From an uncultured Candidatus Saccharibacteria bacterium (GTDB lineage: Bacteria; Patescibacteriota; WWE3; UBA101185; UBA10185), in assembly GCA_964643995.1 (NCBI GenBank), contig CAZXUJ010000001.1, positions 5,622-69,621 of the forward strand: DNA of 64,000 bases, in the 5' to 3' direction. The position numbers and the translations under genes are program-made. Shown here piece by piece: positions 1 through 64,000 of this stretch. How positions within the stretch are numbered: position 1 is the stretch's first letter; the number at the start of each line of letters is the position of its first letter. The notes beneath the pieces are model-generated. The model was not told the DNA's origin. It saw only the letters and a program-made list of their open reading frames with translations, and ran no database searches.

Positions 1-4
1 ATAA

Positions 5-586
5 ATGACACAGAACTTGCCTAAAGTCTTTATTAAAATAATCGAATGGTCTGTATTTTTGCTCATGCTGATTTTAACAGCTTTGCTTTTGTCCCCTTTA
101 CTACCCACAGACTATGTTGTGTCACCTTATGTGATTGTTTCCAACTCAATGCACCCTGCTGTTTCCAGGGGTGATATGGTGTTTTCATTTCCAATTGATA
201 AGACGTTTCTCGAACTTGGTGACATTATTGCTTTTTCATCGCCATCAGACCCAGGAACTGTAATTGTTCATAGAGTAGTTGCCAAAGAAAGGGATGGTTA
301 CAAAACTAAAGGTGACAACAACAGTGTATCGGATAATTGGACAGTCACTGACTCACAAGTTATAGGTCGAATTGGTTTTACTATTCCCCACTTTGGTCAT
401 CTTGTCTCTAGCATCCAGTCTCCTCGAGGTTTTGCTTTGATAATAGGTCTACCAGCCCTTTTGTTGCTGGTTTTGCAGATCAAGAAAATATTTGAGGGTA
501 TCGAAGAAGAAATTCAAAAACGTGCCCGAATGACTTTAGAAAAAGAACTTGTAACACCTGATAAGTTTGTGAGGACAATACTATAG
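5..586 (+). CDS. sipW: Signal peptidase I, SipW/archaeal-ER type (S26B)
   Basis: Single N-terminal TM anchor; Ser box VSNSMHPAVSRGDMVF (SxSMxP...GDxxF), His box VIVHRVV, GDNN box (KGDNNSVSD). ATG at 5 with plausible anchor; gene could extend upstream of the window. Confidence 0.72.
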   Translation: MTQNLPKVFIKIIEWSVFLLMLILTALLLSPLLPTDYVVSPYVIVSNSMHPAVSRGDMVFSFPIDKTFLELGDIIAFSSPSDPGTVIVHRVVAKERDGYKTKGDNNSVSDNWTVTDSQVIGRIGFTIPHFGHLVSSIQSPRGFALIIGLPALLLLVLQIKKIFEGIEEEIQKRARMTLEKELVTPDKFVRTIL

Positions 587-588
587 AT

Positions 589-1494
589 ATGAGAAAAAAA
601 ATACTTGTTTTATTTCTGATAGGTATTTTCAGTATGCTTGGTGTGAAGTCCGCACAAGCACTCTTTAATGATTCCGCAAAGTTAGTTTTAGGCTTATCTA
701 CTGCAATTTATGAAATTCAAGGCTTTTTGCTTCTTATTGAGAATAAACCAATAGACTCTTCAGATATGATTCCAGGACAATGGTCCGAGTACGGAAAACT
801 CAAAGTTACCAATGATATTGTGCCTAGCTCGGATTTTTACATGTACATTTCTCACACTGACGGTAACATTTGTCCTGATCTTATAATCAGTCTTGAGGTA
901 GCTGAGGACGAACAGTCTGAATGGGTTGAAGTGTATACAGGTGATCTTGAGGAAATAAGAGGAAACAATGACAGTATCCTGCTGCGTATGGGAGATTCTG
1001 GCACAGAAAGTATCTTTGTGCGACAACGTGTTCAATTCAAAGAGTCTGCTAATAAAAATAAGGCAGGTAAGCAATGTTTATGGAATGAGGTTTTTAGATT
1101 ACAAGGTTTTCCTAAGGAGATTTATAAGGAACAGGTTTTAACTAGAAATGTGATGGGGGCGGGTTATTGGATTCCACCTTCTGTAGAAATCAAAGAACCC
1201 AAAGCCAACAAGTCGTATGAGTTGAGTTCAGTCATGAGTATAAAATGGAAGGTCAAGAGTCATACTCATGACAAAAGTGAAAGCATTAAAATAAAGCTTG
1301 ACTTGTATGATTTCTCAGGTAAAACCCTAGTTCTAAACATCGCACAAGATTTAAGCAACTCCGGTTCATACAAATGGCTTTTGCCTTCCGATCTTTCAGA
1401 AGGTGCTTACAGAATTAAAATTGAGGCTGTAGATGGAGAAAGTTTATCAAATGCAGCCTTTAGTGATACTTTCACTATCATGCTAGAAGACTAA
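589..1494 (+). CDS. Secreted protein with SipW-cognate-like signal peptide (TasA/camelysin-like N-terminus), function unknown
   Basis: Starts 3 nt after sipW stop. Hydrophobic signal peptide followed by AQALFNDSAKL, resembling the A-x-F-[SN]-D SipW-cognate signal class (TasA AFNDIKS). Confidence 0.5.
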   Translation: MRKKILVLFLIGIFSMLGVKSAQALFNDSAKLVLGLSTAIYEIQGFLLLIENKPIDSSDMIPGQWSEYGKLKVTNDIVPSSDFYMYISHTDGNICPDLIISLEVAEDEQSEWVEVYTGDLEEIRGNNDSILLRMGDSGTESIFVRQRVQFKESANKNKAGKQCLWNEVFRLQGFPKEIYKEQVLTRNVMGAGYWIPPSVEIKEPKANKSYELSSVMSIKWKVKSHTHDKSESIKIKLDLYDFSGKTLVLNIAQDLSNSGSYKWLLPSDLSEGAYRIKIEAVDGESLSNAAFSDTFTIMLED

Positions 1495-1571
1495 TGGTGG
1501 GAGGTAAGGGATTTGAACCCCTGACCCTTCGGATGTAAGCCGAATGCTCTGACCAGCTGAGCTAACCTCCC
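1495..1571 (-). tRNA. tRNA-Val (anticodon TAC)
   Basis: Reverse complement GGGAGGTTAGCTCAGCTGGTCAGAGCATTCGGCTTACATCCGAAGGGTCAGGGGTTCAAATCCCTTACCTCCCACCA; 7-bp acceptor, anticodon stem TTCGG/CCGAA, loop CTTACAT, T-loop GGTTCAAATCC, encoded CCA. Confidence 0.85.
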
Positions 1572-1612
1572 AAGTGAAAACATTTTATCATATTATTGGT
1601 AGAATAACCTAG

Positions 1613-2551
1613 ATGTATCATAACTTAAAACCCATATTGCTTGGTATTATCTCTGCTCTTTTGTTATTCGTATTAGCAGGGCATATCAAGAAAGTTAATT
1701 TCGTAAACCGCAGTATAGCCTTTAATTTGCATGAAAAGGATCTACCTGTAGGTTTAGTTCGTAACGCTAGTCAATTAGACAAACCCACTGAAAGCAATGC
1801 CGCTAGTGATTTTAGTGCCTTGGTTAATAGCATATCTCAAAAAAGTGGAACGTACTCAGTTTACATAAAAAATCTTTCAACAAATGAGATCCTCCTGCAC
1901 AATCCCAATGAAATCTACTATGGGGCTTCTTTATATAAAGTGCCGATTGCTCTAGCTGTTTTGCATGAAATTTATGTTGGCGCCATTGACGCTGATAAAA
2001 CGATTGAATATCTCCCCGAGGATTTTTCTGATGGTAGTGGTACGATTCCCAGAGATCAGTATAACGTGGAATATAGTGTTTCAGATTTACTCAGTAAATT
2101 GCTTAAAGATTCAGACAACTCTGCTCAATTAATGTTAACTCGCTCTATATCAAGTTCCAGTATAAATCAGTCATTCTCAGTAGCTTCCCCTTCAACAAAC
2201 ACAAAACTTTACGAACTTAACGAAGGTACTGCAGAAGACTATGCGTATGTTTACAATTATCTTTTTCTTACTGCACTTAATCGCAATGAGGACAGCTTTA
2301 TAGGTCAAAAAAATGCGTTGCATATCCTTGGATTAATGAAAAACACCTCATTTGAGGATCGTATCAGCACAGGGTTTGTTGATTCAGACTTTTCTCATAA
2401 AATTGGCAATTGGGGTGATACGGGTTCTTGGCATGATTGTGGGCTAGCGTATACTAAAGATCTTCACATCGTATGCATGATGAGTAAAAATACCACTTAT
2501 GAAGATGTTGTTGAGGTTGGGCGCTTGGTAGGTGAATTTATAGAAAATTAG
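1613..2551 (+). CDS. Class A beta-lactamase-like serine hydrolase (secreted)
   Basis: N-terminal TM/signal segment; SxxK motif in GASLYKVPIALAVL. Family-level call only. Confidence 0.55.
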   Translation: MYHNLKPILLGIISALLLFVLAGHIKKVNFVNRSIAFNLHEKDLPVGLVRNASQLDKPTESNAASDFSALVNSISQKSGTYSVYIKNLSTNEILLHNPNEIYYGASLYKVPIALAVLHEIYVGAIDADKTIEYLPEDFSDGSGTIPRDQYNVEYSVSDLLSKLLKDSDNSAQLMLTRSISSSSINQSFSVASPSTNTKLYELNEGTAEDYAYVYNYLFLTALNRNEDSFIGQKNALHILGLMKNTSFEDRISTGFVDSDFSHKIGNWGDTGSWHDCGLAYTKDLHIVCMMSKNTTYEDVVEVGRLVGEFIEN

Positions 2552-3632
2552 TCATATTTTGTTTTTCAAGCTCTTTTTGGATGTCTTTTACTTTATCGGC
2601 TTTATCTCGGGGCACAATCAGTAAAATATCTTCTGTATCAACTACCACCATATTATCTAGCCCTAAAATAGCTATCAATTTTTCTTTGTTACTACTCTTT
2701 ACTAGGGACCCCTGTGATTCAATGGCTATCACTTGCCCATCAGAATAGTTGCCAGATTCATCCGACATGTATTCGTAAAGTGAGTTCCATGTTCCTATGT
2801 CAATCCACTTGAAAGGTAAAACAACGGCATATCCATAATCAAAAACATGCTTAGTAACCTCTTCTGTTGGGCCTTCTGCCATAGTTTCGTATATCATCTC
2901 TATCTTGTGATCCTCGTCAGCAGTACCTATAACATCCTTTATATCCATCAGTGCTTTATGCCAGTCAGGGCGATACTTTTGGTACGCTTCAAGCATCAAA
3001 TCTGGAAACCAACAGGCATGATTGCAATGCATAACAACATTGTTCTCTTTTATTAACTTCTCTGTTGCATGATAATCGTCAGTCCTACCTAGAAACTCCT
3101 TAATTTCGTATGTAACAATATCGTCTTCACTAGCTACCTTTTTTCCAAGTAAGAAGTAATCTACTCCCAAAACCGGATACGTAGTCTCAATTCCTCCTGT
3201 CAAAAACTTCTTGTCTCTCCTAACTATTTTTTCCATAGTCTTGATCATTTTGAGATATTTTTTTGCAGGCAGTCTTATATCGTCAGTTTGTATAATCATA
3301 AAGGGTTCATCGGGATGTGCTAAAGATAATTTTAGAAAAGCTAACCCCTCACCGGGGCCTCGATTTTTGGCAACATCTGGCTCTATAATATAGTTTTTTA
3401 AAGGAATCCTTGGTGCTTGATCCAAAGCGATCTTCAAGTATTTTCTTTTTGTTGAAATAAATATATCTTCAGCGGGATGTTCTTCTAATAAAAGGTTGAT
3501 ATTGTACGTAAACAATGACTCATCACCAACAATCTTCTGAAACTGCTTTGGGTAGTCCTTACGACTATACGGCCAAATTTTCGTGCCTTGGCCACCTGCG
3601 GTAACTATAAATTTCATAGGTGTATTAATCAT
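2538..3632 (-). CDS. Sugar-phosphate nucleotidyltransferase (mannose-1-phosphate guanylyltransferase-like)
   Basis: N-terminus MKFIVTAGGQGTKIWPYS (nucleotidyltransferase G-loop, GGxGTRLxP-like). Start placed at MINTPMKF; the longer ORF upstream would overlap the divergent dus gene. Confidence 0.62.
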   Translation of the reverse strand: MINTPMKFIVTAGGQGTKIWPYSRKDYPKQFQKIVGDESLFTYNINLLLEEHPAEDIFISTKRKYLKIALDQAPRIPLKNYIIEPDVAKNRGPGEGLAFLKLSLAHPDEPFMIIQTDDIRLPAKKYLKMIKTMEKIVRRDKKFLTGGIETTYPVLGVDYFLLGKKVASEDDIVTYEIKEFLGRTDDYHATEKLIKENNVVMHCNHACWFPDLMLEAYQKYRPDWHKALMDIKDVIGTADEDHKIEMIYETMAEGPTEEVTKHVFDYGYAVVLPFKWIDIGTWNSLYEYMSDESGNYSDGQVIAIESQGSLVKSSNKEKLIAILGLDNMVVVDTEDILLIVPRDKADKVKDIQKELEKQNMTNFL

Positions 3633-3654
3633 AACATGGGGTACAATAGGCTTT

Positions 3655-4596
3655 ATGAGTTTCTGGCATAATCTAGAAAAACCAATTTCATGTCTCGCAC
3701 CAATGTATGACGTCACCGACGTAGTATTTAGGCAGATAATTGCCGAAACTGCAAAACCAGCTGTTATGTTTACGGAGTTTGTCAACACCGACGCATTTAT
3801 TTCTGCGGGAAGATCTAAAATCGAATCAAAGCTTTGGCATACTCCACCTCAAACACCCGTTGTTGCGCAGATTTGGGGAATAAACCCTGATTCATACCGC
3901 AAGACTGCCCAAGAGTTAGCACAAATGGGATTCGCAGGAATTGATATAAACATGGGCTGTCCCCAAAAGTCAGAAATGAAAATAGGTGCATGTGCTGCCC
4001 TAATAAGTAACCCAGATTTAGTGAAGGAAATAATCGCCGCTACAAAACAAGGAGCTGGAGATTTACCAGTAAGCGTAAAAACTCGTATTGGGCTAAAAAA
4101 AGTGAATACAGAAGAATGGATTTCATTTCTATTGAAGCAAGATATTTCCGCCTTAACTATTCATGCGCGTACAGCATCACAAATGTCAGACGTGCCTGCA
4201 GATTGGTCGCAAATTGCCAAAGCCGTTAAGTTGAAGAATATTATAAATCCAAAAACTATTATTATTGGAAATGGAGATGTAAAAGATTGTGTTCATGGAA
4301 AAAGCTTGTGTAATGAAACCGGTGCAGATGGATACATGATTGGTCGAGGAATATTTGAAAACCCATGGGCATTCACACACCCGGTCAGAGAGATCGAAAA
4401 CCGCCGTGAGAAGCTGTTACGATTAGCTGTCAAACACTTAGAACTTTATAAGGACACGTATAAAGGTGAACGAAACTACAACATTATGAAAAAATTTTTT
4501 AAAATCTATGCTCGTGATTTTGAAGGTGCCGGAGAATTAAGAGCAAAGCTTATGGATACTAACAGTGAGGAAGCAGCTATTTCAATTTTGTCTTAA
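3655..4596 (+). CDS. dus: tRNA-dihydrouridine synthase
   Basis: LAPMYDVTDVVFR (Dus LAPMAGVTD motif), FMN/TIM-barrel motifs GIDINMGCPQK and VSVKTRIG. Start chosen at an internal Met upstream of LAPM. Confidence 0.8.
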   Translation: MSFWHNLEKPISCLAPMYDVTDVVFRQIIAETAKPAVMFTEFVNTDAFISAGRSKIESKLWHTPPQTPVVAQIWGINPDSYRKTAQELAQMGFAGIDINMGCPQKSEMKIGACAALISNPDLVKEIIAATKQGAGDLPVSVKTRIGLKKVNTEEWISFLLKQDISALTIHARTASQMSDVPADWSQIAKAVKLKNIINPKTIIIGNGDVKDCVHGKSLCNETGADGYMIGRGIFENPWAFTHPVREIENRREKLLRLAVKHLELYKDTYKGERNYNIMKKFFKIYARDFEGAGELRAKLMDTNSEEAAISILS

Positions 4597-4702
4597 TTTA
4601 TACTGGAATTTTATTTAGTGAATTTAAAAAAGTTAAGCAAGATATGGGATGACTATTCAATGAAGAATATGTCATGGGTCAACCCATATCTTGCTCATAA
4701 TG

Positions 4703-5074
4703 TCAGATGCTAATTGAAGTAATCAAAACTACAATTGTACTGACTAGTTGAACCGACTTGTTGCCAGTTCTGATGGAGCTTGCCAAAAACAACAAACCAA
4801 ACGTGCGTAGCCCATAGACTACAACCCCAAGGATTGTTATTGTTAAGGCATAGCCATCTAGTAAATCCCGCAACAAAAAAGTTAGTGCATCCTGTGGAGA
4901 ATGCTCCAACATATATATTCCAGCCCCATAGGACAGGGTAAACAAGGATACTAATACCCCATAAATTCCCCCATGGATGAAGAAAACGATACGTACGAAA
5001 CGCTCAGTGGTTTGCTCCTTGCTAAGCAAAATTAAAACCAGAGAAATTACACCAATAACTGGCAAACTTATCAT
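4703..5074 (-). CDS. Small multi-pass membrane protein, unknown
   Basis: ORF with 3-4 hydrophobic helices; no recognisable motif. Confidence 0.4.
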   Translation of the reverse strand: MISLPVIGVISLVLILLSKEQTTERFVRIVFFIHGGIYGVLVSLFTLSYGAGIYMLEHSPQDALTFLLRDLLDGYALTITILGVVVYGLRTFGLLFLASSIRTGNKSVQLVSTIVVLITSISI

Positions 5075-5160
5075 TCAGTACAGTCTCCTATGTGTTGTGT
5101 AACAGGATGTGGGTCTTCATTTGTAATGAAAACTTGTGGAAGAATCCACATCCTGAAATC

Positions 5161-5592
5161 CTATAAACTCACCATCCAAAAAAGTATGTCGATTGCTATG
5201 CCGACATAATTGGAGTAAGCCAATAATAAGATTACTACCCCGAGCAGAAGAGTAGCTGGGCTTTCCACCCGGTCATCCTTGAATGCTTTTCCAAGAAAAT
5301 GAAAAGCGACCATTCTGGTAAATAGCAGAGCAATATTGGTCAAAAGTCCAGAAAAAATCGCTGTCAAACCTTGGAAAATGGCTCCATCCTCTAGTTCAGG
5401 GTACTTCAGCAAGGAACACCCCATCATAAAGAGTGTTCCAACGTAGAGGATAATCGCCCACTTAAACCCCCCTCTTATAGAAAACAATACAGCATTGGCT
5501 GTAAGAGAAAGGCGATAGGTTTTCAGCCAGACAAGCAGGCTGAGCAGAATAACTACGAGATGTACAAGCAGTTCGAACGGTAAACGGTCCAT
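5161..5592 (-). CDS. Membrane protein, unknown
   Basis: ORF of 143 aa with 4 predicted TM helices. Confidence 0.4.
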   Translation of the reverse strand: MDRLPFELLVHLVVILLSLLVWLKTYRLSLTANAVLFSIRGGFKWAIILYVGTLFMMGCSLLKYPELEDGAIFQGLTAIFSGLLTNIALLFTRMVAFHFLGKAFKDDRVESPATLLLGVVILLLAYSNYVGIAIDILFWMVSL

Positions 5593-5723
5593 TTGTGTCT
5601 CCTTTTTATCACATATGATTTAAACCAAGTTATATAACTCTATTATACACCACTACTATAGGTCCTAATTAATGCGTGTCAGGAAATAGTTGCCATAACA
5701 AGCAAAGAAGTGTCTATTTAATG

Positions 5724-6743
5724 CTATTGTTTAAGGAAATTCAAGCGGCTGCTAAATGTTGTTATATCAGTAAAGTTTGAAAGATCTAGCAGTTTTATGT
5801 CGATTTTCTCCCCAGAAGACTTGCTGGAATCCCATTGTTTTGGAGATAGAATCCTTTCATAAAGCTTACCACCGTCCTGTTCTAGCACGCCTACACCAGC
5901 CCAAAACTTAGCTTTAGAGGTTGATATAGAACCAATATCAATTCCATTTGGAATTGGGTTTGAGAATAGAACTATTTTGTCCTCGCCACGTACAAATTCT
6001 TTTCGTTTACTTAGTTTCAAGTATGCGTCACTCCAATACAGCAAGTTATCATATAATGTATCGAAACTAACTTTATCTGCATCGGTATAGTCTACGGCCC
6101 CTTTCATCATAAAGTTGAAATCAGCAAATTTCTTGATTCGTTCTTTACGTTCTAATGTTAGTCCGGTTTCCTTCAATTCCTCAAATAATGCACGGTATTC
6201 ATTTCTATATTCTAGTTCGGAATACATATCTGGGACTACCTGCTTGAGCTCCATTTTCATGTTCTTAGGGAAATATTTCTGAAATTCTGTGATCAAACTT
6301 TTGAATGATTCCACATATTTATCTAGTGATTCACGTGGATAATTGTCTATTAACTCAATGCATACGTCATCGGATGAAAAGTAGAATTCCACGCCCGGTT
6401 CATATGAGGCCAAGATTGGGGCAACATATCGGCTAACATACGAGATGACGAAAAACTCGGCCCAGTCGACATATGGGTACGATTCAACCCGCCAAATTTT
6501 GTAACCGCCAAATGGATAGGTGAATTTTATTGGCTCATTCTTTGCAACATTTAAAGCTATCGCTTCTTGTACCCTTTTTTGAGAATCTTCATCAACCTTG
6601 GTTTTGCGAAATTTCTTGGAGGTTACTTTGCTGTAGATAAACTTTTCAATACCTTCGAATTGTATAGTTTTTTTCTCCTCGTCAGACAACGTATATTTTG
6701 TTGGATTTTTTAGTCTGTCTTCTAGATGTTCTTGTGCTGTCAT
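5724..6743 (-). CDS. Hypothetical protein (339 aa), downstream of LmbE-Nudix gene in same orientation
   Basis: Long ORF with protein-like composition; no family recognised. Confidence 0.45.
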   Translation of the reverse strand: MTAQEHLEDRLKNPTKYTLSDEEKKTIQFEGIEKFIYSKVTSKKFRKTKVDEDSQKRVQEAIALNVAKNEPIKFTYPFGGYKIWRVESYPYVDWAEFFVISYVSRYVAPILASYEPGVEFYFSSDDVCIELIDNYPRESLDKYVESFKSLITEFQKYFPKNMKMELKQVVPDMYSELEYRNEYRALFEELKETGLTLERKERIKKFADFNFMMKGAVDYTDADKVSFDTLYDNLLYWSDAYLKLSKRKEFVRGEDKIVLFSNPIPNGIDIGSISTSKAKFWAGVGVLEQDGGKLYERILSPKQWDSSKSSGEKIDIKLLDLSNFTDITTFSSRLNFLKQ

Positions 6744-6803
6744 TTCATTCGGGGATGGAGAATGGATTTAGCCATTGTCTTCCATACGAGATGGACATTT
6801 TGA

Positions 6804-7910
6804 TCAAACTACCCCGTCCATGTTCTTTGATTCTATCACTTCTTGTATATATTCTTTGAATGTCTGTGCGGCAGACTTGGGTTGAATAGTTAGTTCAAGC
6901 GAGTCTTTTAACGATACCCACATTGGTTCGTAAAAGTTACTCGGGTTTCTTTCCATTTCTTCCTTTTCTGGCGCATTAACCAAACTTGGTTCTCCAGAAA
7001 CATACTCACAAACATATATGAAACTGCATTTGTTAGTATCTTCAAAAAAACCCAGTTGTTCATTTACTTTGATTCTAATGGTTGTTTCTTCGAAAATCTC
7101 CCTCTCAACAGCTTGTTGGTTGTTTTCGCTATCCTCGACCTTACCTCCCGGAATCGAATAATACTCCTGCCCATTGTTACGCCTGTGAATTAAAAGAACA
7201 CTAGTATCTCTTGTTACAATTCCTCTACTTGCAACACGTTTTTTCTCAACAAGATGATAATACTCATTACGCACGAGGTACAAAAATTTTAGGGTCTGTA
7301 TAAAATTTGCAGTAGCGCTAACTTGGCTTCTATGGAGTTTAAGCGCGTGAAGTTTTGTAAAATATGCCTTTAAAGATAGCTTATACGTAAAATTAGGTTC
7401 AATAGGTTTAACCTTTTCTGGTTCCTTTGCCATTTTAAGTGAATCTTTCGATGGTTTATACCCTTTAGCCACTGTTGCGTAAATAAGCCTCCATGATGAC
7501 TGAAGTGCTAATTCTGAAATAACCCTACTTAAATGTATGTGGTCTGGATGCCCATATATTCCACATGGTTCATAAGTTATTACGGTAGTTGGCTGAAATT
7601 TTTCTATATGGTCCGCGACTGTGGTGCCAACAATAGGATTTGTATCAAGTTGCCCGTCACCAAGGTCTAGAATTGTATAGTTGCTAACCCCAAGGTAGCT
7701 CATTACCTCGATAAACTCTTTTTCACGTACAGTAGCTAGAGCTTCATCTGTTCCGTGATATTTTAGTGTTGAAGCCTCTCCTTTTGTTAGGCACAAGACG
7801 CAAACTTCTTTAGTAGATTTTACTAAATCATAAATGAGCCCCCCACTGGCGAATGCCTCATCATCTGGATGTGGAAATATAAACATTACTCTTGAGCCAA
7901 GCTTTTTCAT
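6804..7910 (-). CDS. Fusion protein: N-terminal PIG-L/LmbE-family deacetylase + C-terminal Nudix hydrolase
   Basis: N-term MFIFPHPDDEAFASGG (LmbE HPDDE zinc motif); C-term Nudix box GGKVEDSENNQQAVEREIFEETTI (Gx5Ex7REUxEExGU). Confidence 0.7.
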   Translation of the reverse strand: MKKLGSRVMFIFPHPDDEAFASGGLIYDLVKSTKEVCVLCLTKGEASTLKYHGTDEALATVREKEFIEVMSYLGVSNYTILDLGDGQLDTNPIVGTTVADHIEKFQPTTVITYEPCGIYGHPDHIHLSRVISELALQSSWRLIYATVAKGYKPSKDSLKMAKEPEKVKPIEPNFTYKLSLKAYFTKLHALKLHRSQVSATANFIQTLKFLYLVRNEYYHLVEKKRVASRGIVTRDTSVLLIHRRNNGQEYYSIPGGKVEDSENNQQAVEREIFEETTIRIKVNEQLGFFEDTNKCSFIYVCEYVSGEPSLVNAPEKEEMERNPSNFYEPMWVSLKDSLELTIQPKSAAQTFKEYIQEVIESKNMDGVV

Positions 7911-7948
7911 CTGTTCATTATAACCAAGAAACGGCTATAATTTAACTA

Positions 7949-8512
7949 ATGTCTAGAAACATGTTTACATTTCTTGTAATTTTTATACTTTCGTTAACAA
8001 TTGTTAGTCTGTTGTATTTGAAAAGAAACCCAATTTGCCAATGTGGTTACGTTAAGATCTGGCATGGTGTGACAAAAAGTTCTGAGCAATCGCAACACTT
8101 GTTCGACCCTTATACTTTCACACACTTTGGGCATGGCATAGCTTTGTATTTTGTTCTTTGGCTGCTCGCAAGGAAGCTACATGTCACTGTAAAATTTGTT
8201 ATAGCCCTTGGACTTGAAAGCCTGTGGGAGGTTATAGAAAACACTAGTTTTGTTATTGAGCGTTATAGAACCGCAACTATATCGTTGGATTATTATGGAG
8301 ATAGTATTGTAAATTCATTAGGAGATATTTTCACGATGGCTGGAGGTTTTGCATTTGCATACTACCTACCTGTGATAGTTACTATATGTGTGTTAGTTAC
8401 TATAGAGATTGCGCTAGGTTATTTTATAAAAGACAACCTCACACTTAACGTTTTTATGCTTTTAAACCCATCGACTCATGTTAAAGAGTGGCAAAGTTCA
8501 CGCTCGCTCTAG
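7949..8512 (+). CDS. Integral membrane protein, unknown
   Basis: 187-aa ORF with about 5 TM helices and an FTHFGHG motif. Confidence 0.4.
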   Translation: MSRNMFTFLVIFILSLTIVSLLYLKRNPICQCGYVKIWHGVTKSSEQSQHLFDPYTFTHFGHGIALYFVLWLLARKLHVTVKFVIALGLESLWEVIENTSFVIERYRTATISLDYYGDSIVNSLGDIFTMAGGFAFAYYLPVIVTICVLVTIEIALGYFIKDNLTLNVFMLLNPSTHVKEWQSSRSL

Positions 8513-9889
8513 GATTTCAATCACCCCGTTCTTTGCATCAACCCTTATGCGATCACCATCGTGTATTGAGTGAGTAGCATTCCCGGTTGCTACTACACAT
8601 GGTGTGTTGAGCTCCCGACTTACGATTGCCGCATGCGAGGTGATACCCCCAATATCTGTAACGATAGCAATGGCTTTTCGCATAGCGAGGATGTAACTAG
8701 GCTGTGTCTTCTCAGCAACTAAGATGTGCCCGCTTGGGAAGTTTTCAAGATCCTTTTGTGTACGTACAATTTTTGCTACGCCTTCCACGAGGCCAGAACT
8801 TGCTGATTTTCCGATGAGCTTTATATTAGATTCATCGTAAATCTCAACTATAATCCATGAGCGTATCTCCGAATATGTGGTGTCCCCAAACCAAAGTACA
8901 TGAGTTTTTCCTTCATCAGCAAATACTAAACTGTGTTGATACAAGCGATTCCTATATATGTTTAACTGCTGGCCTCCAAGAACATCTTTTAACTCAGACA
9001 ATGTAAGTTTTTCGATGATTCTTTCGTTGTATAAATCGCGCAATACACCTTGTAAATACTTCTGAAAATGAAAGTCTAGCTCAATTTGTAAATCAGCTGC
9101 GATGTTATCGTTTATGTTTAGTTCAATTAATGGTTGTATAACTTTAGTATCTTTGTCAGACAACGTAATATGTTGTATGGGTTCAGTAAGCCTAAGATCT
9201 CGCAATTGATTCAAAAAATCATTGTAGTCCCATGCTGGCCGCCCTTTTTCACCCGTGTTTATCCATCCATAATCCTCTGCATGCTTGTCTAGTTGCTCAA
9301 TGACATTTTTGGGTAGTTTGGTATTTTTAACAAAGTAATCCTCAAAAAGTGATTCATTTAAGTGATAAAGCTCAAGTAGCGACTTGTTACTTTTGTTTAG
9401 CGCAGTGACAGATGACATCTGCACAACATACTTGTTGAGCTCCTCGGGTGTTACATTCATTTTCTTACTCAAATACTTAAGGTGCTGTACTAAAAGTGGA
9501 TCAAATACAACTGAAACCGAAGCCATCAAGAGGGATAAATCAGATTGAATCCTTCGATATAAATCAAAGTCAAATACACCCAAATCCGATTTCATATTTC
9601 CTAGTAGTTCCGCTGCTTCAGTGACAATAGCCCTCTGTTTCTTTAACAAGTCTGATACTTTTTCTGTTGAGTTGAAAAAACCATGGTAGGGCTCTTTAAC
9701 CTTGTCATTCGTGGCCATATTTAGAAATTCGTCATCAAAGACCGGTTGAAAGTAGTTGATAGCTACTGGATAATCACCGTATGCCATTGCACCAACAAAT
9801 AGTTCAACAATGTACATGTCAAATTCCCACGTTGAACCTTTGCGCCATTTTTGTTTTTGCGCTAACTGCTTGAGATAAGAAACGTCCAT
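8498..9889 (-). CDS. Protein with C-terminal PEP-utilising-enzyme mobile (swivelling phosphohistidine) domain; N-terminal ~370 aa unknown
   Basis: C-term AIVTDIGGITSHAAIVSRELNTPCVVATG matches the PEP-utilizers domain of PEP synthase, PPDK and rifampin phosphotransferase (conserved His in GGxTSHAAI). Confidence 0.6.
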   Translation of the reverse strand: MDVSYLKQLAQKQKWRKGSTWEFDMYIVELFVGAMAYGDYPVAINYFQPVFDDEFLNMATNDKVKEPYHGFFNSTEKVSDLLKKQRAIVTEAAELLGNMKSDLGVFDFDLYRRIQSDLSLLMASVSVVFDPLLVQHLKYLSKKMNVTPEELNKYVVQMSSVTALNKSNKSLLELYHLNESLFEDYFVKNTKLPKNVIEQLDKHAEDYGWINTGEKGRPAWDYNDFLNQLRDLRLTEPIQHITLSDKDTKVIQPLIELNINDNIAADLQIELDFHFQKYLQGVLRDLYNERIIEKLTLSELKDVLGGQQLNIYRNRLYQHSLVFADEGKTHVLWFGDTTYSEIRSWIIVEIYDESNIKLIGKSASSGLVEGVAKIVRTQKDLENFPSGHILVAEKTQPSYILAMRKAIAIVTDIGGITSHAAIVSRELNTPCVVATGNATHSIHDGDRIRVDAKNGVIEILERA

Positions 9890-9898
9890 ACTTATAGT

Positions 9899-11533
9899 TT
9901 AACCTAATAATGATTTATAGTATGCATCACGGTTGCTGGGATCTACCTGCATAAGTGAGAGTTTTTTGTTTCGAATGAGGTATGAACCTTTAATTTTTAT
10001 TTTGCTTAAGAAATCTATGTTATGTGATATTACAATGACTGCGCCTCTAAAGTTGTTTAATGATTTTATAAGAACCTCTACCGTTTCCACGTCTAGATTA
10101 TTGGTTGGTTCATCTAGCACAACTAGGTCGACTGGAAAAGTTGTTATCATAGACATTATTAATCTAACCATTTCTCCACCACTAAGATTCTTACCTAGTT
10201 TATTCATGTCAATTTCGGTTTTGAATTGAAACTTGCCTAACTGCTCTTTGGCTTTGGACTCAGTGATTAATTTGTTGTAATTCATCAAATTTTCCAAAAG
10301 GCTAAGGTCAGGTTTAATTAAGCTATAATGTTGGTCTACATAAACCCATGCTAGATCGCTTCCGACATATACTTCTCCAGATAGTTCAATATTTGCGGAA
10401 CTTGGTGCATTTACAGTGTTAGTTCCCTTGTTAATAAGGGCTTTTATCAAACTGGTCTTTCCTGAACCATTGTTTCCCGCTAAAACTATTCTATCTCCAT
10501 AGGTCAACGTTAAGTTAAAATCTGAAATTAGTACTTTATCTCCAACTTTTAGAAAGCCTTTTGTAACCTCAAATATCTTTTTATTAAGATGTTCCTTGGT
10601 GTTTTTAATATTTATAAATGCTAGGTGTCTATCTTCAGTCTCATTTTCATCGAGCTTTTCTTCAGCGCTTTCTACTAATCTTTCTAGCATGATGCTGCTA
10701 CCACGCTCTTTTGCTGATGCAGCATTTTTTCCTTCATTGTAGGCCCTCTTGTCAATACTGCCTTTTATAAAAGCTCTTTTTGCTTCATTAGCCTTTTTGG
10801 CGTTCTTTTCGAGTTCTCTTTGTGCAAGTTGTCTTGCTCTTTCGAGTTTCTCCTTTGCTAATTCATATTGCTTTTGAATGCCGCGTAAGTGTAGAGCTTT
10901 TTGTTCTTTATAAAATGTATAATTTCCACCGTATGTTGTGATCGTTTTGCCCTCTAGTTCCCATATGTTGTTTACTACTTGATCCAAAAAGTAGATGTCA
11001 TGTGACACAATCACATACGTATAGTTTGAGTGATTATTAATGAACTCAATCAAGTTGCTTGTTGAAGCTACATCTAGGTGATTTGTTGGCTCATCTAATA
11101 TTAATACGTCAGGATTATGCTTAAGTGCTATTGCTATATTTAGTTTCATCAACTCCCCCCCACTTAAAGTCTTTACCTCAGATTCTACATCTAAAACTAA
11201 TTTAAAAAGATTTTCGGTGTGACTTACAACATCCCACCACTCTTCATAAAACTGAGCTATATATTCAAAAATTTTCATATTTCCCTGTGGAATTGTAAGA
11301 TCAATTTGTGGAACATAGTAAGGCGAGCAGTTAATCTCTTGATTGCCACTTTCAAGTTTCAATTCACCAGTGAGAAGTTTAAGTAATGTACTCTTACCGC
11401 TGCCGTTGGCACCGACTATTGCTGTTTTATCGCCAGCTTTTACGGTAAGTTTGACCTTTTCAAACAAGTACTCTTCCCCAGAATACTTAAATGAGGCATT
11501 ATTCAGCTGTATTAGAACTTTTGCTATATCCAT
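9899..11533 (-). CDS. ABC-F family ATPase (tandem ABC domains, no TM)
   Basis: Two Walker A sites (GANGSGKST; GNNGSGKTS), two signature motifs (LSGGE x2), Walker B DEPTNHLD/DEPTNNLD, and a charged coiled-coil linker (KEKLERARQLAQRELEKNAKKANE). Confidence 0.85.
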   Translation of the reverse strand: MDIAKVLIQLNNASFKYSGEEYLFEKVKLTVKAGDKTAIVGANGSGKSTLLKLLTGELKLESGNQEINCSPYYVPQIDLTIPQGNMKIFEYIAQFYEEWWDVVSHTENLFKLVLDVESEVKTLSGGELMKLNIAIALKHNPDVLILDEPTNHLDVASTSNLIEFINNHSNYTYVIVSHDIYFLDQVVNNIWELEGKTITTYGGNYTFYKEQKALHLRGIQKQYELAKEKLERARQLAQRELEKNAKKANEAKRAFIKGSIDKRAYNEGKNAASAKERGSSIMLERLVESAEEKLDENETEDRHLAFINIKNTKEHLNKKIFEVTKGFLKVGDKVLISDFNLTLTYGDRIVLAGNNGSGKTSLIKALINKGTNTVNAPSSANIELSGEVYVGSDLAWVYVDQHYSLIKPDLSLLENLMNYNKLITESKAKEQLGKFQFKTEIDMNKLGKNLSGGEMVRLIMSMITTFPVDLVVLDEPTNNLDVETVEVLIKSLNNFRGAVIVISHNIDFLSKIKIKGSYLIRNKKLSLMQVDPSNRDAYYKSLLG

Positions 11534-11582
11534 ATAAGTGCAAGATACATTATAGCATTGTAGTTACAATGAAAACAAAGGG

Positions 11583-12190
11583 TTAAATATTCTGTGCACA
11601 ACGTGTAATAGTATCTGACCACTTTTGATAAATTTCCTTCATTTCATGTATAAACCGCGCGCGCTCACCATATTCATCGCCATATTTGCTTAATAGATCT
11701 AGATAAAACAAAATCGCCTGCCATTTCGAAACTGTGTAGTAATAAAAAAATGCGTAATTGGTGACATTTTTCTCCAAAGCAAATATGATCCCAGTCAATA
11801 AGCGAAATCACATCACGATCTTTGTGATCAATTAAAATGTTTCTTGGATTGATATTGTTATGAATTAGTGATTTAAGAGTGCTCTGCTCTAGATATTTAG
11901 AGTAACCCGCCATAATTGACGCATACAGATCCTCAATGTCATGTCCATTAAAAATTTCTAGTGTCTGCAATTTTGGAATTTCGCCAAGGAATCTTTCTAG
12001 CACACCCGTGGGGTTGGGTTTTGTTGGGATATTATGCTTAAGCAATGCTGCGCAAACAGTGACCTCATTATCGTAACCGGTTACCTGATCAGGCGATGCA
12101 GAAACAATCAAGTAAAGATGTTTAGAGCTCCAGCCTTGGAGTTTTTCTAAGTTGATTATTTCATAATCATCAATGCTACCTCGGTTATTT
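11583..12190 (-). pseudogene. Disrupted aminoglycoside/macrolide phosphotransferase (APH)-family kinase gene
   Basis: ORF 11674-12111 carries the APH catalytic-loop region IHNNINPRNILIDHKDRDVISLIDWDH. The C-terminal remainder continues in another frame (ORF 11583-11798) across an A7 homopolymer at ~11744-11750; upstream N-terminal region is also broken by stops. Confidence 0.5.
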
Positions 12191-12415
12191 TTTCCTGACG
12201 TGAGCCCTTATTACCCAAAGTCATTTTCACAATAACGACATCTTTTCCCTATTAGATAAGACGCGCGATTGTACCACCTGCATATATCTCGGCATTGTCT
12301 GGATGTGAAAAAATTAATAGAATCTTGTTTTTATTGTCAAAAATTTTGTTAAAGCTATCTCCAAACATAACTTTATTATAAACGACCTTAAAGCTATGAC
12401 AATTGCAAATTCAAT

Positions 12416-12491
12416 TGGTGGGAAGAGTGGGAATCGAACCCACATAGCCGGTTTTTCAGACCGGTGCCGTGACCGACTTGGCTATCTTCCC
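12416..12491 (-). tRNA. tRNA-Phe (anticodon GAA)
   Basis: Reverse complement GGGAAGATAGCCAAGTCGGTCACGGCACCGGTCTGAAAAACCGGCTATGTGGGTTCGATTCCCACTCTTCCCACCA; anticodon stem CCGGT/ACCGG, loop CTGAAAA. Confidence 0.85.
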
Positions 12492-12545
12492 TAATGCAGT
12501 GCAAAATATCAAGTTGATTGTATCAGATTATTTTGTGGTGTCATA

Positions 12546-14117
12546 CTAAAGTGGTTGTTTATATCTATAGATGACATAGTTTTCTCCTTCAGCCAAGACG
12601 TCTTGCGTGGGTCGAGGTTGTCTATCAAAACTCTGAGGTTTATCAACCCAAACAAAAGCTTCAAACTCAAAATCATCCCACGCAATACCTTGAACGTAAT
12701 ATTTGGAAAGTCGGTACTTTTCATTAGATTTATACTTCGATATCGCAAGTTCATGCAACTTGCTGCCTATTTCCTCCCAGTTGCGGTTGTAAGGAAAGCC
12801 AAACACACCTAACACACCTTGATTTTTTGCTAGGGAGGTGTCCATCGTGCCAGTAAGATATTTTTTTTCATTCCAAGGGTACTCTGGTGTTGTATTAATA
12901 AATGCCTGATGATTAAAGCTGATACTTATGAGTCCTACGAGAGCTGTAATAATGGCAAATATCCTTTTAGTTGATTGCATAGAGTTCGCGTATACTATTC
13001 CAAAAAGTATCAAAACCGGTGTTAAAAAGTTATAGATATGTGTGAGCGGTTTTTGAAACAAGAGGCCATATGTTATGAATGTAAATAAAAACCATATAGT
13101 GACAAAAAACTCAGACGTACTTTCCTTTCTGTCAGATCTCTTCCAAAACAGCAGGGCTAAGTAAACAAATCCGAAAATAACCGAAATGTAGATGAGCGCA
13201 GTGTTTGCAAATACATTGCAAAATCTAGCTACGATTGCAAACACGCCCAATACTAAAACTGACTTTTGGATAATAGTAGTGCTGTTTCTAAGCAAATGAA
13301 ACATCAAAAGAGCTGTAAAGGCTAAAAAAACCATGAGATATTCTTTTGGGTGATAAATGCTCATTAGTTTCACACTATAGTACAAAGAATCGTAGTTGAA
13401 TTCTGAACGTATGCGCTCGTTAGCTAAGTAAAGAAGTGTAGATCTGAAGTTTGGTTGTAGAAAAAATGGCAAATAGAACACACTAACTAGCGCAACAAAG
13501 GGGGTTGTGAGGTAACTAAGGTCAGTGACCTTCTTTTTTATAGTGCTATCTTGAAGAAACATTACAATATAAATTGGCAGTACAAAACTTAAGCTGTCAT
13601 AATGAAATAACAAGCCAATTCCAGCAAATAATCCAATGTATATAAGTTTCTTTCTGTTGTGATCTTGCAGATAACTTAAAAACGCATATACGGTAATCAG
13701 CGAAAATAAAATCACAAATGATTGGTATTGAACTATTCTTGAAAAAGCGATGTAAAGTCCCGAAATAGATATAAGTGTAGTTGAAATTAGTGCTGTTTCT
13801 TCGAAGAAAAATTTTCTACACAACTTGTACTGTACAAAAATTGAAAGTATTCCAGCTACAGCAAAAGGCAAGCGTACGAAGAATTCTTCGTTAGTGTCAG
13901 TTACCACAGCCACAGCATTTGCCATGTAAGAAATGATGTACTGCATAGGTCCAATTGTTCTTGAAAGCAAAAATGGGATAAGTCGTTCTTCACCAAAAAG
14001 GTAGTTTTGTGCCGAAACTTCGTCGCCTTGAAAATCTGAGTACCCCAAATTTATAAAACGGGCGGAGGTGGCTATTAATATTGAACAAATCAACACAAAT
14101 CTTAGGTGCCACGCCAT
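12546..14117 (-). CDS. GT-C fold membrane glycosyltransferase (ArnT/PMT, GT39/GT83-like), paralog 1
   Basis: ~11 TM helices; first extracytoplasmic loop RFINLGYSDFQGDE (DE motif of GT-C enzymes); soluble C-terminal domain. Paralog of 56717-58429. Confidence 0.62.
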   Translation of the reverse strand: MAWHLRFVLICSILIATSARFINLGYSDFQGDEVSAQNYLFGEERLIPFLLSRTIGPMQYIISYMANAVAVVTDTNEEFFVRLPFAVAGILSIFVQYKLCRKFFFEETALISTTLISISGLYIAFSRIVQYQSFVILFSLITVYAFLSYLQDHNRKKLIYIGLFAGIGLLFHYDSLSFVLPIYIVMFLQDSTIKKKVTDLSYLTTPFVALVSVFYLPFFLQPNFRSTLLYLANERIRSEFNYDSLYYSVKLMSIYHPKEYLMVFLAFTALLMFHLLRNSTTIIQKSVLVLGVFAIVARFCNVFANTALIYISVIFGFVYLALLFWKRSDRKESTSEFFVTIWFLFTFITYGLLFQKPLTHIYNFLTPVLILFGIVYANSMQSTKRIFAIITALVGLISISFNHQAFINTTPEYPWNEKKYLTGTMDTSLAKNQGVLGVFGFPYNRNWEEIGSKLHELAISKYKSNEKYRLSKYYVQGIAWDDFEFEAFVWVDKPQSFDRQPRPTQDVLAEGENYVIYRYKQPL

Positions 14118-14120
14118 AGG

Positions 14121-14894
14121 TTATGTGACCCCCTTAACTTTGGAAGCCATAATATCTGCGATGTCTATCACATTTAAGCCCTCGAGATCGTTTTTATCAA
14201 GTTTTTCAAACGCCATAGGTAGCTCGGTGCATCCAAGAAAGACATCCTTAATACTATATTCCTTAAGCTTTTTGACAAGTTCTTTGGTTCTAAGAACTAA
14301 CATATTAGGATCTTCAATGTTTTCTATATCTTTGTTAGCGCTAGAGTAATCAGCAGGTGTTTCGGAGGAAGCTTTGGTGCGCCATATAATCTCCTGAACA
14401 TGCTCCTGAATTTCATCTAGTCCTTTGTTTGTGGGGGTATCAAAATCAGTTGGATTTAGCAGTTTTGAAGTTACAGACGTTCCCAGCCATAATGGTCTTT
14501 TATCGCGTTCTGGGAAAGCTTCTTTTGCAATCTTAAAACTTGAAAATATTTCAAGCCCAGGCATATCCTCGTAAAATTCCCGGTGTTGCTCTAGGTCCTG
14601 AGCCCAAAACTGCAGGGTATTGCAGGCAATTATAATTTTGGTATGGCCTTTTTGCCATTCCTTTCTGATTGCATCTAAAAGATCAGCGTAGACACCTGGA
14701 TTTGTACTTCGAGTATTTTCTACAACTCGAGGTCTAATGCTAACTTCCTGATAGGCAATATCAAGCCCTTGAGCTTTAAATTTACTTTCGAAAGCCCGGC
14801 CAGAAGGCTCATCCGGGGCAATTATTACATACTGTCCTTCAGTTACCTTTTCAAAATTTTCGGTGTGTTCAATACTGTGGACTTCGTTGATCAT
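14121..14894 (-). CDS. Asp/Glu/hydantoin racemase superfamily protein (aspartate racemase-like)
   Basis: Two catalytic-Cys motifs: KIIIACNTLQF and VFLGCTELPM. Confidence 0.68.
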   Translation of the reverse strand: MINEVHSIEHTENFEKVTEGQYVIIAPDEPSGRAFESKFKAQGLDIAYQEVSIRPRVVENTRSTNPGVYADLLDAIRKEWQKGHTKIIIACNTLQFWAQDLEQHREFYEDMPGLEIFSSFKIAKEAFPERDKRPLWLGTSVTSKLLNPTDFDTPTNKGLDEIQEHVQEIIWRTKASSETPADYSSANKDIENIEDPNMLVLRTKELVKKLKEYSIKDVFLGCTELPMAFEKLDKNDLEGLNVIDIADIMASKVKGVT

Positions 14895-14915
14895 AAATAT
14901 ATCAGTTACATATTA

Positions 14916-14990
14916 TGGAGCGAGAGACGGGGATCGAACCCGCGACCTCTTCCTTGGCAAGGAAGCGTTCTACCACTGAACTACTCTCGC
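14916..14990 (-). tRNA. tRNA-Gly (anticodon GCC)
   Basis: Reverse complement GCGAGAGTAGTTCAGTGGTAGAACGCTTCCTTGCCAAGGAAGAGGTCGCGGGTTCGATCCCCGTCTCTCGCTCCA; anticodon stem CTTCC/GGAAG, loop TTGCCAA. Confidence 0.85.
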
Positions 14991-15047
14991 GAGCAAAGCG
15001 AGTGAGAGGTAGTGATGTACTCATCACGTCACTCTCGCAATCAAGCT
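14991..15047 (-). promoter_or_regulatory. Conserved structured leader/upstream element of tRNA-Gly(GCC) (hairpin GTGATG-TACT-CATCAC)
   Basis: Immediately 5' of the tRNA on the minus strand. Homologous element at 39809-39868 upstream of tRNA-Gly(CCC) with a compensatory T:A to C:G change. Confidence 0.45.
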
Positions 15048-15753
15048 AACGTCTAATATACATTACCTTTAATCCACTATCAATCGCTTGACGGACTCTG
15101 CTACAATGCCAACTAATGGATTGTCCATGCCTGTAAGGTCTACAACAGTCATGTTCATCGAGACCTCTATTGGGAACTGCGCACGGCCACACCACCATTC
15201 AAACTTGATATATCAGAATCTGTCTACAACCCATCTCTTGAGCTTTTGTGTGAACTAGACTTAAAACAAAATATGGAGATATTACGTATTCTGACTACCT
15301 ACGAATGCATAACCAAAGTGTTTTAGTGCGTACTCTGTTTGTGCACCATGACTATGAAATTTTTCAAACTGCGGTTATGGAGCTACAACTAGATGCTTAT
15401 GTAAGCGAGGACATACAAGTGCAGCTCGGCTTTTTTCATGATGCGTAGCGTAGAGAGGATATTTTAACTCTCGATGATCCTGATACGATTCAGTAGCTGC
15501 TTGATGAATACACTAGTTTAGAGGATCCCTTATCTATCAATGAATTCAAAACCAAATATAGTAACCATATGTCATCTATAAGATTTATGCAAATATGTGC
15601 AACGAGGTATCCTAAGGAAAAATATCGTTCGCGAGATCCGAACTCTGGCGAGACTCTTGAATACTCACATGAACATCACCAGAACACACCAATATCCATG
15701 TCTGAAATGCTTGCGATATTTGCTTTCCCCTACATTTTAAATACAATTAATTC

Positions 15754-17028
15754 GTGAGTGTAAACTTCCATCCCATTAGTGAAAAGATAAAAAAATCCTT
15801 ACTTGATGAAATTTTTATGAAGAGTCTTAAGAATCTTCACGTTTCACTTTTTACCTTTAGGGGGGCAGGAAAACCCTATGAACTACAATATATCCTAGAA
15901 AAGGAAAAAGAGTTTTTTAAACCTGATAGAGTATTTGTTTGGATTGATTTACGTTATATTTTTAATCAAGCTTTTCTTAGTCAAGCCTGCCATGTATATA
16001 CCTTTTCTAGCGAGATTAAGCTACCTGGTAAATTCGATGCATGGGAACAATATCTAGCATTCTTTCACGATGAGTATGTTGCAAAAGGCTACAACATTAC
16101 ATTTGTATTTCAAGGTATGCGTTTATGCTATTCATTAGGGTATGATCCTGTACCATATGTCAGTGTTATCTCAACATTGTTGAGACTAAATCCTGATAAA
16201 TGCTCTGGAATATTTCTAGTTGATAAAGAACTTGATAACAAAACAAAAAACACATTGCTAGATATTTATCAAAGCATGCTTCACGATATTGTATGGGGTG
16301 GGACAGTTCTGTTTGACATTGAGTCAGCCAAGTATTTGTTTGATCAAAACTCTAGTATTGTAACTGAGGTAAGATTCACTGAAGAGTTTAAAACAGCGCT
16401 TACAGAAATGTGCATAGGTGATCCTAATGCTACCAAACATTTTATAATGAAAGTTTATGCGGAGCCGACCTTACAAGAAAAATTTGTAGCGGGGGACAGC
16501 AGTGCTAGATTTGATTTGTTTGATTCTGTATGGCTAAACACAAGGTTTGAGGATATCCTAGACAATCTCACATTTGCATCAAAACATTTCCTTCTGACAC
16601 AAGAGGGCACACCATCTGAATTCTTACTTAAAACAGGCTTGGTATCTGAAATGCCCATAGCGCACGGATATAAAGTTATGAGTAAGCTTTTTGAGCTATG
16701 GCTCAATCACAACAAGAGCAGGTTACTCGCTCCTGTAGAACAAACAATCACTCAAATAACTTCAAATGATAATAAGGCAATTGGAACAAAAATTAATGAT
16801 GCATTAACTGCACAAGAACTACTTGTCTTTGAATATCTACAAAAACACTATAGTGAACTTGTGACGAAGGATAGTTTAGCACAAGTGATATGGGGTAATG
16901 ATTGGGAAGAAAACTATAGTGACTGGGCACTAGATAAATTGACATCTAATCTTAGAAAAAAGCTGAAGGAAACTAATGCTCCATTTAACTTAAAGTCTTC
17001 AAAAGGTAAAGGCGTTGTACTGATATAA
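15754..17028 (+). CDS. Putative transcriptional regulator: C-terminal OmpR/PhoB-type winged-helix DNA-binding domain, novel N-terminal domain
   Basis: C-terminus LLVFEYLQKHYSELVTKDSLAQVIWGNDW...LDKLTSNLRKKLKE...KGKGVVLI matches the Trans_reg_C pattern. No receiver domain. N-terminal ~300 aa unassigned (FTFRGAGKPYE is a possible P-loop-like segment). Confidence 0.5.
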   Translation: MSVNFHPISEKIKKSLLDEIFMKSLKNLHVSLFTFRGAGKPYELQYILEKEKEFFKPDRVFVWIDLRYIFNQAFLSQACHVYTFSSEIKLPGKFDAWEQYLAFFHDEYVAKGYNITFVFQGMRLCYSLGYDPVPYVSVISTLLRLNPDKCSGIFLVDKELDNKTKNTLLDIYQSMLHDIVWGGTVLFDIESAKYLFDQNSSIVTEVRFTEEFKTALTEMCIGDPNATKHFIMKVYAEPTLQEKFVAGDSSARFDLFDSVWLNTRFEDILDNLTFASKHFLLTQEGTPSEFLLKTGLVSEMPIAHGYKVMSKLFELWLNHNKSRLLAPVEQTITQITSNDNKAIGTKINDALTAQELLVFEYLQKHYSELVTKDSLAQVIWGNDWEENYSDWALDKLTSNLRKKLKETNAPFNLKSSKGKGVVLI

Positions 17029-17140
17029 ATGAAAACAGGCTAGTCAACATCTCAAAATAAATAATATCCTGGCGGGGATAGAATGATATTTTGGTTAGTC
17101 TTCTAGCCTGTAAGTTCTCGTTAAACGAGTCTACTGTTAG

Positions 17141-18085
17141 CTACCTACTTACAACGTCTTCCGGGAGAGGTACATAGGTTGTACCAATGCTTCCAATACC
17201 CTCAATTGCGATGTAAGCGTTTTCACGTGGAATTGTCATGTAGCGCCCGGAATCACCTTCGCTGACAATTGAAATTCCCTCACGATGAGTCGCTACATCT
17301 AAGCAACTGGCGCCTTCGCCACATCCTGAGGAACCTACATAAAAACTTACCCCTGCGCGCTCAAAACTTGCAAAACCCGATTTGTAGTTCGCGCTTTCAA
17401 GCCAAAGCCAATCACCGGTGTAGGTGATGGTGAAGAAGTACCTCTCTTGGTTTCTTTCTCCCTCACTTGGGAATGTTTCAACCAAAAGCTCTATGATCGA
17501 GAAAACCGGCAATTCAACGAAGAATCTTCTGCCTGATGCAACCACGTAATTGTCAATGGTCGCATCATAGAGCGTTAAGTCAGCATTAGCAGTCAAGGTC
17601 ACATCGAGTAAAAAGGTCCCCTCGTCGAGGCCAAACTCCAAACCAGCGGGCAACCAGTTTTGCCCGATTTTGTTATCCAGATGGGCGTAAACTTCGATTT
17701 CACCCCACCGATAACCCCCATTAGGTAAACCGTTATGCAAGTACTGCTCCCAGCTGACTCTGATAGTTTCCTCGTCTAGGCTGGACAAGCGCAAACCATT
17801 TTGCGTCTCCTCCCACTGTGTGTAAACTTCAACATCACAGGTTTGGTGCTCGTAAGGAACTTGATCCCCATCACCCTTAATTTGAACTACACAGGGTGTG
17901 CTGGTAGGCGTTTCGGTTGGGGTATTGGTTGGCGTGCTTGTCGGCGTTTCGGTAGGGGTATTGGTTGGTGTGCTTGTCGGCGTTTCGGTTGGGGTATTGG
18001 TTGGTGTTTGAACACTCTCAGGACAGCCGCAGGCACTGAAAAACAATACCATAAATACAAAACTAATAACCAATTTCTTAGACAT
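17141..18085 (-). CDS. Lipoprotein/secreted protein with Thr-Pro tandem-repeat linker
   Basis: Signal peptide plus Cys (LFFSACGC); PTNTPTETPTSTP x3 encoded by a 36-bp tandem repeat; globular C-terminal domain unknown. Confidence 0.6.
   Translation of the reverse strand: MSKKLVISFVFMVLFFSACGCPESVQTPTNTPTETPTSTPTNTPTETPTSTPTNTPTETPTSTPCVVQIKGDGDQVPYEHQTCDVEVYTQWEETQNGLRLSSLDEETIRVSWEQYLHNGLPNGGYRWGEIEVYAHLDNKIGQNWLPAGLEFGLDEGTFLLDVTLTANADLTLYDATIDNYVVASGRRFFVELPVFSIIELLVETFPSEGERNQERYFFTITYTGDWLWLESANYKSGFASFERAGVSFYVGSSGCGEGASCLDVATHREGISIVSEGDSGRYMTIPRENAYIAIEGIGSIGTTYVPLPEDVVSR
17895..18010. repeat. 36-bp tandem repeat x ~3.2 (ggtgtgcttgtcggcgtttcggttggggtattggtt), in-frame within CDS 17141-18085
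   Basis: Three near-identical consecutive 36-mers seen directly; encode TPTSTPTNTPTE units on the minus strand. Confidence 0.85.
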
Positions 18086-18581
18086 GTTTTTGTCCTCCGT
18101 ATTGACTGTTGATAAGGATTAGTATTAGCTTCTCCGCCAAGAAGCTAAAGTAACCGCGCTGAATACAAATTATGTATTGTACTCAAAACGGTTACTTCAA
18201 CATAGCGGAACAGCTTAGCTAACAGTAGGTTTTCAATGTTCAGAAACCTTGTTTGCAACAAAATTTCTGACCCCATTTTATACTATAGGTTGTCTGTAGC
18301 TTGAAGTATCTTGAGCCAACCTGACATATTCTGACTAGCGTTTTTTGCTTTAGTTATAAATGAAATTTAAGGTTTATGGAGCACCAGTCGAGTCTGGAAA
18401 CCCACAAGCAAATTATACTCTCCAGGCTAGAAATGAGACAAATAAGACACTATAAAAAAGGGAATGGTTCTATAATTCTCTAGGTTATGCAATTTTGCCG
18501 AGAATCGTTTGGTTAATAGTTTTGTATATAGTATTTAAGCCTCGTCAGTACGTTGTAGCCAGTGATATAATCGCAATTGAA

Positions 18582-20402
18582 ATGAAGTTAACTACCGTTA
18601 AAATAGAAAATTTTAGATCCATAAAAGATCCCATAGAGGTTTACATCGAGGACACTACCACTATTTTTTTAGGTGCTAACGACCACGGCAAAAGCAACTT
18701 GCTCTATGCGATTCAGAAATTAAACGCTGACAAGCCTATTTTAGAAGAAGAACGAAATTGGGATGTGCCTCAAAGTGTAGGTGAGCCACGAATTGAGTGG
18801 TCATTTTCTTTGTCGAATGAAGATAAGGATAGTTTAACAAAGATGTGTGTTCCTGCCGTTGTTAAAGTAGCTGAGAATAAAGATGGTGTGGAGGCTCAGT
18901 CTGCAGAAGTATTGGATGCCACGGTTTATTTAAAAACTAATTCTTTAGGGACACTGACTTTTGAACGTTTGGGAGTCAATACTCCGATTAAGGTGATAAG
19001 CGTTCCTGATGAGTTTGAAATACCCAATTTAGAAGAAAATGAGAGCAAGTTAGTTGCAATGATACCGAATGTGGAGCTTTTTGAATCTCCAGAAATTAAG
19101 GTTATCGATAGTATAACTAGGGAAGAATTGGATAAAAGTGACTTTATGCAGGGTATATTCATGTTGGCAGGAATTTGGGACCAAAAGGATGAGGTGTTTA
19201 ATCAAAATCCCAAAACTGAAAAAATGCTATCCCAAGCTTCTGATAAATTAACCAAGGAGTTAAGGAATACCTGGCAACAAGGATCCAAACTAGAATGGAG
19301 GTTTTCCCACCTTAGAGAGGAAAACCGTATTGGAATAACCATTGGGGATCCTGCTGTTAGCACTACTTTTGTCAAGCCTTCGTTAAGATCGTCTGGTTTT
19401 AAAACATTCTTTTACATTTCAATGACGATTGATGCCCGTTCCAGAAAAAATAATAATGGTCATTTTATATTTATGTTTGATGAGCCAGGTACATATCTTC
19501 ATCCAGCCGCGCAAATAGATTTACAACGTAGCTTTGAAAAGATTGCGGAAAAAAATCAAATTATATATACAACTCACTCCATATTTCTGATAAGTAAAAA
19601 CTACCCGAAGCGAAATAGAGTGGTCTTAAAAACTGATAATGGCACCAAAGTTGATCAGAAGCCTTTTAGAAAGAATTGGAAAGCCGTTAGAGAGTCCCTA
19701 GGTGTTTTATTAAGCAATAACTTTTTAATAGCAGACAAGACTTTATTAGTAGAGGGACCTTCGGACATCGTTTATATTTGGTTAGCGTTGCGAAAACTTA
19801 AAGATGCTGGAAAGGTAGATATAGATTTAAACGATATAAATATGGTAGATGCTAATGATAAAAGAAATTATATCTTAATGGCGAAGTTGATGTTAACCGA
19901 GGGTAGAAAGGTTACTGCATTAGTGGATGGTGACGATGGAGGTAAAAGTATTCAGGATGATTTAAAGAAGCTATGTGGTGGAGAGTTGAAAAGTAAAGAC
20001 CTCAAGCCGTTCATTTTGGAAAGCAATAAATCTATAGAAAATGTTTTGGCGGATGTAGACACATTAAAGATTGCGGCAAAACAAGTCGCTACAGAGCTTG
20101 TGGGCGCTGGGTTACTTGCATATAAATCTGGTGTGGCTATTGATACTGCGGTTAACGATATTAAGGAGGATTCCAGTGTGACGTTAGGTAAGACCCTAGA
20201 AAATGTTACAGGTACATGGTTTGAAAACGAGCAATCTTTATCAAAATTGCAGGTAGCAATGAAGTATGAGGACATTGTTCTTAGTGGTGGCGGAAACATA
20301 AACGAACGTTCCGCGGAAACATGGTTTAAGAGACTTCAAAAAGAGATGGAACTACGTAGTGAAAAAGAGCCAGAAAGCGGAGTTATAGATCAAATAGATT
20401 AG
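18582..20402 (+). CDS. OLD-family (overcoming lysogenization defect) ATP-dependent nuclease: N-terminal ABC-type ATPase + C-terminal TOPRIM
   Basis: MKLTTVKIENFRSIKDP...FLGANDHGKSNLLYAI (OLD N-terminus/Walker A); FMFDEPGTYLHPAAQ...IIYTTHS (Walker B, H-loop); C-term LLVEGPSDIVYIW (TOPRIM). Start set to Met at 18582; ORF extends to 18495. Confidence 0.8.
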   Translation: MKLTTVKIENFRSIKDPIEVYIEDTTTIFLGANDHGKSNLLYAIQKLNADKPILEEERNWDVPQSVGEPRIEWSFSLSNEDKDSLTKMCVPAVVKVAENKDGVEAQSAEVLDATVYLKTNSLGTLTFERLGVNTPIKVISVPDEFEIPNLEENESKLVAMIPNVELFESPEIKVIDSITREELDKSDFMQGIFMLAGIWDQKDEVFNQNPKTEKMLSQASDKLTKELRNTWQQGSKLEWRFSHLREENRIGITIGDPAVSTTFVKPSLRSSGFKTFFYISMTIDARSRKNNNGHFIFMFDEPGTYLHPAAQIDLQRSFEKIAEKNQIIYTTHSIFLISKNYPKRNRVVLKTDNGTKVDQKPFRKNWKAVRESLGVLLSNNFLIADKTLLVEGPSDIVYIWLALRKLKDAGKVDIDLNDINMVDANDKRNYILMAKLMLTEGRKVTALVDGDDGGKSIQDDLKKLCGGELKSKDLKPFILESNKSIENVLADVDTLKIAAKQVATELVGAGLLAYKSGVAIDTAVNDIKEDSSVTLGKTLENVTGTWFENEQSLSKLQVAMKYEDIVLSGGGNINERSAETWFKRLQKEMELRSEKEPESGVIDQID

Positions 20403-20449
20403 ACATTCATAGTCGTTTAACTATTCATCTTTACTCGTATACTCTAAAT

Positions 20450-22231
20450 TTACTTTCTATTTTCCTCATTTTTCTTTACACTCAACATTAAACTTTTCTT
20501 TTCATCTGACCAGTACAGTTTTATATCCTTCTCTTTTTTAGGCGGATACTTTTCTAAAAAATCTTTGTTCTCGGCTACCATAAAAACCTTACAATATATG
20601 GAACCTTTAATATCTTTCAGCTGCCTTGCTTTTAAAAACCCTTGTCTAACAAGTTTATCCCTAGTAGATGGATGTACACTATAGTCCGACTGTATCTGCC
20701 AATCTGATATCCACTGGCCTTCATTACTATAAACATGTTTTAGATCATGCGGTATAACGCCTTCCTTAATATTTCTCCAACAATCAGCACATCTAATACC
20801 GTCAAGATTCCACCACATTTTGTCGCCTGCGAAGGATCTTCCGCATATTCCACAGGTATAGCTTCCACCATCAGATACCTCAAGGAAGAAACCCTCGGGC
20901 TCTTTTTCCAATCTTCGCTTACGAATATTTTCTATGGCATCAAACTTTCCCATATGCCTTGCCAGTTGCACAATATTGTTTAGTTCCAAATGTGATCTTT
21001 TATTAGGGTCGCTAATTGGGTTTGGTTCTTCCTTAATTTTCCCAGTTATCGTTATTAAATCTTCCTCACGCTCGTAGCCTTTAAGTTTTCCGGATATAAA
21101 TCCAAGCCTATTTGATAAACCCTCTGGCATTAACCGCCAATTAGTTTTTTCAAGTGTATCTTTAATGAGTTTTTGAAGATCATACATGCTTACACGCTTA
21201 TTCCTCTGAGTTTCAGTTTCCTGAAATGAAAACGGAACAATTACAAACTGACCCATCTCAGGTTTATCGAGTGAAAATTTAACATAGCCTTGTTTTTCAA
21301 AAAGGGGAGTTAGGAGCTTTTCAAGTTCTCCGATTCCAAGCTTTTTAATTTTGGAAACCTGCTCATAAACTGGATTATCGTATTTACGCATCTCATCGTC
21401 ATGCGCAAACTTGGAATATTCCAATGCTTCTAATATTTCGAGGTTTTCTTGACCCTGTTTATCATCAAGGCAGTATTCCGCACGGTATTTTTCCAAAAGC
21501 GCTTTGTTTTCAGCTTCTTCTTTCGCCCGTTCTTCATCTTTTTTACTAAAATCATCTACGTCAATATCTTTATAACCGCAGGAAGCACATTTGGTAGTCC
21601 ATGTAATGACTTTATCCTTAACTTTAGTTGTGACTTTTACTTCTTTACCGCATTTAGGGCAAAGATTTGGTTTTGGAACATAAACTTCTCCGTTATCATA
21701 AATAGCTTGGCGTTTCTTACAGGCAGAACAGTCAAACATGAAACAAACCCGCATCGGGGTATCCGTATAATCCTCAAGGACTTTAGAACTGTAGCTCATT
21801 TGAGTGTTGCATTTTGGGCATATAACATTTTTTGGTTCTGTCGCGTTATCGTAATAATCCTGCTTGGCTTTATCCTCAGCCATTATTTTCTCAATAAAAT
21901 CCTTTTTTCTTTTATATTCGTTTGTTTTAACTACAAATAAATGCCTGCCTAAAATAAGGCCAAAATCATGTTCTTTTTTCTCATCTGTTAAGGATTTAAG
22001 TTCGGGATCGTTAAAGTGTTCTTTGTATGCTTTTCGCCAAAATTCTATTGTGCGTAGACATTCGCGTATGGTTGAGAGGTCGTATATATCTATGTAGTAT
22101 TGCTCGGGTTTTAGATATTCCACTAAAAACAATATACTACTTTCTAATGTGAGTAGAATATTCACGATTTTCTTATAAAAAACTCGTGTTATTCTGGTAA
22201 TATAAGTTAAGATGACAAAATCAGAAGACAT
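20450..22231 (-). CDS. Large multi-zinc-ribbon protein, unknown function (start uncertain)
   Basis: At least three C-x2-C...C-x2-C pairs (CPKCNTQM...CSACKK; CPKCGKE...CASCGY; CGICGRS...CADCWRN). Convergent with OLD gene, divergent from MTase. First ATG would overlap the MTase start by 20 bp, so the true start may be an internal Met (e.g. ~21883) or a non-ATG start. Confidence 0.45.
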   Translation of the reverse strand: MSSDFVILTYITRITRVFYKKIVNILLTLESSILFLVEYLKPEQYYIDIYDLSTIRECLRTIEFWRKAYKEHFNDPELKSLTDEKKEHDFGLILGRHLFVVKTNEYKRKKDFIEKIMAEDKAKQDYYDNATEPKNVICPKCNTQMSYSSKVLEDYTDTPMRVCFMFDCSACKKRQAIYDNGEVYVPKPNLCPKCGKEVKVTTKVKDKVITWTTKCASCGYKDIDVDDFSKKDEERAKEEAENKALLEKYRAEYCLDDKQGQENLEILEALEYSKFAHDDEMRKYDNPVYEQVSKIKKLGIGELEKLLTPLFEKQGYVKFSLDKPEMGQFVIVPFSFQETETQRNKRVSMYDLQKLIKDTLEKTNWRLMPEGLSNRLGFISGKLKGYEREEDLITITGKIKEEPNPISDPNKRSHLELNNIVQLARHMGKFDAIENIRKRRLEKEPEGFFLEVSDGGSYTCGICGRSFAGDKMWWNLDGIRCADCWRNIKEGVIPHDLKHVYSNEGQWISDWQIQSDYSVHPSTRDKLVRQGFLKARQLKDIKGSIYCKVFMVAENKDFLEKYPPKKEKDIKLYWSDEKKSLMLSVKKNEENRK

Positions 22232-23057
22232 TAAAATTAATCAAATAATTCTTGGGGATTGCATAACAGGTATGGAAAAACTACCTGATAGGTCAGTTGA
22301 CTTAGTGATTGCTGATCCCCCTTACAATGTATCAAAAGGTAACAAATGGAAGTGGGATAACAGCGTTAAATTACAGGGATTTGGTGGAAATTGGAATAAA
22401 ACCATGGAAGATTGGGACAACATGTCACTTCAAGATTATTGGAGTTTCACTGAAGCTTGGTTAAATCAGGTTTGTAGAGTGTTGAAACCCTCGGGGTCTC
22501 TTTGGGTATATGGAACTTATCACAATATTGGAATAATTAATGTAATTATGCAGAAGCTGGGGGTCGAAATGTTAAATGAAATAATATGGTTTAAACGAAA
22601 TTCATTTCCTAATTTATCGGGCAGACGATTTACTGCCAGTCATGAAAATTTGATTTGGGCCCACGTCGGTGGAAAAAAGCGACAGTACTATTTTGATTAC
22701 AAGAAAATAAAGGAAATGCAATTTCCTGAAGACAAGATAAAAACTCCAGGAAAACAGATGAGAACTGTATGGGACATACCAAATAACAAGGAGGCTTCGG
22801 AATTGAAATTTGGAAAACATCCTACCCAGAAGCCGTTGCGTTTATGTAGAAGAATTTTATTAGCAACAAGCAGGCCATCAGACTTGATATTGGTCCCATT
22901 CTGCGGTTCTGGAAGTGAATGTGTTGCCGCAAAAATGCTTGATAGGAACTTTATAAGCTTCGAAGTAGATCAGAAATATGTTGATATCGCTAATAAGCGT
23001 ATTGAGAATACTGATGTTAAAGCAAATTTATTTAATCTTTCTTTGGATACTCTATGA
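22212..23057 (+). CDS. DNA amino-methyltransferase, beta-class (N4-cytosine or N6-adenine)
   Basis: Motif IV LVIADPPYNV precedes motif I ILVPFCGSGSECVAAK (beta-class order). Confidence 0.8.
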   Translation: MTKSEDIKINQIILGDCITGMEKLPDRSVDLVIADPPYNVSKGNKWKWDNSVKLQGFGGNWNKTMEDWDNMSLQDYWSFTEAWLNQVCRVLKPSGSLWVYGTYHNIGIINVIMQKLGVEMLNEIIWFKRNSFPNLSGRRFTASHENLIWAHVGGKKRQYYFDYKKIKEMQFPEDKIKTPGKQMRTVWDIPNNKEASELKFGKHPTQKPLRLCRRILLATSRPSDLILVPFCGSGSECVAAKMLDRNFISFEVDQKYVDIANKRIENTDVKANLFNLSLDTL

Positions 23058-23911
23058 ATGAAGTCGGTAAAAAATTAATTCCACCTGTTATTAAGTGGAG
23101 CGGTAGCAAGAGACCTGTTGCTTATCAGTTATCACAGTATTTTCCAGAGACTAAAAGGTTCTTTGATCCATTCGTTGGAGGTGGTTCTATATTACCGTTT
23201 TTCTTTGGTAAAAAGGCTTTTGTTGGTGACGTAATTCCAGAGTTAATATTTCTTTGGGAATCGATTAAAACGGATCCAGACAAAGTTATTAATGAATATA
23301 GAACTAGATGGGAATCACTTAAGAATAATGGATACACTGAGTATTACTCCATTCGGGACACATTTAACGTAACAAGAAATCCTATGGATTTCTTGTTTTT
23401 AAGTAGAACCTGCGTGAACGGTTTGATTAGGTATAACAAAATAGGGGAATTTAATAATTCATTACATCATACACGCTCAGGTATAGATCCCGAACGTTTT
23501 GCCCCTATAATTAAAATGTGGAGCAAATGGATTCAACAAGTGTCGTTTCTCAATCAGGATTATCGATTAACATTAAAGGAAGTTACTAAAGGAGACACGG
23601 TATTTTTAGATCCCCCATATGTGGGTACAAAATCCAGATACATACCTCAAAAATTCGACTATGCAATTTTCTTTGATGAACTTGAGAGGCTAAACAGCAC
23701 TGGTGTTAACTGGATTCTCACCTTAGACGGTAATGCAGGGGATAGATATTATGATAGCAAGATTCCAAAAGAATTATATAAGGCCAGTATTAAGGTAAAT
23801 ACAGGAAAGTCACCGTTTTCAAAAGTAATGAATAATAAACAAGACAGTATTAGCGAATCAGTGTACTTCAACTTTCAACCAATTGCCAAAATGCCTAACG
23901 CGGTTTTGTAA
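23054..23911 (+). CDS. Dam-family (D12 class, alpha) N6-adenine DNA methyltransferase
   Basis: N-term IKWSGSKRP...FDPFVGGGS (motif I) then LDPPYVGTKSRY (motif IV); start overlaps previous MTase stop (ATGA). Confidence 0.8.
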   Translation: MNEVGKKLIPPVIKWSGSKRPVAYQLSQYFPETKRFFDPFVGGGSILPFFFGKKAFVGDVIPELIFLWESIKTDPDKVINEYRTRWESLKNNGYTEYYSIRDTFNVTRNPMDFLFLSRTCVNGLIRYNKIGEFNNSLHHTRSGIDPERFAPIIKMWSKWIQQVSFLNQDYRLTLKEVTKGDTVFLDPPYVGTKSRYIPQKFDYAIFFDELERLNSTGVNWILTLDGNAGDRYYDSKIPKELYKASIKVNTGKSPFSKVMNNKQDSISESVYFNFQPIAKMPNAVL

Positions 23912-25855
23912 AAATGATTCCAACCATTTAGCAGATTCCTTAGTTTTTATATGCAGATGTACCTGTCCATTTTCTATAAACTCCACGCCAACTATTACAT
24001 CAGAGTTACTTTTTGAGTTTGCAATATTCATATCCTCGTATTTTGTATATCTAAAAGCAGCTACCGAGAAAATCTTTTGCTCCTTTTCCTTGTACTCTTT
24101 ATCGAATACTCTCCATGAGACTTCATCTTTTTCTCTATATACATTAGGCCCAGTTCTGGTTAATTCCTTAACATATTTGATAAGTCGGGATCCAATATCC
24201 GTTTCTAACGATACGCTCGTATCTTTAGATTCGATGCTTAAAATATATACTTGGTTATTTGAGTGTTTTATTTGAAAAATATGGTCAGGTCTTTTAGAGA
24301 GTGTACCAGATACACGTGGTAAGGATACCCATCTATACTCGGTACCATCTTCAAAATTAAAGATTGATATACCACTCCAATTACCTCCTGGAGGGTTACA
24401 AAGACCTTCGAAGAAAGTCTCATCTTTATGTAAGTAAAATATTTCATGTAATACCGAATCTACATCGTGTTCGCCAAACTTTTTTGGCATAAAGGTATTA
24501 ATTGGTTTGTCTAATCCTGCTTGTAAGTGTTTCTCATATTTAGTTGGTATAACATACATTACTTTGTCAGATCGTTCTGTTGTTTTAGTGTCCACAATTA
24601 TTGCGTTGCTATAATTTAATACCGCTTGCCAGAGTCCATTTGTTTGAGCCAATTTCCAAATGTTACCAGTAACTTCTTTTAATGTTGTAGTAGGACAAGG
24701 ACCGTAAATTATTGTTAAAACATCGACATCATTTTCTCCTGTTACCATGCGCAAAAGTGGTACTAGTCCTCTGTCCGGTCGTGAGTCATCCCCTCTAGGC
24801 TTGAATCCAGCAACCCACGCTATGAACAATGGTTTCTCTCCATTTTTTATCCAATTTATAGATTCTGCGTCTACCTTTGATCTGTATATTGTTGCTACAA
24901 GCTGACCAAGTTTATGTCGTTCAGTAGTACTTAGCAAGCAAAACGGAAGATCTCCCGAACACACAGCTACAGCCTTGTTATTTGAAACACTTGAAAGCAA
25001 CTTCTTAAATGAATTAGATGTTGGAATTGAAACGCGCTTATTCCATGGTATTCTCTTATCAATAAGTAAATCGGCTATTTGAGATCCTTTGTCAAAGTTC
25101 AACAATTTTTTCCATTCGTTGTCTTGTAATATGCCACCTTTGTTTTTCCTTTGGCTGGCAAGAAACAAAGTGAGTTCCAACGCTTTATTAGCTAAACTTT
25201 CTGCATAGCTGCTGTAATTGTCATTTTCTAGGATAGCTTTGATAAATAGCTGTAGTTCTTTACCAGCAAAGAAACGAGAATATTTTTTGTATAAGTCTGC
25301 AGAAATGGATGGGCTGGGAGAATAAATTGGAAGTGTAATAGTGCTATATCTTTTACCAAGGGATAGGTATGAAAACGGAATGATTGGGTTTGGAAATCTA
25401 GCGGCCTTAGTATTTCTATCTGAATCTAACTCTATACCGCCTAATTCTGCAAAATATAAATACGGTATTTTAGCCTGAGCACTACTAATAGCCCTGCCAC
25501 TTCTTTGCCATGCATTATTACCTGCGGGTAAGGCACCACAAAATTCCATTGATAGGATTGGCTTTTCGATTTGTAACCCATTTTTTTCATATTGCTTCGT
25601 AACTATTGCATCTGTAGCCTCTCTAAGTTTTGCCCCGTTTACTTCTAAAACTGTTTTAATGTCATAATCCCATCTATCGTACCCTGGAAATAGCTGTATC
25701 TCATATCTTATTTCAGAGTTGGAAAGTGAAAATTTTGGAACATAAAGTGGACCATCGATAGGTACAAGTTCAAGCTCCAATGATGAGGAAATAAGCCTTA
25801 GTGCTTCTTCACATTCAAGAATATTATCACCGTAGATATTTAGTTTTGTTACCAT
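23858..25855 (-). CDS. Putative restriction endonuclease (candidate Type IIS-like partner of the two MTases)
   Basis: 665-aa ORF convergent with and overlapping the 3' end of the Dam-like MTase gene. C-terminal PD-x17-ExK-like arrangement: RPDHIFQIKHSNNQVYILSIESKD. No other family signal. Confidence 0.4.
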   Translation of the reverse strand: MVTKLNIYGDNILECEEALRLISSSLELELVPIDGPLYVPKFSLSNSEIRYEIQLFPGYDRWDYDIKTVLEVNGAKLREATDAIVTKQYEKNGLQIEKPILSMEFCGALPAGNNAWQRSGRAISSAQAKIPYLYFAELGGIELDSDRNTKAARFPNPIIPFSYLSLGKRYSTITLPIYSPSPSISADLYKKYSRFFAGKELQLFIKAILENDNYSSYAESLANKALELTLFLASQRKNKGGILQDNEWKKLLNFDKGSQIADLLIDKRIPWNKRVSIPTSNSFKKLLSSVSNNKAVAVCSGDLPFCLLSTTERHKLGQLVATIYRSKVDAESINWIKNGEKPLFIAWVAGFKPRGDDSRPDRGLVPLLRMVTGENDVDVLTIIYGPCPTTTLKEVTGNIWKLAQTNGLWQAVLNYSNAIIVDTKTTERSDKVMYVIPTKYEKHLQAGLDKPINTFMPKKFGEHDVDSVLHEIFYLHKDETFFEGLCNPPGGNWSGISIFNFEDGTEYRWVSLPRVSGTLSKRPDHIFQIKHSNNQVYILSIESKDTSVSLETDIGSRLIKYVKELTRTGPNVYREKDEVSWRVFDKEYKEKEQKIFSVAAFRYTKYEDMNIANSKSNSDVIVGVEFIENGQVHLHIKTKESAKWLESFLQNRVRHFGNWLKVEVH

Positions 25856-26141
25856 ACAAGTCTATCCAATTTAATTGATATCCCAAAAATTTATCAAGAA
25901 ATATTAATTTCACTTTATAGGATATTGCAATATGGCCTTTTTATCAAGGAACTTAGGAAATTTTAAGCGGGATACTAATCTTGCACACTTTTTCGCTAAA
26001 ATAGAATTAATAAGCTTAAAAACTTATTTAAGAAATCTGAACAAAGGCACTTGTCACTTTAGACTTTAGCCATTGAACACGCCAAATGACCAAAAAGCAT
26101 ATGTAAAGTATGTAGTTATTTTTGTGCCTAAAAGGAGGCTT

Positions 26142-27470
26142 ATGGAAGAAAAATTAAATATAGTTTACGTACAAGTTAATAAATTAAACCCTGCCCCATA
26201 TAACCCCAGAAAGTGGGATGAGGACGCGTGTACAAAGTTAAAAGAAAGCCTAACAAAATTTGGCTTTGTTGACCCGCTGATAGTTAACTCGGCTCCAAAT
26301 AGAGAAAACGTGGTCATCGGAGGACACTTCAGGCTCAAAATGGGTATAGAGCTTGGTTTCAAAGAAGTTCCCGTTGTCTACGTTAATATTCCTGAGCTTG
26401 AAAAAGAAAAGGAATTAAACCTAAGACTTAACAAAAACGTTGGTACTTGGGATTTTAAACTATTGGCAGAGTTTGATGCATCGTTACTTGGTGATATTGG
26501 CTTTTCGAGCGAGGAGTTGGACGATATATTTGGAATCGACGATACACCTGAAGAATTCGACCTTCAAAAAGAACTTCAGAAGCTAAATATTCAAAATATT
26601 AATATCAAAAAAGGCGATGTGTATAAGCTTGGTGATAGTAGGCTAATGTGTGGCGACTCTACCGTCGACACAGATGTTCTAAAGCTATTTGGTGATGAAA
26701 AAGCCGATATGTGCTTTACCGACCCACCCTATATTCTTGATTACTTAAAAGGTAAGAAAAAAGCTGGTAATGCAATTACTGGCTTTGGTGCGAAACGTGA
26801 TCGTAGGTACCTTGAAACCGATGTTTTGCCCGATGATTTTACTGAAAAATGGATGGCAAATATTGCAAAGATCCAAAAGGAAAGCTTTTCAATTATTGTT
26901 TATGAAAATTGGAAAAACATACGAACCATTTGGGGCGAAATGGAAAAGTATTGGAAAGTTAAAAATATGATTGTGTGGCATTTACCAAATCGTACCCAAG
27001 GGTTTGCAGGCAAGTATAGATTCTTTTCCAAGCACGATATTGCAATGGTCGGAGCTTCTCCGAATGCCAATATCGATTATAACTTAGAACCCGAAGAAGA
27101 CGGTCTTCAAAACGAATATGAAACAGCACTTTATGCGATTTCAGGTAAACCTCAATGGGAAAGCTATAAGCATGGTAAAAAGTACCAGCCAACGGACTTT
27201 ATTGAGTATGTTGCCTCGGATGAAAAAAGCTCAGGCCAAGGCATCATATTTGGCACGAAACCACTTGAAATACTAATTCCATACATCAAAGTACTTACAA
27301 AACGCGGAGATCTAATTGTTGAACCTTTCGGTGGAAGTGGTTCAACTCTAATTGCGGCTACAAAAATGAACCGCAGATGTTACTTAATGGAAAAGTCGCC
27401 TGTTTATGCTGAAGTTATTAAAAACCGTTGGGAAAAACTTACGGGTCTTAAAGGGGAGCGATTATTATGA
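26142..27470 (+). CDS. ParB-like nuclease domain fused to beta-class DNA amino-methyltransferase (phage-type)
   Basis: N-term ParB/Srx fold (LNPAPYNPRKW...VIGGHFRL); MTase motif IV FTDPPYILDY then motif I VEPFGGSGSTLIAA. Start set to ATG at 26142, which has AGGAGG 6 nt upstream; ORF extends to 26073. Confidence 0.75.
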   Translation: MEEKLNIVYVQVNKLNPAPYNPRKWDEDACTKLKESLTKFGFVDPLIVNSAPNRENVVIGGHFRLKMGIELGFKEVPVVYVNIPELEKEKELNLRLNKNVGTWDFKLLAEFDASLLGDIGFSSEELDDIFGIDDTPEEFDLQKELQKLNIQNINIKKGDVYKLGDSRLMCGDSTVDTDVLKLFGDEKADMCFTDPPYILDYLKGKKKAGNAITGFGAKRDRRYLETDVLPDDFTEKWMANIAKIQKESFSIIVYENWKNIRTIWGEMEKYWKVKNMIVWHLPNRTQGFAGKYRFFSKHDIAMVGASPNANIDYNLEPEEDGLQNEYETALYAISGKPQWESYKHGKKYQPTDFIEYVASDEKSSGQGIIFGTKPLEILIPYIKVLTKRGDLIVEPFGGSGSTLIAATKMNRRCYLMEKSPVYAEVIKNRWEKLTGLKGERLL

Positions 27471-27886
27471 GTAAAGCAATTGAAGATAGGCAGAAAAAAG
27501 AACGCGCGCTACTTCTTGAAACGTTTAAGAAGACTCCAATTATTCAACTGGCTTGCGAAAAGTCTGGTGTTGGCAGAGCAACATACTATCGATGGCGACA
27601 TGAAGATTCCGAATTTGCACTTCAAGCAGATTTGGCTTTAGAGGAAAGCGTGGGGCTTATGAATGACCTTGCCGAATCTCAGCTTTTATCTGCGATAAAA
27701 GAAAAAAACATTACAGCTATTATATTTTGGCTTAAGAATAGACATAAGGCTTATACAAACAGGGTTGAAATAAATGCAAAAGTAGAATCAAAAAATGCGG
27801 AACTTAGCCCAGAACAAGAAGATCTAATAAAAAAAGCGCTTGGCTTATCAAGCATTGTTGCAAGCGGAGGTACGAAGGATGATTAA
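27467..27886 (+). CDS. Phage terminase small subunit-like HTH protein
   Basis: 139 aa, HTH IQLACEKSGVGRATYYRWRHEDSEF, immediately upstream of and overlapping terL; ATGA overlap with previous gene. Confidence 0.5.
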   Translation: MSKAIEDRQKKERALLLETFKKTPIIQLACEKSGVGRATYYRWRHEDSEFALQADLALEESVGLMNDLAESQLLSAIKEKNITAIIFWLKNRHKAYTNRVEINAKVESKNAELSPEQEDLIKKALGLSSIVASGGTKDD

Positions 27887-29396
27887 CTCCAGTTTATGCA
27901 CGGATGATATTGATAAGATAGTAAAAGACCCTAAGGTCAGAAAAGAACTAACCCGCAAAAGTCATTATTTGTTTTTCCATATTTACTTTGCTAGGTACGT
28001 CAAATATCCAACAGCTGATTTTCAAAAAGAAATATTTGAGCTGACTGAAAAGCCAGACGCGATGCTGTATGAAATCATTGCTTTTAGGGGTTCTGCTAAG
28101 TCTACAATAATGTCGTTATCACTCCCGATTTGGTCACTTATTAATGAGTCACAGAAGAAATATATTTTGCTTTTGAGCCAAACTCAGCAACAGGCTAGGC
28201 AAGCGTTAATCAATATAAAACGAGAGCTTGAAAGTAATGCATTACTTATTAATGACTTTGGACCATTTGATGAGGATAGTGATGAGTGGCGCACTAATTC
28301 ATTAGTTATTCCTAAATTTGATGCTCGAATTTCCGCGGCTTCTACTGGTGAAAGTATTCGAGGTGTAAAGCACGGTGAGTATCGACCTGATTTAATAATC
28401 GCGGACGATGTGGAGGATTTATCATCAGTTAAAACAAAAGAAGGTCGGGATAAAACGTACGATTGGTTTACTGGTGAAATCGTTCCCGCAGGTGATGTAA
28501 ATACTCGAATATTTTTAATTGGTAACCTTCTACATGATGGCTCTTTAATGGTTCAAATTAAAGAACAAATTCTTAGTAAAAAATTACGGGGTATATTCCG
28601 CGAGTACCCATTGGTAAGTGAAGACAAACAAATATTGTGGGCTGGCAAGTTCCCAAACAATGAGGCCATTGAGGCGTTAAAAGCTACAGTACCTAGTGAA
28701 TCAGCCTGGTCACGGGAATATTTGCTTAAAATAATCTACGACGACGATCGAGTCATAAAACCTGAGTGGATTCATAGATACTCCGATTTACCTCAAATAT
28801 CATGGGAAGGTTACCAATATACTGCCGTTGGTGTTGATATTGCAGTTTCTGAAAAAGAGCATGCGGATTATAGTGCAATTGTTGCAGGTATGGTTTTTAA
28901 AAAGAACGGTAATACATCCATTTATATATTGCCCTATCCAGTTAATAAGCATTTAACTTTTCCCGAACTGGAAGAAGCAATCCGTGATTTAGCTAGGTCA
29001 TTACCTACAAAAAGAAAAGTTAAATTATTCATTGAGGACGTTGGGGCTCAAAAAGCATTGGTTCAAAGGCTACAAATGTATGGGTACGATGTAGAAGGCA
29101 TAGTACCTAGGGCTGATAAACGAACTAGACTTGGTTACACGGCACAACCGTTAAAATACAAGACCGTGCAGTTGTGTAAATATGGCTGTGATGAATTAGT
29201 AGACCAGCTAAGCAATTTTGATTATGTAAGGCATGATGATCTTGCTGATGCCTTTTCACTGCTTGTAAATAAGGTTTTAGACGACGCTACAATAAAAAAG
29301 ATACAACCAAATATCCGTGTTCTATCTTCCACTAATAGTTTTAGAACGGTAGGTGGTGGAAGTGCCAACGACGTTGCAAGTTTCTTAAGAAGCTGA
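27879..29396 (+). CDS. Phage terminase large subunit (ATPase + RNase H-like nuclease)
   Basis: Walker A FRGSAKST, Walker B DLIIADDVED, C-terminal nuclease motif GVDIAVSEKEHADYSAIV. Start set at ATG 27879, preceded by GGAGGT. Confidence 0.75.
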   Translation: MINSSLCTDDIDKIVKDPKVRKELTRKSHYLFFHIYFARYVKYPTADFQKEIFELTEKPDAMLYEIIAFRGSAKSTIMSLSLPIWSLINESQKKYILLLSQTQQQARQALINIKRELESNALLINDFGPFDEDSDEWRTNSLVIPKFDARISAASTGESIRGVKHGEYRPDLIIADDVEDLSSVKTKEGRDKTYDWFTGEIVPAGDVNTRIFLIGNLLHDGSLMVQIKEQILSKKLRGIFREYPLVSEDKQILWAGKFPNNEAIEALKATVPSESAWSREYLLKIIYDDDRVIKPEWIHRYSDLPQISWEGYQYTAVGVDIAVSEKEHADYSAIVAGMVFKKNGNTSIYILPYPVNKHLTFPELEEAIRDLARSLPTKRKVKLFIEDVGAQKALVQRLQMYGYDVEGIVPRADKRTRLGYTAQPLKYKTVQLCKYGCDELVDQLSNFDYVRHDDLADAFSLLVNKVLDDATIKKIQPNIRVLSSTNSFRTVGGGSANDVASFLRS

Positions 29397-29427
29397 CTGA
29401 TTTTATAGTATAATTCCTTTATAAAAC

Positions 29428-29560
29428 TAAATCTCAGCGGCGAAACTGAAAATCCTTAAGTCTTTGACTTGAGGTCATCGAACCTAAAAAGGGGCTACCC
29501 TCTAGGGTTCGATGCTTCGCCGCTGAGATACTACAAGGGTAGTCCCTTTTTGTTTGTAGT
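29428..29560 (+). terminator. Multi-stem structured element ending in a rho-independent-terminator-like hairpin + T-tract
   Basis: 14-bp long-range stem ATCTCAGCGGCGAA(29431-44)/TTCGCCGCTGAGAT(29516-29) enclosing hairpins AAGTC-TTT-GACTT and CATCGAACC...GGTTCGATG; then AGGGTAGTCCCTTTTTG. Confidence 0.5.
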
Positions 29561-29657
29561 GTCTTAACATAGCTTAAGATCAAATAAAAGACTTGCCTTT
29601 GATTAGTTTTTGCGTCATCCATTGGCGCTAGTAAAAACTTATTTCAAAGGAGGTCTT

Positions 29658-30557
29658 ATGGATCAAGCTAAACAGGTTGAAACTGCTACGCCACAGTATA
29701 AAAACCTAGTTAAAAACTTATGGCGTAAAAGCTGGCTTCTAAAGCTTGTACTTATTGCACTTTATCCGCTATCTCTTACTTATTTAATTTGGAAATCTCA
29801 TAGACTGCCGAAAGTTGTAAAAGGCATACTTCTTTTAGTAATGTGGTTTTTTGTTATTGTATTTACTGCTGCTTTTTCAAGTCCAACAAGTCAGCAAGCA
29901 TATCAAGAAGGTCAAAAAGCAGGGCAAGAAGCCATTCAGAAGAAAGAAACTACTGAAAAGACAGCCACAACACAAGTTGCTGAGAACAACCAGCTAGTTC
30001 AAATACCTACTGAGCAACCTCAACCGACCGCAGCAGCAACACCGACTCCTACACCCACACCCACGCCAACAGCGCAGGTAGCCGAAAAGCCCGCGGAGCA
30101 AAAACCATATAACATTTACGACGATTTATGGAAAGCTCTGGATACTAGCTTAAAGACTCGAAAAAACATTGATATTAAATATGACGCGACTACAAAGATG
30201 GCAACGCTTTTGGTAAACGAAAACGAAACTTATTGGGATGAAACCGCTATGTTAAACAGTGCATATGCAAGACTCGTTAAATATGGCAAATCTGCCTTTG
30301 AAATAAACGGAGTAGATCAGGTAGGTGTAAACATAAGCACGAAAATGATGGATTCACATGGTAAAGAAAGCGTAGAGGAAGTAATCAGAGTAGCAATTAC
30401 CAAAACAAGCTACAAAGACTATAACTGGGATAACATGCAATACGTCGACGATTTCTACAACAAGATGGTGGATGCGGTAAGCGTTAATTACATAAATCCT
30501 GGGATTTTTAGAAAGCTGAATCTAGATAAGGTTCACCTTAACTTACTTTTGAATTGA
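29658..30557 (+). CDS. Membrane-anchored protein with Pro/Thr/Ala-rich linker (PTPTPTPTPT), unknown
   Basis: Start at ATG 29658, preceded by AGGAGG; two TM helices; low-complexity linker; C-terminal globular domain. Confidence 0.5.
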   Translation: MDQAKQVETATPQYKNLVKNLWRKSWLLKLVLIALYPLSLTYLIWKSHRLPKVVKGILLLVMWFFVIVFTAAFSSPTSQQAYQEGQKAGQEAIQKKETTEKTATTQVAENNQLVQIPTEQPQPTAAATPTPTPTPTPTAQVAEKPAEQKPYNIYDDLWKALDTSLKTRKNIDIKYDATTKMATLLVNENETYWDETAMLNSAYARLVKYGKSAFEINGVDQVGVNISTKMMDSHGKESVEEVIRVAITKTSYKDYNWDNMQYVDDFYNKMVDAVSVNYINPGIFRKLNLDKVHLNLLLN

Positions 30558-30607
30558 GAGAACTGGTGCGTAAGTATATACTTACGCACTATCTTAAGAT
30601 ATTTTAA

Positions 30608-30931
30608 TCAGCAACAAATCTTAAGTAGATTAATGTATCTTGTTAAACCGTCGGATTTCTTTCCGTAAGTTCGGAATAACTGCATCACGTTTTTTAGTAT
30701 TTCCTGTAAGTATTTCTTTTCCTCATTAGTAATATCGGAATTATTGAAAAGTTTAGTTCTTAGCGATATTAATTGCTCATTGCTATCTTGTTTCATACTC
30801 AAGATATGGTCTAGGTATGTCGCTACGTCAGTATTCGTAACAGTATCTTTTAAAAATAACATATCTATCTGATCTAGTTGTGTGTTCATATGCCTATTAT
30901 AACGTAAGTCAGCTATATGTGTTGTAACCAC
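30608..30931 (-). CDS. Hypothetical small protein (107 aa)
   Basis: ORF only. Confidence 0.3.
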   Translation of the reverse strand: MVTTHIADLRYNRHMNTQLDQIDMLFLKDTVTNTDVATYLDHILSMKQDSNEQLISLRTKLFNNSDITNEEKKYLQEILKNVMQLFRTYGKKSDGLTRYINLLKICC

Positions 30932-30978
30932 GCCACTCTTACTCTAACAAGATTCTTACCTTTTGGTATAATACCTCT

Positions 30979-32322
30979 ATGCGTATTGCGTTAATAACAG
31001 CCAGAATCGATCCTTTTATATCACCAATTGATATGGATGGTGGCTGTGTTATGGTGCGTAACTATATAAAATCCCTATATGATTTTGGACATGATATTCA
31101 TGTTTTTACTAGACTTGTAGAAGAATCTCCCATTAATAGTGAGCAGTTAAACACTAAAGCACGTATGCAAAAACAAGCAGGTGTTGGTAAGGTCAAAGTA
31201 AACTCCCGACTTACTGTTTATCGATTACCCTATACGTCCTTAAACTCAGAGGAGAAAGTATGGGAAAAACAACTTCAGGAGTCTTCATCGTTTCTAAGCA
31301 ATGTGAAGGTTTATCTTGATGCACAAAGTTTCGATGTATACCACTATTTTCATTTGCTATCTATAGCTGGATGGTACTTGCTTGATTCTGAAATTCCATT
31401 TATTGAAAAGACAACTTTTAGTCCTTTATTCTTGAGCATTGGACGGCAATTTGAATACCTGCCCGATGCGAGAATTGATATGGAAAGAAAAATCTTGGAA
31501 AGAGTACCTGCTGTAAGTGGCCAATCAAATGGTGAACTTAAAACTATACGTAAATCATACGGAATAGAAGATGAGAAGTTAGTAAAGGTACCTTTGGGGG
31601 TTGATACGAGTATTTTTTACCCTAAAGAGGAATTCGATTCTGTAACAACTAATAAAAAGGTAATTTTGATAAGTCCAAATTCAATAAAACCTCAAAAAAG
31701 ACAGTTGGAAGTTGTAAACATTGCAGGTGAACTCAGAAATCGTGGACATAATGTTTTAACAATAGTAATGGGCAGAATAAAAGATCCTGACTATTACGCA
31801 CAAATTCAAAAACGTATTGAGGAACTTAATCTAAGTCAGGCTTCTAGGGAGGATATTCCAACAAGATCAGAGTTATTAGCACTAAACTCGGATATATTAT
31901 TTTTACCGGGTAAAAAAGAAAAGGAGCTTTCTGACTTATTACGAACAGCTGATATAGCCGTTTTTCCCTCCACAGATGAAGGTTTTGGTTTGTTAAATCT
32001 AGATTGTATGGCATGTGGTACTTTAACTGTGTGCTCTAATCTAAAAGAATATGGTGACTATCTTATTCCAGGAGAAAATGCCATTGCAGTTGATGTTGAA
32101 AGAGGAATAAATGGTTTCATAGAGGAACTGGATGGTTTACTTAAAAATAAAGAAAAGATCGTGAAAATGTCAAAAATTGCAGTGAACAGTTCTCAGAATT
32201 TCTCGTGGGATAAACTTATAAAAAAACAACTGTTTGTTTATAACACCTTGTTTAATAATGAACCTGTTAATTACACAAAATTTCATACTTCAAATTGGGT
32301 AAATTTGAATGAGCAGGATTAG
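30979..32322 (+). CDS. GT4-family (GT-B fold) glycosyltransferase
   Basis: C-terminal GT4 signature region FPSTDEGFGLLNLDCMACGTLTV (ExFG...E motif). Confidence 0.68.
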   Translation: MRIALITARIDPFISPIDMDGGCVMVRNYIKSLYDFGHDIHVFTRLVEESPINSEQLNTKARMQKQAGVGKVKVNSRLTVYRLPYTSLNSEEKVWEKQLQESSSFLSNVKVYLDAQSFDVYHYFHLLSIAGWYLLDSEIPFIEKTTFSPLFLSIGRQFEYLPDARIDMERKILERVPAVSGQSNGELKTIRKSYGIEDEKLVKVPLGVDTSIFYPKEEFDSVTTNKKVILISPNSIKPQKRQLEVVNIAGELRNRGHNVLTIVMGRIKDPDYYAQIQKRIEELNLSQASREDIPTRSELLALNSDILFLPGKKEKELSDLLRTADIAVFPSTDEGFGLLNLDCMACGTLTVCSNLKEYGDYLIPGENAIAVDVERGINGFIEELDGLLKNKEKIVKMSKIAVNSSQNFSWDKLIKKQLFVYNTLFNNEPVNYTKFHTSNWVNLNEQD

Positions 32323-32327
32323 TTACT

Positions 32328-33194
32328 ATGAGAAAAGTAGTCAAAACAGACGCTGAACTAATTTTTGACACTGACAAGGTGTATAAACGGTTTACCACGT
32401 CCTCTGTAGATACAAACGTATTAAACGATCTAATTAGACTAGATAAACAGGCAAATCCAATTCCACATTTTTTGGGAATTTTACCTTATTTGGATACACC
32501 TTTTTGTAGTGAGGCTCTACCCGATGATACTCAAATATTAGTAATGGCTTATTTGCCTGAGCAGTACTTTCTAACAAAAATTACTGAAAGGGGTGAGTTG
32601 ACAGATACGATCTTGCAAAAAATGGCGCACGCCCTCTATAGCTTTCACTCAAAAATGACCATTGTTTCAGAATCTTTTGGAGGAAATTATCTTCTAAATA
32701 GATTTACAAAAGATAGGGAGTTAGTTGCAGACAAAGTAATATTGAATGCTGATGTAGCTTCATATCACAAAGGATTTACGAAAACACTTGATAGTAGCGT
32801 AGAAATTATCCAAAAAAGGTATCAAAATAACCGCTTAGTCGAAGGACATGGGGACTTGAATTTGGATCATATACATCTACAAAAAGACACTCTTACGTTT
32901 ATAGACTTTTCACACAATACAAAATATAGATTTGATGACGTTTCCCGAGATATCGCGGGCATTTATCTACATTTTATAGAACTTGGAAAAAAAGATTTTG
33001 CAACTGCTTTTCTGAGTGAGTATCGTAAGCTTAGTAACGACGCCGATCTTAATTTAATGGTAAATCTTCAAGTTGCTAAAAAGGTGTTAGTTAAGTATTT
33101 CATATACATAGGTGGATTTGATCCCAAACACTACGATGAAAAGATGCTTCAATCTGTTATTAACACTATAATCGACTTAGGAAACGTATACTAA
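32328..33194 (+). CDS. APH/choline-kinase-fold small-molecule kinase (candidate sugar or antibiotic kinase), paralog A
   Basis: Catalytic loop HGDLNLDHIHL and metal-binding FIDFSHN (HGDxxxxN...D motifs of the APH/ePK-like fold). Confidence 0.55.
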   Translation: MRKVVKTDAELIFDTDKVYKRFTTSSVDTNVLNDLIRLDKQANPIPHFLGILPYLDTPFCSEALPDDTQILVMAYLPEQYFLTKITERGELTDTILQKMAHALYSFHSKMTIVSESFGGNYLLNRFTKDRELVADKVILNADVASYHKGFTKTLDSSVEIIQKRYQNNRLVEGHGDLNLDHIHLQKDTLTFIDFSHNTKYRFDDVSRDIAGIYLHFIELGKKDFATAFLSEYRKLSNDADLNLMVNLQVAKKVLVKYFIYIGGFDPKHYDEKMLQSVINTIIDLGNVY

Positions 33195-33197
33195 ACT

Positions 33198-34253
33198 ATG
33201 CATATTTTAGAAATATCATCTTTACAGGAATTAACACCCCCAGAGGGTTATGGAGGTACAGAAAGATTTGTTCACTGGCTTTCAGAAGCTTTTGTAGAAA
33301 ATGGTAACCAGGTTAGTGTAATCTGCAAACAGGGATCCAAAGGTGGTACCTACCAAACAGTTTTCACAGAACAAGAGCAACTGACAGAAACTGTTAGGAA
33401 CTTTATTAAAAACAATGAGGTACAAATTATTCATGTAAATACTAAAGATAAATTCTTACTAAATTATTTAAAAACAACAAAGATTAAAGTAGTTATAACC
33501 CTTCACAATAATTTTAGGCGAACAAGTAGTTGGGTGGATTTAATAAAAGAAAACAATCCAAATTTTTACGTCACAACTATTAGTGAAAACTTAAAAAAGC
33601 GAGTTTTAGAAGCCCTTGAATTTAATTCTGTAACAATACCCACAAATGGAATTACTAATCTTGGCTTTGGTATGCCTATTACGAAAATAGTTAATAACGA
33701 AGATCCACAGTATTATTTATACCTAGGAGTGATGGCTAGATATAAAGGAGTTTTGGATATAGTAAAAGCTTTTTCTAATACAACCAAACAATTACTATTA
33801 GTTGGACCCTGTAACGACCCAAAGGAGAATGAGTATTTCAAGGAAATATTAGAATATACAAAACGTTATACAAATATTAAGTATTACGATGCTACAAAAG
33901 ATAATTCCGAAAAAGTGAATCTTATTAAAAGGGCAAAAGCTTTGATAGTGGCTACTGGATACGATCCTCTAGAAAGTGATTGCCACGAAGCTTTTGGACT
34001 TGTAATGCTTGAGGCAAATAATTTGGGTGTGCCCGTTATTGGTTTCGCAAAAGGGAATATAGAGGATTACATAGTAAACGGTGTTAACGGATATAAGTTT
34101 CAAGATATCAACCAGTTGCCTGAATTAGCCGATAAAGTTGAACAGAGTGACCTTAGTGAAAAGTGCATTGCTACTGCTGAAAAATATGATATCAATAAAA
34201 TCGCTACACAATATCTAAATTTCTTTACAAATATTCTTCAACAAAAGTATTAA
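33198..34253 (+). CDS. GT4-family glycosyltransferase
   Basis: EAFGLVMLEANNLGVPVIG (GT4 E-x7-E region). Confidence 0.68.
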   Translation: MHILEISSLQELTPPEGYGGTERFVHWLSEAFVENGNQVSVICKQGSKGGTYQTVFTEQEQLTETVRNFIKNNEVQIIHVNTKDKFLLNYLKTTKIKVVITLHNNFRRTSSWVDLIKENNPNFYVTTISENLKKRVLEALEFNSVTIPTNGITNLGFGMPITKIVNNEDPQYYLYLGVMARYKGVLDIVKAFSNTTKQLLLVGPCNDPKENEYFKEILEYTKRYTNIKYYDATKDNSEKVNLIKRAKALIVATGYDPLESDCHEAFGLVMLEANNLGVPVIGFAKGNIEDYIVNGVNGYKFQDINQLPELADKVEQSDLSEKCIATAEKYDINKIATQYLNFFTNILQQKY

Positions 34254-35079
34254 GCATACTCACGCTATTAGTTAATTTATCCTTATCGTAATGTACAACA
34301 TTGTACCCACCAGAATAGACAAAATATTTCATTAATACTCGTTTAGCTACTTGTAGTATTATAAGTTTTCTAATTAATTCATCAGACGTATATGCGAATA
34401 GTAATAAGTTGGAAAGCTTTTTAGAACCGCGCTGATACAAATCGAGGAAAAGAGTAGCGATATCCCTAGTCGGATCATCAGTTCGATATTTTTTTCTTAA
34501 GTAAAAGTCTATTAAACAAAAATTATCCCCTTCTTTAAAAAGATGTTCTAAGTTTACATCACCATGTATTTGTTTTATGTAACCCTTATTTGCTCTCTCA
34601 AGTATAAAGTCTCGAAGACTATTAAGTTCTTTGTCTATCTTTTCTAATATAGAGACTATGTTCTCATGCATATGAGGTAAGGTTCTAATACGAACGATAT
34701 CCTCCTTCATACGACTGTATAAATAGTCATTAGGTTGCTTATTATCAGTTGGGCATTTTGAATGAAAATTGTTTAGATACATACCTAATGGTTTTATTAT
34801 CTGTTCTAAATCATTTGTCTGTATAAGACAATCATCCTCATTTAATTTTCTCATAACCATAACGGGAGTGTTTGTGATATTAGGCCAAAAACCCTCAAAT
34901 TCTTTTGAAGTTTGCATTCTTAAAATAATAGGCTTTATGTTTGCTAAAGAGTCTAATAGGGGAATGTCAGTAAGGTCATCTTTCGTTACTTTGCCGTCTA
35001 AAATAAGCTTATAAACCTTATCTTTAGTAAAGACAATATCGACATCATCTTTGGTAATTCTTTTTAAAATTTCCTGCAT
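34225..35079 (-). CDS. APH-fold kinase, paralog B (inverted orientation relative to paralog A)
   Basis: IHGDVNLEHLF and LIDFY motifs; N- and C-termini alignable with 32328-33194 (DKVYK..., VAKRVLMKYFVYSGG vs VAKKVLVKYFIYIGG). Confidence 0.55.
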   Translation of the reverse strand: MQEILKRITKDDVDIVFTKDKVYKLILDGKVTKDDLTDIPLLDSLANIKPIILRMQTSKEFEGFWPNITNTPVMVMRKLNEDDCLIQTNDLEQIIKPLGMYLNNFHSKCPTDNKQPNDYLYSRMKEDIVRIRTLPHMHENIVSILEKIDKELNSLRDFILERANKGYIKQIHGDVNLEHLFKEGDNFCLIDFYLRKKYRTDDPTRDIATLFLDLYQRGSKKLSNLLLFAYTSDELIRKLIILQVAKRVLMKYFVYSGGYNVVHYDKDKLTNSVSMLNTFVEEYL

Positions 35080-36479
35080 TATCTAGGGTAATATGTACTA
35101 AAAATACGTTTCTTATCAAACTGTAAAACACTATTTCTGTTTTGTTCTTCATTAAATTGTTTTGGTAATTCTGTATAGTTAATTGAATTATTCTTATTAC
35201 AGTAGGAAAGATGTCCTCCTCTTTCAAACTGAGTAATCACTGTACAACCACAAGCTAGTGCTTCAAGTGGTGCTAACCCAAAAGGTTCTGTCCATTCGGG
35301 TTTTTCTAATCCAGCAAGGAAAATAAAGTATTTGTAGTCGTTTAGCACCTTAACTTTTTCTTGATCCCCTATTTCTCCCATTAATCTAGCCTTAGGATAG
35401 TTTTTCACTGCTGTCAGAAACGTATCTCCATACTCTTTTTCATTCTCACTAAAAATTATTGGACCGTAAAAATCTATTCCTAGATTGTATTTCTTTGCAT
35501 ATTCCAAGCAGGCTAGTGGGGATTTATGTTGTCCGATAGCTCCTATATACACGATATCTTTATCTCTATTGGTTTTATTTAGTGAGTATAAAGAAAAATC
35601 TATGCAGTTAGGTTTTATTTCATACCCAATACCTAAATTATTGAAATATTGTGTCTGCTGATCCCCTGATAACACAAAACATTCGCATCTTTTCAAATCC
35701 TTCAAATAAGCTAACTTTTCAGAGTAGTTGTTTTCAAGTATTACAAATACACGTCTCCCACATTTATCGAGTCTTTGGATTAAATCTTTCCCATAAGTAT
35801 ATGTGATGATCAGTCTGTAGTTTCCTAAATCAACATCCGCTAAATCTTCCAGACTAAAAGTGTGGTAATCAGAACCAACTTTTGATGCTATATCAACTTC
35901 ATAACCTAAATCCTTATAGTACTCGTACGCTAGTGCAGCCATACGTTCTCTACCACCATATAACTTAGGTGGTACACATATCGAATCGGGGGCTATTATC
36001 AAAACCTTCTTACTTAATGATTTTATATTTGTATCAAAAAAAGCAGGTATTTCTTTGTTTTCAAAATACTTTAATAGAGCGTTTTTGGATTCTACAGGTG
36101 TGATATTCAGATCTTTTAATTGGCTTATATCCACCCACATTGGAAAATATTGCTCATTTTCATTCATGTGTTCCTTTTCGGGGCCACCAAGCTCTAATTC
36201 GCCAGAGATATAGTTACATGAAAATACAAAATTTAAACGGGATTCCGTATCCAAATAGTAAATTAAGCGGTCTACAACAGCTTCTACATTAAATTCTTCT
36301 TTTATTTCACGCTTACAGGTTTCTTCTAGTGTTTCGCCATCTTCCCAATGTCCACCGGGAAGGGTATAGAAGACTTCTCCTTTAAGCACTTGCTTCATAA
36401 GAAGAAGTCTTCCATTGTCTATTACAACACCCGTTGACCTGAAACCGCGAGGTCTGTTTTTTAGAATAACTTTTTTCAT
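35079..36479 (-). CDS. Fusion: N-terminal Nudix hydrolase + C-terminal GT4 glycosyltransferase
   Basis: Nudix box GGHWEDGETLEETCKREIKEEFNVE; GT4 region EPFGLAPLEALACGCTVIT. Confidence 0.65.
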   Translation of the reverse strand: MKKVILKNRPRGFRSTGVVIDNGRLLLMKQVLKGEVFYTLPGGHWEDGETLEETCKREIKEEFNVEAVVDRLIYYLDTESRLNFVFSCNYISGELELGGPEKEHMNENEQYFPMWVDISQLKDLNITPVESKNALLKYFENKEIPAFFDTNIKSLSKKVLIIAPDSICVPPKLYGGRERMAALAYEYYKDLGYEVDIASKVGSDYHTFSLEDLADVDLGNYRLIITYTYGKDLIQRLDKCGRRVFVILENNYSEKLAYLKDLKRCECFVLSGDQQTQYFNNLGIGYEIKPNCIDFSLYSLNKTNRDKDIVYIGAIGQHKSPLACLEYAKKYNLGIDFYGPIIFSENEKEYGDTFLTAVKNYPKARLMGEIGDQEKVKVLNDYKYFIFLAGLEKPEWTEPFGLAPLEALACGCTVITQFERGGHLSYCNKNNSINYTELPKQFNEEQNRNSVLQFDKKRIFSTYYPR

Positions 36480-36480
36480 A

Positions 36481-37176
36481 CTAAATCATCCGTTGAGCAA
36501 ACAGTAAACCGTGACTTTCCAGCTCAGCTATGCTCTCAGGACTATGTACAAGGTTATCACGTACAGTGCCTTTTTTAAAGGGAATGTAGGTTTTAGCTGC
36601 AAATCTAAATACCCTTTTCAGATACGCAACTTGGCGCATTAAAATCTCCTCACTGACTTTGTGATTCCTTACAGTGAGCACTGTATATAACCCTGAGTTA
36701 TTCCTGCGAACTCCCTCGAGGAATGAAACTTGGTCAGGTGCCGTTTTTCTTGGTTCATCAAAGAAACCTACGAAGTCGGGATACACGACTTCAAAGAATA
36801 CTTGATCGTCGTGTGCTACCTTGGCTACAGCTTTTTGATGCTGAGTTACTCCGTAGCTTTGAAGGTATGCGATGAATACACCACCAAGAATAGTGCATCC
36901 ATATTTCCACGCCATCCCTTCCGCATCTCGTAACGGTACTGTTCCGTAGCGAACAGGTGGGCAATGTACAGGATATTTGGAATCAACAGAGTTGGTTCCT
37001 GTAACAGTGCCAGGTATGAAATTGTTCAAGAAAACCAGCATTTCAGAGATCGTGCTCTTGCTGGGCTCAAACATACCATCCCTGATGCGATAAATGCTTA
37101 AACCGCAACGCTCTGCAGCGTAGGGCTTAAGCACAACAAATGGTGCCTTTCCGCTTGCCAGCGTTTTTCGGTTCAT
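36481..37176 (-). CDS. Hypothetical protein with noticeably higher GC and different codon usage than neighbours
   Basis: 231-aa ORF. GC-ending codons are frequent (estimated by eye as mid-40s % GC against a mid-30s background). No family recognised. Confidence 0.4.
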   Translation of the reverse strand: MNRKTLASGKAPFVVLKPYAAERCGLSIYRIRDGMFEPSKSTISEMLVFLNNFIPGTVTGTNSVDSKYPVHCPPVRYGTVPLRDAEGMAWKYGCTILGGVFIAYLQSYGVTQHQKAVAKVAHDDQVFFEVVYPDFVGFFDEPRKTAPDQVSFLEGVRRNNSGLYTVLTVRNHKVSEEILMRQVAYLKRVFRFAAKTYIPFKKGTVRDNLVHSPESIAELESHGLLFAQRMI

Positions 37177-37259
37177 CTTTCTCTCCTTAGCTTAGATTTG
37201 GCGTCATTATAGCATTTATGTGGATATAAGGTATGATTTTGACTTTATAACTTGGATGC

Positions 37260-37279
37260 GTCATCAATGTGTTGATGAC
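37260..37279. promoter_or_regulatory. Perfect 8-4-8 palindrome GTCATCAA-TGTG-TTGATGAC overlapping the serine recombinase start codon
   Basis: Seen directly; position suggests an operator or recombinase-binding site. Confidence 0.4.
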
Positions 37280-38579
37280 AGAACAAGAAAATAAAAATCT
37301 AAAGTATTGTCTCTATGCTAGAAAATCTACTGAAAGTGATGAACGACAAGCAATGTCAATAGATTCCCAAATCAAAGAAATGATGGAACAGGCTAACAAA
37401 GAAGGTCTGAATATTGTTGAAATTCGCCAAGAAAGCCATTCCGCTAAACTTTCAGGGGCTAGGCCAGTGTTTAAACAATTGATCTATGACATAGATAAAG
37501 GATTATTCAATGCAATTCTTACTTGGGCACCAGACAGACTAAGTAGAAACGCAGGAGATTTGGGGGCTTTAGTTGATTTAATGGATCGTAAACAACTTTT
37601 GCACATCAAAACCTATTCCCAGACATTTTCCAACAATCCAAACGAAAAGTTTCTTCTTATGATTCTTTGTTCTCAGGCTAAGCTTGAAAATGATCACAGA
37701 GGTGAAAATGTTAAACGGGGTATTAGAGCAAAATGTGAACGAGGTTGGAGACCCTGCATGTCTCCACTTGGTTATCATAATAGAACGATAAATGGAGTTA
37801 ACGATCTTGTATTAGATGAGGTTAAAGCTCCCATCTTACGGGAAATGTTTGAATTGGTTGCATACTGTGGGTTTAGCGGGCGCTCTGTTAAAAGATATTT
37901 AGATAAGGAAAAGAACTTTCTATCAAGACGGGGCAAAAAGTTAGCGCTTGGGAGACTTTACGAAATTCTTAAAAATCCATTTTACTGTGGGGATTTTGAA
38001 TATCCTGTTGGAAGTGGAAACTGGTACAAAGGAAAACACGAACCCCTAATAACCAGAGAACTATTCAACAAAGTACAAGAAAAGCTGGCCACTTCTGATA
38101 AACCAAATTCAGAAAAACATGACTTTCCGTTCACACGAACAATAAGATGTTCAACCTGCGGATCGCACCTTACGGGAGAGGAAAGAACAAAGCAATTAAA
38201 GAATGGAAACAGAGTTAAGTATGTTTATTATCACTGTCTGCGTGGCAAGGACAAAGACTTTGACTGCAAGGAACCCTATATCCGTGAGGATGACCTGGTA
38301 ACACAATTAGTTGAAATTATTAACGAGGTGGAAATCGATAAGGATGCTTTTACTAAACTTTTACAGGAGGAATATACAAGGTTTGCAAAATTTAAAGCTA
38401 TTTTAAACGAAGATTCTCAAAATAATGAAGAAAAGCAAAGGCTAAAAGAAATTGATATTAAAACTTTTGCAAAACACATTTTAAGATTCGGATCTAATCA
38501 GGAAAGAAGGGAAATCTTTACATTAATTAAGCAACCACTTTATCTTAAGAACATGAAACTGTATGTACACATTAACTAG
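37269..38579 (+). CDS. Large serine recombinase (resolvase/invertase catalytic domain + recombinase domain + zinc ribbon)
   Basis: YARKSTESDERQAMSIDSQ (catalytic Ser region), RLSRN, Cys cluster CSTCGSH...YYHC. Annotated start is GTG; alternative ATG at 37275. Confidence 0.8.
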   Translation: MLMTEQENKNLKYCLYARKSTESDERQAMSIDSQIKEMMEQANKEGLNIVEIRQESHSAKLSGARPVFKQLIYDIDKGLFNAILTWAPDRLSRNAGDLGALVDLMDRKQLLHIKTYSQTFSNNPNEKFLLMILCSQAKLENDHRGENVKRGIRAKCERGWRPCMSPLGYHNRTINGVNDLVLDEVKAPILREMFELVAYCGFSGRSVKRYLDKEKNFLSRRGKKLALGRLYEILKNPFYCGDFEYPVGSGNWYKGKHEPLITRELFNKVQEKLATSDKPNSEKHDFPFTRTIRCSTCGSHLTGEERTKQLKNGNRVKYVYYHCLRGKDKDFDCKEPYIREDDLVTQLVEIINEVEIDKDAFTKLLQEEYTRFAKFKAILNEDSQNNEEKQRLKEIDIKTFAKHILRFGSNQERREIFTLIKQPLYLKNMKLYVHIN

Positions 38580-39513
38580 TTTTTAACTCTTTTAATAGGA
38601 ATTTTACCCAATCATGATACCAGTACCAATTTTTACCTACATAATTTCCGTAACCTTTTACAGGATCTTTAGCGTTATGTTTTCTCCATAAGTCCGTATG
38701 TGTACTAATCGATATGTTTATTCCTTTTATTTTAAGTTCGTTTATAACCTCTCTAGCTAAAAATAACTTTTCTTTTTTTTCTTTTATAACCACATATTCT
38801 TTACTAATGTTTTTAGCTAACGGTGAGTTAGGGTCAATAAATTCGATAACTCTATCTGCTTGACCCGATCTGTTCGCTGATACCTTTGTAAATAACAGTC
38901 TATATGCGAATCTCTCGTTTTTTAATTCTTCTGACTCCAGTTTGTCGTCAAATGCAGCTACATATGTTCTTATATTCTTGGATATCAATTTATCTTTGTT
39001 TTTGATTACTTGCATTTGGTCAAAATCTAATTCCGCGAATTGTAGGCTCAGCGCAAGATTATTATCCAGACCCTTTTTATCTCCATGAAGAAGCTTAAGA
39101 TAGAAGTTGTAGTTTAACGCGCATGCCTGATATCGTGCGGACATATAAGAATCAAGACCTTGCGCTTTTCTATGTTCAATCTGATTTCGTAATCCTATCA
39201 AAAACTGTAAATTATTTTTTGTATTTTTGTCCAATGGGCTCGCTGTATTGGAAACGCACTCCTGTAGATCCCAGTATTTTATACTTCCATCAGGATTCTT
39301 AATGTACCTTTTTCTATTTCCTTTTCCAGTATGGTATCTATATTCAATAGCGTGTTCTTTGTAGTAAGCGTGAAGTAAATAAGTCCATGCAATCATAGCT
39401 AAAACAATGAATGATTCAGACTTAAACATTATTAATGGGTTATTATATATCTGCACTGCAGATAACATAGCTTCCCGTGATTTATCAATTAGGTCAATTT
39501 TTTCTGCACGCAT
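38572..39513 (-). CDS. Hypothetical protein (313 aa), convergent with serine recombinase
   Basis: ORF only; its 3' end overlaps the recombinase 3' end by 8 bp. Confidence 0.4.
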   Translation of the reverse strand: MRAEKIDLIDKSREAMLSAVQIYNNPLIMFKSESFIVLAMIAWTYLLHAYYKEHAIEYRYHTGKGNRKRYIKNPDGSIKYWDLQECVSNTASPLDKNTKNNLQFLIGLRNQIEHRKAQGLDSYMSARYQACALNYNFYLKLLHGDKKGLDNNLALSLQFAELDFDQMQVIKNKDKLISKNIRTYVAAFDDKLESEELKNERFAYRLLFTKVSANRSGQADRVIEFIDPNSPLAKNISKEYVVIKEKKEKLFLAREVINELKIKGINISISTHTDLWRKHNAKDPVKGYGNYVGKNWYWYHDWVKFLLKELKTS

Positions 39514-39733
39514 ATTTTATATAAACCCCTAGTATGGATTATATCAAGCAACAACAAGTATTTTGGAACGGTCGGAACTTTGGACATAACCTAGGGTCAG
39601 ACGAGTCTGTAAATAGCAAATATTTTTGCTAAAAACGGCAGTAAAAGTATGATAATTTATGGTAACCCAAACGAGTCAGTTGGAACTTCAAGCAAAAACC
39701 TAGGGAGACGGAACGGTCGGAACTTCAAACATC

Positions 39734-39808
39734 TGGAGCGAGGAACGGGGTTCGAACCCGCGACCTCTTCCTTGGGAAGGAAGCATTCTACCACTGAACT
39801 ATCCTCGC
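39734..39808 (-). tRNA. tRNA-Gly (anticodon CCC)
   Basis: Reverse complement GCGAGGATAGTTCAGTGGTAGAATGCTTCCTTCCCAAGGAAGAGGTCGCGGGTTCGAACCCCGTTCCTCGCTCCA; loop TTCCCAA; differs from tRNA-Gly(GCC) at a handful of positions. Confidence 0.85.
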
Positions 39809-39868
39809 AACAAAGTGAAGAGGAGTAGCGATGTACTCATCGCGTCATCCTCGCAACAAAGTGAAATC
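39809..39868 (-). promoter_or_regulatory. Conserved structured leader of tRNA-Gly(CCC) (hairpin GCGATG-TACT-CATCGC) with flanking ~20-nt direct repeat
   Basis: Homolog of 14991-15047. Direct repeat (c/t)atcctcgcaacaaagtgaa at 39802-39821 and 39849-39868. Confidence 0.45.
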
Positions 39869-41315
39869 ATTCTGCTGCAAATACTGGCAGTGCACTTGAA
39901 TATAGCAGATACATAGATTTTGTAATATAGGCAGGTTTAAGTTTGTTAATTTCTTCAAGCTTCTCGGTTTTTTCCTCTGGTGACATATTGCGAGCACCTA
40001 AACCGTTTATTGAGTAGTACAGATCATCATATCTGGTCAAGATCTGTTCCTCTACGGGCAAATCCATCTCTCGGGTTTTCTCATCCTGAAGAGCAATAGA
40101 TAAGTTGTCATTGACCTCACCCATTCTACGCAGTGCCCTTTGTCCATAACTTTGAGCTATAACCGCCATAGTCCAAGCCGACTCCATACGTGCATTGTAC
40201 CTCTCGATTTCTAAGGCGCTCTCTTGTTCTTCAACATTTTTTACTTCATTTGCTAACTCCAAAACATTGTTTCGAAGTGACATGTATGCACTTTGAAATG
40301 AATCCGTAAGTGGTTTGCTCCAACGCAAGTTCAATAAAACATATCTATCAAATGAACCTGCTGCTACAGTTTTGACTTCAAACTCAGTTCCTTGTTCTTC
40401 CAGATACTCCTTAAGACTGTCACTATCAGACTCTTTAAATTTTTGTAAAAATTCTGCATCGAATATCTCTGAAGGAGATAACAGATCAGCACAATACAAA
40501 ACTGCTGCGGCCCTACTCGTTGGTCTTTCATATTTACCTGCATGCCAGGTATCAAAAAGCTTTTTCTGATATTCCGTTAGATTACCAGATGCATAATCAT
40601 TCTCAGAAGGAACCGCGATTTTAGCCTTGGCCCATTTGTGCCCAGGATCCTCTACTGCCGAAGTGAGTGCAGATGCAACGAAGGGCATAGCTTGGTGTTC
40701 AATTATCATATTTGATACTTGATTAATGTCCTCTTTCTTTAGTCCGGCAACACTTAGTATATTTGAGGCCTCTTCGGCTGACCAAATATGATGCCACAAC
40801 AGACGTTCTTCTTCACTTGTAAAAATTCTATTTTTTTGAACATCATGCAACATAGCACCAAGTTCAGTCAATCTGCGATCTTTAGTCGATAAGGGTAGTA
40901 GGCGCTCCCCCTCTATAAGGTCAGCCTCCGAGTGCGCAACAAGTGCAGATGATAACTCCTTGTAACCAATTATTCTCCCTGTAGCTGGGTTGATCTTTAC
41001 TGTTCTAGTCGACGCTAAGCCTCCAAACTCAGCAGCCATAGAGGCTACCAAAGCCACATGCTTATTGTTCATTTCTATCGCTTCTTTTGAGAAAGTGGGT
41101 GATTCCATAGTTGCCTCGTACCATTGTTCTATACCGAGGAACGCATAGGCAATTGTGTTTACCTCTTCTTTAAGCATATTGAACTCATCGTCAGTAAGCT
41201 CATCAATTTCTTTTGATAATTTACCCTTTTCATTAAAGGGCAAATCTATTTTTGTACCTTCAGGAATATAATGTGCAGAATATTCGGGCAAAATAGTATT
41301 TACTGGAGAACTCAT
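39867..41315 (-). CDS. Hypothetical protein, possible HD-domain phosphohydrolase
   Basis: GAMLHDVQK resembles the HD-domain LLHDIGK motif; otherwise unassigned. Confidence 0.35.
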   Translation of the reverse strand: MSSPVNTILPEYSAHYIPEGTKIDLPFNEKGKLSKEIDELTDDEFNMLKEEVNTIAYAFLGIEQWYEATMESPTFSKEAIEMNNKHVALVASMAAEFGGLASTRTVKINPATGRIIGYKELSSALVAHSEADLIEGERLLPLSTKDRRLTELGAMLHDVQKNRIFTSEEERLLWHHIWSAEEASNILSVAGLKKEDINQVSNMIIEHQAMPFVASALTSAVEDPGHKWAKAKIAVPSENDYASGNLTEYQKKLFDTWHAGKYERPTSRAAAVLYCADLLSPSEIFDAEFLQKFKESDSDSLKEYLEEQGTEFEVKTVAAGSFDRYVLLNLRWSKPLTDSFQSAYMSLRNNVLELANEVKNVEEQESALEIERYNARMESAWTMAVIAQSYGQRALRRMGEVNDNLSIALQDEKTREMDLPVEEQILTRYDDLYYSINGLGARNMSPEEKTEKLEEINKLKPAYITKSMYLLYSSALPVFAAE

Positions 41316-42713
41316 TTACTTAAGTATATCTAAAGCAGGGCTGTTTTGTCTCGGGAAACCTATAAAAGACTCCAACATAAGAAATTTGTCTCTCACTAAC
41401 TCTTTTGAAGCCCCTTCAACATTTAGTCTGATCAATGGCTGCGTGTTAGATCCACGCAGATTAAATCGCCAATCATCGAATTCAACAGATATCCCATCAA
41501 ACTTTGATATTTTTCCACCCAAAGACAAGAAGTGATTCTCAAACTTAGTGAATATCTCTGACGAACTAACTACTTCATAATTTACCTCCCCCGAATTAGG
41601 ATAAGTAGCATAAAGATAATCAAGTTCCTTACTCAAATCTAAATCATCAAACAACATATCTAACATTGTAGCGATAGTAGCCATTCCAGAGTCAGCATTA
41701 TAAAAGCTTCTGTAGAAATAGTGGGCACTCATTTCGGCACCGAAAATAGCATGGTTTTCTGCCATTGCTTTCTTAAAATATGAATGCCCTGCTAAGGATT
41801 CGATAGCTTTTGCATTGTAATTATTAGATTCTTTTACGAACGGCCAGGTAATTCTTGGATCATGAATAATAGCCTCTCCATGGGTACCCTTTAGCAGATG
41901 CTTAGCAAATAAAACGCCAGTATAGACACCATCAGGCCTCCTACCAAGTTTGTCTATAAACATAGATCTATCGGCATCACCATCAATAGCAACGCCTAAG
42001 TCCGCCTGTAGTTCAACAACCCGCCTTTTAATTTCTGCAACATTTTCTTCCTCAATAGGATTCGGAATATGATTTGGATAGGTCCCATCAGGCTCAAAGT
42101 ACATTTTTGTTATAGAAAGTTCTGGCATATCACCAAAAACATAATCAAAAACTTTTCCTCCAATACCATTACCTGCATCAACAACTATTTTTAGACTTTT
42201 TCGTTTTGGAGTCTTTATAAAGCTCCTAATCTTTTCTTTAAATTCCGGAAAAATATTTCTGGAGCTCAATTCACCCTTTTGTACGGGAGTTACATACTCT
42301 TTGCTTAACATCAAGTCTCGTAATTCCAAGGCACCTGTGCCGGCACCTATGGCCATTACGTGCTTATCTACCATTTTGCAGCCGTTCCAACCGGCAGGAT
42401 TATGCGATGCTGTAACAACTAAACCCCCGTCATAAACCGCATTAAATTCACCAACTGCAAAATAAATCATTTCGGTGGCAATTTCTCCTAGATCAACAAC
42501 ATCACATCCTGAATCTAAAAGCCCATTTATTAAACTTGCTTTTAGCCCGGCACTCTCTGGTCTAATATCATGTCCGACTACTACTATTCCAGGTTTATAT
42601 TTAGTTGCATAGGCCCGCCCCAAATTATAGAAAAGCTCATTACTTAGTTGCTCAGGATACAACCCTCTAATATCATATGCTTTAAAAATTTTGTTTAGAA
42701 TTTCTTTGTTCAT
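41316..42713 (-). CDS. Phosphoglucomutase/phosphomannomutase (alpha-D-phosphohexomutase)
   Basis: Active-site TASHNPAGWNG (SHNP phosphoserine loop), metal-binding DGDADR. Confidence 0.8.
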   Translation of the reverse strand: MNKEILNKIFKAYDIRGLYPEQLSNELFYNLGRAYATKYKPGIVVVGHDIRPESAGLKASLINGLLDSGCDVVDLGEIATEMIYFAVGEFNAVYDGGLVVTASHNPAGWNGCKMVDKHVMAIGAGTGALELRDLMLSKEYVTPVQKGELSSRNIFPEFKEKIRSFIKTPKRKSLKIVVDAGNGIGGKVFDYVFGDMPELSITKMYFEPDGTYPNHIPNPIEEENVAEIKRRVVELQADLGVAIDGDADRSMFIDKLGRRPDGVYTGVLFAKHLLKGTHGEAIIHDPRITWPFVKESNNYNAKAIESLAGHSYFKKAMAENHAIFGAEMSAHYFYRSFYNADSGMATIATMLDMLFDDLDLSKELDYLYATYPNSGEVNYEVVSSSEIFTKFENHFLSLGGKISKFDGISVEFDDWRFNLRGSNTQPLIRLNVEGASKELVRDKFLMLESFIGFPRQNSPALDILK

Positions 42714-42747
42714 AGGTTTAAGCTGGAATGAAAATGATTATAGCAGA

Positions 42748-44439
42748 TTACCAACTACCCCCACCACCACCGCCACCACCCCCTCCAGAGGATCCACCTG
42801 AAAAACCACTAGAAAAACCCGAAGAGCTTCTTGTAGGAGTCATAGCCAATTGTACGGTTGAATTCATCTTAGTTGTCAGAGCATTAAGCATTACTAGATC
42901 ACTAGTACCCTCAACCCAAGTAGCCTCGCTTAGATTAAGGTCAGGGAATCTTTTTATCCAAACATCTTCAACACCGAAGGCAGTTGCATAAGGTAAAAGT
43001 TTTTCAAAATACATCTGTCTCTCAGCTTGAAAATCATACTGGGCATCTTGTGTGACAATAAAATTTTTTAATGATTGCGCATAGGAATACTGCTCTATAC
43101 CTTTTTCCGTAAGTTGTTGATTCTTTTTAACTACAATCAGCGCAACCAACAAAAGAGGCAAATTTAGTAACATGAACATCGGAATACTTAATAAACCTAC
43201 GAGATTATTTATTTCATCAAGGGATCTTTTTGAGTCACCCCGCTTTTTTAAACTTTGCCCTAGGCTTTTTTTGCACTTATTTATCGCAGTTATAAACTTC
43301 GAATTGTTTTTTAATGACGCTAGTTCGATTTTATTATCTTCCAAAGTTCCAGTGCTAAAGAACGCATCGAAAAGCTCAATTTCAAAATGAAGCAGTTCTG
43401 AATCGGGCTCCTTCAATTTTTGTAGGTAAATCTTATCTTTTGAAAATAGTCCCTTGTTATCTTCATAGATTATTTTAAGATATCCTTTTTGCGCCAGTTG
43501 GATAATAGTTGCTGTAATGTGTTTATTTGTAATGGCTGGATTTACCAATAAAGCGGTTTCAGCTGGCGCATATAGCTTACCTTCTGTCGTTTTGGGTGGA
43601 TCAAACCAAGCTGCTACAATACGTGCAGTCTTCTTTACTTTTTGTAAATCGCGAAAGTTTCGTATAAAAACATAAAAAGGTAATAATATATAAAACGCAA
43701 AAGCAAACATCCAGAGCAAAACTTGAACTACTGGATTAATTAAATGATATTCAACAGGTTCGATTACTTGAACGTAACCTTTTGGTATACCAATAACAAC
43801 TGTTACGCCCTCATTAGGTAACAAGGGTCTAGTTGTAGAAATTTTTAACATACCGCTCTCAAATCTAGACGTACAGTCAGACTCGGTTGACCCGGAATAT
43901 CCCGTGAAACAGTTAAATTTAACGTCAGCATCAGATATACCCTCAGGTAACAATACAACTGCACTAAACTCATTAACAGGTACGTCCCATCCATTTCCTA
44001 AAACATTCCAATATAACTCATCGTGATCAGAAAAATACGTTAGTGCCCCGGTAACAGAATATCTAATGTTGTAGTTGTTAATACCAGTCACATAAATATC
44101 AGGATGTCCAATCTTTAACACAATCTGTTCGGTTTCCTGGCTAAGTGAATATGTTTCGTCTCTATTGGTTTGATTTTCTACAGAAAAATTCTCAAAGGAC
44201 ATGCGAAACTTTTTATTGGCACTGTTAGTTTTTACAAATGGTATTTCACGAAAAATGCCATGTTTTTGAAGAATACCAAAATCATACAAGATATTTTCCT
44301 GAAAATTTACAACGCCTGATTCTGTAATATGTACGACTACATCGTACTCAGTTATGGATTCTTGAGCCAGAGCATGTTGTGCGGCGAAAAAAGTAACAAA
44401 AAGCAAAACAGGTAAAACAAAAAGTTTAGTTTTATACAT
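42748..44439 (-). CDS. DUF2207-like membrane protein with C-terminal poly-Gly tail
   Basis: Signal/TM, extracellular domain, TM helices, C-terminus SGFSGGSSGGGGGGGGGGSW. Start trimmed to Met 44439 because the longer ORF overlaps tRNA-Leu on the same strand. Confidence 0.55.
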   Translation of the reverse strand: MYKTKLFVLPVLLFVTFFAAQHALAQESITEYDVVVHITESGVVNFQENILYDFGILQKHGIFREIPFVKTNSANKKFRMSFENFSVENQTNRDETYSLSQETEQIVLKIGHPDIYVTGINNYNIRYSVTGALTYFSDHDELYWNVLGNGWDVPVNEFSAVVLLPEGISDADVKFNCFTGYSGSTESDCTSRFESGMLKISTTRPLLPNEGVTVVIGIPKGYVQVIEPVEYHLINPVVQVLLWMFAFAFYILLPFYVFIRNFRDLQKVKKTARIVAAWFDPPKTTEGKLYAPAETALLVNPAITNKHITATIIQLAQKGYLKIIYEDNKGLFSKDKIYLQKLKEPDSELLHFEIELFDAFFSTGTLEDNKIELASLKNNSKFITAINKCKKSLGQSLKKRGDSKRSLDEINNLVGLLSIPMFMLLNLPLLLVALIVVKKNQQLTEKGIEQYSYAQSLKNFIVTQDAQYDFQAERQMYFEKLLPYATAFGVEDVWIKRFPDLNLSEATWVEGTSDLVMLNALTTKMNSTVQLAMTPTRSSSGFSSGFSGGSSGGGGGGGGGGSW

Positions 44440-44455
44440 ATATAAATTTTTCTTA

Positions 44456-44541
44456 TGGTGGGCAGAGGGGGACTCGAACCCCCACAGGATTTCTCCCACT
44501 AACACCTCAAGCTAGCGCGTCTACCATTCCGCCACCTGCCC
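44456..44541 (-). tRNA. tRNA-Leu (anticodon GAG)
   Basis: Reverse complement GGGCAGGTGGCGGAATGGTAGACGCGCTAGCTTGAGGTGTTAGTGGGAGAAATCCTGTGGGGGTTCGAGTCCCCCTCTGCCCACCA; long variable arm, anticodon stem CTAGC/GTTAG, loop TTGAGGT. Confidence 0.8.
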
Positions 44542-44599
44542 ATAAGAAAAGAAATTACCAGGATTATATCATCACATATGATTACCTGGTGAAGTAATC

Positions 44600-44686
44600 T
44601 GGTGCCAGAGGAGGGACTCGAACCCTCACTCTCTTTCGAGAACAGCCTTCTGAAGACTGCGAGTCTACCGGTTTCTCCACTCTGGC
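44600..44686 (-). tRNA. tRNA-Leu (anticodon CAG)
   Basis: Reverse complement GCCAGAGTGGAGAAACCGGTAGACTCGCAGTCTTCAGAAGGCTGTTCTCGAAAGAGAGTGAGGGTTCGAGTCCCTCCTCTGGCACCA; anticodon loop TTCAGAA, long variable arm. Confidence 0.8.
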
Positions 44687-44758
44687 TAACAAAATCATTT
44701 TACAACAAAAAAGCTCGCCAGTTATGACGAGCCTTAATGTTCAAGGACTAATCGAAAA

Positions 44759-45514
44759 TTACTCGGTAACTTCTTCGGTTACTACCAAGTCACCACTTAC
44801 TGAGAAGTTAACAACTATTTCATCATCAACTGTAAACACACCTGCCAATGATGGAGGGGTAATTCCAAAGTCGCTCATTAGAATAGTGAAAGTACCTGTA
44901 GCATCAAAATCCTCTTCTACTACAGTACCTTCTACTGCAACAGTAACTTCCTTCTCAAACCCGTTTATAATTAATGTTGCTGGTGTTTCAAGTGAAAACT
45001 CTTCTCCATCAACGATATTGCTAGATGCAAGCTCAATATCTAATGTTGCAGAAGTTTCTTCAAACATACCTAAAACGTCTTTATCTCTTTGAGGTGAATC
45101 AGTAGCCAAAGCAACAAGATCAACATCAGCATGTAGGTTTAAAGCACCTGTCTCCTTTACAATCCAGCCATATCCGGAAACATCCTCAGTAGAACCAGTA
45201 ACTACAGAATCTTCCTTTTGTAAAAATCTCTTTTGAGCAACGTATTCGGTTGAGCCTGTGGTAATTTCATAAACCATAGCTCCTTCAGGAGCACGTTCAA
45301 TGAACAAGGTAAGTTCTGGACTCATTACTTTTTCTTCAACTACTGGTGCTGTATCTACAACGGTTGTGGACTCACGTGTTGAATCAACCGCAGTGTTTTC
45401 AGGCTCTAAAGGATCTGATTCAGAATTTGATGTAACAAAGTAGAAGCCTAAGCCTCCTAAAACTAATAACGCTATGAGAATAAGTAAGTATTGTTTATTT
45501 TGCATATTGGGCAT
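44759..45514 (-). CDS. Membrane-anchored/secreted acidic protein, unknown
   Basis: Start at MPNMQNKQ; single N-terminal TM; rest acidic, Thr/Val/Glu-rich. Confidence 0.45.
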   Translation of the reverse strand: MPNMQNKQYLLILIALLVLGGLGFYFVTSNSESDPLEPENTAVDSTRESTTVVDTAPVVEEKVMSPELTLFIERAPEGAMVYEITTGSTEYVAQKRFLQKEDSVVTGSTEDVSGYGWIVKETGALNLHADVDLVALATDSPQRDKDVLGMFEETSATLDIELASSNIVDGEEFSLETPATLIINGFEKEVTVAVEGTVVEEDFDATGTFTILMSDFGITPPSLAGVFTVDDEIVVNFSVSGDLVVTEEVTE

Positions 45515-45546
45515 TATAACATTTAAATTTTTGATAGAATACCTTA

Positions 45547-46758
45547 ATGATAAAAAAACATTTAGTAATCGTAGGCGGTGGTTTTGGTGGAATTTATACC
45601 GCACGTAAACTCGAAGCATGTGTTTCCAAGGATGTTCTTGAGGTAACTCTAGTCAGTAAAAACAATTATTTTTTGTTCACACCAATGATTCATGAAGTTG
45701 CCACCGGCGGGCTTGATAAAAACAATGTTGTTGATGCAATACGCGAAGTACTCTCAGATAAAATCAACTTTCTTATGGGGGAAGTCACGGAAATCAACCT
45801 CAAGGAAAAATATGTAAAACATAACGACTGCAAGTTGAATTTTGATTATCTGGTCATAGCCACAGGGGCTGTGACAAATTACTATGATATTACAGGTGCG
45901 CAACAATACACATTACCTCTAAAGACTATAAATGATGCACTAAAGATTAAAAATGAAGTTTTAGAATCTTTTGAGAAAGCTGCGTGCACTAAAGATACTG
46001 AGTTACGAAAACAATTGCTTACGTTTGCAATTGTAGGAGGAGGTCCAACTGGCTTGGAATTAACTGCAGAGCTTGTGGAGTTAATACAAGAAAACGCTGG
46101 TAATAATTTCCCTAACCTCTCACTAGATGAAGTTAAAATAGATTTGATTTGTGGGCCATGTATCATTCAATACTTTGATAAAACCTCCCAAGAAAAAACA
46201 ATGAACTATTTGAAAGGACTCGGTGTTTCGATGATTATGGAGAACGTGACTGAGGTTGGGGAAGGATACATCAAATTGACCAGTGGACAAACTATCAAGT
46301 CCAAAAATATTTTCTGGACAGCAGGGGTGAAACCAAACGTACCTGCCATATTCCCTAATCCAGAACTAGATAAAACGGGGCGAATAGTTGTTAATGAATT
46401 CTTTCAAATATCAGGCTACGATAACATTTTTGCGATTGGAGACGTGGCAGCAGGTTGGCCTATGCTTGCATATACAGCCTCAGAACAAGCAAATCATCTG
46501 GCTAGCAACATAATGAATTTAATGTCAAACAAATCTATGAAACCATTCAAATTTAAACCAGCAGTCAAGTTGATGTCACTGGGACAAAAAAATGCAATTG
46601 GAGAGTTTTTCGGGTTAAAATTATCTGGTCGCCCACTTTGGTTTGTATGGCGTACTGTTTATCTTTATCGTATTCCATCCTTCAAAAAGAAAGTTAAAAT
46701 TGCAATAAACTGGACATTCAACCTATTCACAAATAGAGATATTTCAAAAACCAGTTAA
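45547..46758 (+). CDS. ndh: Type II NADH dehydrogenase (NDH-2)/pyridine nucleotide-disulfide oxidoreductase
   Basis: Two Rossmann motifs: LVIVGGGFGGIYTA (FAD) and FAIVGGGPTGLELTAEL (NADH); GD motif AIGDVAAG. Confidence 0.75.
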   Translation: MIKKHLVIVGGGFGGIYTARKLEACVSKDVLEVTLVSKNNYFLFTPMIHEVATGGLDKNNVVDAIREVLSDKINFLMGEVTEINLKEKYVKHNDCKLNFDYLVIATGAVTNYYDITGAQQYTLPLKTINDALKIKNEVLESFEKAACTKDTELRKQLLTFAIVGGGPTGLELTAELVELIQENAGNNFPNLSLDEVKIDLICGPCIIQYFDKTSQEKTMNYLKGLGVSMIMENVTEVGEGYIKLTSGQTIKSKNIFWTAGVKPNVPAIFPNPELDKTGRIVVNEFFQISGYDNIFAIGDVAAGWPMLAYTASEQANHLASNIMNLMSNKSMKPFKFKPAVKLMSLGQKNAIGEFFGLKLSGRPLWFVWRTVYLYRIPSFKKKVKIAINWTFNLFTNRDISKTS

Positions 46759-47285
46759 CTAAGAAACTTAAATCTTCTAAACTCAATAATTCCCTTTTTG
46801 ATGTAAGTATTCCAATCAGTAGCAATCTGAGGTTTATAACTAAAGTTTGGCCCTGAATCTTGCAACACAACTTCCGAGAGTGAAACTCCATTTGGTATTG
46901 AATCAAGATTTGACTGTGCTAACATTAATTTCCCCTCAACCTCAACAATCATCGCAATATGGTTGTAATCAGTTTTACCCTTAATCAAAACTAAATCCAG
47001 TGGTCGCAACTCGTTTGGAGATATCTTACAAATCATCTCTGATGCAAACGTAAATGCTCCAGCATAGTTAACGCCTTGCTTTTCGGGGTTAGGCCAAGCC
47101 AAAGAGTCCATAAATTCTTTACGTAAGCCAGATTTTTCAAAAGCAAAAGAAAGAGTATTGAATACAAAACCTGAACAATCGACACCCAAGCCATAAAGCT
47201 TCATAAATTCTTCAATGCCATAAGAAGTAGCGTTTTTTAGGCTGATGCCAACCTGTTCAGAAATGTGTAAACACATACATCCCAA
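46755..47285 (-). CDS. NlpC/P60-like (Cys-His) hydrolase
   Basis: GVDCSGFVFNTL (NlpC/P60 catalytic Cys context) and downstream His (YNHIAMIV). Confidence 0.45.
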   Translation of the reverse strand: MGCMCLHISEQVGISLKNATSYGIEEFMKLYGLGVDCSGFVFNTLSFAFEKSGLRKEFMDSLAWPNPEKQGVNYAGAFTFASEMICKISPNELRPLDLVLIKGKTDYNHIAMIVEVEGKLMLAQSNLDSIPNGVSLSEVVLQDSGPNFSYKPQIATDWNTYIKKGIIEFRRFKFLS

Positions 47286-47386
47286 GATTATTTATGTAAT
47301 AAGGAGTATTTACTTTTTGCCCATAGATATCGAGATTTTGATAGTGTTTTATGTAACCAACAGCGTGTTTGTTAATTGAAGTTAAA

Positions 47387-47920
47387 TCATGCATATAAGT
47401 CGGGGTTCTTAAAGGGTATCAGCGCCAATATCACTGCTGGTTCATAAAATGTAGTTCTGGTTAGGACATCGCCAGTAAGAATACCTACAGAACCAGTACT
47501 TTGCTTAGAATTTTCCTTTTTAAAGACAAGATCATCTGCTGTACCAAGCTCCATACCCTGCCTAATTAATTCAGCAACCTTCTCAGGTAAAAAGAATGAT
47601 CCCGTTCTGCCCTTACCAACCTTGCCATCGTTACCTATGACAACTATCCATGCGAATGCCTCTAGGCTACCGGAAACTTCTTCAAGACCACCCTCAATAC
47701 CAACCCAAAAATCTCCAGAAGTAGCGATCTTTCGAACATTTTGTGCTCTGTTAAAAGCCCCCTGCAAAGTTTCCTCTTCAGTCATAGGCTGATCCGCCAC
47801 ATCAGAATCTGCTGACACACCTTCAACCTCAAACTGCTCGTCAGGAAACATCTGAAGAAAACCCGCCAGAGTTGTATTAATTTTCACTGGATTTTTTGAA
47901 GCTACAATAATCTTTTTCAT
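47387..47920 (-). CDS. yjjX: Inosine/xanthosine triphosphatase, YjjX family (non-canonical NTP pyrophosphatase)
   Basis: MKKIIVASKNPVKINTTLAGF...SDVADQPMTEEETLQGAFNRAQN...DFWVGIEGG closely parallels E. coli YjjX. Confidence 0.72.
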   Translation of the reverse strand: MKKIIVASKNPVKINTTLAGFLQMFPDEQFEVEGVSADSDVADQPMTEEETLQGAFNRAQNVRKIATSGDFWVGIEGGLEEVSGSLEAFAWIVVIGNDGKVGKGRTGSFFLPEKVAELIRQGMELGTADDLVFKKENSKQSTGSVGILTGDVLTRTTFYEPAVILALIPFKNPDLYA

Positions 47921-48307
47921 TTAGAAATTATAACAAATAATGTTGTCGAAAATTTTGTTAAACAAGAAGTAAGAAATAAAGTCCTAAAGACCCTTAACAG
48001 AATCTTTAGGACATAATATCTACTTCAAATTACACTAGACCAACAAACAACAGCACAACACCAAAAAAGAAAAGCACTAAAGCACATATTAACTTTAGGG
48101 TGTATATTGCCTCTTTTGCCGGTCCCCTCTCTGATTGTAAACTTTGGGTCAAGTAACGCATCCTGCGAAAAAACAAAAATGCAACGATCCCCAAAGTGCT
48201 TACAAGTGCACCAGTCCCGATGCACAATACCTGTACCTGAGCAGGACTAAAAATGGATACAACCACAGAAAGTATACAGTACTATGGGATAGAGATCAAA
48301 AATAATT

Positions 48308-48382
48308 TGGTGAGGGCGGTGGGTATCGAACCCACGACCTACTGGTTAAGAGCCAGTTGCTCTACCACTGAGCTACACCCCC
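48308..48382 (-). tRNA. tRNA-Lys (anticodon CTT)
   Basis: Reverse complement GGGGGTGTAGCTCAGTGGTAGAGCAACTGGCTCTTAACCAGTAGGTCGTGGGTTCGATACCCACCGCCCTCACCA; anticodon stem ACTGG/CCAGT, loop CTCTTAA. Confidence 0.8.
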
Positions 48383-48450
48383 ACACATGAAATCCGCTAA
48401 AGTATACCAAAATTAGTTGTTAAATACCTCTATTTTCATATAATTAACAT

Positions 48451-49293
48451 ATGACCTCAGAAATTCCTTCTGACACTACTGAACAAAGAGCACTTGATGA
48501 GAAACCGCAATACAAAACTCGAACAAGATTCAGAGTATCAGAGGATCCAAATTATGGTTCTAAACATCCAAGAGACGAAATCGTGACTGCGATTGATTTT
48601 CATAGTAGTGACCCAATTACAGTCAAACAAGTGGAAATTGAAGGAGCTCCTGTTTACATTGCTTATACTTGCCCAGTAAAACATCAATATAGAGGCGGAC
48701 AACCAATGCTGATAGACGCACTTGTTACTGGGGATTCTTTGGCGGGTGTGGAATTGGAAATTGCCAAAGTTGTAGAGGACTCCGAGAGTATAAAAACATT
48801 TTACAAAAGTTTTATGGCTGAAAAGATACTTCCACAGATAAAGGGTATTTCTCATCTCATAGGAGCAATGGGTCGCGGAGATGTATTTGATCCTGGAAGG
48901 GTCAGTACCAAACAATCCGATTTAGACATTATGTTGTTTGTTGATTTTCCACTTAGCAATATTGGTATACAAGAACAATTTATCGAACAATTAGGCACAC
49001 TAGATCTACAGTCCGAATATGGGGAACTTGGATTATCTTACAGCGCACATAAAATCACAGGAAGATCAGTTGAAGGTGGAGAGCAAGATCTTATAACACC
49101 AACAAAACGTATAGGGCAGGTCACCTTTGATTTGATATCTTTGCCCGAGATATATAATCTACTAGAAAGGTACCCGGACAGATTTAGGCAGTTGGGAGAT
49201 TACTCAGTCAAGGCTTTTACACAGGGCCCAATAGTAATGGATTCGGAGAATGGAATGATACACAAACTTCAAGAAAGGCTTAAAGCCCTCTAG
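48451..49293 (+). CDS. Hypothetical protein, possible polymerase-beta-superfamily nucleotidyltransferase
   Basis: IGAMGRGDVFDPGRVSTKQSDLDIMLFV fits hG[GS/A]x9-13Dh[DE]h (Gly-rich loop then DxD). Confidence 0.35.
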   Translation: MTSEIPSDTTEQRALDEKPQYKTRTRFRVSEDPNYGSKHPRDEIVTAIDFHSSDPITVKQVEIEGAPVYIAYTCPVKHQYRGGQPMLIDALVTGDSLAGVELEIAKVVEDSESIKTFYKSFMAEKILPQIKGISHLIGAMGRGDVFDPGRVSTKQSDLDIMLFVDFPLSNIGIQEQFIEQLGTLDLQSEYGELGLSYSAHKITGRSVEGGEQDLITPTKRIGQVTFDLISLPEIYNLLERYPDRFRQLGDYSVKAFTQGPIVMDSENGMIHKLQERLKAL

Positions 49294-50147
49294 TTTTCTT
49301 TTTTCAAGAAATTAATGGCGTTAACATACTCTTGCCTCACTTTTAAAACTTGGTCGGGAGAGTTATAGACTGCATGCTCATTACCTACAGTCCTACCCTT
49401 CTCATCTTTTCCAAGCAAATATAATCTACCAAAATTTAATAAAAATGCTGCTTGCATAGCTTGAAAACTTTTTTCTGGGTCTTGCGAATTGTTTAATGAC
49501 GCAACTCTCTGATGATGAGCAAACAAACTATCACCACCAATTTTTGCATCAACCTGAATTTCTCGTGTTTTTGTATTGTGCATGTCAAGTCGCCACGAAT
49601 CTATCTCCCCCATATCACCATCAAGAAACCTTACGTTAAATTGCATTGGAGTATAAGCCTTAGAATCAGAATTTACCTTACTGCCATTACGCAGAACAAT
49701 TTGAACAGTTTCTACAGGCTGTCCTCCAAGTTCTCCCCATGGAATATCTTCCTTTGGAGACATGTTTATTACTAGTCCTCCCAACTCGTCGTCTTGGACA
49801 GCCACTTCATAGCTCTCAATACCATTGAGGTTTTCACAAAAATTATTAAAAAACGTAAGCGCATGTACACCTTCTGCAAATTGCCTTTCATACATACTTT
49901 TTATCGACGAGGATGTAGAAGTTTCGATAAAGTGTGAGGCATTTTGCAATTGGCCAGACATTATTTGAACAACCTCATGTGGAGCCTGACGCAAAGGTTC
50001 TACATATTCGGGTTTTAGCACAGCCTCGTTCACCTCAAACAATGCTCGGAATGATTCCAAAGTTTTAACTTCAGGCTTAATTGCCTCATATGAGAATTGA
50101 TTTTCTTGCGAATAAACAACCTCATCGGGTGTAATTGTATTAATCAT
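49290..50147 (-). CDS. Hypothetical protein (285 aa), 4-bp overlap with upstream ParB-like gene (operon)
   Basis: ORF only. Confidence 0.4.
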   Translation of the reverse strand: MINTITPDEVVYSQENQFSYEAIKPEVKTLESFRALFEVNEAVLKPEYVEPLRQAPHEVVQIMSGQLQNASHFIETSTSSSIKSMYERQFAEGVHALTFFNNFCENLNGIESYEVAVQDDELGGLVINMSPKEDIPWGELGGQPVETVQIVLRNGSKVNSDSKAYTPMQFNVRFLDGDMGEIDSWRLDMHNTKTREIQVDAKIGGDSLFAHHQRVASLNNSQDPEKSFQAMQAAFLLNFGRLYLLGKDEKGRTVGNEHAVYNSPDQVLKVRQEYVNAINFLKKEN

Positions 50148-50935
50148 GCTCCCAAAAGCAACCTCCCAGCTTCTTTGATTTCGTTGTCTTGCTGTCTATC
50201 TACCCAATATTTTTGCACAGCTTCTTTACCATCTGTGCTTCTGTTCATTAACTGCCTTGTAACTGTAATGACTGCTTTGCGTTCCTCCGCGGTACCTTGC
50301 TTGTAAGCAATTGTTAATAAGATAAATGTGCTAGAACCTATTTTTGTTTTCTGCTTTTCATCGGGTATTTGAGTTACAGGATGACCAGCATAAACATGTA
50401 CTTCAGAAACACCGTTTAAAAGCATTTCAGTTAAGCGATGTGAACCGTCTAGCATTCGTAACTTTCCCTCTCTAACTTTTGCTATAAGTTTTGGAAAATT
50501 TATCGGTTTATTAGAGGGTTTAAAAGAAAACAACCCTTGAGGATCGTTATCGACATTTTTTTCAAAATAATCTAGCAAGTAACTCTTAAACTTCGTAACA
50601 TCACCATTAACCTCCTCAGAGAATATAACTTTGTTTACATTTGGATCCATGCCCGTCATAACTAGTTTGTTAATATCCCAAATTTCTTCCTTCCAGTCAT
50701 AGCCTTCCCGTGTAATGTTGTAATACACGCCATTCAAATGATAGGTAAAGGACATAGCTTCTAACAATGAGAAAACATTCTTATCTTTTAGACTATCAAT
50801 GCTGTCCCTAATTAACTCAAAAGGCACTGACGGAAAGAGTTTTGTGAACTCAACCTTTAAGTAATACCTTGCCACTTCAAGGGTAGAAACGTTTTCGTTA
50901 ATAGTTTTTATTGGTTCAGGTTTTTGAGTCTCCAT
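50144..50935 (-). CDS. ParB/sulfiredoxin-fold (DGxHR-type) domain protein
   Basis: C-terminal RMLDGSHRLTEMLLNGVSEVHV resembles the ParB-N/DGQHR core. Start trimmed to METQKPEP (50935) because the longer ORF runs into tRNA-Arg. Confidence 0.45.
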   Translation of the reverse strand: METQKPEPIKTINENVSTLEVARYYLKVEFTKLFPSVPFELIRDSIDSLKDKNVFSLLEAMSFTYHLNGVYYNITREGYDWKEEIWDINKLVMTGMDPNVNKVIFSEEVNGDVTKFKSYLLDYFEKNVDNDPQGLFSFKPSNKPINFPKLIAKVREGKLRMLDGSHRLTEMLLNGVSEVHVYAGHPVTQIPDEKQKTKIGSSTFILLTIAYKQGTAEERKAVITVTRQLMNRSTDGKEAVQKYWVDRQQDNEIKEAGRLLLGA

Positions 50936-50941
50936 GACAAA

Positions 50942-51017
50942 ATTATAACACTGGCGCGCCTGGAGGGAATCGAACCCCCAATCCCTTGTTCCGAAGACAA
51001 GTGCCTTATCCGTTAGG
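50942..51017 (-). tRNA. tRNA-Arg (anticodon TCG)
   Basis: Reverse complement GCGCCTGTGGCCTAACGGATAAGGCACTTGTCTTCGGAACAAGGGATTGGGGGTTCGATTCCCTCCAGGCGCGCCA; anticodon stem CTTGT/ACAAG, loop CTTCGGA. Confidence 0.82.
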
Positions 51018-51080
51018 CCACAGGCGCACAAAGTAGCTACAGTATACCAAATACCCAAACAATGGGAAATTGGCTTAACA

Positions 51081-51464
51081 GTGCTACCAAAACCATGGAT
51101 TAAGTGCCCCATACAAGGCCCTAAAGTACCCCATAGCACAGGCACGAAACGATTTGTAGAGGTAATATTATCTCATTACCCAAAAGGTAAGTTTTATCCA
51201 CAATTCACAAGTTTAAGGAGTACCACAATGTTGATTTTACTGCTTACCCTGTTTTTAGCCTTAGCCTTGATCGCTTTCATCGTCGTTCTGGCCTTGAGTA
51301 TGGCATTAGCTGTTGTTCTGGGCATCGCTATTTCTGCCTTTATCGCATGGGCCGTCGGCTCAGCAACTGGATCTTCAAAAACACTGCGCTATGCTATCTC
51401 AGGTCTTGTATTTGCTTTTGAAGGAATCATTGCATATATTGCCTACTTGAATTACCTCGCGTAA
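51081..51464 (+). CDS. Small hydrophobic membrane protein (true start probably internal)
   Basis: C-terminal two-thirds is three TM helices; followed by a strong terminator. Confidence 0.35.
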   Translation: MLPKPWIKCPIQGPKVPHSTGTKRFVEVILSHYPKGKFYPQFTSLRSTTMLILLLTLFLALALIAFIVVLALSMALAVVLGIAISAFIAWAVGSATGSSKTLRYAISGLVFAFEGIIAYIAYLNYLA

Positions 51465-51476
51465 TCTTTTAGGCTT

Positions 51477-51550
51477 GCGGGTCATCCTCAGACATTCAAA
51501 TTTTTGTAATAACATACAACCATTTGTCTGAGAACGACCCGCTTTTTTTT
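51477..51550 (+). terminator. Rho-independent terminator
   Basis: GCGGGTCATCCTCAGACA...TGTCTGAGAACGACCCGC stem followed by TTTTTTTT. Confidence 0.7.
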
Positions 51551-51576
51551 CCTCAAAATCCTATATAATAATACCC

Positions 51577-52098
51577 GTGAAGAAAATATTAATTGGCATA
51601 TACATATTCACTCTTTTAGGTGGTTATTTGTTCGTTAATGATGCTTTAAAGGGCAATGAGGTTGAGATTAAATCCGACAAAACAGATGAAAAGCACGAAC
51701 CACAAGAAAAGCCAGTTGATGTCACATTTGTATTGGACAATGGAAAAACAGTTAAACAATATTCGAGGAATGTTCAAAATAATGAGACAGTTCTAGATCT
51801 AATAGATTTGCTACGAGCTGAGAGTGAAATTTCGTACTCAAAAACTGCATATACTTACGGAACCGAAATTGCTACCGTAAACAATTTACAGGCAAATGAA
51901 AACTACAAATGGAGAGTCTATATGAGAAACACTGAAAAATCAGTCACTGACCAATTTAAAAATTTGAATCCTTCAGAGTATGATCGGGGGTTATTTCTAA
52001 AAACAGTTGACACCGATTTTGATATAACTTTTGAAATTGCGGAACTAACCTTGCCAGAAAACACTGTTGTAACTCTGAAATACACTAAGGTTAAATAA
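51577..52098 (+). CDS. Secreted protein, unknown
   Basis: N-terminal signal/TM (ILIGIYIFTLLGGYLFV); 173 aa. Confidence 0.45.
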   Translation: MKKILIGIYIFTLLGGYLFVNDALKGNEVEIKSDKTDEKHEPQEKPVDVTFVLDNGKTVKQYSRNVQNNETVLDLIDLLRAESEISYSKTAYTYGTEIATVNNLQANENYKWRVYMRNTEKSVTDQFKNLNPSEYDRGLFLKTVDTDFDITFEIAELTLPENTVVTLKYTKVK

Positions 52099-52109
52099 TT
52101 ACAACCTTA

Positions 52110-53288
52110 TCATTCGTAGCGCAAAGCTTCAATTGGATCTTTCTTACTTGCCTGTATGGCTGGATAGGTTCCAAACACCAACCCTACTAAACACGAGAAG
52201 CCAATTGCAAGAAACACTGACCAGCCTGTGATAGTAGTTGTTATAAAACTTCTGGCGGCTAATGACCCAAGCCATCCAAGTAACAAACCTATTAAACCTC
52301 CTACCAAACTTATAAATAATGCCTCGAGCAAAAACTGAATAGCAATTGTTCTAGAAGTAGCACCTAAAGCCTTGCGTAAACCTATTTCATGAATTCGTTC
52401 TGTTACTGAAACGAGCATAATGTTCATGATTCCAACGCCACCTACTATTAATGATATTCCGGCAATTGCCCCGATACCCATAGTGAGTATCCTAAGTATA
52501 TTTTGAATAGATGCAAGTACATCCGCCTGGGATAGAACTGAAAAATCATCATCCTTAAGATCACGCATTAGTGCTAACTCCAACTTGCGGGTGGCAAGTG
52601 TAACATCAACACCATCCTTAAGTTTTACTGCAATACCGGAGAAGTTTTTTACACTATAGGCATCCCTTATTGTTGTGTATGGGAAAACTATATTTTCATC
52701 TTGGCTTTGACCTTTGGATACGAGTGTTCCAATGACTAGATATTGATTATCACCAACAGTTATATGTGCACCAAGAGGTTCCTGAGAACCAAACAACTCC
52801 TTTCGTACCAAATCACCTATAATTGCAACCTTTTCTTTGGAACGAACTTCTTGAGCGTCAAAGTAGCGGCCAGTGGCAATTTCATAATTAAATATATTTA
52901 ATCCCTCCTCATTACTACCTATAATTGAAGCTTTGTAGGTCTTTGTTTTGTATTTTACGTTGTCGGACAAACGAATCGATGGAGAAAAGTAAGAAACAAC
53001 ATCTGAAGCGTTTGCCTCGATTAAATCTAGATGTTTTTCGTCCAGTTTGTTTCTGCTAAAGGCCTTTGCGGGGTCATCAGAAAAGTTAGCGGTACCTGGG
53101 GCAACAAATATCAAATTTGAGCCTAGAGCATTAAATTGGCCAACTATGAAACTTTCTATTCCCGAGCCTATTGCTACCAAGACTATAACCGAAAACACGC
53201 CGATAACTATTCCAAGCATAGTGAGTATAGATCTCACTTTATTAACAACAATATTTGATAACGCTAGTTTTATAATCTGACTATTCAT
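52110..53288 (-). CDS. ABC transporter permease, FtsX/MacB-type (with periplasmic MacB_PCD)
   Basis: N-terminal TM, large periplasmic domain, C-terminal 3-TM FtsX module (LRKALGATSRTIAIQFLLEA). Confidence 0.8.
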   Translation of the reverse strand: MNSQIIKLALSNIVVNKVRSILTMLGIVIGVFSVIVLVAIGSGIESFIVGQFNALGSNLIFVAPGTANFSDDPAKAFSRNKLDEKHLDLIEANASDVVSYFSPSIRLSDNVKYKTKTYKASIIGSNEEGLNIFNYEIATGRYFDAQEVRSKEKVAIIGDLVRKELFGSQEPLGAHITVGDNQYLVIGTLVSKGQSQDENIVFPYTTIRDAYSVKNFSGIAVKLKDGVDVTLATRKLELALMRDLKDDDFSVLSQADVLASIQNILRILTMGIGAIAGISLIVGGVGIMNIMLVSVTERIHEIGLRKALGATSRTIAIQFLLEALFISLVGGLIGLLLGWLGSLAARSFITTTITGWSVFLAIGFSCLVGLVFGTYPAIQASKKDPIEALRYE

Positions 53289-54462
53289 AACGCAAAGATT
53301 CTATCGGATCCTTTCTACTTGCTGATAAAGCAGGATAAGTGCCAAAAACCATACCAACCACAGCTGAAAATCCGAATGACAAGAACACCGCGACAACGGG
53401 TATTTCTGCACGTAAAAACTGTTGTGCTATAGCCGTGCCAATATATCCGAGGATAAGACCAATTAAGCCACCTAGCACACTCAACATAATAGATTCGATC
53501 AAAAATTGTAGAGCTATTGTTCTGCTAGTAGCTCCAAGTGCTTTTCGAAGCCCAATTTCTTTTATCCTTTCAGTTACGGAAACAAGCATTATATTCATGA
53601 TACCTATCCCCCCAACAATTAACGAAATGCCCGCAATCAGCCCCAAACCCAAAGTAAGTACACCAAGGGTCTCTTGGATAGTACTTAAGATATCTTGTTG
53701 GGACAGCACTGAAAAATCTTCTTTTTTTAAATCTCTTAGCAAAGCGAGCTCAATATGACGCAATGCTACATCAATGTTTTGTGCGTCATTTATTTTGGCT
53801 ACGATACTAGAATAGTTTTTCAGGTCAAAAGTTTCTTCTGCAGATGTATAAGGCAAAATTATCTGGTCGTCGTAGTTACTGCCCTTTTCGTTAAACACAC
53901 CGATGATAGTGTAGTTGTCACCACCAATACTAATGCGCTTGTTTAGCGGGGATTGGTTGGAAAACAACTCCTCTTGTACTAGAGGCCCAATTATTGCAAC
54001 ACGGGAACTAGAGTTTTCTTGAGACTGCGTAAAGTTTTCACCCTCACTTAAGGAATAGTTGAATACGTCTAAAGATTGATAGTTCACCCCTAAAACCTCC
54101 GCGTAAAAGGTTTTTGTTTTGAATTTAACGTTATCTCCAACAATATGGTACGGGATTACTGCAGTAACATAGTCTGAAGCATAGGTAGATATTAGATTTA
54201 TGTGTTTTTGCTCTAGTTGATTTCTGGAGAATGCCTCCGCCGGATCACCAAAGCCGGCTTGCCCAGGAGATATGAAGATCAGGTTCGATCCTATAGCCTC
54301 AAATTCGTCAGTAATGTAATTTTGTACGCCTTGTCCTAAGGAAATCATCATAACAACAGAAAAAACTCCTATAATAACCCCAAGCGTTGTTAATATCGAA
54401 CGACCTTTGTTTGCCAAAATGGCGTCCGAGGATGTTTTTATGGTTAGAAATAAGCTGATCAT
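53281..54462 (-). CDS. ABC transporter permease, FtsX/MacB-type, paralog
   Basis: Same architecture; LRKALGATSRTIALQFLIES. Confidence 0.8.
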   Translation of the reverse strand: MISLFLTIKTSSDAILANKGRSILTTLGVIIGVFSVVMMISLGQGVQNYITDEFEAIGSNLIFISPGQAGFGDPAEAFSRNQLEQKHINLISTYASDYVTAVIPYHIVGDNVKFKTKTFYAEVLGVNYQSLDVFNYSLSEGENFTQSQENSSSRVAIIGPLVQEELFSNQSPLNKRISIGGDNYTIIGVFNEKGSNYDDQIILPYTSAEETFDLKNYSSIVAKINDAQNIDVALRHIELALLRDLKKEDFSVLSQQDILSTIQETLGVLTLGLGLIAGISLIVGGIGIMNIMLVSVTERIKEIGLRKALGATSRTIALQFLIESIMLSVLGGLIGLILGYIGTAIAQQFLRAEIPVVAVFLSFGFSAVVGMVFGTYPALSASRKDPIESLRYE

Positions 54463-54467
54463 AAGGT

Positions 54468-55145
54468 CTATGAGTCCGAAACTACATTGCCATCTCTCAG
54501 AACGATTTGTCTGTCTGCCTGAGCTGCAATTTCATCGTCATGAGTTACTATGACAATTGTTTTACCTTGGGAATGTAGCTTACGAAGAATTTTAATTATT
54601 TCGTTTTCAGTTTTGGTGTCGAGATTTCCGGTTGGTTCATCTGCCAAAATTATTGAGGGATCATTCACTAATGCCCGCGCAATTGCCACCCTCTGCTTTT
54701 GACCACCAGACAACTCATTAGACTTGTTATTAAGTCGATCGCTGAGTTCTACTAAATCAAGCATTTTTTTGGCACGTACGTCCCATTCAGCTCTTGGAAC
54801 ACTGCTATACATAAGAGGGAGTTTTACATTTTCAATCGCCGAAGTTCTTTTCAGAAGATTAAAAGATTGAAATACAAATCCTATCTCTTTATTTCGTACT
54901 TGGGCTAACTTTGGCTCACTATAACTAACAACGTTTTTATCTTGAAGGATAACCTCACCTGTTGTAGGAGTATCCAAAAGGCCAATGATATGCATTAAGG
55001 TTGATTTTCCCGAACCAGATTTACCAATAATAGAGACAAACTCACCTTCTTGTATTTTAATTGATACACCGTTTAGAGCACTAATCTTCTGAGTACCAAC
55101 CTCATAAACCTTTGTAACATTCTTGGTCTCTAACAAAGTTTTCAT
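54468..55145 (-). CDS. ABC transporter ATP-binding protein (MacB/LolD-type)
   Basis: Walker A GKSGSGKST, signature LSGGQKQR, Walker B ILADEPTGNLD. Confidence 0.85.
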   Translation of the reverse strand: MKTLLETKNVTKVYEVGTQKISALNGVSIKIQEGEFVSIIGKSGSGKSTLMHIIGLLDTPTTGEVILQDKNVVSYSEPKLAQVRNKEIGFVFQSFNLLKRTSAIENVKLPLMYSSVPRAEWDVRAKKMLDLVELSDRLNNKSNELSGGQKQRVAIARALVNDPSIILADEPTGNLDTKTENEIIKILRKLHSQGKTIVIVTHDDEIAAQADRQIVLRDGNVVSDS

Positions 55146-55149
55146 ATTG

Positions 55150-56208
55150 TTATTCTTTAACTTGTGTTTTCAAACCTTCTTTTGCTTCTTGATCTGGGTT
55201 TGATGGAACAACTATTGTTTCAGAAATGTCAGATTTGATGTGTGTATAAATATCGCCCTCTAGTCCGATTTCGATGTATTTCTTAGCTAAGACGCCGTTA
55301 TTGTCTACCCAAACATATGGTTTATCTTCATCATCAAAAAAGACTTGATCAAAGGTTAATGTATTAACCTCCTCATTGGTTGTCGCGATAATAATGGACA
55401 CGTCCCCATCCATATTTAGTAGTATCGGCTTATCCTGAGGACTAAGCGCAATTTTAACCAGAAAACTTTCTTGATCTGCTGAGTCTACAAACAATGGGAC
55501 TTCGACAACCTCCCCCATAAATATGTCGTCAGGATAAGAATCTAAAGTAACCTCTGTTTTTTGTCCTAATCGTACAAAACTGAAATCTTCTTGATCTAGT
55601 TCGACCTCTAATACTAATTTTGTAATATCTGCAATTTTAATTACGGGGCTTGTAGCAGACGCGATCTCTCCCACATCACCTTGTACGTCTAGAATAGTGC
55701 CTGTAAAAGGGGCTGTCAGGTAATAACTAGAGAGTCCCATCATAGCAGCTTGATAGGTAGCTTCAGAAGCAGAAACTAACTCCTCAAGACGTCTAACAGC
55801 TATTTCATAGCTTTCAGTTCCTCCAACAGCTTTATGATTGTCCTGATACGTAGCTCTGTAAAGTTCAAGGTCACGTAAGGCTATATCACGAGCATCTTTT
55901 TTTGCCGTGGTAGAGGAATAGGCACCTGAATCATATATACGGGCTAATAGTGTATCTTTCTCAACAAAATCACCCTTTTTTACGTTTAGTTCAGTAATCC
56001 GGCCGGTACCAAGAAATGCTAGATCAGCTTCATTTTCTGATGTGACGACACCACTACCTGAAACTGTTTTAGTAACAACATTTCTCTCCAGTGTGGCTTT
56101 TTCAACTTCAATAGGCTTTGTCGCAGAGCGCTGGGTATATAAATAAATACCAACAGCTAGAATTATAAGAAGAATTATGACTTTTTTGTTTTTCAGTTTT
56201 TTTAGCAT
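55150..56208 (-). CDS. Periplasmic adaptor (membrane fusion protein, HlyD/MacA-like)
   Basis: N-terminal TM, coiled-coil hairpin, beta-barrel/lipoyl-like segments; immediately upstream of the ABC ATPase. Confidence 0.68.
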   Translation of the reverse strand: MLKKLKNKKVIILLIILAVGIYLYTQRSATKPIEVEKATLERNVVTKTVSGSGVVTSENEADLAFLGTGRITELNVKKGDFVEKDTLLARIYDSGAYSSTTAKKDARDIALRDLELYRATYQDNHKAVGGTESYEIAVRRLEELVSASEATYQAAMMGLSSYYLTAPFTGTILDVQGDVGEIASATSPVIKIADITKLVLEVELDQEDFSFVRLGQKTEVTLDSYPDDIFMGEVVEVPLFVDSADQESFLVKIALSPQDKPILLNMDGDVSIIIATTNEEVNTLTFDQVFFDDEDKPYVWVDNNGVLAKKYIEIGLEGDIYTHIKSDISETIVVPSNPDQEAKEGLKTQVKE

Positions 56209-56262
56209 ACTGACGGATTATACTACATTTTAATAATACAGCATGAGTGGTAGAATTTTAAT

Positions 56263-56715
56263 ATGAAGTCATTGTTTATGAGTCATCATCCTAGAAAGCA
56301 TGCTAGAAGCTTCAAGTTTGCATTCGAAGGTATATTTCATGCATTGTTGCACGAACCAAATTTTAGAGTCCACATCGTTGCGACCATAGCTATCATTTGC
56401 TTAGGCTATTTATTTCAAATTTCAAATGTTGAGTGGGCAATTATTGCAATAATATCAGCTATGGTATTAACAGCAGAAATGATGAACACAGTGGTAGAGC
56501 AAGTTATTGATCATCTGTTTAAAGAACAACATCCAGTGGCAAAAATTACAAAGGATCTGGCGGCAGGTTACGTTCTGATATCAGCTATAGCCGCAGTGAT
56601 AATATTTGTGCTGCTGTTTGGACACAGGTTAAGGGGTATTTATGAAACTACGAACACAGGCGAGAGCGAGATATCACAAACAGTAATTTGGACAGAAAAA
56701 AGATTAAGTAGATAG
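56263..56715 (+). CDS. dgkA: Diacylglycerol/undecaprenol kinase (DgkA family)
   Basis: AFEGIFHALLHEPNFRVH and EMMNTVVEQVIDH motifs; three TM helices. Confidence 0.72.
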   Translation: MKSLFMSHHPRKHARSFKFAFEGIFHALLHEPNFRVHIVATIAIICLGYLFQISNVEWAIIAIISAMVLTAEMMNTVVEQVIDHLFKEQHPVAKITKDLAAGYVLISAIAAVIIFVLLFGHRLRGIYETTNTGESEISQTVIWTEKRLSR

Positions 56716-56716
56716 G

Positions 56717-58429
56717 TTAATACCCTTGTTCCTGAATAGGTACCAAACCCCCCGGAGCCATATAGTAAACTTCTGCGACCTTCTCAGAGATTGATATACA
56801 TTTTCCACTGTGTAGCCCAAGTACATCCGAGAAATTACCAGATAATATATCCTCCTGGCAGTTAGTTAAAGTTAAAACTGCAGGATAATTTGCGGCCCAA
56901 TACTCAACTTTCTCTTGGTTAAGATCATGAGAGTAACTTTGAGGATCGCGAATGTACACAAAGTAACCAGCGTTGTTTGTTTCTTTGGAATAAGGAATAT
57001 GATAACGAGCTATAGAATCACGCTCGTTAGTTGAATAAAAAATAATCTTGTCATTTATCTGCTTGCAGGATTCTATAGGCCTATTCTTTGGACATGGCAA
57101 AACACCAGTATCCGATAAAATGAAGTCTGCTATTTCCTCCCAGTGGCGATAGTAAGGAAATCCAAACATACTTAGGTGATATACAGGGCTCGGAGCTGGT
57201 AAAGTCCAAAACATAAACTTTTCGTTGCGCCAAGGATACTCTTTTGTATGATCAACAAAAACTGCGAACGACTGTATAAATATAAATGTGAAAGCCACCA
57301 CAATTCCTACGGTACTAATCACCATTCCAAAATGCTTAAGTAATTTTTGTAGCAGCTGATCAATCATGACTACCCCAAAACCTAGATAGATAAGCATAGG
57401 CAACAAATATGTGTAGATATGGGTTCCAGGAATACTTACTAAAGCCTCAAAAAACAGAAAGGCAACCAAAAACCATATATTTAGTGCTAAAACTTTATGA
57501 AAATTGTCACTAAATGTTAAAACCAATAAAGTGCCAATCTTTTTAAAACGACTGCGCGCAACAGACATCAGAAGTTCAAATCCTATGAACCTTTTGATAA
57601 ATTGAATAAAACCTAACACAAACAAAATCAGATATATTTCAAAGATATAGATTGGTTGGTAAACCGAAAACAAATAAACTGAGCTTGCTAATTTACCGCC
57701 AGTTCCTTCAAGACGACCAGTCCAATAGCTTTTTGTTGCGTCATCGAGGTTAAAAACGAAAGGGATGTAAAAAATGAGCAGTAGAAACATAAAAAGTGAA
57801 CCGGAAAGTAACAAATGCCTGAAATTTTTGAAAATACTCGAGAAATCAAAAACCTGTTTTTTACTCCACCTAAATATTAGATATACAACATAAGGGAAAA
57901 TAAACACACCGTCATAGTGAGAAAGAATCGAAAAAGCCCAAAGTAAGAAACCCAGATATATACCCTTTACAGACCAAACCTTGTCTCTGCTTGCCAAGCT
58001 AAAAAAGTAAAGAGCTGCAATCATAAACATAACTACAAATGACTGATATTGAACTATTCGAGAAAACGCAACAAAAAACCCGTTAGTGATAAGAAAGAAA
58101 GTGGAATAAGTCGCAATCTTTTTATCAAATTCCAATACTAAAAACTTGTAAAAGAAATAAACAGCTAATACACCAGCAAGGGCAAAAGGTAACCTAGCTA
58201 TAAATTCGTTTGAATAATCAGGCGTTACAAAGGTAAGTAAATATGTAACTATAAATTGAACTGGACCTTTACGTTGAGTTAATAGAAACTCGGAAATACT
58301 TTGGTTTGGCTCCGGGATAAAAAGTGCTTTAATCTCGTCGCCCTGAAAGTCCGAATAACCGAGATTTAGCAAGCGCAAAGCTATGGCCAAAAGCACCAAA
58401 ATAATAAGTAAATAATGTTTTTTTATCAT
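56717..58429 (-). CDS. GT-C fold membrane glycosyltransferase (ArnT/PMT-like), paralog 2
   Basis: RLLNLGYSDFQGDE loop-1 motif matches 12546-14117; ~11 TM helices + C-terminal soluble domain. Confidence 0.62.
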   Translation of the reverse strand: MIKKHYLLIILVLLAIALRLLNLGYSDFQGDEIKALFIPEPNQSISEFLLTQRKGPVQFIVTYLLTFVTPDYSNEFIARLPFALAGVLAVYFFYKFLVLEFDKKIATYSTFFLITNGFFVAFSRIVQYQSFVVMFMIAALYFFSLASRDKVWSVKGIYLGFLLWAFSILSHYDGVFIFPYVVYLIFRWSKKQVFDFSSIFKNFRHLLLSGSLFMFLLLIFYIPFVFNLDDATKSYWTGRLEGTGGKLASSVYLFSVYQPIYIFEIYLILFVLGFIQFIKRFIGFELLMSVARSRFKKIGTLLVLTFSDNFHKVLALNIWFLVAFLFFEALVSIPGTHIYTYLLPMLIYLGFGVVMIDQLLQKLLKHFGMVISTVGIVVAFTFIFIQSFAVFVDHTKEYPWRNEKFMFWTLPAPSPVYHLSMFGFPYYRHWEEIADFILSDTGVLPCPKNRPIESCKQINDKIIFYSTNERDSIARYHIPYSKETNNAGYFVYIRDPQSYSHDLNQEKVEYWAANYPAVLTLTNCQEDILSGNFSDVLGLHSGKCISISEKVAEVYYMAPGGLVPIQEQGY

Positions 58430-60486
58430 TCTCCAATAATTACCAATTCATTCATAGCTCGTGTAACAGCTACAAACGCTTTTTTAGCCTCATCAAAATT
58501 GCTTACTTCACTCAAATGTAAGCCTAAGACATATACTTTGGAAAACTCAAGTCCCTTACAATTTTCAAACTTAGTGACATACAAACCTTTTGGTATATAT
58601 GCAATGCGTGTGTGGTCTTCAAGCTTAATAATTTTCTCCGCAGACACCTTCAACTCTGTTCCAAGAGCATCAATAGAGTTCTGAACATCAATTAGCAAAT
58701 CATCACCAAATACAATTATACCTATACTTTTATCCAATTTCTCTAAATCAGAGCGCAGATGATTTTCTAGAATTGAAATCATAGCAGCGTTGTCTGATGC
58801 CTTTTCCTTAACTATTTCCTGACCCATACGATTTATAGACTTGGGTAAATATGTATGCGTGTAAGGCTTAAGAATATTGTTAGCGAAATCAATGATTTGC
58901 TTAGTGCTTCGATAGTTTGTGTCAAGTTCAAAGGTTTGAGCCTCCTTTGCGTCAGAAACCACATCTCTGATAGCCTCCCAATCATCTATACCATCTACAA
59001 CATAACTTTGATTCAGGTCGCCCAAAATGCAAAATCTCCCATGCTGAACAAGCTGGCTCAGTACAAGGTACTCTAAAACATTTAAATCTTGTCCTTCATC
59101 AACAACACAATACTGGTACTTTAATGAGTTAGGCAAACCAAATAAACGGGAGTGTATATAAAGATATACTAAGATTTCCTTGTACCCCATCTTTTCAGCA
59201 AGATTTAATCCCCACTCGTTACAAACACTTACGAGATACTTAGTCTTTAGGTCTGCTCTGATCGTTTGAAGCTTATTGGTAAGCTTACGAAGGTTCTGAA
59301 TATTCTCCTTGAAAATCCAACTTTTCACAGAATTGGGGTTTTCTTTTAACCTTTCCTTTTGGTAGGCTAATTCTTCGTTTAATTCTGACAGTAGATCTTC
59401 AATATTTTCTTTGATGGACACGTTATCATCATGAGCATAACTTGCCAAACTGGCAAAAATATCGTCCTCTAGCAATTTTTTTATTCTTTCAGTAGCAAGT
59501 TTATGGACCTCTTTAACACTTTTCTGTAAACTTTTTATTTTTTTAAGATCGAAATCAGATAAATCCAAGTTAGTATCCAAATCAAACTGCAACTTAACAT
59601 CCTCACTAAATAACAAGCTATAAACCAACTCTCTTAAGGTTTTATAATTAACATCAAAAATACCTAGTTTTGGAAAAAGAGTAGCCAAGTAACTTATCAA
59701 GATACCGCTTTTCGCAACCAAAATAGAACGCTCAGGTTGTATTATTTTTGGAAAATTGAAAAAAATATGTGAAAGTTTGTGTATAGCTACAGTACTTTTA
59801 CCACTGCCTACACATCCTTGAACAATACATACTTTCCTTGGGTCAGCCTCAATGATATCAAGTTGAGACTCTTGAATAGTCTCGATGATGTCTTCTAATA
59901 CACCACCTGTTCTTTCGTTGAGCTTGCCTGTGATTATTTCATTTTCATCTAGTTGTAGGTCATTGTTAAAATATTTAAGCAAGACACTATTGTCTATTTC
60001 ATAGGTTCTTTTTAAAGTTAAATCTTTGGCAATTCGTCCATCTGGTGCATCATAAAAGACATTTTTTTGAGGATAACGATATCTATAGTAAACAGAAGCG
60101 ATCTTTGCACGCCAATCCGTAATAACAGGCTTATCCTCAGTGTACCCAAATTTACCAATATATAGTTCATGCTTATCTTGTGGATTTTTTGGTTCCTCTA
60201 AATCAATTCGTGCAAAGTATGGTTCTCTTGTTAAGTAAGAAATTTCCTCTAGCCGTTTCACCTTGTCCTTAAGATTAAAAGCTTCATTTTTTTCGTGAAG
60301 CTGTTGAACATACATTAAATAGTCAGTACCACTGGTTTCGGGGTTATCTCGAAGTTCTTTCAGTCGGTCAAGATTCCCTGCCCCAAGCTCCTCCATAGAT
60401 TTATCAAGTGCTTTTTTAGCGTCTTGGAGTTTGGTAACTGTTTTTGAGAGATGTTTTTTTTCTAAATCGAATGTTAAATCTTCCAT
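58426..60486 (-). CDS. helD: HelD-like UvrD-family DNA helicase (helicase IV-like)
   Basis: N-terminal HelD-type domain (LTREPYFARIDLEE), Walker A GCVGSGKST, UvrD_C motif VAVTRAMNELVIIG. Confidence 0.72.
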   Translation of the reverse strand: MEDLTFDLEKKHLSKTVTKLQDAKKALDKSMEELGAGNLDRLKELRDNPETSGTDYLMYVQQLHEKNEAFNLKDKVKRLEEISYLTREPYFARIDLEEPKNPQDKHELYIGKFGYTEDKPVITDWRAKIASVYYRYRYPQKNVFYDAPDGRIAKDLTLKRTYEIDNSVLLKYFNNDLQLDENEIITGKLNERTGGVLEDIIETIQESQLDIIEADPRKVCIVQGCVGSGKSTVAIHKLSHIFFNFPKIIQPERSILVAKSGILISYLATLFPKLGIFDVNYKTLRELVYSLLFSEDVKLQFDLDTNLDLSDFDLKKIKSLQKSVKEVHKLATERIKKLLEDDIFASLASYAHDDNVSIKENIEDLLSELNEELAYQKERLKENPNSVKSWIFKENIQNLRKLTNKLQTIRADLKTKYLVSVCNEWGLNLAEKMGYKEILVYLYIHSRLFGLPNSLKYQYCVVDEGQDLNVLEYLVLSQLVQHGRFCILGDLNQSYVVDGIDDWEAIRDVVSDAKEAQTFELDTNYRSTKQIIDFANNILKPYTHTYLPKSINRMGQEIVKEKASDNAAMISILENHLRSDLEKLDKSIGIIVFGDDLLIDVQNSIDALGTELKVSAEKIIKLEDHTRIAYIPKGLYVTKFENCKGLEFSKVYVLGLHLSEVSNFDEAKKAFVAVTRAMNELVIIGE

Positions 60487-60490
60487 GGAT

Positions 60491-61177
60491 CTAAAAGCTT
60501 AAGCCCTCTTTTCCAACTAAAATTACAAACTCCCCTTTTAAGTTACGAGTTGGCAATATTTCAAGCAATTCCTCTACTTTCCCACAAAAAGTTGTTTCAT
60601 GCAACTTAGTCAATTCCTTCACAACGCTAACATAACGATTGCCCAATACAGCATGGATATCTTCTAAGGTTCTCAGAACTCTAAATGGCGATTCATAAAT
60701 TACAAGTGTTGCATCCAAATTACCAAAAGTTTTAAGTATTTCATTACGTTGGCCACCTTTTTTTGGTAGAAATCCTACGAAAGAAAATTTATCCGTTGGA
60801 AGTCCACTTATGGATAGTGCCGAAATAACTGCTGACGGACCTGGAACAGTAATCACCTGTATACCTTTGTTTAGACACTCCCGAACAATCTTATAACCAG
60901 GGTCTGAAATAAGAGGAGTACCACTATCCGAAGTTAATGCAATGGATAAACCCTCCTCCAAATTAGGTATTAGCTGAGGTATAAGCTTTGTGGCAGTTTC
61001 ATCTCGATAGGCTAAAAGTCTTTTGGCGCTTATCTCGTATTTATTTAGTATTTTTGAAGTTTCAGAAGTGTTTTCGGCTAAGATTATGTCCACATTTTTT
61101 AGTATCTCAACAGCACGAAAAGACATATCACCAAGATTACCTATTGGAGTTGCAACAACGTATAGAATACCTTGCAT
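60491..61177 (-). CDS. rsmI: 16S rRNA (cytidine1402-2'-O)-methyltransferase RsmI
   Basis: LYVVATPIGNLGDMSFRAVEILKNVDIILAE N-terminus typical of RsmI/tetrapyrrole-methylase fold. Confidence 0.8.
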   Translation of the reverse strand: MQGILYVVATPIGNLGDMSFRAVEILKNVDIILAENTSETSKILNKYEISAKRLLAYRDETATKLIPQLIPNLEEGLSIALTSDSGTPLISDPGYKIVRECLNKGIQVITVPGPSAVISALSISGLPTDKFSFVGFLPKKGGQRNEILKTFGNLDATLVIYESPFRVLRTLEDIHAVLGNRYVSVVKELTKLHETTFCGKVEELLEILPTRNLKGEFVILVGKEGLSF

Positions 61178-61241
61178 TAGCTCATTATATGTTATTTGTA
61201 CTAATGTTTCACAATCAATACATAAAATGTAAAATTACAGT

Positions 61242-62321
61242 ATGAGTATAGAATCGAAAATGCAAGGTTATGCGAATTTTGAGTATGACAAAGAACCTCA
61301 GTTACTACCGCTAAAAATAGATTACGAGAAGTTGGATTCACTTGATTGGACAGACTCAAAAATGCACAATGGAACTTTTTCATCTGGTTTTGAATTTGAC
61401 GAAAAAAGGTTTGTTAAACTTACTAGGACGGGGTACATACACGATATGGGAACCACTGGCAACCCAAAGTTAACTTTGCAAGATCGTAAGCACCTTGTAC
61501 CTATTGCAGAAACGATAGCAATACCACCACAAGAAGCTTTGGAATACTCATCTGAACAAATTGAGGCACTTCTGAGCGAAACTGATGTAGAAGAATTTAA
61601 CAAAAAACGCGTGGAGTTGTCCTTGAGGAGATTTGCTCAAGAAAAACTTGAGGTTTATACAAAGATTAAGGGTTATTTAGGGGACAATCTACCGGACTTT
61701 TATGGATCAGCCATCATAGAAAGTCCACGGAAGAAGTTAGAACAAGGTAGAAACAGCAGATATGCCAACTACTGGCCTGCAACAGAAACAACACTTATGG
61801 AGGTCTGGGAAAATATAAATCCAGACACACATATTGAAAGGTATGGATTTGCAGGACAACAGGTCTTAAAACATAGAGAGAGATATGTAAATAAGCTTAA
61901 GATTTTCGGAGAAAAAGCTCTGGCACTATTGGAGGAGGGGAAGATTGCTCTTGATATATATGATACTGCAGGAATCAGAGGATTTTCAAGTGAGGGCAAA
62001 CCACACAATATACAAAGCTTTGCTGAGATGTGTGAGTATTTGGATGGAAAACAAGAACCAAGGCATCTTTACCCACGAAATATTGCTTATGATGGGAAAC
62101 GTGTAATCTGTTTTGATATATACCCCGTGGAAGATTTGAGCAAGGAGATTTCTAAAGACACCCTACGCAAAATCAGGGGTGCGGTAGTTTCAAAAAACAA
62201 ACAACAACTTGAAGAAATATATGCCTTTGAAACTTTTGATAACAAACCTATCAAAGGATATATTCTAGATCATTGCACAAGATACTACATCTTGCTTGAA
62301 AGTATGGGCGTAGAGCTGTAA
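61242..62321 (+). CDS. Hypothetical protein (359 aa)
   Basis: ORF only. Confidence 0.4.
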   Translation: MSIESKMQGYANFEYDKEPQLLPLKIDYEKLDSLDWTDSKMHNGTFSSGFEFDEKRFVKLTRTGYIHDMGTTGNPKLTLQDRKHLVPIAETIAIPPQEALEYSSEQIEALLSETDVEEFNKKRVELSLRRFAQEKLEVYTKIKGYLGDNLPDFYGSAIIESPRKKLEQGRNSRYANYWPATETTLMEVWENINPDTHIERYGFAGQQVLKHRERYVNKLKIFGEKALALLEEGKIALDIYDTAGIRGFSSEGKPHNIQSFAEMCEYLDGKQEPRHLYPRNIAYDGKRVICFDIYPVEDLSKEISKDTLRKIRGAVVSKNKQQLEEIYAFETFDNKPIKGYILDHCTRYYILLESMGVEL

Positions 62322-62326
62322 GAAGT

Positions 62327-63250
62327 TTACTCTTGAGGCATCTTGAAAACACGTCCTGGAGTACCATTTGCAATTTCTTCACCGGAGCGGTCTCCATAAG
62401 GGTAAATGATAATCATGGAACCCTCTTCTTTACTCATTTCACTTAGGATCTGTAGCTCACGCAAACGCATACCATGGCGAGAACCGTCTAAAATTGCACC
62501 AGCTTCTCTAATTTTCTCAGCTACAGCAACCTCAGCATCTGCCTGAATCTGCTTTGCCTCCGAAGATCTACGTGCACGCGCAATTACAGCTAACTCTTCA
62601 ATAAGAGATTGTGGTGTGTCAATATCGGTGATACGAACAGCACGCACATCAACACCGTATATAGCAGCGCCTTGATCAATCTGTACTCGTAAAGAGTCAG
62701 CAATCTGATCACGCTCACTCAAAAGCTCACGTAAATCCAAACTTCCAATGGTATTTTTCAAAGCTTCAGTAGAAAGCCAAATAACCGATGATCTAAAATC
62801 ACGTACATCTATGGTCGCTTTGCGAGGATCCTCGACCTTATATTCAACAGCAGCTGTTACTTTTGTGGGAACGTTATCTTTAGTTAATGTCGCAGTAGCT
62901 TCAACCTGCTGAGTAACAATTCTCATATCAACTATATCAGCCACCGAATATATAAAAGGTGGGATCATGAAAAAACCTGCTCCACGCACACCATTAAATT
63001 TACCTAAACGTAAAACAACCATACTTTGCCACTCAGGCAAAATGTAAAACATTCTTGAAATAATCGAAGAAACCCATGCAGAAATTACTGCGCCAGGTAA
63101 CAACAATACTGTCGCATTACCAAAGATTCCTAAGGAAGCTCCTGACAATGGAATCAATAACAAAAAAGATAAAACTGTAAATGAAATTATAAAAGCTATA
63201 AAACGAACAAAAGACTGAACTTGATTAGTTGTAAGGGTTGTAGGTGTCAT
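62327..63250 (-). CDS. SPFH/band-7 (stomatin/prohibitin-like) membrane protein
   Basis: N-terminal TM helices then SPFH domain (VDMRIVTQQVEATATLTKDNVPTKVTAAVEYKV...), coiled-coil C-terminus. Confidence 0.72.
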   Translation of the reverse strand: MTPTTLTTNQVQSFVRFIAFIISFTVLSFLLLIPLSGASLGIFGNATVLLLPGAVISAWVSSIISRMFYILPEWQSMVVLRLGKFNGVRGAGFFMIPPFIYSVADIVDMRIVTQQVEATATLTKDNVPTKVTAAVEYKVEDPRKATIDVRDFRSSVIWLSTEALKNTIGSLDLRELLSERDQIADSLRVQIDQGAAIYGVDVRAVRITDIDTPQSLIEELAVIARARRSSEAKQIQADAEVAVAEKIREAGAILDGSRHGMRLRELQILSEMSKEEGSMIIIYPYGDRSGEEIANGTPGRVFKMPQE

Positions 63251-63348
63251 GAATATAGTATAACAAAAAAAGGGACCCCCAGAGTGTGTGAAAAGCTTAC
63301 AAATATTTATGTAAATTTATACTTCACACGCACTAGAAGTCCCTAAGC

Positions 63349-63561
63349 CTACCGGCCGTCCCAACCATACGAGAACCCGTGTTCCCAGCTGAAACAATAA
63401 AAGTCCGGCAGATAAACACCAAGGCTGTCAGCCCAGTAAACAAACTTTCCTATGTGGGTACACCCTGGGTTTGATAAAACTGAATACAACGCAAAAGCGA
63501 TACATACCAATACGAGCAAGAGTAAAACTCCGATCAGAACAAACAACAAACGACGAGACAT
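63349..63561 (-). CDS. Small membrane protein (70 aa)
   Basis: Single TM; ORF only; a long imperfect hairpin (63271-63340) lies downstream. Confidence 0.3.
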   Translation of the reverse strand: MSRRLLFVLIGVLLLLVLVCIAFALYSVLSNPGCTHIGKFVYWADSLGVYLPDFYCFSWEHGFSYGWDGR

Positions 63562-63700
63562 GATTTTAACTCCTTGTGAATTGGGGATATGACACTAATT
63601 ATACCGCCGTTATTCAAATCTTTTGCCTCTAGAAGGAGTGATTAGATTGAACTAACAGGAAAAGCTCAAAACGGTATTATATTGGTACAAAGGGATTTAT

Positions 63701-63883
63701 TTACTTTAGCTTCTGTACTTCCTTGTGCAAGGTATGACGTCGCAATTTAGGGTTATATTTCTTAAACTCAAGTTTTTCGGGGTTGTTTATAACGTTTTTT
63801 TCACTAACATATGTTCTTATGCCGGTTTCAACGCATTCGAATGCAATTAGTCTTCTGTTTTTCTTCTTTTTGCTCTTTGCCAT
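63701..63883 (-). CDS. rpmG: 50S ribosomal protein L33
   Basis: MAKSKKKKNRRLIAFECVETGIRTYVSEKNVINNPEKLEFKKYNPKLRRHTLHKE matches the L33 family pattern. Confidence 0.8.
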   Translation of the reverse strand: MAKSKKKKNRRLIAFECVETGIRTYVSEKNVINNPEKLEFKKYNPKLRRHTLHKEVQKLK

Positions 63884-64000
63884 AGCTTAGGTAATATATC
63901 ATTTGTTGACACCAATGACAAGATTCCTTAGTATAACGAAATAATCTATAATTAGACCTATATTATGAGCAAGTACAATCACAAAAAAATTGAAGACAAC

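Follow-up and report, generated by a model that had tools for sequence, protein, structure and literature searches.

A zinc-ribbon protein of Patescibacteria as a probable core gene of a terminase-bearing integrative element with exchangeable defense cargo

Introduction

The Patescibacteria, tiny bacteria of the candidate phyla radiation (CPR), represent a huge and mostly uncultured share of bacterial diversity, and their immune systems and mobile elements have been charted only sparsely. In the genome of one of these bacteria, a minus-strand open reading frame (20450..22231; 593 amino acids when counted from its first ATG) lies between a nuclease gene and a pair of methyltransferase genes, a setting that a preliminary description likened to that of a specificity, sensor or effector subunit. 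Does this protein serve either of the systems flanking it, or is it part of the element on which those systems reside? By inspecting the window (i.e., the entire stretch of 64,000 nucleotides analyzed) and performing a co-occurrence analysis over approximately 85 loci that carry members of the same family, we conclude that the gene, termed here ZnR for its zinc ribbons, serves as a core anchor of an integrative CPR element that bears terminase genes and brackets a hotspot of defense cargo.

Results

The ZnR gene and its start codon

The three zinc ribbons formed by CxxC pairs, as initially reported for this open reading frame, are genuine: Six CxxC motifs are arranged in three pairs (C138/C141 with C168/C171, C191/C194 with C215/C218, and C460/C463 with C481/C484, in the numbering of the full open reading frame) where 0.43 such motifs are expected by chance, and none of 20,000 composition-preserving shuffles contained six or more. 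All 12 ribbon cysteines, along with C254, are invariant in homolog alignments of both 30 and 71 sequences. As for the spacers originally quoted for these ribbons (20, 17 and 16 residues), the second was correct but the others were not, the actual values being 22, 17 and 14.

Nearly all aligned homologs begin approximately 36 residues downstream of the first ATG, with the sequence M-x-Y-L-K, indicating that the real ZnR product measures about 557–560 amino acids. Start candidates in the window are a GTG at 22123 (MEYLK...) and a TTG at 22132, and, going by the alignment, translation of ZnR probably does not begin from the ATG at 22231. We therefore place the gene at 20450..22123 on the minus strand (GTG 22123, alternatively TTG 22132), encoding 557 amino acids plus a stop codon. 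The previously noted overlap between the starts of ZnR and the methyltransferase resulted from taking the longest open reading frame: With the start moved about 36 codons downstream, the overlap vanishes, and 80–88 bp separate the revised start from the ATG of the divergent methyltransferase gene (22212), with a divergent intergenic region of 88 bp at 22124..22211. There is a weak promoter-like site in this intergenic region (TTGTCA-16-CAGAAT, 22218..22191, minus strand), and promoter and terminator scans around the ZnR gene gave counts no higher than expected from shuffles.

A large family built from two modules

Sequence comparisons place the ZnR protein in a large unnamed family of the Patescibacteria: It has more than 360 homologs at approximately 50% identity, derived nearly exclusively from this group, and the family consists of 996 representatives when clustered at 50%, of which 371 match at E<=1e-30. 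In the window protein, two modules are fused that occur elsewhere as separate proteins. Its N-type module (residues 1–360; 21044..22123, minus strand), delimited by the secondary structure of the AF2 model and by free-standing proteins of about 360 amino acids, includes a helical hairpin bearing an invariant YxDxYDLxT motif, two zinc ribbons, a coiled-coil hairpin, and a ferredoxin-like alpha/beta domain; such N-only proteins form the majority among the top family representatives. Zinc ribbon 1 (21719..21820, minus strand; C102, C105, C132 and C135 in revised numbering, invariant in 71 sequences) is beta-rich in the AF2 model, and zinc ribbon 2 (21578..21661, minus strand; C155, C158, C179 and C182, likewise invariant) has weak matches to DZR, ZPR1 and ECs_2282 zinc ribbons. 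Outside of the ribbons, residues Y10, D15, T18, D92, R214, E268, R307, W329 and R339 are invariant in the 71-sequence alignment, a pattern of conservation that could denote an unrecognized active site. Foldseek returned partial S24e/S6/ACT-like matches for this module.

The C-type module (residues 381–557; 20453..20983, minus strand), represented by model mffa126531402 and by free-standing proteins of about 193 amino acids, is composed, in order, of a basic helix (RKRRLEKEPEGFFL), zinc ribbon 3 (20780..20854, minus strand; C424, C427, C445 and C448 in revised numbering, all invariant, with an invariant WW motif), a winged helix and a beta-hairpin tail. The C-only short-form family yielded 101 matches at E<=0.001, none of which is fused to a known enzymatic domain. 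Stand-alone C-type genes are present at loci L063–L071, L086 and L087, the two modules form a split gene pair at locus L008, and N-only and C-only forms take up one shared genomic position.

The winged-helix domain (20549..20713, minus strand) is basic, family members showing a median net charge of +5, and adopts the beta-alpha-alpha-beta-beta topology of excisionase/BldC/Cox-like domains in both AF2 models (pLDDT 84.9 for the full protein and 88.6 for the C module). Its best Foldseek matches, all non-significant (E 0.5–2.5), were to BldC (6amk_B; TM 0.65, rmsd 2.8 Å) and P2 Cox (4lhf; TM 0.55), and neither PF12728 (HTH_17) nor PF05930 (AlpA) is among the 25 commonest of the 51 Pfam families matched by 71 members at E<=0.05. 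The ZnR protein most likely binds DNA in a regulatory or architectural capacity.

Searches for a known identity

Searches of Pfam, PHROGs, PADLOC, NCBIfam and the PDB (phmmer and profile hmmsearch) produced only sub-threshold zinc-ribbon matches to the ZnR protein, as did Foldseek with the pLDDT-85 model, and no significant homology connected the protein to any function. The original impression of a protein with no recognizable catalytic domain, not assignable to any described family, thus holds across all of these searches, and clear homology to a characterized family unrelated to defense was looked for and not found.

Individual ZnR ribbons superpose over 35–45 residues with ribbons of the ZPR1, TFIIS/RpoM and NrdR types, but the scores are far under family thresholds and the remaining ZnR architecture is unrelated, such that the database names applied to family members are over-annotations. 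Both "ZPR1-type zinc finger" (the name given to homolog P0010, which scores 17.6 bits against TIGR00310 vs. a cutoff of 78.3) and "RNA polymerase subunit RpoP" are unfounded; PF03367 is weakly matched by two of 71 family members. Also rejected was an Ogr/Delta late-gene activator (PF04606, a C2C2 finger of about 70–80 amino acids), to which four of 71 members have weak matches (best E 0.0015) and the window protein none. With large serine recombinases, ZnR shares Cys4 zinc ribbons, a long coiled-coil hairpin, a length of about 550 amino acids and residence on an integrative element; however, it matches none of PF00239 (resolvase), PF07508 (Recombinase) and PF13408 (Zn_ribbon_recom), whereas the genuine recombinase of the window matches all three.

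Flanking systems and co-occurrence

In the window, a complete type II R-M cassette (22212..25855, recognized by Pfam and PADLOC) occupies the space between the ZnR and ParB-MTase genes, and comprises a beta-class N4/N6 methyltransferase (22212–23057, plus strand), a Dam-class methyltransferase (23054–23911, plus strand), and an REase (23858–25855, minus strand; REase_II PDLC03434, E 1.4e-130), which together fit complete PADLOC type II models. On the other side, and convergent with ZnR, is the gene for an OLD-family ATPase/TOPRIM nuclease (18495..20402, plus strand), a full class 1-type ATPase-TOPRIM protein whose Pfam match starts from residue 30 and whose true start is likely near 18579. The R-M trio and the OLD nuclease are each a complete known system alone.

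That ZnR might serve the OLD nuclease or the two-methyltransferase R-M system as a specificity, sensor or effector subunit is suggested by its physical position between them, by the OLD-like or AAA_15 genes that adjoin homologs at L004 and L089, and by zinc ribbons being common in nucleic-acid recognition. Co-occurrence with the flanking nuclease or methyltransferases nevertheless fails across the roughly 85 loci: OLD/AAA_15-type neighbors appear at only about three (the window, L004 and L089), and neither the REase nor the Dam methyltransferase of the window has a tblastn counterpart beside any other ZnR homolog. Moreover, ZnR is on the strand opposite to both neighbors, both systems are complete as they stand, and the family remains about 50% conserved while its neighbors change completely. 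A subunit role is therefore largely refuted by co-occurrence, and we regard it as extremely improbable. More specific versions fare no better: An OLD/Gabija/PARIS-type partner is contradicted by the lack of any PADLOC match (GajB, AriB etc.), by rare adjacency and by the convergent orientation in the window, and an accessory role in type II R-M, whether as specificity subunit or as C-protein, by the lack of co-inheritance and of any HTH_3 or specificity-domain match. C-proteins are small HTH_3 proteins encoded upstream of the REase.

The immediate neighbors of ZnR are instead hypervariable defense genes, among them Dsr1, CBASS parts, Shedu, HsdR, KAP NTPase and OLD, and the defense context initially perceived for this gene is borne out on both of its sides. 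Defense genes were found upstream in seven of 10 sampled cases (Dsr1, PDC-M14A, PDC-S06, CBASS E2, Cap4-SAVED, HsdR and DUF2130) and downstream in four of 10 (PDC-S37/Hhe, TIR, Shedu and SNase), and some hotspot genes match neither known defense models nor Pfam. The gene directly upstream of ZnR belongs to dozens of unrelated clusters encoding 70–1178 amino acids, which rules out a conserved partner at that position; a triad of FtsK-like, 175-aa and short-form genes, considered as a conserved set, was confined to two closely related loci.

The surrounding element

The only conserved partners of ZnR are a serine integrase and a divergent module that, in the window, spans 26073..29396 on the plus strand and encodes a ParB-N/MTase fusion (26073–27470), a small terminase (TerS, 27467–27886) and a large terminase (TerL, 27840–29396). 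In 27 other loci, this module is situated upstream of ZnR and on the opposite strand, at distances of 0.26–9 kb, and no other arrangement was encountered; at L014, the ZnR gene directly adjoins that for ParB-MTase. Among the loci with sufficient flank, no more than about half have the terminase module within 10 kb, so that ZnR is strongly, though not universally, linked to the element. A related serine integrase is often encoded beyond the module, and the large serine recombinase of the window (37269..38579, plus strand; matching the Pfam families Resolvase, Recombinase and Zn_ribbon_recom), which probably serves this element as its integrase, is 50–58% identical to TerL-adjacent recombinases at L031, L036, L055, L061, L065, L073, L076 and L082. 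The conserved backbone reads serine integrase, (XRE), TerL, TerS, ParB-MTase, variable cargo, ZnR, variable cargo: The position and orientation of ZnR are fixed relative to the terminase module, its neighbors are variable and defensive, and the anti-phage systems to either side of it are exchanged.

Candidate boundaries of the element in the window are provided by a direct repeat of about 130 bp, the left copy of which (14916..15045, minus strand) comprises a tRNA-Gly(GCC) and upstream sequence, and the right copy of which (39734..39861, minus strand), 24.8 kb away, comprises a tRNA-Gly(CCC) and upstream sequence. No att site or tRNA integration target was shared across 15 loci. In the window, the terminase module is not followed by portal, capsid or tail genes, nor were capsid or tail genes detected at the other loci examined, and tblastn against 50,697 phage records recovered no complete phage carrying a ZnR gene; four IMG/VR contigs proved to be islands of the same type lacking structural genes, speaking against a complete-phage origin. 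Neither an iteron array nor an AT-rich origin was found in or beside the ZnR gene, and no conserved primase/helicase cluster was found among the neighbors at ZnR loci.

Discussion

We put roughly even chances on ZnR being a core anchor of a phage-related CPR element and acting as a DNA-binding, oligomerizing regulator or architectural factor, a role that we infer from the lack of an enzyme fold. In this capacity, the winged helix would bind element DNA in a sequence-specific manner, the zinc ribbons and coiled coil could supply added contacts to nucleic acids or partners, and the protein might control the divergent operons, serine-integrase excision, or both, as do proteins of the Cox, Xis, AlpA and BldC type.

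Several other roles need to be weighed against this one. ZnR could be a shared accessory of defense systems, i.e., a sensor or regulator of many effectors comparable to CapW/BrxR, encoded at the 3' end of operons and co-regulated by an S24/LexA-like protein, which would agree with its predicted DNA-binding-like winged helix. The ZnR gene often overlaps the end of defense operons that begin with an S24/LexA-like repressor gene (in at least nine loci, this gene leads the rightward operon that also contains ZnR), and it overlaps, or is closely spaced with, the final gene in diverse operons such as those of Dsr1, CBASS E2, Cap4-SAVED, HsdR and KAP NTPase; N-only members also adjoin BREX and AAA_15 genes; and L087 has two units, each running from an S24 gene to a short-form ZnR, around differing defense cargo. 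However, the orientation of ZnR toward ParB-MTase/TerS/TerL is the same in 27 of 27 loci, as is usual for backbone genes but not for accessories that move along with their system, and cargo varies on both sides of the gene. In the window, ZnR forms a monocistronic unit that diverges from the R-M cassette and converges on OLD. In addition, the same types of defense system function elsewhere without such a protein, for which PADLOC has no model. As for L087, its apparently tandem units are separated by a recombinase fragment, and the second ZnR copy is a pseudogene with a nonsense codon beside this integrase fragment, which fits an accretion of elements. We thus view a shared accessory as unlikely. 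Also unlikely is that the N-type and C-type zinc-ribbon proteins, fused in the window, constitute the machinery of the hotspot itself, either as a new factor for DNA recognition or recombination, by which defense cassettes would be captured and exchanged at a fixed site of a satellite-like CPR element, or as a universal trans-acting sensor or regulator of many unrelated defense systems; if this were true, ZnR would do more than passively mark the site.

An enzymatic role for the element, as a replication initiator or a new recombinase or nuclease mobilizing the element or its cassettes, would assign the invariant N-module residues (Y10, D15, T18, D92, R214, E268, R307 and R339) to an active site and the predicted ferredoxin-like alpha/beta domain to a Rep/HUH- or primase-like fold. 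Such a role would also account for ZnR being the only large conserved backbone protein with no assigned role on an element lacking a conserved replication gene, and for its location at the end opposite the integrase, near island edges at L005, L088 and L046. Yet the protein has no HUH histidines, no ATPase or primase motifs and no supporting Pfam or PDB match, no iterons or AT-rich origin accompany the gene, and the occurrence of C-only and N-only forms at the same position is hard to square with a single essential catalytic function, making this option quite improbable. Very unlikely, too, is that ZnR is one more cargo gene encoding a stand-alone defense or anti-defense protein, as might be surmised from its placement within defense islands, its lack of a known function and the weak matches of eight of 71 members to Lar-type (restriction alleviation) zinc ribbons: These matches are sub-threshold and cover only the generic zinc ribbon, and ZnR, unlike cargo that varies in presence, position and orientation, is constant relative to the backbone in 27 loci and far more conserved than any cargo gene.

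The preferred reading of ZnR as a backbone gene has several uses. The family encompasses about 1,000 clusters at 50% identity that have been without annotation, and the start codon of ZnR is now corrected. In combination with the ParB-MTase/TerS/TerL/serine-integrase backbone, ZnR furnishes a simple sequence marker for a recurrent CPR defense-cargo hotspot and, given the hotspot genes without known defense or Pfam matches, this marker could guide the discovery of new systems. The presence of terminase genes without capsid genes in the backbone raises the possibility of phage satellites in the CPR.

How ZnR and its element relate to known systems can be considered at three levels. At the level of the protein, the C-terminal domain of ZnR is basic and is predicted to have the winged-helix topology of P2 Cox, Streptomyces BldC, lambda/Tn916 Xis and PICI AlpA, and like the Cox, Xis and AlpA types, ZnR is encoded on an integrative, phage-related element with an integrase. 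Those proteins, however, are single domains of 50–100 amino acids, whereas in ZnR a zinc ribbon precedes the domain, as do some 380 additional residues in the long form; its sequence and structure scores are non-significant, and its DNA binding and role in excision are putative.

At the level of the element, the resemblance is to PICI and cf-PICI satellites, which are likewise small and integrative, with an integrase, repressor-like genes (of the S24/LexA and XRE types in the CPR element) and terminase genes, and in which, as in the sequence examined here, capsid and tail genes are missing. The CPR element has the PICI-like combination of integrase, repressor and terminase without capsid or tail genes, with S24/XRE regulators occurring at other loci and no S24 gene in the window. 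It differs in carrying both TerS and TerL as well as ParB-MTase, and in having no recognizable primase/replication-initiator module; a lineage of decayed prophages would be an equally good explanation.

At the level of the hotspot, literature searches for CPR prophages, satellites or defense islands with these genes gave nothing specific. In P2-like prophages and P4-like satellites, conserved backbone genes flank defense hotspots, as reported by Rousset et al. (2022). Recombinase "marker genes" for defense islands have also been described (PMC13552941). The hotspot of the CPR element differs in its Patescibacteria lineage, in its serine integrase/ParB-MTase/TerS/TerL backbone, and in an anchor, ZnR, that is unrelated in sequence, but it shares with them a conserved mobile-element gene beside a slot that exchanges unrelated defense systems.

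The ZnR protein and its modules

The minus-strand ORF at 20450..22231 is a true open reading frame of 593 aa when translated from its first ATG, and its product (here, ZnR) contains six CxxC motifs grouped as three pairs. Its composition predicts 0.43 such motifs by chance, and six were reached in 0 of 20,000 shuffles; moreover, all 12 ribbon cysteines and one additional cysteine are invariant in alignments of both 30 and 71 homologs. The three zinc-ribbon pairs claimed in the preliminary description are therefore real, selected features; its spacer counts were slightly wrong, the distances between the motif strings that it quoted being 22, 17 and 14 residues. Nearly all aligned homologs begin with M-x-Y-L-K about 36 residues downstream of the first ATG, at which point the window has a GTG at 22123 (MEYLK) and a TTG three codons upstream at 22132. 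The product is thus ~557–560 aa long (residue numbers below follow this start), beginning 80–88 bp from the ATG of the divergent methyltransferase (22212), and the overlap of the two starts noted earlier disappears, having resulted from selection of the longest ORF. A site weakly resembling a promoter lies on the minus strand at 22218..22191, 5' of the revised start and within the discarded N-terminal extension, but promoter-like sites around the start were not enriched over shuffles. This annotation correction is part of the value of the result.

Searches of Pfam, PHROGs, PADLOC, NCBIfam and PDB sequences returned only sub-threshold zinc-ribbon families (DZR, ZPR1, Lar, ECs_2282), as did a Pfam scan of all 71 aligned members and a comparison of the family profile with PDB sequences, such that ZnR remains, as first described, unassignable to a known family. 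An AlphaFold2 model built from the 71-sequence alignment is confident (mean pLDDT 84.9) and predicts a two-helix hairpin (residues 7–93), two beta-rich zinc ribbons (102–191), a long coiled-coil hairpin (192–248), a small alpha/beta domain (264–350), a poorly ordered acidic linker, a helix (383–405), a third zinc ribbon (421–453), and a beta-alpha-alpha-beta-beta winged helix (471–525) followed by a beta-hairpin tail. Foldseek found nothing at E<=0.001 among PDB and viral models: partial matches linked the alpha/beta domain to ferredoxin-like folds (ribosomal S24e/S6, ACT) and the ribbons to NrdR/ZPR1/TFIIS-type structures. When residues 381–557 were modelled separately (pLDDT 88.6), the best match was BldC, with a TM of 0.65 relative to the target and an rmsd of 2.8 A across 54 residues. 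Other matches were the DNA-binding protein Cox of phage P2 (TM 0.55) and winged helices of the MarR/PadR type; no match was significant. Median net charge across the family is +5 for the winged helix and +3 for the tandem ribbons. Neither sequence and profile searches nor AlphaFold2 and Foldseek revealed a catalytic fold, bearing out the original statement that no catalytic domain is recognisable.

A large word-indexed search recovered more than 360 relatives at ~50% identity, nearly all from Patescibacteria/CPR assemblies (on contigs of up to 1.1 Mb) and either unannotated or bearing generic zinc-finger names. An exhaustive profile search yielded 996 representatives at 50% clustering, 371 with E<=1e-30, and among the best 150 of these 996 only ~15 are full-length, most being proteins of 355–370 aa that cover profile positions 1–360 only. 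These N-only proteins form a large, unannotated family in their own right, and C-only proteins, which are ~193 aa long and have a short helical N-terminus of their own, make up a separate family with 101 matches at E<=0.001. At one locus, L008, the N and C parts are encoded by separate neighbouring genes. Judged from the sequences of these two families and this split pair, the window protein fuses two modules, each of which also functions as a protein on its own.

Gene content around ZnR in the window

The ZnR gene is convergent with a gene for an OLD-family ATPase/TOPRIM nuclease (18495–20402). Because the AAA_15 match of this nuclease begins at residue 30, its start probably lies near 18579 (MKLTTVKIENF...), ~28 codons into the ORF. 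The other flank carries a type II R-M cassette (22212–25855) that is complete, with two MTases and one REase. The MTases are separate proteins, one beta-class N4/N6 and one Dam-class, that cover opposite halves of a single 626-aa PADLOC MTase model (PDLC03302), and the 665-aa REase, which has no Pfam match, matches PADLOC REase_II (PDLC03434, E 1.4e-130) and, weakly, a nicking-endonuclease model. This split match and the REase profile matches suggest a system resembling type IIS, whose site would be asymmetric.

Beyond the cassette lie a ParB-N/MTase fusion and the small and large terminases (TerS and TerL; 26073–29396), with no portal, capsid or tail genes thereafter, and then a large serine recombinase (37269–38579). 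In between are a membrane protein and, over ~8 kb (29610–37176), genes for glycosyltransferases, a RIO-like kinase and a NUDIX-glycosyltransferase fusion; in related elements, the interval from TerL to the serine integrase contains just a few small genes, and the window genes may be non-defence cargo. Also inside the candidate element is a 314-aa protein (17141–18085, minus strand) without a Pfam match, in which a 12-nt tandem repeat (17895–18007) encodes TPT(E/N)TPTS units and which is predicted to be secreted or lipoprotein-like.

Conserved partners and variable cargo

We compared ~85 loci, of which 72 come from species-representative genomes, 4 from IMG/VR and 13 from exact look-ups. By tblastn with the window proteins, ParB-MTase, TerS and TerL lie upstream of ZnR on the opposite strand, 0.26–9 kb away, in 27 other distinct loci, and no other arrangement of ZnR and terminase module was seen among the loci so compared. 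Identities to the window proteins are 65–77% for ParB-MTase, ~50% for TerS and 45–50% for TerL, the ParB-MTase being unusually conserved, above both TerL and ZnR (~50%). Many CPR genomes contain these three genes as a conserved trio, and neither the window nor the loci sampled (L004–L082) have portal, capsid or tail genes in its vicinity. In one locus (L014), the ParB-MTase and ZnR genes are directly divergent with nothing between them, and the window R-M cassette therefore sits in an insertion slot. The window recombinase is 50–58% identical to recombinases just past TerL in eight loci, and all-against-all clustering of neighbouring ORFs likewise found serine recombinases among the recurrent neighbours, along with a small XRE protein (28 loci) and an S24/LexA-like repressor (17 loci), the latter usually heading an operon that the ZnR gene closes.

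The gene directly upstream of ZnR, usually in the same direction and tightly spaced, belongs to dozens of unrelated clusters (70–1178 aa). Seven of ten sampled are known or candidate defence genes (Dsr1, PDC-M14A, PDC-S06, CBASS E2, Cap4-SAVED nuclease, HsdR, DUF2130), four of ten sampled downstream are defence genes (PDC-S37/Hhe, a TIR protein, Shedu SduA, an SNase effector), and N-only and C-only members occupy similar places beside BREX, AAA_15, UvrD/PDDEXK and CBASS genes. On gene content, both sides of the ZnR gene are hotspots for defence cargo. The most frequent single cargo neighbour is a ~497-aa protein directly adjoining the ZnR gene in at least nine genome loci (among them L009, L010, L049, L078, L080 and L081) and three viral-catalogue contigs; from its N-terminal sequence, we guess it to be DUF2779-like (Cas4-type nuclease plus exonuclease).

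Nature and limits of the element

A complete phage was rejected as the origin: tblastn found no ZnR match among 50,697 deposited phage genomes, and the four contigs from a viral catalogue carry the same islands and lack structural genes. Between the TerL and genuine phage terminases, the relationship is distant (~25% identity). In having TerS and TerL, an integrase and regulators of the repressor type while lacking virion genes, the element is similar to a phage satellite or to a prophage lineage that has undergone reduction.

A direct repeat of ~130 bp (14916–15045 and 39734–39861; identities 91% and 81%), comprising an intact tRNA-Gly gene and ~42 nt upstream, with anticodons GCC on the left and CCC on the right, bounds a 24.8-kb segment running from past the OLD gene and two more genes to past the serine recombinase and a DUF3644 gene. 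The repeats may be the ends of the element or a duplicated tRNA that it carries. In three independent loci (window 14121–14894; L005 11038–11727; L088 14852–15556), a family member has an Asp/Glu racemase gene within a few kb, suggesting a preferred chromosomal neighbourhood, but no shared tRNA target was found.

Some genomes harbor two full elements (e.g., L008 and L020, on the same contig). Locus L087 has two short-form copies, each the last gene of an operon headed by an S24 repressor, the two units being separated by a truncated serine-recombinase fragment (12664–13059). In its second copy (16135–16700), the conserved Trp codon is itself replaced by an in-frame stop (…VRE*QLNYDY… versus …KEWQL… in the family), and L087 looks like a tandem accretion of two elements, one decayed. 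Many third-party-assembled MAGs carrying this element (L008–L047) are titled 'uncultured Gammaproteobacteria', 'Pseudomonadales' or 'Methanobacterium'/'Bathyarchaeia', probably through wrong labels or binning, because in gene content and closest relatives they are Patescibacteria.

The role of ZnR

The fixed position and orientation of ZnR relative to the integrase/terminase backbone, together with the complete turnover and defence identity of its flanking genes, make it fairly secure that ZnR is a backbone ('anchor') gene of a CPR-specific integrative, phage-related element and a component of no single defence system. That it is a specificity, sensor or effector subunit of the adjacent nuclease or MTases, as initially proposed, is essentially excluded by co-occurrence: among ~85 loci, OLD-type genes lie beside the family in only ~3, and the window REase and Dam MTase were found by tblastn beside no other member. 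Nor does a plain cargo defence gene fit, given the conflict with its constant position.

We keep alive the view that ZnR is an accessory or regulator shared by many defence systems, to which its tight operon coupling with defence genes and the S24...ZnR bracket around cargo both point; however, its geometry is fixed relative to the backbone, cargo varies on both of its sides, and in the window it is monocistronic and divergent. It could also be an unrecognised enzyme, initiator or recombinase, with the invariant Y/D/E/R residues of the N module forming a possible hidden active site, but catalytic motifs and iterons are absent, and N-only and C-only forms substitute for each other at the same position.

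Having three zinc ribbons and a coiled coil, plus a winged helix that is basic and of the excisionase type, but no enzyme fold, ZnR would most plausibly bind specific DNA and oligomerise; on this tentative reading, it would act as a regulator or architectural factor for element transcription and/or excision by the serine integrase.

In CPR genomes, the family is mainly useful for marking defence hotspots and possible satellites. We found nothing specific in the literature on ZnR or the element it marks, and the family, its N/C modular organisation and the element appear undescribed; zinc ribbons and the winged helix, its component parts, are already known, as is the idea of a defence hotspot flanked by a backbone gene. 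Such hotspots between conserved genes also occur in P2-like phages and P4-like satellites. A published account (PMC13552941) proposes recombinase genes as defence-island markers. The role proposed for ZnR would follow that of Cox, Xis, AlpA and BldC-type proteins, whose functions in regulation and excision serve as its model.

Follow-up and report, generated by a model that had tools for sequence, protein, structure and literature searches.

A candidate Type IIS restriction-modification system of the BsmI family with both nuclease active sites on one chain

Two adjacent methyltransferase genes and a convergent nuclease gene, here called M1, M2 and R, very probably make up a complete Type IIS restriction-modification system that belongs to the BsmI/Mva1269I family and appears to be functional. 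The genes lie in a 64-kb stretch of DNA that was analysed as a whole (the window), and their coordinates are collected in Table 1. The assignment to the BsmI family is based on homology, fold, intact catalytic residues and the conserved linkage of the three genes. Along its full length, and in fold as well as in sequence, R is homologous to BsmI, a Type IIS enzyme of solved structure, which bears out an earlier note on this DNA that had proposed a Type IIS-like system with a PD-(D/E)xK nuclease.

The closest relative of R among solved structures is BsmI chain 9f38_A, which phmmer aligns to residues 5-602 of R (E 6.1e-91); the two proteins are 33.6% identical over 614 columns in BLASTP (E 1.8e-100). 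A match to BsmI this strong (E 6e-91 for the 665-aa protein) shows that the pattern of motifs and open reading frames is not a chance arrangement. The AlphaFold2 model of R (pLDDT 90.3, pTM 0.91) retrieves the same BsmI chain as the best Foldseek match in the PDB (E 5.5e-60, TM 0.85/0.83), and over its whole length it matches the three-domain fold of BsmI, composed of an EcoRI-like N-terminal, a central and a FokI-like C-terminal domain. The nuclease fold that the earlier proposal presupposed is thus present. The next match other than BsmI has an E-value of 1e-3 and a TM of 0.10, and no other fold has an E-value below 1e-3. An endonuclease of the R.DpnII type was considered for R and is ruled out, R being a BsmI homologue with no other significant solved relative. 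Searches of Pfam, NCBIfam and PHROGs with the 665-aa protein gave no match. The PADLOC model REase_II (PDLC03434) covers residues 5-651 at 1.4e-130; R is recognised by the search of solved structures and by PADLOC, the only one of the family-model sets searched to do so.

On its single chain, R carries counterparts of both active sites of BsmI, two different sites of the PD-(D/E)xK type. The peptide RPDHIFQIKHSNNQVYILSIESKD, encoded at 24224-24289 on the reverse strand, is an exact PD-X17-E-X-K. The earlier note had called this arrangement compatible with a PD-(D/E)xK core, and it proves to be the top-strand motif of BsmI (residues 527-548, PD-X17-E-X-K; PMC11889245) with the same spacing. The C-terminal core it had picked out therefore stands; its view of a single site does not, as a non-canonical N-terminal site with the pattern D82-X21-E104-X12-QR had been overlooked. 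The residues of this second site, together with the additional metal ligand D10, align by column to functional residues of BsmI (D82, E104, Q117, R118 and D10 of R to D91, E109, Q122, R123 and D9), and E462 supplies the additional metal ligand of the C-terminal site (BsmI E470); the roles of the BsmI residues in both sites and of the extra ligands are taken from PMC11889245. Across 236 homologues, D10, E104, Q117 and R118 are invariant, as are P523, D524, E542, K544 and E462, and D82 is retained as D in 235. As read from the sequence, every metal-binding and catalytic residue of R is intact. E542 is the equivalent of BsmI E546, whose replacement by valine is the Nb.BsmI nickase mutation (PMC11889245, PMC1950550). 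The bottom-strand site of R begins with T81-D82, where the family pattern is (P/A/F)D-Xn-E-X12-QR, and its D-to-E distance of 21 residues lies beyond the 13-17 quoted for this motif (PMC1950550). The N-terminal stretch also carries the patch GNNAWQR, the counterpart of GNQAWQR in BsmI, to which the comparison of recognition residues was confined. Within this adenine-reading patch, Q119 of BsmI is replaced by N114 in R, and N is found at this position in 115 of the 119 sequences of R's clade.

The two methyltransferases belong to different classes. Translation places DPPY at residue 35 and FCGSG at residue 230 of M1 (motif IV, then I), and FVGGG at residue 40 and DPPY at residue 186 of M2 (motif I, then IV). 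The difference in motif order noticed earlier is thereby confirmed, and the Pfam classes agree with it: M1 matches PF01555 N6_N4_Mtase (E 1.1e-52) and M2 matches PF02086 MethyltransfD12 (7.4e-33). DPPY is the form that motif IV usually takes in m6A methyltransferases. In NCBIfam, M1 matches the CcrM model at 2e-70, which is below the equivalog cutoff of that model, and M2 matches TIGR00571 at 5.6e-42, above the model cutoff. Among solved structures M1 is far closer to CcrM (6pbd, 2.1e-52) than to DpnA (5hfj, 5.8e-24), and the best match of M2 is DpnM (2dpm, 2.4e-18). A single PADLOC model of 626 positions, PDLC03302, spans the pair, with positions 5-264 matching M1 and 356-626 matching M2. In the literature, we found no statement of the strand methylated by M1.BsmI or M2.BsmI.

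Table 1. Genes, junctions and nuclease active sites of the cassette (positions in the window)
Feature	Coordinates	Strand	Description	Basis
M1	22212..23057	+	281 aa; beta-class N6-adenine DNA methyltransferase	ORF table, Pfam
M1/M2 junction	23054..23057	+	ATGA, 4-bp overlap of M1 stop codon and M2 start codon	sequence read
M2	23054..23911	+	285 aa; alpha-class D12/Dam family N6-adenine DNA methyltransferase	ORF table, Pfam
R/M2 tail-to-tail overlap	23858..23911	both	54 bp, convergent 3' ends	coordinates
R	23858..25855	-	665 aa; BsmI-family Type IIS restriction endonuclease	phmmer, AlphaFold2/Foldseek
C-terminal, top-strand, FokI-like site of R	24224..24289	-	P523-D524-X17-E542-S-K544	translation
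N-terminal, bottom-strand, EcoRI-like site of R	25502..25612	-	D82-X21-E104-X12-Q117-R118	translation
Intergenic region upstream of R	25856..26072		217 bp; ParB-methyltransferase gene on the far side, divergent from R

The 4-bp overlap of the methyltransferase genes reported earlier is read directly as ATGA, and suggests translational coupling within one M1-M2 operon. The overlap between the convergent 665-aa frame and the 3' end of the Dam-like gene, previously put at about 50 bp, measures 54 bp. The overlap leaves no space in which a terminator could separate R from M2, and we infer a possible regulatory role for the shared 3' end. The 217-bp region upstream of R presumably holds its promoter; a promoter scan of this region returned 14 sites against 16.7 expected in shuffled sequence, which is no excess, and counts in the terminator scan equalled those of shuffled sequence. 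No gene for a controller (C) protein was found at the cassette of the window. The related locus L085 differs in this respect, with an HTH_26 reading frame between its two methyltransferase genes.

Under the BsmI-family reading, M1 and M2 would be co-transcribed, and each would N6-methylate adenine on a single strand of the asymmetric target, for which GAATGC/GCATTC is the most probable sequence. R would bind this target in its unmethylated state and would do so as a monomer. The EcoRI-like site in its N-terminal part (D10, D82, E104, Q117, R118) would first nick the bottom strand; the FokI-like site in its C-terminal part (E462, D524, E542, K544) would then cleave the top one, which would give a 3' overhang of 2 nt. 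That the cuts follow this order, that the enzyme is monomeric and that the modification is m6A would carry over by analogy from BsmI and Mva1269I, which are both monomeric and cleave sequentially, bottom strand before top (PMC11889245, PMC3017599).

The composition of DNA around homologous cassettes points indirectly to the recognition sequence. The sample consisted of the flanks of cassette-bearing loci, and the evidence used is the pooled ratio and the rank. The flanks of 81 homologous cassettes, 582 kb in all, contain 165 copies of GAATGC where 246 would be expected (ratio 0.67). This is the strongest depletion of all 2016 non-palindromic hexamers; when the 13 loci nearest to R are taken by themselves, GAATGC ranks second of 2016. 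Fourteen one-base variants of GAATGC, as well as the sites of BsrDI and BtsI, have ratios of 0.96-1.16 in the same flanks. The depletion is present in the loci of R's own clade, which bears N at the position of Q119. GAATGC being the most depleted non-palindromic hexamer around the cassettes, its recognition by R is likely. A per-locus sign test places GAATGC below expectation in 62 of 79 loci (p 3.6e-7) and was set aside, because small Poisson counts push such tests towards 'below'. The 64-kb window shows no clear avoidance of GAATGC, with 20 sites against 19.9 expected under the Markov model and 28.7 +/- 5.6 in dinucleotide shuffles.

The three genes keep a constant arrangement: R, a convergent D12 methyltransferase and a beta-class methyltransferase occur together in all 82 testable related loci, and the layout R, M2, M1 is kept. 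The earlier proposal relied on homologues of R being linked to methyltransferases, and the same two accompany them throughout. The linkage is seen in 78 of 80 genome loci, the other two being cut by a contig end, and also in L002-L004 and L085-L087. In seven related loci the counterparts of M1 and M2 are fused into one reading frame, and the 3' overlap between R and M2 recurs in 74 of the 82. The cassette of L085 has the same layout, with a nuclease 72% identical to BsmI, a beta-class methyltransferase 69% identical to M1 and a D12 methyltransferase 48% identical to M2. Over 1,400 protein clusters represent the family of R, which is also encoded by 221 stretches of species-representative genomes; the subfamily with GNNAWQR and D-X21-E is common in metagenome-assembled genomes of Patescibacteria, Bacteroidota and Chloroflexota. 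Homologues with a named source are few, and all are labelled 'hypothetical protein'. PLSDB plasmids hold three relatives, each annotated in the same way, and INPHARED phages hold none.

An OLD-family nuclease, a ParB-methyltransferase and the terminase genes TerS and TerL neighbour the cassette, which probably lies in a mobile or defence island. The OLD-family gene, a 593-aa zinc-ribbon reading frame and TerL have a match in L001 alone, itself the same sequence as the window (Logan run SRR8893623 contains this locus too), while the ParB-methyltransferase and TerS recur beside one other cassette only (L058). Being absent beside other cassettes, these neighbours are not counted as parts of the system.

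R might share the family and mechanism of BsmI and yet recognise another sequence or cut at another position, as a new Type IIS specificity within the GNNAWQR subfamily. We consider this unlikely, though it has several observations in its favour: the low identity to BsmI, the Q119-to-N exchange in the patch by which the central adenines are read, the X21 spacing of the N-terminal site, the recognition of other sites by BsrI and BtsCI, distant members of the wider group (PMC3017599), and the count of GAATGC in the window, in which the Markov model shows no depletion. Low identity is nevertheless compatible with a common target, as Mva1269I is 30.2% identical to BsmI and cuts the same site (PMC11889245). 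The close likeness of M1 to the methyltransferase that accompanies the BsmI-like nuclease of L085 also argues for a shared target, as does the depletion of GAATGC specifically in the loci of R's N-bearing clade. A broader conjecture, for which we see only a minor chance, is that the GNNAWQR/D-X21-E subfamily has a recognition or cut geometry other than that of BsmI, or that the cassette is cargo of a phage-derived element in an ultra-small bacterium, serving competition between elements rather than host defence. A site or cut geometry unlike that of BsmI would make R a new Type IIS or nickase scaffold.

The adjoining phage-type genes (ParB-methyltransferase, TerS, TerL) could instead indicate a decayed or partial system, in which R either lacks activity or is a natural nickase, or in which the methyltransferases are orphan phage enzymes protecting a mobile element. 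[quoted passage not shown] This is nonetheless improbable: the reading frames of R, M1 and M2 are of full length, each aligning with its homologues from one end to the other, and the catalytic residues of both sites of R are all kept. Both sites are moreover carried by a single chain, and therefore no partner subunit is missing. Hardly any weight remains for a DpnII-like cassette, with Dam-like and DpnA-like methyltransferases serving a GATC endonuclease. The earlier note had regarded the methyltransferase pair as typical either of systems with asymmetric sites or of such cassettes; the former reading holds, and of the latter only the methyltransferase classes do, through the matches of M2 to DpnM and of M1 to DpnA. 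M1 is, however, far closer to CcrM, the nuclease, homologous to BsmI throughout its length, is not like R.DpnII, and the same methyltransferase pair stands beside BsmI-like nucleases in every testable locus.

Taken as a member of the BsmI family, the cassette is a textbook-type restriction-modification system of a well-studied kind and brings little conceptual news, its archetype having already been cloned, engineered and crystallised. Its practical value lies elsewhere. A new family model for these nucleases, which have none in Pfam, NCBIfam or PHROGs, would correct many annotations, and diverged relatives of R from genomes unlike those of thermophilic Bacillus may offer useful scaffolds for nickases. 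From the strict three-gene linkage and the depletion of GAATGC, specificity can be predicted cheaply by computation across the family.

Among characterised systems, the DpnII cassette (DpnM, DpnA and R.DpnII, acting on GATC) resembles the present locus in the adjacency of alpha-class Dam-like and beta-class methyltransferases, and differs in a nuclease unrelated to R and in its target, which is predicted to be asymmetric here. The monomeric BsrI and BtsCI and the heterodimeric BsrDI and BtsI share with R the motifs PD-Xn-E-X12-QR and PD-Xn-EXK (PMC1950550, PMC2831314). All four leave a 2-nt 3' overhang (PMC1950550, PMC2831314), and BtsCI has low overall identity to enzymes of the BsrI/BsrDI/BtsI type (PMC2831314). 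They differ from R in recognising other sites, and their similarity to BsmI is limited (PMC1950550); BsrDI and BtsI, unlike the single-chain R, also split their two active sites over two subunits. Mva1269I, an isoschizomer of BsmI, is monomeric and cleaves sequentially with two sites, one EcoRI-like and N-terminal, the other FokI-like and C-terminal (PMC3017599). It is likened to R through its published description, and it illustrates that family members about 30% identical can have GAATGC as their common target.

The nearest system is that of BsmI itself, from Geobacillus stearothermophilus (GAATGC 1/-1; PDB 9f38, 9ezd, 9ez5, 9ez7). The proteins differ in identity, which is only 33.6%, in the bottom-strand site (TD and X21 in R, PD and X17 in BsmI), in the patch GNNAWQR against GNQAWQR, and in the region aligned to the residues mutated in Nb.BsmI, which in R is unlike in sequence and length. 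The 54-bp tail-to-tail overlap of R and M2 is replaced by a small gap in the BsmI-proximal loci (L085-L087), and the source DNA, at 37% G+C, is not that of a thermophilic Bacillus. Set against these differences, R is close to BsmI in length (665 against 676 aa) and matches it over the whole length of the model (TM 0.85). The two enzymes share both active sites, the extra metal ligands and an identical PD-X17-E-X-K spacing, and the close relatives of BsmI carry, as here, beta-class and D12-class methyltransferases convergent with the nuclease.

The nuclease R of the cassette finds no model in Pfam, NCBIfam or PHROGs. Searched with the sequence of R, the Protein Data Bank returned the Type IIS enzyme BsmI (entries 9f38, 9ezd, 9ez5 and 9ez7; E 6e-91, residues 5-602), to which R is 33.6% identical; R also fits a PADLOC model named 'Type II restriction enzyme' (1.4e-130, residues 5-651). 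An AlphaFold2 model of R based on 65 homologues (pLDDT 90.3, pTM 0.91) gives the same picture at the level of the fold, with the four BsmI entries as the sole significant Foldseek matches in the Protein Data Bank, covering the whole chain (E 5.5e-60, TM 0.85/0.83). The homology of R to BsmI in both sequence and fold bears out the earlier note, which had proposed a Type IIS-like restriction-modification system with a nuclease candidate; the locus adds a new member to the Type IIS systems of the BsmI/Mva1269I family.

BsmI, which recognises GAATGC, is monomeric and carries two dissimilar active sites. The N-terminal one, 90-PD-X17-E-X12-QR-123, is EcoRI-like and makes the first nick, in the bottom strand; the C-terminal one, 527-PD-X17-E-X-K-548, is FokI-like and then cuts the top strand. 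Metal is bound by D9, D91 and E109 at the N-terminal site and by E470 and D528 at the C-terminal site (PMC11889245, PMC1950550, PMC3017599). The counterparts in R are D10, D82, E104, Q117 and R118 at the N-terminal site and E462, P523, D524, E542 and K544 at the C-terminal site. Across 236 aligned homologues (119 found by searching with R, 117 by searching with BsmI), these columns are invariant except for D82, which is D in 235 sequences. The PD-(x17)-E-x-K arrangement read earlier from the sequence is thus real and represents the top-strand site, while the bottom-strand site, D82-X21-E104-X12-QR, had been overlooked. Because both active sites are intact, R would be expected to cut both strands rather than act as a nickase.

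The two methyltransferases accompanying R belong to different classes. The motif order of the first, M1, is that of the beta class (DPPY at residue 35, FCGSG at residue 230), and that of the second, M2, is that of the alpha class (FVGGG at 40, DPPY at 186); DPPY, present in both, is typical of N6-adenine enzymes. M1 matches N6_N4_Mtase in Pfam (1.1e-52) and is nearest to CcrM in NCBIfam, yet far below the equivalog cutoff; M2 matches MethyltransfD12 (7.4e-33) and the NCBIfam Dam family above that model's cutoff. The opposite motif orders and the 4-bp overlap of the two genes, in which the shared bases read ATGA, agree with the initial reading, as does the convergent 665-aa frame running into the 3' end of M2, where the anticipated overlap of about 50 bp measures 54 bp.

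Coordinates of the cassette, its neighbours and related features (window positions unless a locus is named)
Feature	Position	Strand	Remarks
M1, beta-class methyltransferase	22212-23057	+	281 aa; ORF table
M2, D12/Dam-class methyltransferase	23054-23911	+	285 aa; ORF table
R, nuclease	23858-25855	-	665 aa; ORF table
R top-strand site peptide	24224-24289	-	exactly PD-X17-E-X-K; translation
OLD-family protein	18495-20402	+	635 aa; AAA_15 ATPase and OLD-like TOPRIM domain; also PADLOC AriA, Old and GajA models
593-aa ORF	20450-22231	-	several CxxC zinc-ribbon-like pairs; weak zinc-ribbon matches
ParB_N-methyltransferase fusion, TerS, TerL	26073-29396	+	directly adjoin R; TerL phrog_38, 1.3e-72
Large serine recombinase	37269-38579		
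Two tRNA-Gly genes	14916-15045 and 39734-39861		anticodons GCC, CCC; 91% identical; 24.8 kb apart
Beta-class methyltransferase with LexA_DNA_bind and Peptidase_S24	L003 8804-10276; L004 4511-5983		490 aa; same in L006

The association of R with the methyltransferases is a property of the family. A scan of one genome per species yielded 221 stretches encoding a relative, 80 of which were kept; in 78 of these a convergent M2 homologue comes after R, with an M1 homologue beyond it, and in the remaining two the contig ends just past M2. This layout clearly dispels the doubt, raised in the earlier note, that homologues of the 665-aa protein might be unlinked to methyltransferases. It recurs around P0016, a homologue 58% identical to R, around P0027, a homologue from a Parcubacteria genome, and beside proteins 72%, 60% and 53% identical to BsmI (loci L085, L086 and L087). 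M1 and M2 are 69% and 48% identical to the L085 methyltransferases, against only 33% between R and the L085 nuclease. L087 and six other loci (7 of 82 related loci) encode the two methyltransferases as a single fusion protein, which explains why the first half of one 626-position PADLOC model matches M1 and the second half matches M2. The tail-to-tail overlap of R and M2, found in 74 of the 82 related loci (L002-L087) with lengths of 4-238 bp, 84 and 120 bp recurring, is a family habit and not a local accident; it may couple the expression of the convergent genes.

The window looks chromosomal. Eight tRNA genes are scattered along it, and it encodes an ABC-F protein, a PEP-utilising-enzyme mobile-domain protein and many glycosyltransferases; its G+C content is about 37%. 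Identical proteins are on record for two contigs, one of 403 kb at NCBI and one of 11 kb in Logan. The OLD-family protein, encoded 1.8 kb from the cassette, is a candidate stand-alone defence nuclease, and its gene is absent beside the other cassettes in the fetched loci. The 593-aa ORF matches no family above curated cutoffs in Pfam, NCBIfam, PADLOC or PHROGs, and among the fetched loci is matched only in the window's own sequence; read from its first ATG, it shares 20 bp with the start of M1, and the Logan gene call uses a later start (571 aa). A 314-aa ORF at 17141-18085 (-) has an N-terminal hydrophobic stretch and Cys, by eye a putative lipoprotein signal, and a Pro/Thr-rich tandem repeat, PTNTPTETPTST, in three copies (DNA at 17895-18007; 36-nt unit with 12-nt sub-periodicity, local G+C up to 0.47).

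On the other side of the cassette, the ParB_N-methyltransferase and terminase genes look like a prophage remnant, because the ORF after them (29610-30557) has no match in Pfam or PHROGs and gives way to glycosyltransferase genes. In a metagenome-assembled genome of Saccharibacteria, a ParB-methyltransferase of 70% identity and a TerS (L058 1034-2615) adjoin a homologous cassette. Between the two tRNA-Gly genes, both of which have a similar 42-nt stretch after them on the plus strand, lie the OLD gene, the cassette, the terminase and glycosyltransferase genes, the serine recombinase and a DUF3644 gene; the tRNA genes may mark the borders of an integrated element or just be paralogues. Together, the flanking gene sets, the recombinase and the tRNA-Gly pair suggest a mobile or defence island, or a degraded prophage, with putative borders.

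R probably recognises GAATGC, a prediction on which three indirect lines bear. Mva1269I cuts the BsmI site at only 30.2% identity to BsmI (PMC11889245), and the low identity of R is therefore no argument for a new site. The conservation of M1 and M2 with the methyltransferases of L085, whose nuclease is 72% identical to BsmI, offers an indirect line pointing to the same site. All hexamers were counted in the flanks of 81 homologous cassettes (582 kb, the cassettes themselves excluded, all loci cassette-bearing) against a maximal-order Markov expectation. Among 2016 non-palindromic words in these flanks, GAATGC/GCATTC shows the strongest depletion (165 seen, 246 expected, ratio 0.67), and it ranks second in the 13 loci with R at least 43% identical to that of the window; fourteen one-base variants and the BsrDI and BtsI sites show ratios of 0.96 to 1.16. 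The window displays no clear avoidance: its 20 sites, none of them in the cassette, compare with an expectation of 19.9 under the Markov model and of 28.7 +/- 5.6 from dinucleotide shuffles. The GNQAWQR patch by which BsmI reads the two central adenines (PMC11889245) differs in R, where it is GNNAWQR; this replacement is common to 115 of 119 members of R's own clade, and it was in just this clade that the depletion was measured. The window cassette is ordinary; all that stands out is the annotation gap in a widespread nuclease family and the family-wide depletion of GAATGC.

[quoted passage not shown] R would scan as a monomer, bind an unmodified site and nick the bottom strand with its N-terminal site, the C-terminal site next cutting the top strand one base past the recognition sequence; cleavage order, monomeric state and overhang are taken by analogy from BsmI and Mva1269I. 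No controller-protein gene is found at the window cassette. L085, in contrast, carries a 78-aa HTH_26 ORF between the two methyltransferase genes, and in the Parcubacteria relatives, also unlike the window locus, the beta-class methyltransferase is joined to a LexA-like domain, a hint that the system is under self-cleaving, repressor-type control.

Follow-up and report, generated by a model that had tools for sequence, protein, structure and literature searches.

Islands of the PICI/SaPI type are discrete integrated elements of 10-25 kb that carry an integrase of their own, repressor-type regulators and accessory defence genes, and that have no capsid, tail or lysis genes. Their integrase is a tyrosine integrase, they possess a primase/replicase-ori module and genes for capsid-size redirection, and they encode only the small terminase subunit (TerS), the large subunit (TerL) being supplied by the helper. 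Among the satellite classes described so far, only cf-PICIs are known to us to supply a large terminase of their own alongside TerS; in addition, they have genes for portal, major capsid protein, protease and head-tail connectors, and we know of no satellite class that has TerL without portal and capsid genes of its own. In serine-integrase siphoviruses (SPbeta, phiC31, TP901-1 and A118 types), a DNA methyltransferase (MTase) with a ParB domain, TerS and TerL follow one another in the normal phage order, and a morphogenesis and lysis block comes after TerL. PICMIs and VEIMEs have very small gene sets without capsid remodelling, and the available text of the respective papers describes TerS and defence cargo in some of them and serine recombinases in some VEIMEs (PMC10803314, PMC9618062). 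Integration of PICMIs takes place beside fis with a tyrosine integrase and AlpA, whereas for VEIMEs the available part of the paper mentions TerS homologues and no large terminase. Finally, the tycheposons of Prochlorococcus are seeded at tRNA 3' ends, with direct repeats of partial tRNAs, cargo that can be exchanged and accretion beside the tRNA; they use tyrosine recombinases and helicase/primase modules, and the PICI-like ones among them have terS and a major capsid protein instead of TerL with an MTase (bioRxiv 10.1101/2020.12.28.424599).

The island described here is distinct from PICI, cf-PICI, PICMI, VEIME and tycheposons, in spite of being like each of them in part. It lies in the window, by which we mean the whole 64-kb stretch of DNA that was analysed, where it extends over ca. 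24.7 kb (about 15046-39733) and is inserted at the 3' end of a tRNA-Gly(CCC) gene (Table 1). With PICIs and SaPIs it has in common the discrete integrated form, an integrase, a TerS that would redirect packaging and the accessory defence genes, with cf-PICIs the possession of both terminase subunits, and with tycheposons the tRNA 3' end and the exchangeable cargo. The gene order around the terminase and a TerL belonging to phrog_38 are those of serine-integrase siphoviruses, but the block of morphogenesis and lysis genes is replaced by a variable slot, and these elements measure just 14-25 kb. In contrast to PICIs and SaPIs, the hosts are CPR bacteria, a large serine recombinase (LSR) takes the place of the tyrosine integrase, neither the primase/replicase-ori and capsid-size redirection genes of PICIs nor the head genes of cf-PICIs were found, and TerL and TerS are strictly linked to an MTase, in an operon that neither PICMIs nor VEIMEs are known to have. 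Of the features of a restriction-modification (RM) system, in which an MTase is paired with a cognate nuclease that spares methylated DNA, the one observed is the tight linkage of MTase and TerL; PADLOC has no model for such a pair.

Table 1. Features of the island and its borders (positions in the window)
Feature	Position	Strand	Evidence or remark
tRNA-Gly(GCC)	14916..14990	-	ARAGORN, Rfam; candidate left limit
424-aa protein, C-terminal winged-helix (Trans_reg_C), left arm	15754..17028	+	Pfam 5.8e-8
OLD-family ATPase-TOPRIM nuclease, left arm	18495..20402	+	AAA_15 1.3e-26, OLD-like_TOPRIM; PADLOC Old 1.8e-26
593-aa two-domain fusion, left arm	20450..22231	-	phmmer, clustering
Type II RM system, left arm	22212..25855		three genes
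N4/N6 MTase of RM system	22212..23057	+	Pfam, 1.1e-52 and 7.4e-33 for the two MTases
Dam-like MTase of RM system	23054..23911	+	Pfam, as above
REase of RM system, 665 aa	23858..25855	-	PADLOC REase_II 1.4e-130
Core gene 1, ParB_N-N6/N4 DNA methyltransferase	26142..27470	+	442 aa; Pfam, PHROG
Core gene 2, small terminase subunit TerS	27467..27886	+	139 aa; PF13022, PHROG TerS families
Core gene 3, large terminase subunit TerL	27879..29396	+	505 aa; ATPase and nuclease domains intact
Variable slot between TerL and LSR	29610..37176		Pfam
Core gene 4, large serine recombinase (LSR)	37269..38579	+	Resolvase, Recombinase, Zn_ribbon_recom; motif YARKST
DUF3644 protein, candidate defence system PDC-S19, right arm	38572..39513	-	Pfam 6.8e-53; PADLOC 5.1e-124
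Terminal non-coding stretch	39565..39732	+	two copies of GGAACGGTCGGAACTT(T/C)..ACAT at 39565-39587 and 39710-39732 (repeat search)
tRNA-Gly(CCC)	39734..39808	-	3' end is the right boundary, attR side

The first-pass annotation had recognised a ParB-nuclease/MTase fusion, TerS and TerL at this place, and Pfam, PHROG and fold comparisons confirm the three genes, all on the forward strand. The MTase matches ParB_N (4.7e-9), N6_N4_Mtase (2.9e-21) and phrog_498 (1.7e-79) and contains the motifs FTDPPY and FGGSGS. Its true start is the ATG at 26142, in front of which lies the ribosome-binding site AAAGGAGG; a TTG at 26073, considered as the start, was dropped in favour of this ATG. TerS scores 35.1 bits against PF13022 (gathering score 27.9), matches six PHROG TerS families (1.7e-7 to 2.7e-3) and is encoded directly 5' of TerL, and so qualifies as a small terminase subunit of the HTH type. 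For TerL, whose start is most likely the ATG at 27879, a fold search was required because a sequence-only PDB search with its profile rendered marginal matches alone (1e-4); Pfam Terminase_6C reached 19.6 bits, under the cut-off of 22.6. The AlphaFold model (pLDDT 83.7) was matched by Foldseek to full-length large terminases, PhiV-1 first (4.5e-19) and then D6E, Sf6, T7 and HK97, and its ATPase also resembles the ATPase domains of T4 gp17 and P74-26. Moreover, phrog_38 covers residues 24-491 (1.3e-72), and the Walker A (GSAKST) and Walker B (DLIICDDVED) motifs as well as the nuclease aspartates D320 and D453/D454 are invariant in an alignment of 30 homologous sequences. Therefore TerL, whose integrity had been singled out for checking, is not truncated. 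MTase and TerS share the tetranucleotide ATGA and TerS and TerL share 8 nt, overlaps from which the three genes are predicted to form one operon. No frameshifts were found in the window genes, and a promoter and terminator scan around the operon gave matches no commoner than in shuffled sequence.

The LSR, which starts 7.9 kb downstream of TerL, and the two flanking tRNA-Gly genes had been overlooked in the first annotation. It has the catalytic Resolvase, the Recombinase and the zinc-ribbon domains (5.3e-22, 3.2e-14 and 6.4e-8, respectively), and its match in the PDB is SPbeta SprA/YokA (9.5e-14). Homologous LSRs are found downstream of TerL in 93-94 related loci.

A comparison with 136 related loci from CPR genomes and metagenomes places the window island in a large family hitherto seen only in CPR/Patescibacteria, the four-gene set being present across Saccharibacteria, Paceibacterota, Parcubacteria, Kazan and Roizmanbacteria; TerL has 1767 matches at E<=1e-10, and the metagenome loci number at least 447. 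The relatives have MTase, TerS, TerL, 0-9 kb of cargo and LSR in this order, and order and orientation are kept in ca. 90% of the loci that are sufficiently long. The full architecture on one strand was found in 42 of 57 and 51 of 80 loci (two sets), and most loci without LSR break off less than 5 kb past TerL. Only the MTase, TerS, TerL and LSR families are conserved according to clustering. TerL is full-length in every member, TerS occurs in nearly all, and the MTase lies immediately 5' of TerS in 65/66 metagenome loci and in all informative IMG/VR or genome loci. The dN/dS values of the four genes range from 0.01 to 0.12 (0.025 for the window TerL and its closest relative, L159), and the pairwise identities of TerL and LSR correlate with a Mantel r of 0.57, which was reached by none of 2000 permutations. 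Strong purifying selection acts on the four core genes, which are intact and inherited together. In some elements TerL is present as two full-length paralogues in tandem. Since TerL genes with at least 40% identity were never found within a real phage among the 136 loci, this TerL lineage has long evolved apart from phages; in the nearest phage-like context, L062, TerL is 30% identical and no MTase occupies that place. No description of this island family was found in the searchable literature.

The right boundary is defined by L073, which is 93% identical from 42213 to 39734, the homology ending exactly at the 3' end of tRNA-Gly(CCC); beyond the tRNA, L073 has unrelated genes (DUF1428 and others) that are missing from the window. 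The left limit is probably, though not with certainty, tRNA-Gly(GCC), 91% identical to the tRNA at the opposite end. The tRNA and a 42-nt segment upstream of it occur twice, 24.8 kb apart, and both genes are genuine because the changes in their acceptor stems are compensatory. Besides the whole tRNA-Gly(GCC), no partial tRNA copy was found, and homologues of a racemase-like gene of the left flank did not settle this boundary, L158 being too distant and the contigs of L156 and L157 breaking inside tRNA-Gly(GCC). Of the two repeat copies in the terminal non-coding stretch, the second adjoins the tRNA 3' end; they could be a recombinase-binding site or an att remnant. In the relatives, the first tRNA past the LSR lies on the opposite strand with its 3' end toward the island in 30/30 loci, in 8 of them at up to 222 bp from the LSR stop. 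Direct repeats of 15-30 bp flank islands of 14.0-17.3 kb in L009, L112, L132, L149 and L088; in L009, the genes beyond the repeats belong to the host, and between the repeats no recombinase other than the LSR was found. Excision and integration are suggested by these att-like repeats and by the selection acting on the integrase. The LSR clade agrees only partially with the tRNA target: the L010 and L011 enzymes are both found at Glu-CTC, whereas those of L007 (Asn) and L009 (Trp) are 72% identical despite their different tRNA neighbours.

The genes outside the core are exchangeable cargo, mostly devoted to anti-phage defence. In the left arm, OLD homologues are also found in L011 and L043, and the 593-aa protein belongs to a recurrent accessory family that lies 5' of the core, usually on the other strand, and whose two domains are separate neighbouring genes in L006 and L044. 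The 665-aa ORF, a type II restriction enzyme, had gone unrecognised before. The window slot encodes proteins of 315 and 107 aa of unknown function, two GT4 glycosyltransferases, a 288-aa kinase-like protein, a 284-aa protein, a NUDIX-glycosyltransferase fusion and a 231-aa protein. Slot length varies from 0 to 9.2 kb among the relatives, the slot has been exchanged between otherwise near-identical elements (L050 vs L051/L052), and cargo elsewhere includes RM, DGR and CBASS-like genes. In 23 of 75 loci the operon is preceded, at 60-1100 bp, by a divergently oriented repressor with LexA_DNA_bind and S24 domains, and regulators of the XRE type are frequent as well. No repressor could be recognised in the window element. 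The 62-aa ORF that follows TerL (29434-29622) did not cluster with the XRE gene found at the same place in L002 and L004. PHROG gave nothing for the families of 137, 247 and 209 aa encoded just upstream of the MTase, and the 247-aa family had no Pfam match either.

That portal, capsid and tail genes are missing downstream of TerL had been noticed earlier, and the observation can be extended to the whole window and to lysis genes. No portal gene was found in the window or any related locus, no structural genes are retained in the 136 relatives, and head, portal and connector families are absent from the 25 most frequent Pfam/PHROG families of 82 slot proteins. Likewise, the window island showed no primase or Rep family, and neither did the conserved families of the 136 loci, though one might be hidden among the unannotated ORFs. 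Terminal repeats indicative of circular or episomal copies were detected in 0/127 related contigs, and neither a helper phage nor an encapsidated copy was seen.

As one possibility, the first-pass annotation had proposed that defence genes are carried here by a phage satellite or a PICI-like island. The satellite part agrees with the discrete island at a tRNA end, the integrase, the variable defence cargo and the LexA/CI-like repressors of the relatives; the likeness to PICIs ends at the lack of primase/replicase and capsid-morphogenesis genes, the serine integrase and the presence of TerL beside TerS. We tentatively favour an inducible, helper-dependent, satellite-like island with its own terminase. 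The LSR would integrate and excise the island at the tRNA 3' end, and an element-encoded repressor, LexA/CI-like in a third of the relatives, would hold MTase-TerS-TerL off. Upon induction or infection by a helper phage, TerS would recognise the island's own pac site and TerL would cut the DNA and pump it into procapsids made by the helper, the island being then a capsid-less 'hitcher' with a complete terminase. The co-transcribed MTase could shield the transferred DNA from restriction in the recipient, or it could mark the pac site; Dam methylation marks pac for cleavage in P1. With its defence cargo the island would compensate the host for the cost of its maintenance. Possible helpers are the real phages of 35-39 kb that are known from Patescibacteria (PMC13059738, PMC9160773). 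Against the satellite reading, TerL must dock on a foreign portal, the MTase linkage (ca. 99% of loci) is tighter than a simple anti-restriction accessory needs, and the tandem TerL paralogues are not explained.

It can also be the case, although we consider it unlikely, that the terminase has given rise to a capsid-free restriction, addiction or interference module. The MTase would mark self DNA, TerS would recognise DNA and TerL would act as an ATP-driven translocase-nuclease on unmarked or phage DNA, or else TerS and TerL would sabotage phage packaging, the LSR island spreading by natural transformation or other means. The MTase-TerS link is far tighter than in phages, the MTase is absent from that place in L062, neither the ATPase nor the nuclease residues of TerL vary, and its lineage is never accompanied by structural genes. 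Such a module is also consistent with the absence of replication and morphogenesis functions, with the defence genes among which the element lies and which it carries, and with the tandem TerL duplication, which recalls the diversification of defence genes. However, none of the PADLOC models matches TerS, TerL or the LSR, a literature search yielded no terminase-like defence system, and TerS and TerL retain an ordinary phage-like sequence and fold. The divergent repressor fits inducible transfer better, and it fits a modification enzyme poorly, because the latter must be on constitutively. Less probable still is the more specific proposal that MTase-TerS-TerL is a domesticated capsid-free motor, a methylation-gated ATP-driven nuclease (for restriction, addiction or packaging sabotage) that forms the selfish core of an LSR island spreading among naturally competent CPR bacteria.

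A GTA-like or lateral-transduction device appears improbable. In such a device the terminase would work in situ from the integrated island, filling capsids that a resident prophage or other parts of the genome encode with the downstream cargo, the LSR and adjacent host DNA. The presumed pac site, in terS, lies upstream of the cargo slot and of the tRNA-proximal end, so that cargo would enter the first headful, and phages as well as PICIs have been reported to move defence genes by lateral transduction (PMC12829572). Nevertheless, no structural cluster was seen in any of the 10-kb flanks read, genomes of ca. 1 Mb, as in CPR bacteria, leave little space for a dispersed GTA, and the att-like repeats and the selected integrase point to excision and integration instead.

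Very improbable is a complete virus that goes unrecognised because its capsid and tail genes, among the unannotated ORFs, have diverged too far. Many of the cargo ORFs match no family, and the sampling of CPR viruses is poor, but more than 40 loci have no more than 200 bp between the TerL stop and the LSR start, the repeat-delimited islands measure only 14-17 kb, largely taken up by RM, helicase and regulator genes, and beyond the core no family is common to more than about 20 loci. A decayed prophage, as also considered in the first annotation, in which the packaging module would be a chance survivor of the deletion of structural genes, is effectively refuted, in spite of MTase-TerS-TerL being a typical excerpt of a temperate siphovirus and the LSR a typical phage integrase, by the conservation of the four genes across CPR lineages, their low dN/dS, the invariant catalytic residues of an intact TerL, the lack of frameshifts in the window genes and the absence of structural genes from all 136 relatives. 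The island family as such probably arose long ago from a prophage remnant.

CPR/Patescibacteria represent a large share of bacterial diversity, but next to nothing is known of their phages and mobile elements or of how they exchange genes. Across the CPR radiation, islands recognisable by the four-gene core number in the hundreds to thousands, and these islands appear to be a main carrier of defence systems (RM, OLD, DGR, CBASS-like, PDC-S19) in the tiny CPR genomes. If they are satellites, they would be the first proposed for CPR bacteria and would represent a new minimal solution, in which the whole terminase is brought along and everything else is borrowed. Pairs of LSR and tRNA att site could become integration tools for the newly tractable Saccharibacteria. 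Finally, many of these chromosomal islands are listed in IMG/VR as viral contigs, and therefore CPR virome catalogues and TerL-based host predictions are probably inflated.

The three plus-strand packaging genes described in the first-pass annotation, encoding a ParB_N-methyltransferase (MTase) fusion and the small (TerS) and large (TerL) terminase subunits, have been recovered by Pfam and PHROG searches (see the table below). The surrounding window has a G+C content of ca. 37% and carries eight tRNA genes together with cellular genes of the reduced-genome type (ABC-F, phosphomannomutase, HelD, Dus, a MacB/HlyD exporter and PMT glycosyltransferases). The fusion protein bears the motifs FTDPPY and FGGSGS, and its true start is the ATG at 26142, which is preceded by a AAAGGAGG ribosome-binding site and was also obtained in an independent gene call on L001, a Logan contig identical to the window. 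The MTase, TerS and TerL genes overlap at their junctions, as would be expected for a single operon. Because its weak match to Pfam Terminase_6C could have hinted at a fragment, the integrity of TerL, already questioned in the first-pass annotation, was examined further. Across an alignment of 30 homologues, the Walker A and Walker B motifs and the aspartates of the nuclease do not vary, and the AlphaFold model (pLDDT 83.7) matches full-length large terminases, namely those of PhiV-1 (4.5e-19), D6E, Sf6, T7 and HK97; both alignment and model indicate that TerL is full-length and intact. The lack of structural genes noticed downstream of the operon holds for the entire 64-kb window, in which no portal, capsid, tail or lysis families were found.

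Features of the island and of its borders, with coordinates in the window
Feature	Coordinates	Strand	Matches and content
tRNA-Gly(GCC)	14916-14990	-	
Island (left end putative, by analogy)	~15046-39733		24.7 kb
314-aa ORF	17141-18085	-	12-nt repeat at 17895-18007
593-aa two-domain protein	20450-22231		
Two MTases of RM system	22212-23911		
Type II restriction enzyme, 665-aa ORF	directly upstream of ParB_N-MTase		PADLOC 1.4e-130
ParB_N-MTase	start ATG 26142	+	Pfam ParB_N 4.7e-9, N6_N4_Mtase 2.9e-21; phrog_498 1.7e-79
TerS	27467-27886	+	PF13022, 35.1 bits (gathering score 27.9); six PHROG TerS families
TerL, 505 aa	27879-29396	+	phrog_38 1.3e-72, residues 24-491
Cargo of TerL-LSR slot	30979-36479		sugar-modification set
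LSR	37269-38579	+	Resolvase, Recombinase and zinc-ribbon domains; YARKST catalytic motif
DUF3644 gene (candidate defence system PDC-S19)	after LSR		PADLOC 5.1e-124
tRNA-Gly(CCC)	39734-39808	-	

A gene for a large serine recombinase (LSR) related to SPbeta SprA, overlooked in the first-pass annotation, lies 7.9 kb downstream of the packaging genes on the same strand, and two tRNA-Gly genes, likewise overlooked, 91% identical and 24.8 kb apart, bracket the whole region. The restriction enzyme in the 665-aa ORF and the PDC-S19 identity of the DUF3644 gene had been missed as well. The alignment of the window with a 93% identical contig (L073) runs from 42213 down to 39734 and breaks off precisely where tRNA-Gly(CCC) has its 3' end; past this boundary the genes of L073 are unrelated to those of the window. 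In 13 out of 13 and 17 out of 17 related loci, the first tRNA past the LSR is encoded on the other strand and turns its 3' end toward the island; in eight of them the distance to the stop codon of the LSR is no more than 222 bp. Upstream of the core there are direct repeats containing or adjoining the 3' end of the tRNA, and these delimit islands of 14.0 kb (L009; 21 bp, tRNA-Trp), 17.3 kb (L112; 30 bp, tRNA-Arg), 16.3 kb (L132; 15 bp), 16.3 kb (L149; 19 bp, one mismatch) and 14.5 kb (L088; 16 bp, low complexity). The left repeat of L009 has GrpB and an aminotransferase on its outer side, NusG is located beyond the tRNA, and no recombinase other than the LSR was found in the interior. For the window island, the tRNA 3' end is repeated only in the complete tRNA-Gly(GCC), whose compensatory acceptor-stem changes mark it as a genuine tRNA; a search for an empty insertion site rendered none. 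These comparisons show the element to be discrete and tRNA-associated.

Some further observations concern the tRNA genes. A 42-nt segment upstream of each tRNA-Gly is 81% identical between copies, and the two stretches of tRNA plus upstream segment (14916-15045 and 39734-39861) look like a duplicated tRNA-plus-promoter unit, now split by the island. Two independent Logan assemblies, from two runs of the same study (L156, window 12445-14963; L157, 13534-14971), both break inside tRNA-Gly(GCC), at 14963 and 14971 respectively; since the exact repeat common to both tRNA-Gly genes is only 24 nt, population heterogeneity at this junction is possible. In L012 (11650-11801) and L033 (3741-3892), tRNA-Arg(TCT) and tRNA-Phe(GAA), both on the minus strand, are located 27 nt past the TerL stop, occupying what is a cargo slot elsewhere, and may be element-borne or the trace of a nested integration.

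A database search rendered 1767 TerL homologues at E<=1e-10, several of them on CPR contigs of 0.4-1.2 Mb; the best 120 are 46-58% identical, once the TerL of the window itself and a relative at 88% identity are set aside. Three related loci were obtained by exact look-up, six from GTDB (spanning Saccharibacteria, Paceibacterota, Parcubacteria and Kazan), 47 from IMG/VR and 80 from metagenomes, and were annotated by ORF calling and phmmer with the window proteins as queries. They have a common order on one strand: (ParB-)MTase, TerS, TerL, a variable gap and LSR. The MTase is upstream of TerS in every informative genome or IMG/VR locus and in 65 of the 66 informative metagenome loci. Downstream, an LSR was found in 42 of 57 loci and in 51 of the 80 metagenome loci, plus L108, most LSR-less loci having less than 5 kb of sequence available past TerL. 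The distance between TerL and LSR varies from -24 bp to 9.2 kb and does not exceed 200 bp in more than 40 loci, and all-against-all clustering rendered these four families as the only conserved ones. The closest phage-like context is that of L062, where a long run of plus-strand ORFs comes after a TerL of only 30% identity, MTase and LSR being both absent at the locus.

Variants of this arrangement were also observed. In L099 and L138 the terminase operon is flipped, with tRNA-Ser (+), two small genes and LSR (-) followed by MTase-MTase-TerS-TerL (+), whereas the LSR is still placed as usual with respect to the 3' end of the tRNA. At least eight loci, forming a sub-lineage (L022, L027, L029, L030, L031, L057, L122 and L139) carry tandem full-length TerL genes, 55-63% identical to each other and both with a dN/dS of about 0.04, indicative of purifying selection; a TerS ORF was not recognised in some of them. 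To our knowledge, a duplicated large terminase is unusual in any phage or satellite. Three IMG/VR contigs of 25-55 kb hold two complete core modules each (3300014205_009253, L028/L039; 3300032737_000190, L017/L044; 3300033402_000781, L046/L049), and the 1.18-Mb contig behind L006 has two TerL homologues (P0054 and P0086); one genome can therefore hold several islands, sometimes close together.

Pairwise dN/dS values of MTase, TerS, TerL and LSR were 0.01-0.12 in six moderately diverged pairs. The window core is 78% identical in DNA and 86-90% in protein to its closest relative, L159, with a dN/dS for TerL of 0.025 at saturated synonymous sites. Distances of TerL and LSR are correlated across 35 loci (Mantel r = 0.57, reached by none of 2000 permutations), and therefore both genes travel together. 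Such sequence evidence argues that the module is a functional unit and not a remnant.

The TerL-LSR slot was sampled through 82 proteins from about 24 loci, which include type I/III RM components, MTases, a DGR reverse transcriptase with bAvd, XRE regulators, DUF4352 (Sie-like) proteins, PIF1/Dda helicases, AAA_5 proteins and glycosyltransferases; the 25 commonest Pfam or PHROG families of this sample include none for heads, tails, portals or lysis. Slots are exchanged between otherwise near-identical elements (L050 versus L051/L052). The DGR genes (RVT_1 reverse transcriptase plus bAvd; L002 19003-20373, L012 434-1838) are recurrent in slot or arm, one family being present in 8 loci. Left-arm cargo comprises OLD, a SMODS (CBASS-like) protein, a Schlafen/AlbA_2 protein and the family of the 593-aa window protein, a fusion of two domains encoded by separate adjacent genes in L006 (4067-5720) and L044 (2201-4028). 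With about 10 loci, upstream of the core and mostly on the opposite strand, this family outnumbers all others outside the core; it has no Pfam or PADLOC match and may represent a hitherto undescribed defence or toxin system of two components. In the window, the 665-aa restriction enzyme and the two MTases constitute an RM system, and the slot holds two GT4 glycosyltransferases (weak 'GT4-conflict' matches), a NUDIX-glycosyltransferase fusion and a RIO-like kinase-fold protein, a sugar-modification set that could serve defence or exclusion by modifying the cell surface or DNA. The 314-aa ORF, with no family match, contains at least seven copies of a 12-nt repeat (36-nt super-period) that in a plus-strand frame reads as a Gly/Val-rich periodic segment. 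In 23 of 75 loci, a divergent LexA_DNA_bind plus S24 gene precedes the MTase operon by 60-1100 bp, often with a small plus-strand gene in between, which is the layout of CI/Cro-type or SetR-type switches; no such repressor gene was found in the window element.

We tentatively favour, at somewhat short of an even chance, that these are satellites packaged in helper-phage capsids. The LSR would integrate and excise the island at the tRNA, a repressor would silence the operon and be relieved by SOS induction or phage infection, whereupon TerS and TerL would package island DNA into capsids from a helper phage, and the MTase would protect DNA or gate pac cleavage; in P1, pac cleavage is gated by Dam methylation. 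The phage-type regulation and the selection on both terminase activities are consistent with such a role, as are the sizes of the repeat-delimited islands (14-17 kb, or about 0.4 times the 35-39 kb of known Patescibacteria phage genomes; PMC13059738, PMC9160773), and replication-poor minimal satellites have a precedent in PICMI (PMC10803314). However, neither a helper nor a circular form nor encapsidation has been seen, and replication genes are absent. Also, no capsid-less satellite is known to carry TerL. Three features that weigh against packaging as a satellite, namely a TerL lineage never met in real phage, the tandem selected TerL paralogues and the almost obligatory MTase linkage, keep viable a capsid-free alternative, in itself unlikely, in which MTase-TerS-TerL would be a terminase-derived, methylation-gated nuclease or an addiction module. 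A GTA-like or lateral-transduction role appears quite improbable, and a virus too divergent to be detected, highly so. The decayed prophage of the first-pass annotation is hardly credible, given the intact TerL, the low dN/dS of the four core genes and the co-inheritance of TerL and LSR.

In its presumed working, the element has its closest counterparts in PICI/PICMI-type satellites, and as to genome placement, tRNA-seeded and with exchangeable cargo, in tycheposons. Of the PICI-like island initially proposed, the island nature and the defence cargo stand, whereas the lack of a replication module and the presence of TerL set it apart from PICIs. It differs from cf-PICIs in having no capsid or portal genes, and from both PICMIs and tycheposons in its serine, instead of tyrosine, recombinase. 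For VEIMEs, the passages of the description considered here mention only TerS homologues (PMC9618062), versus TerS plus TerL in the island. Searches of a mainly open-access full-text literature rendered no description of MTase-TerS-TerL-LSR islands or of terminase-bearing CPR islands, and the family is apparently undescribed. The window island is one member of an abundant, conserved family of CPR tRNA-associated serine-recombinase islands, which retain a complete terminase and methylase, have no virion genes and ferry defence systems. Because IMG/VR lists these chromosomal islands (L015-L061) as viral contigs, including fragments of 4-9 kb with only MTase-TerS-TerL-LSR, CPR virus counts and TerL-based host assignments are likely inflated.
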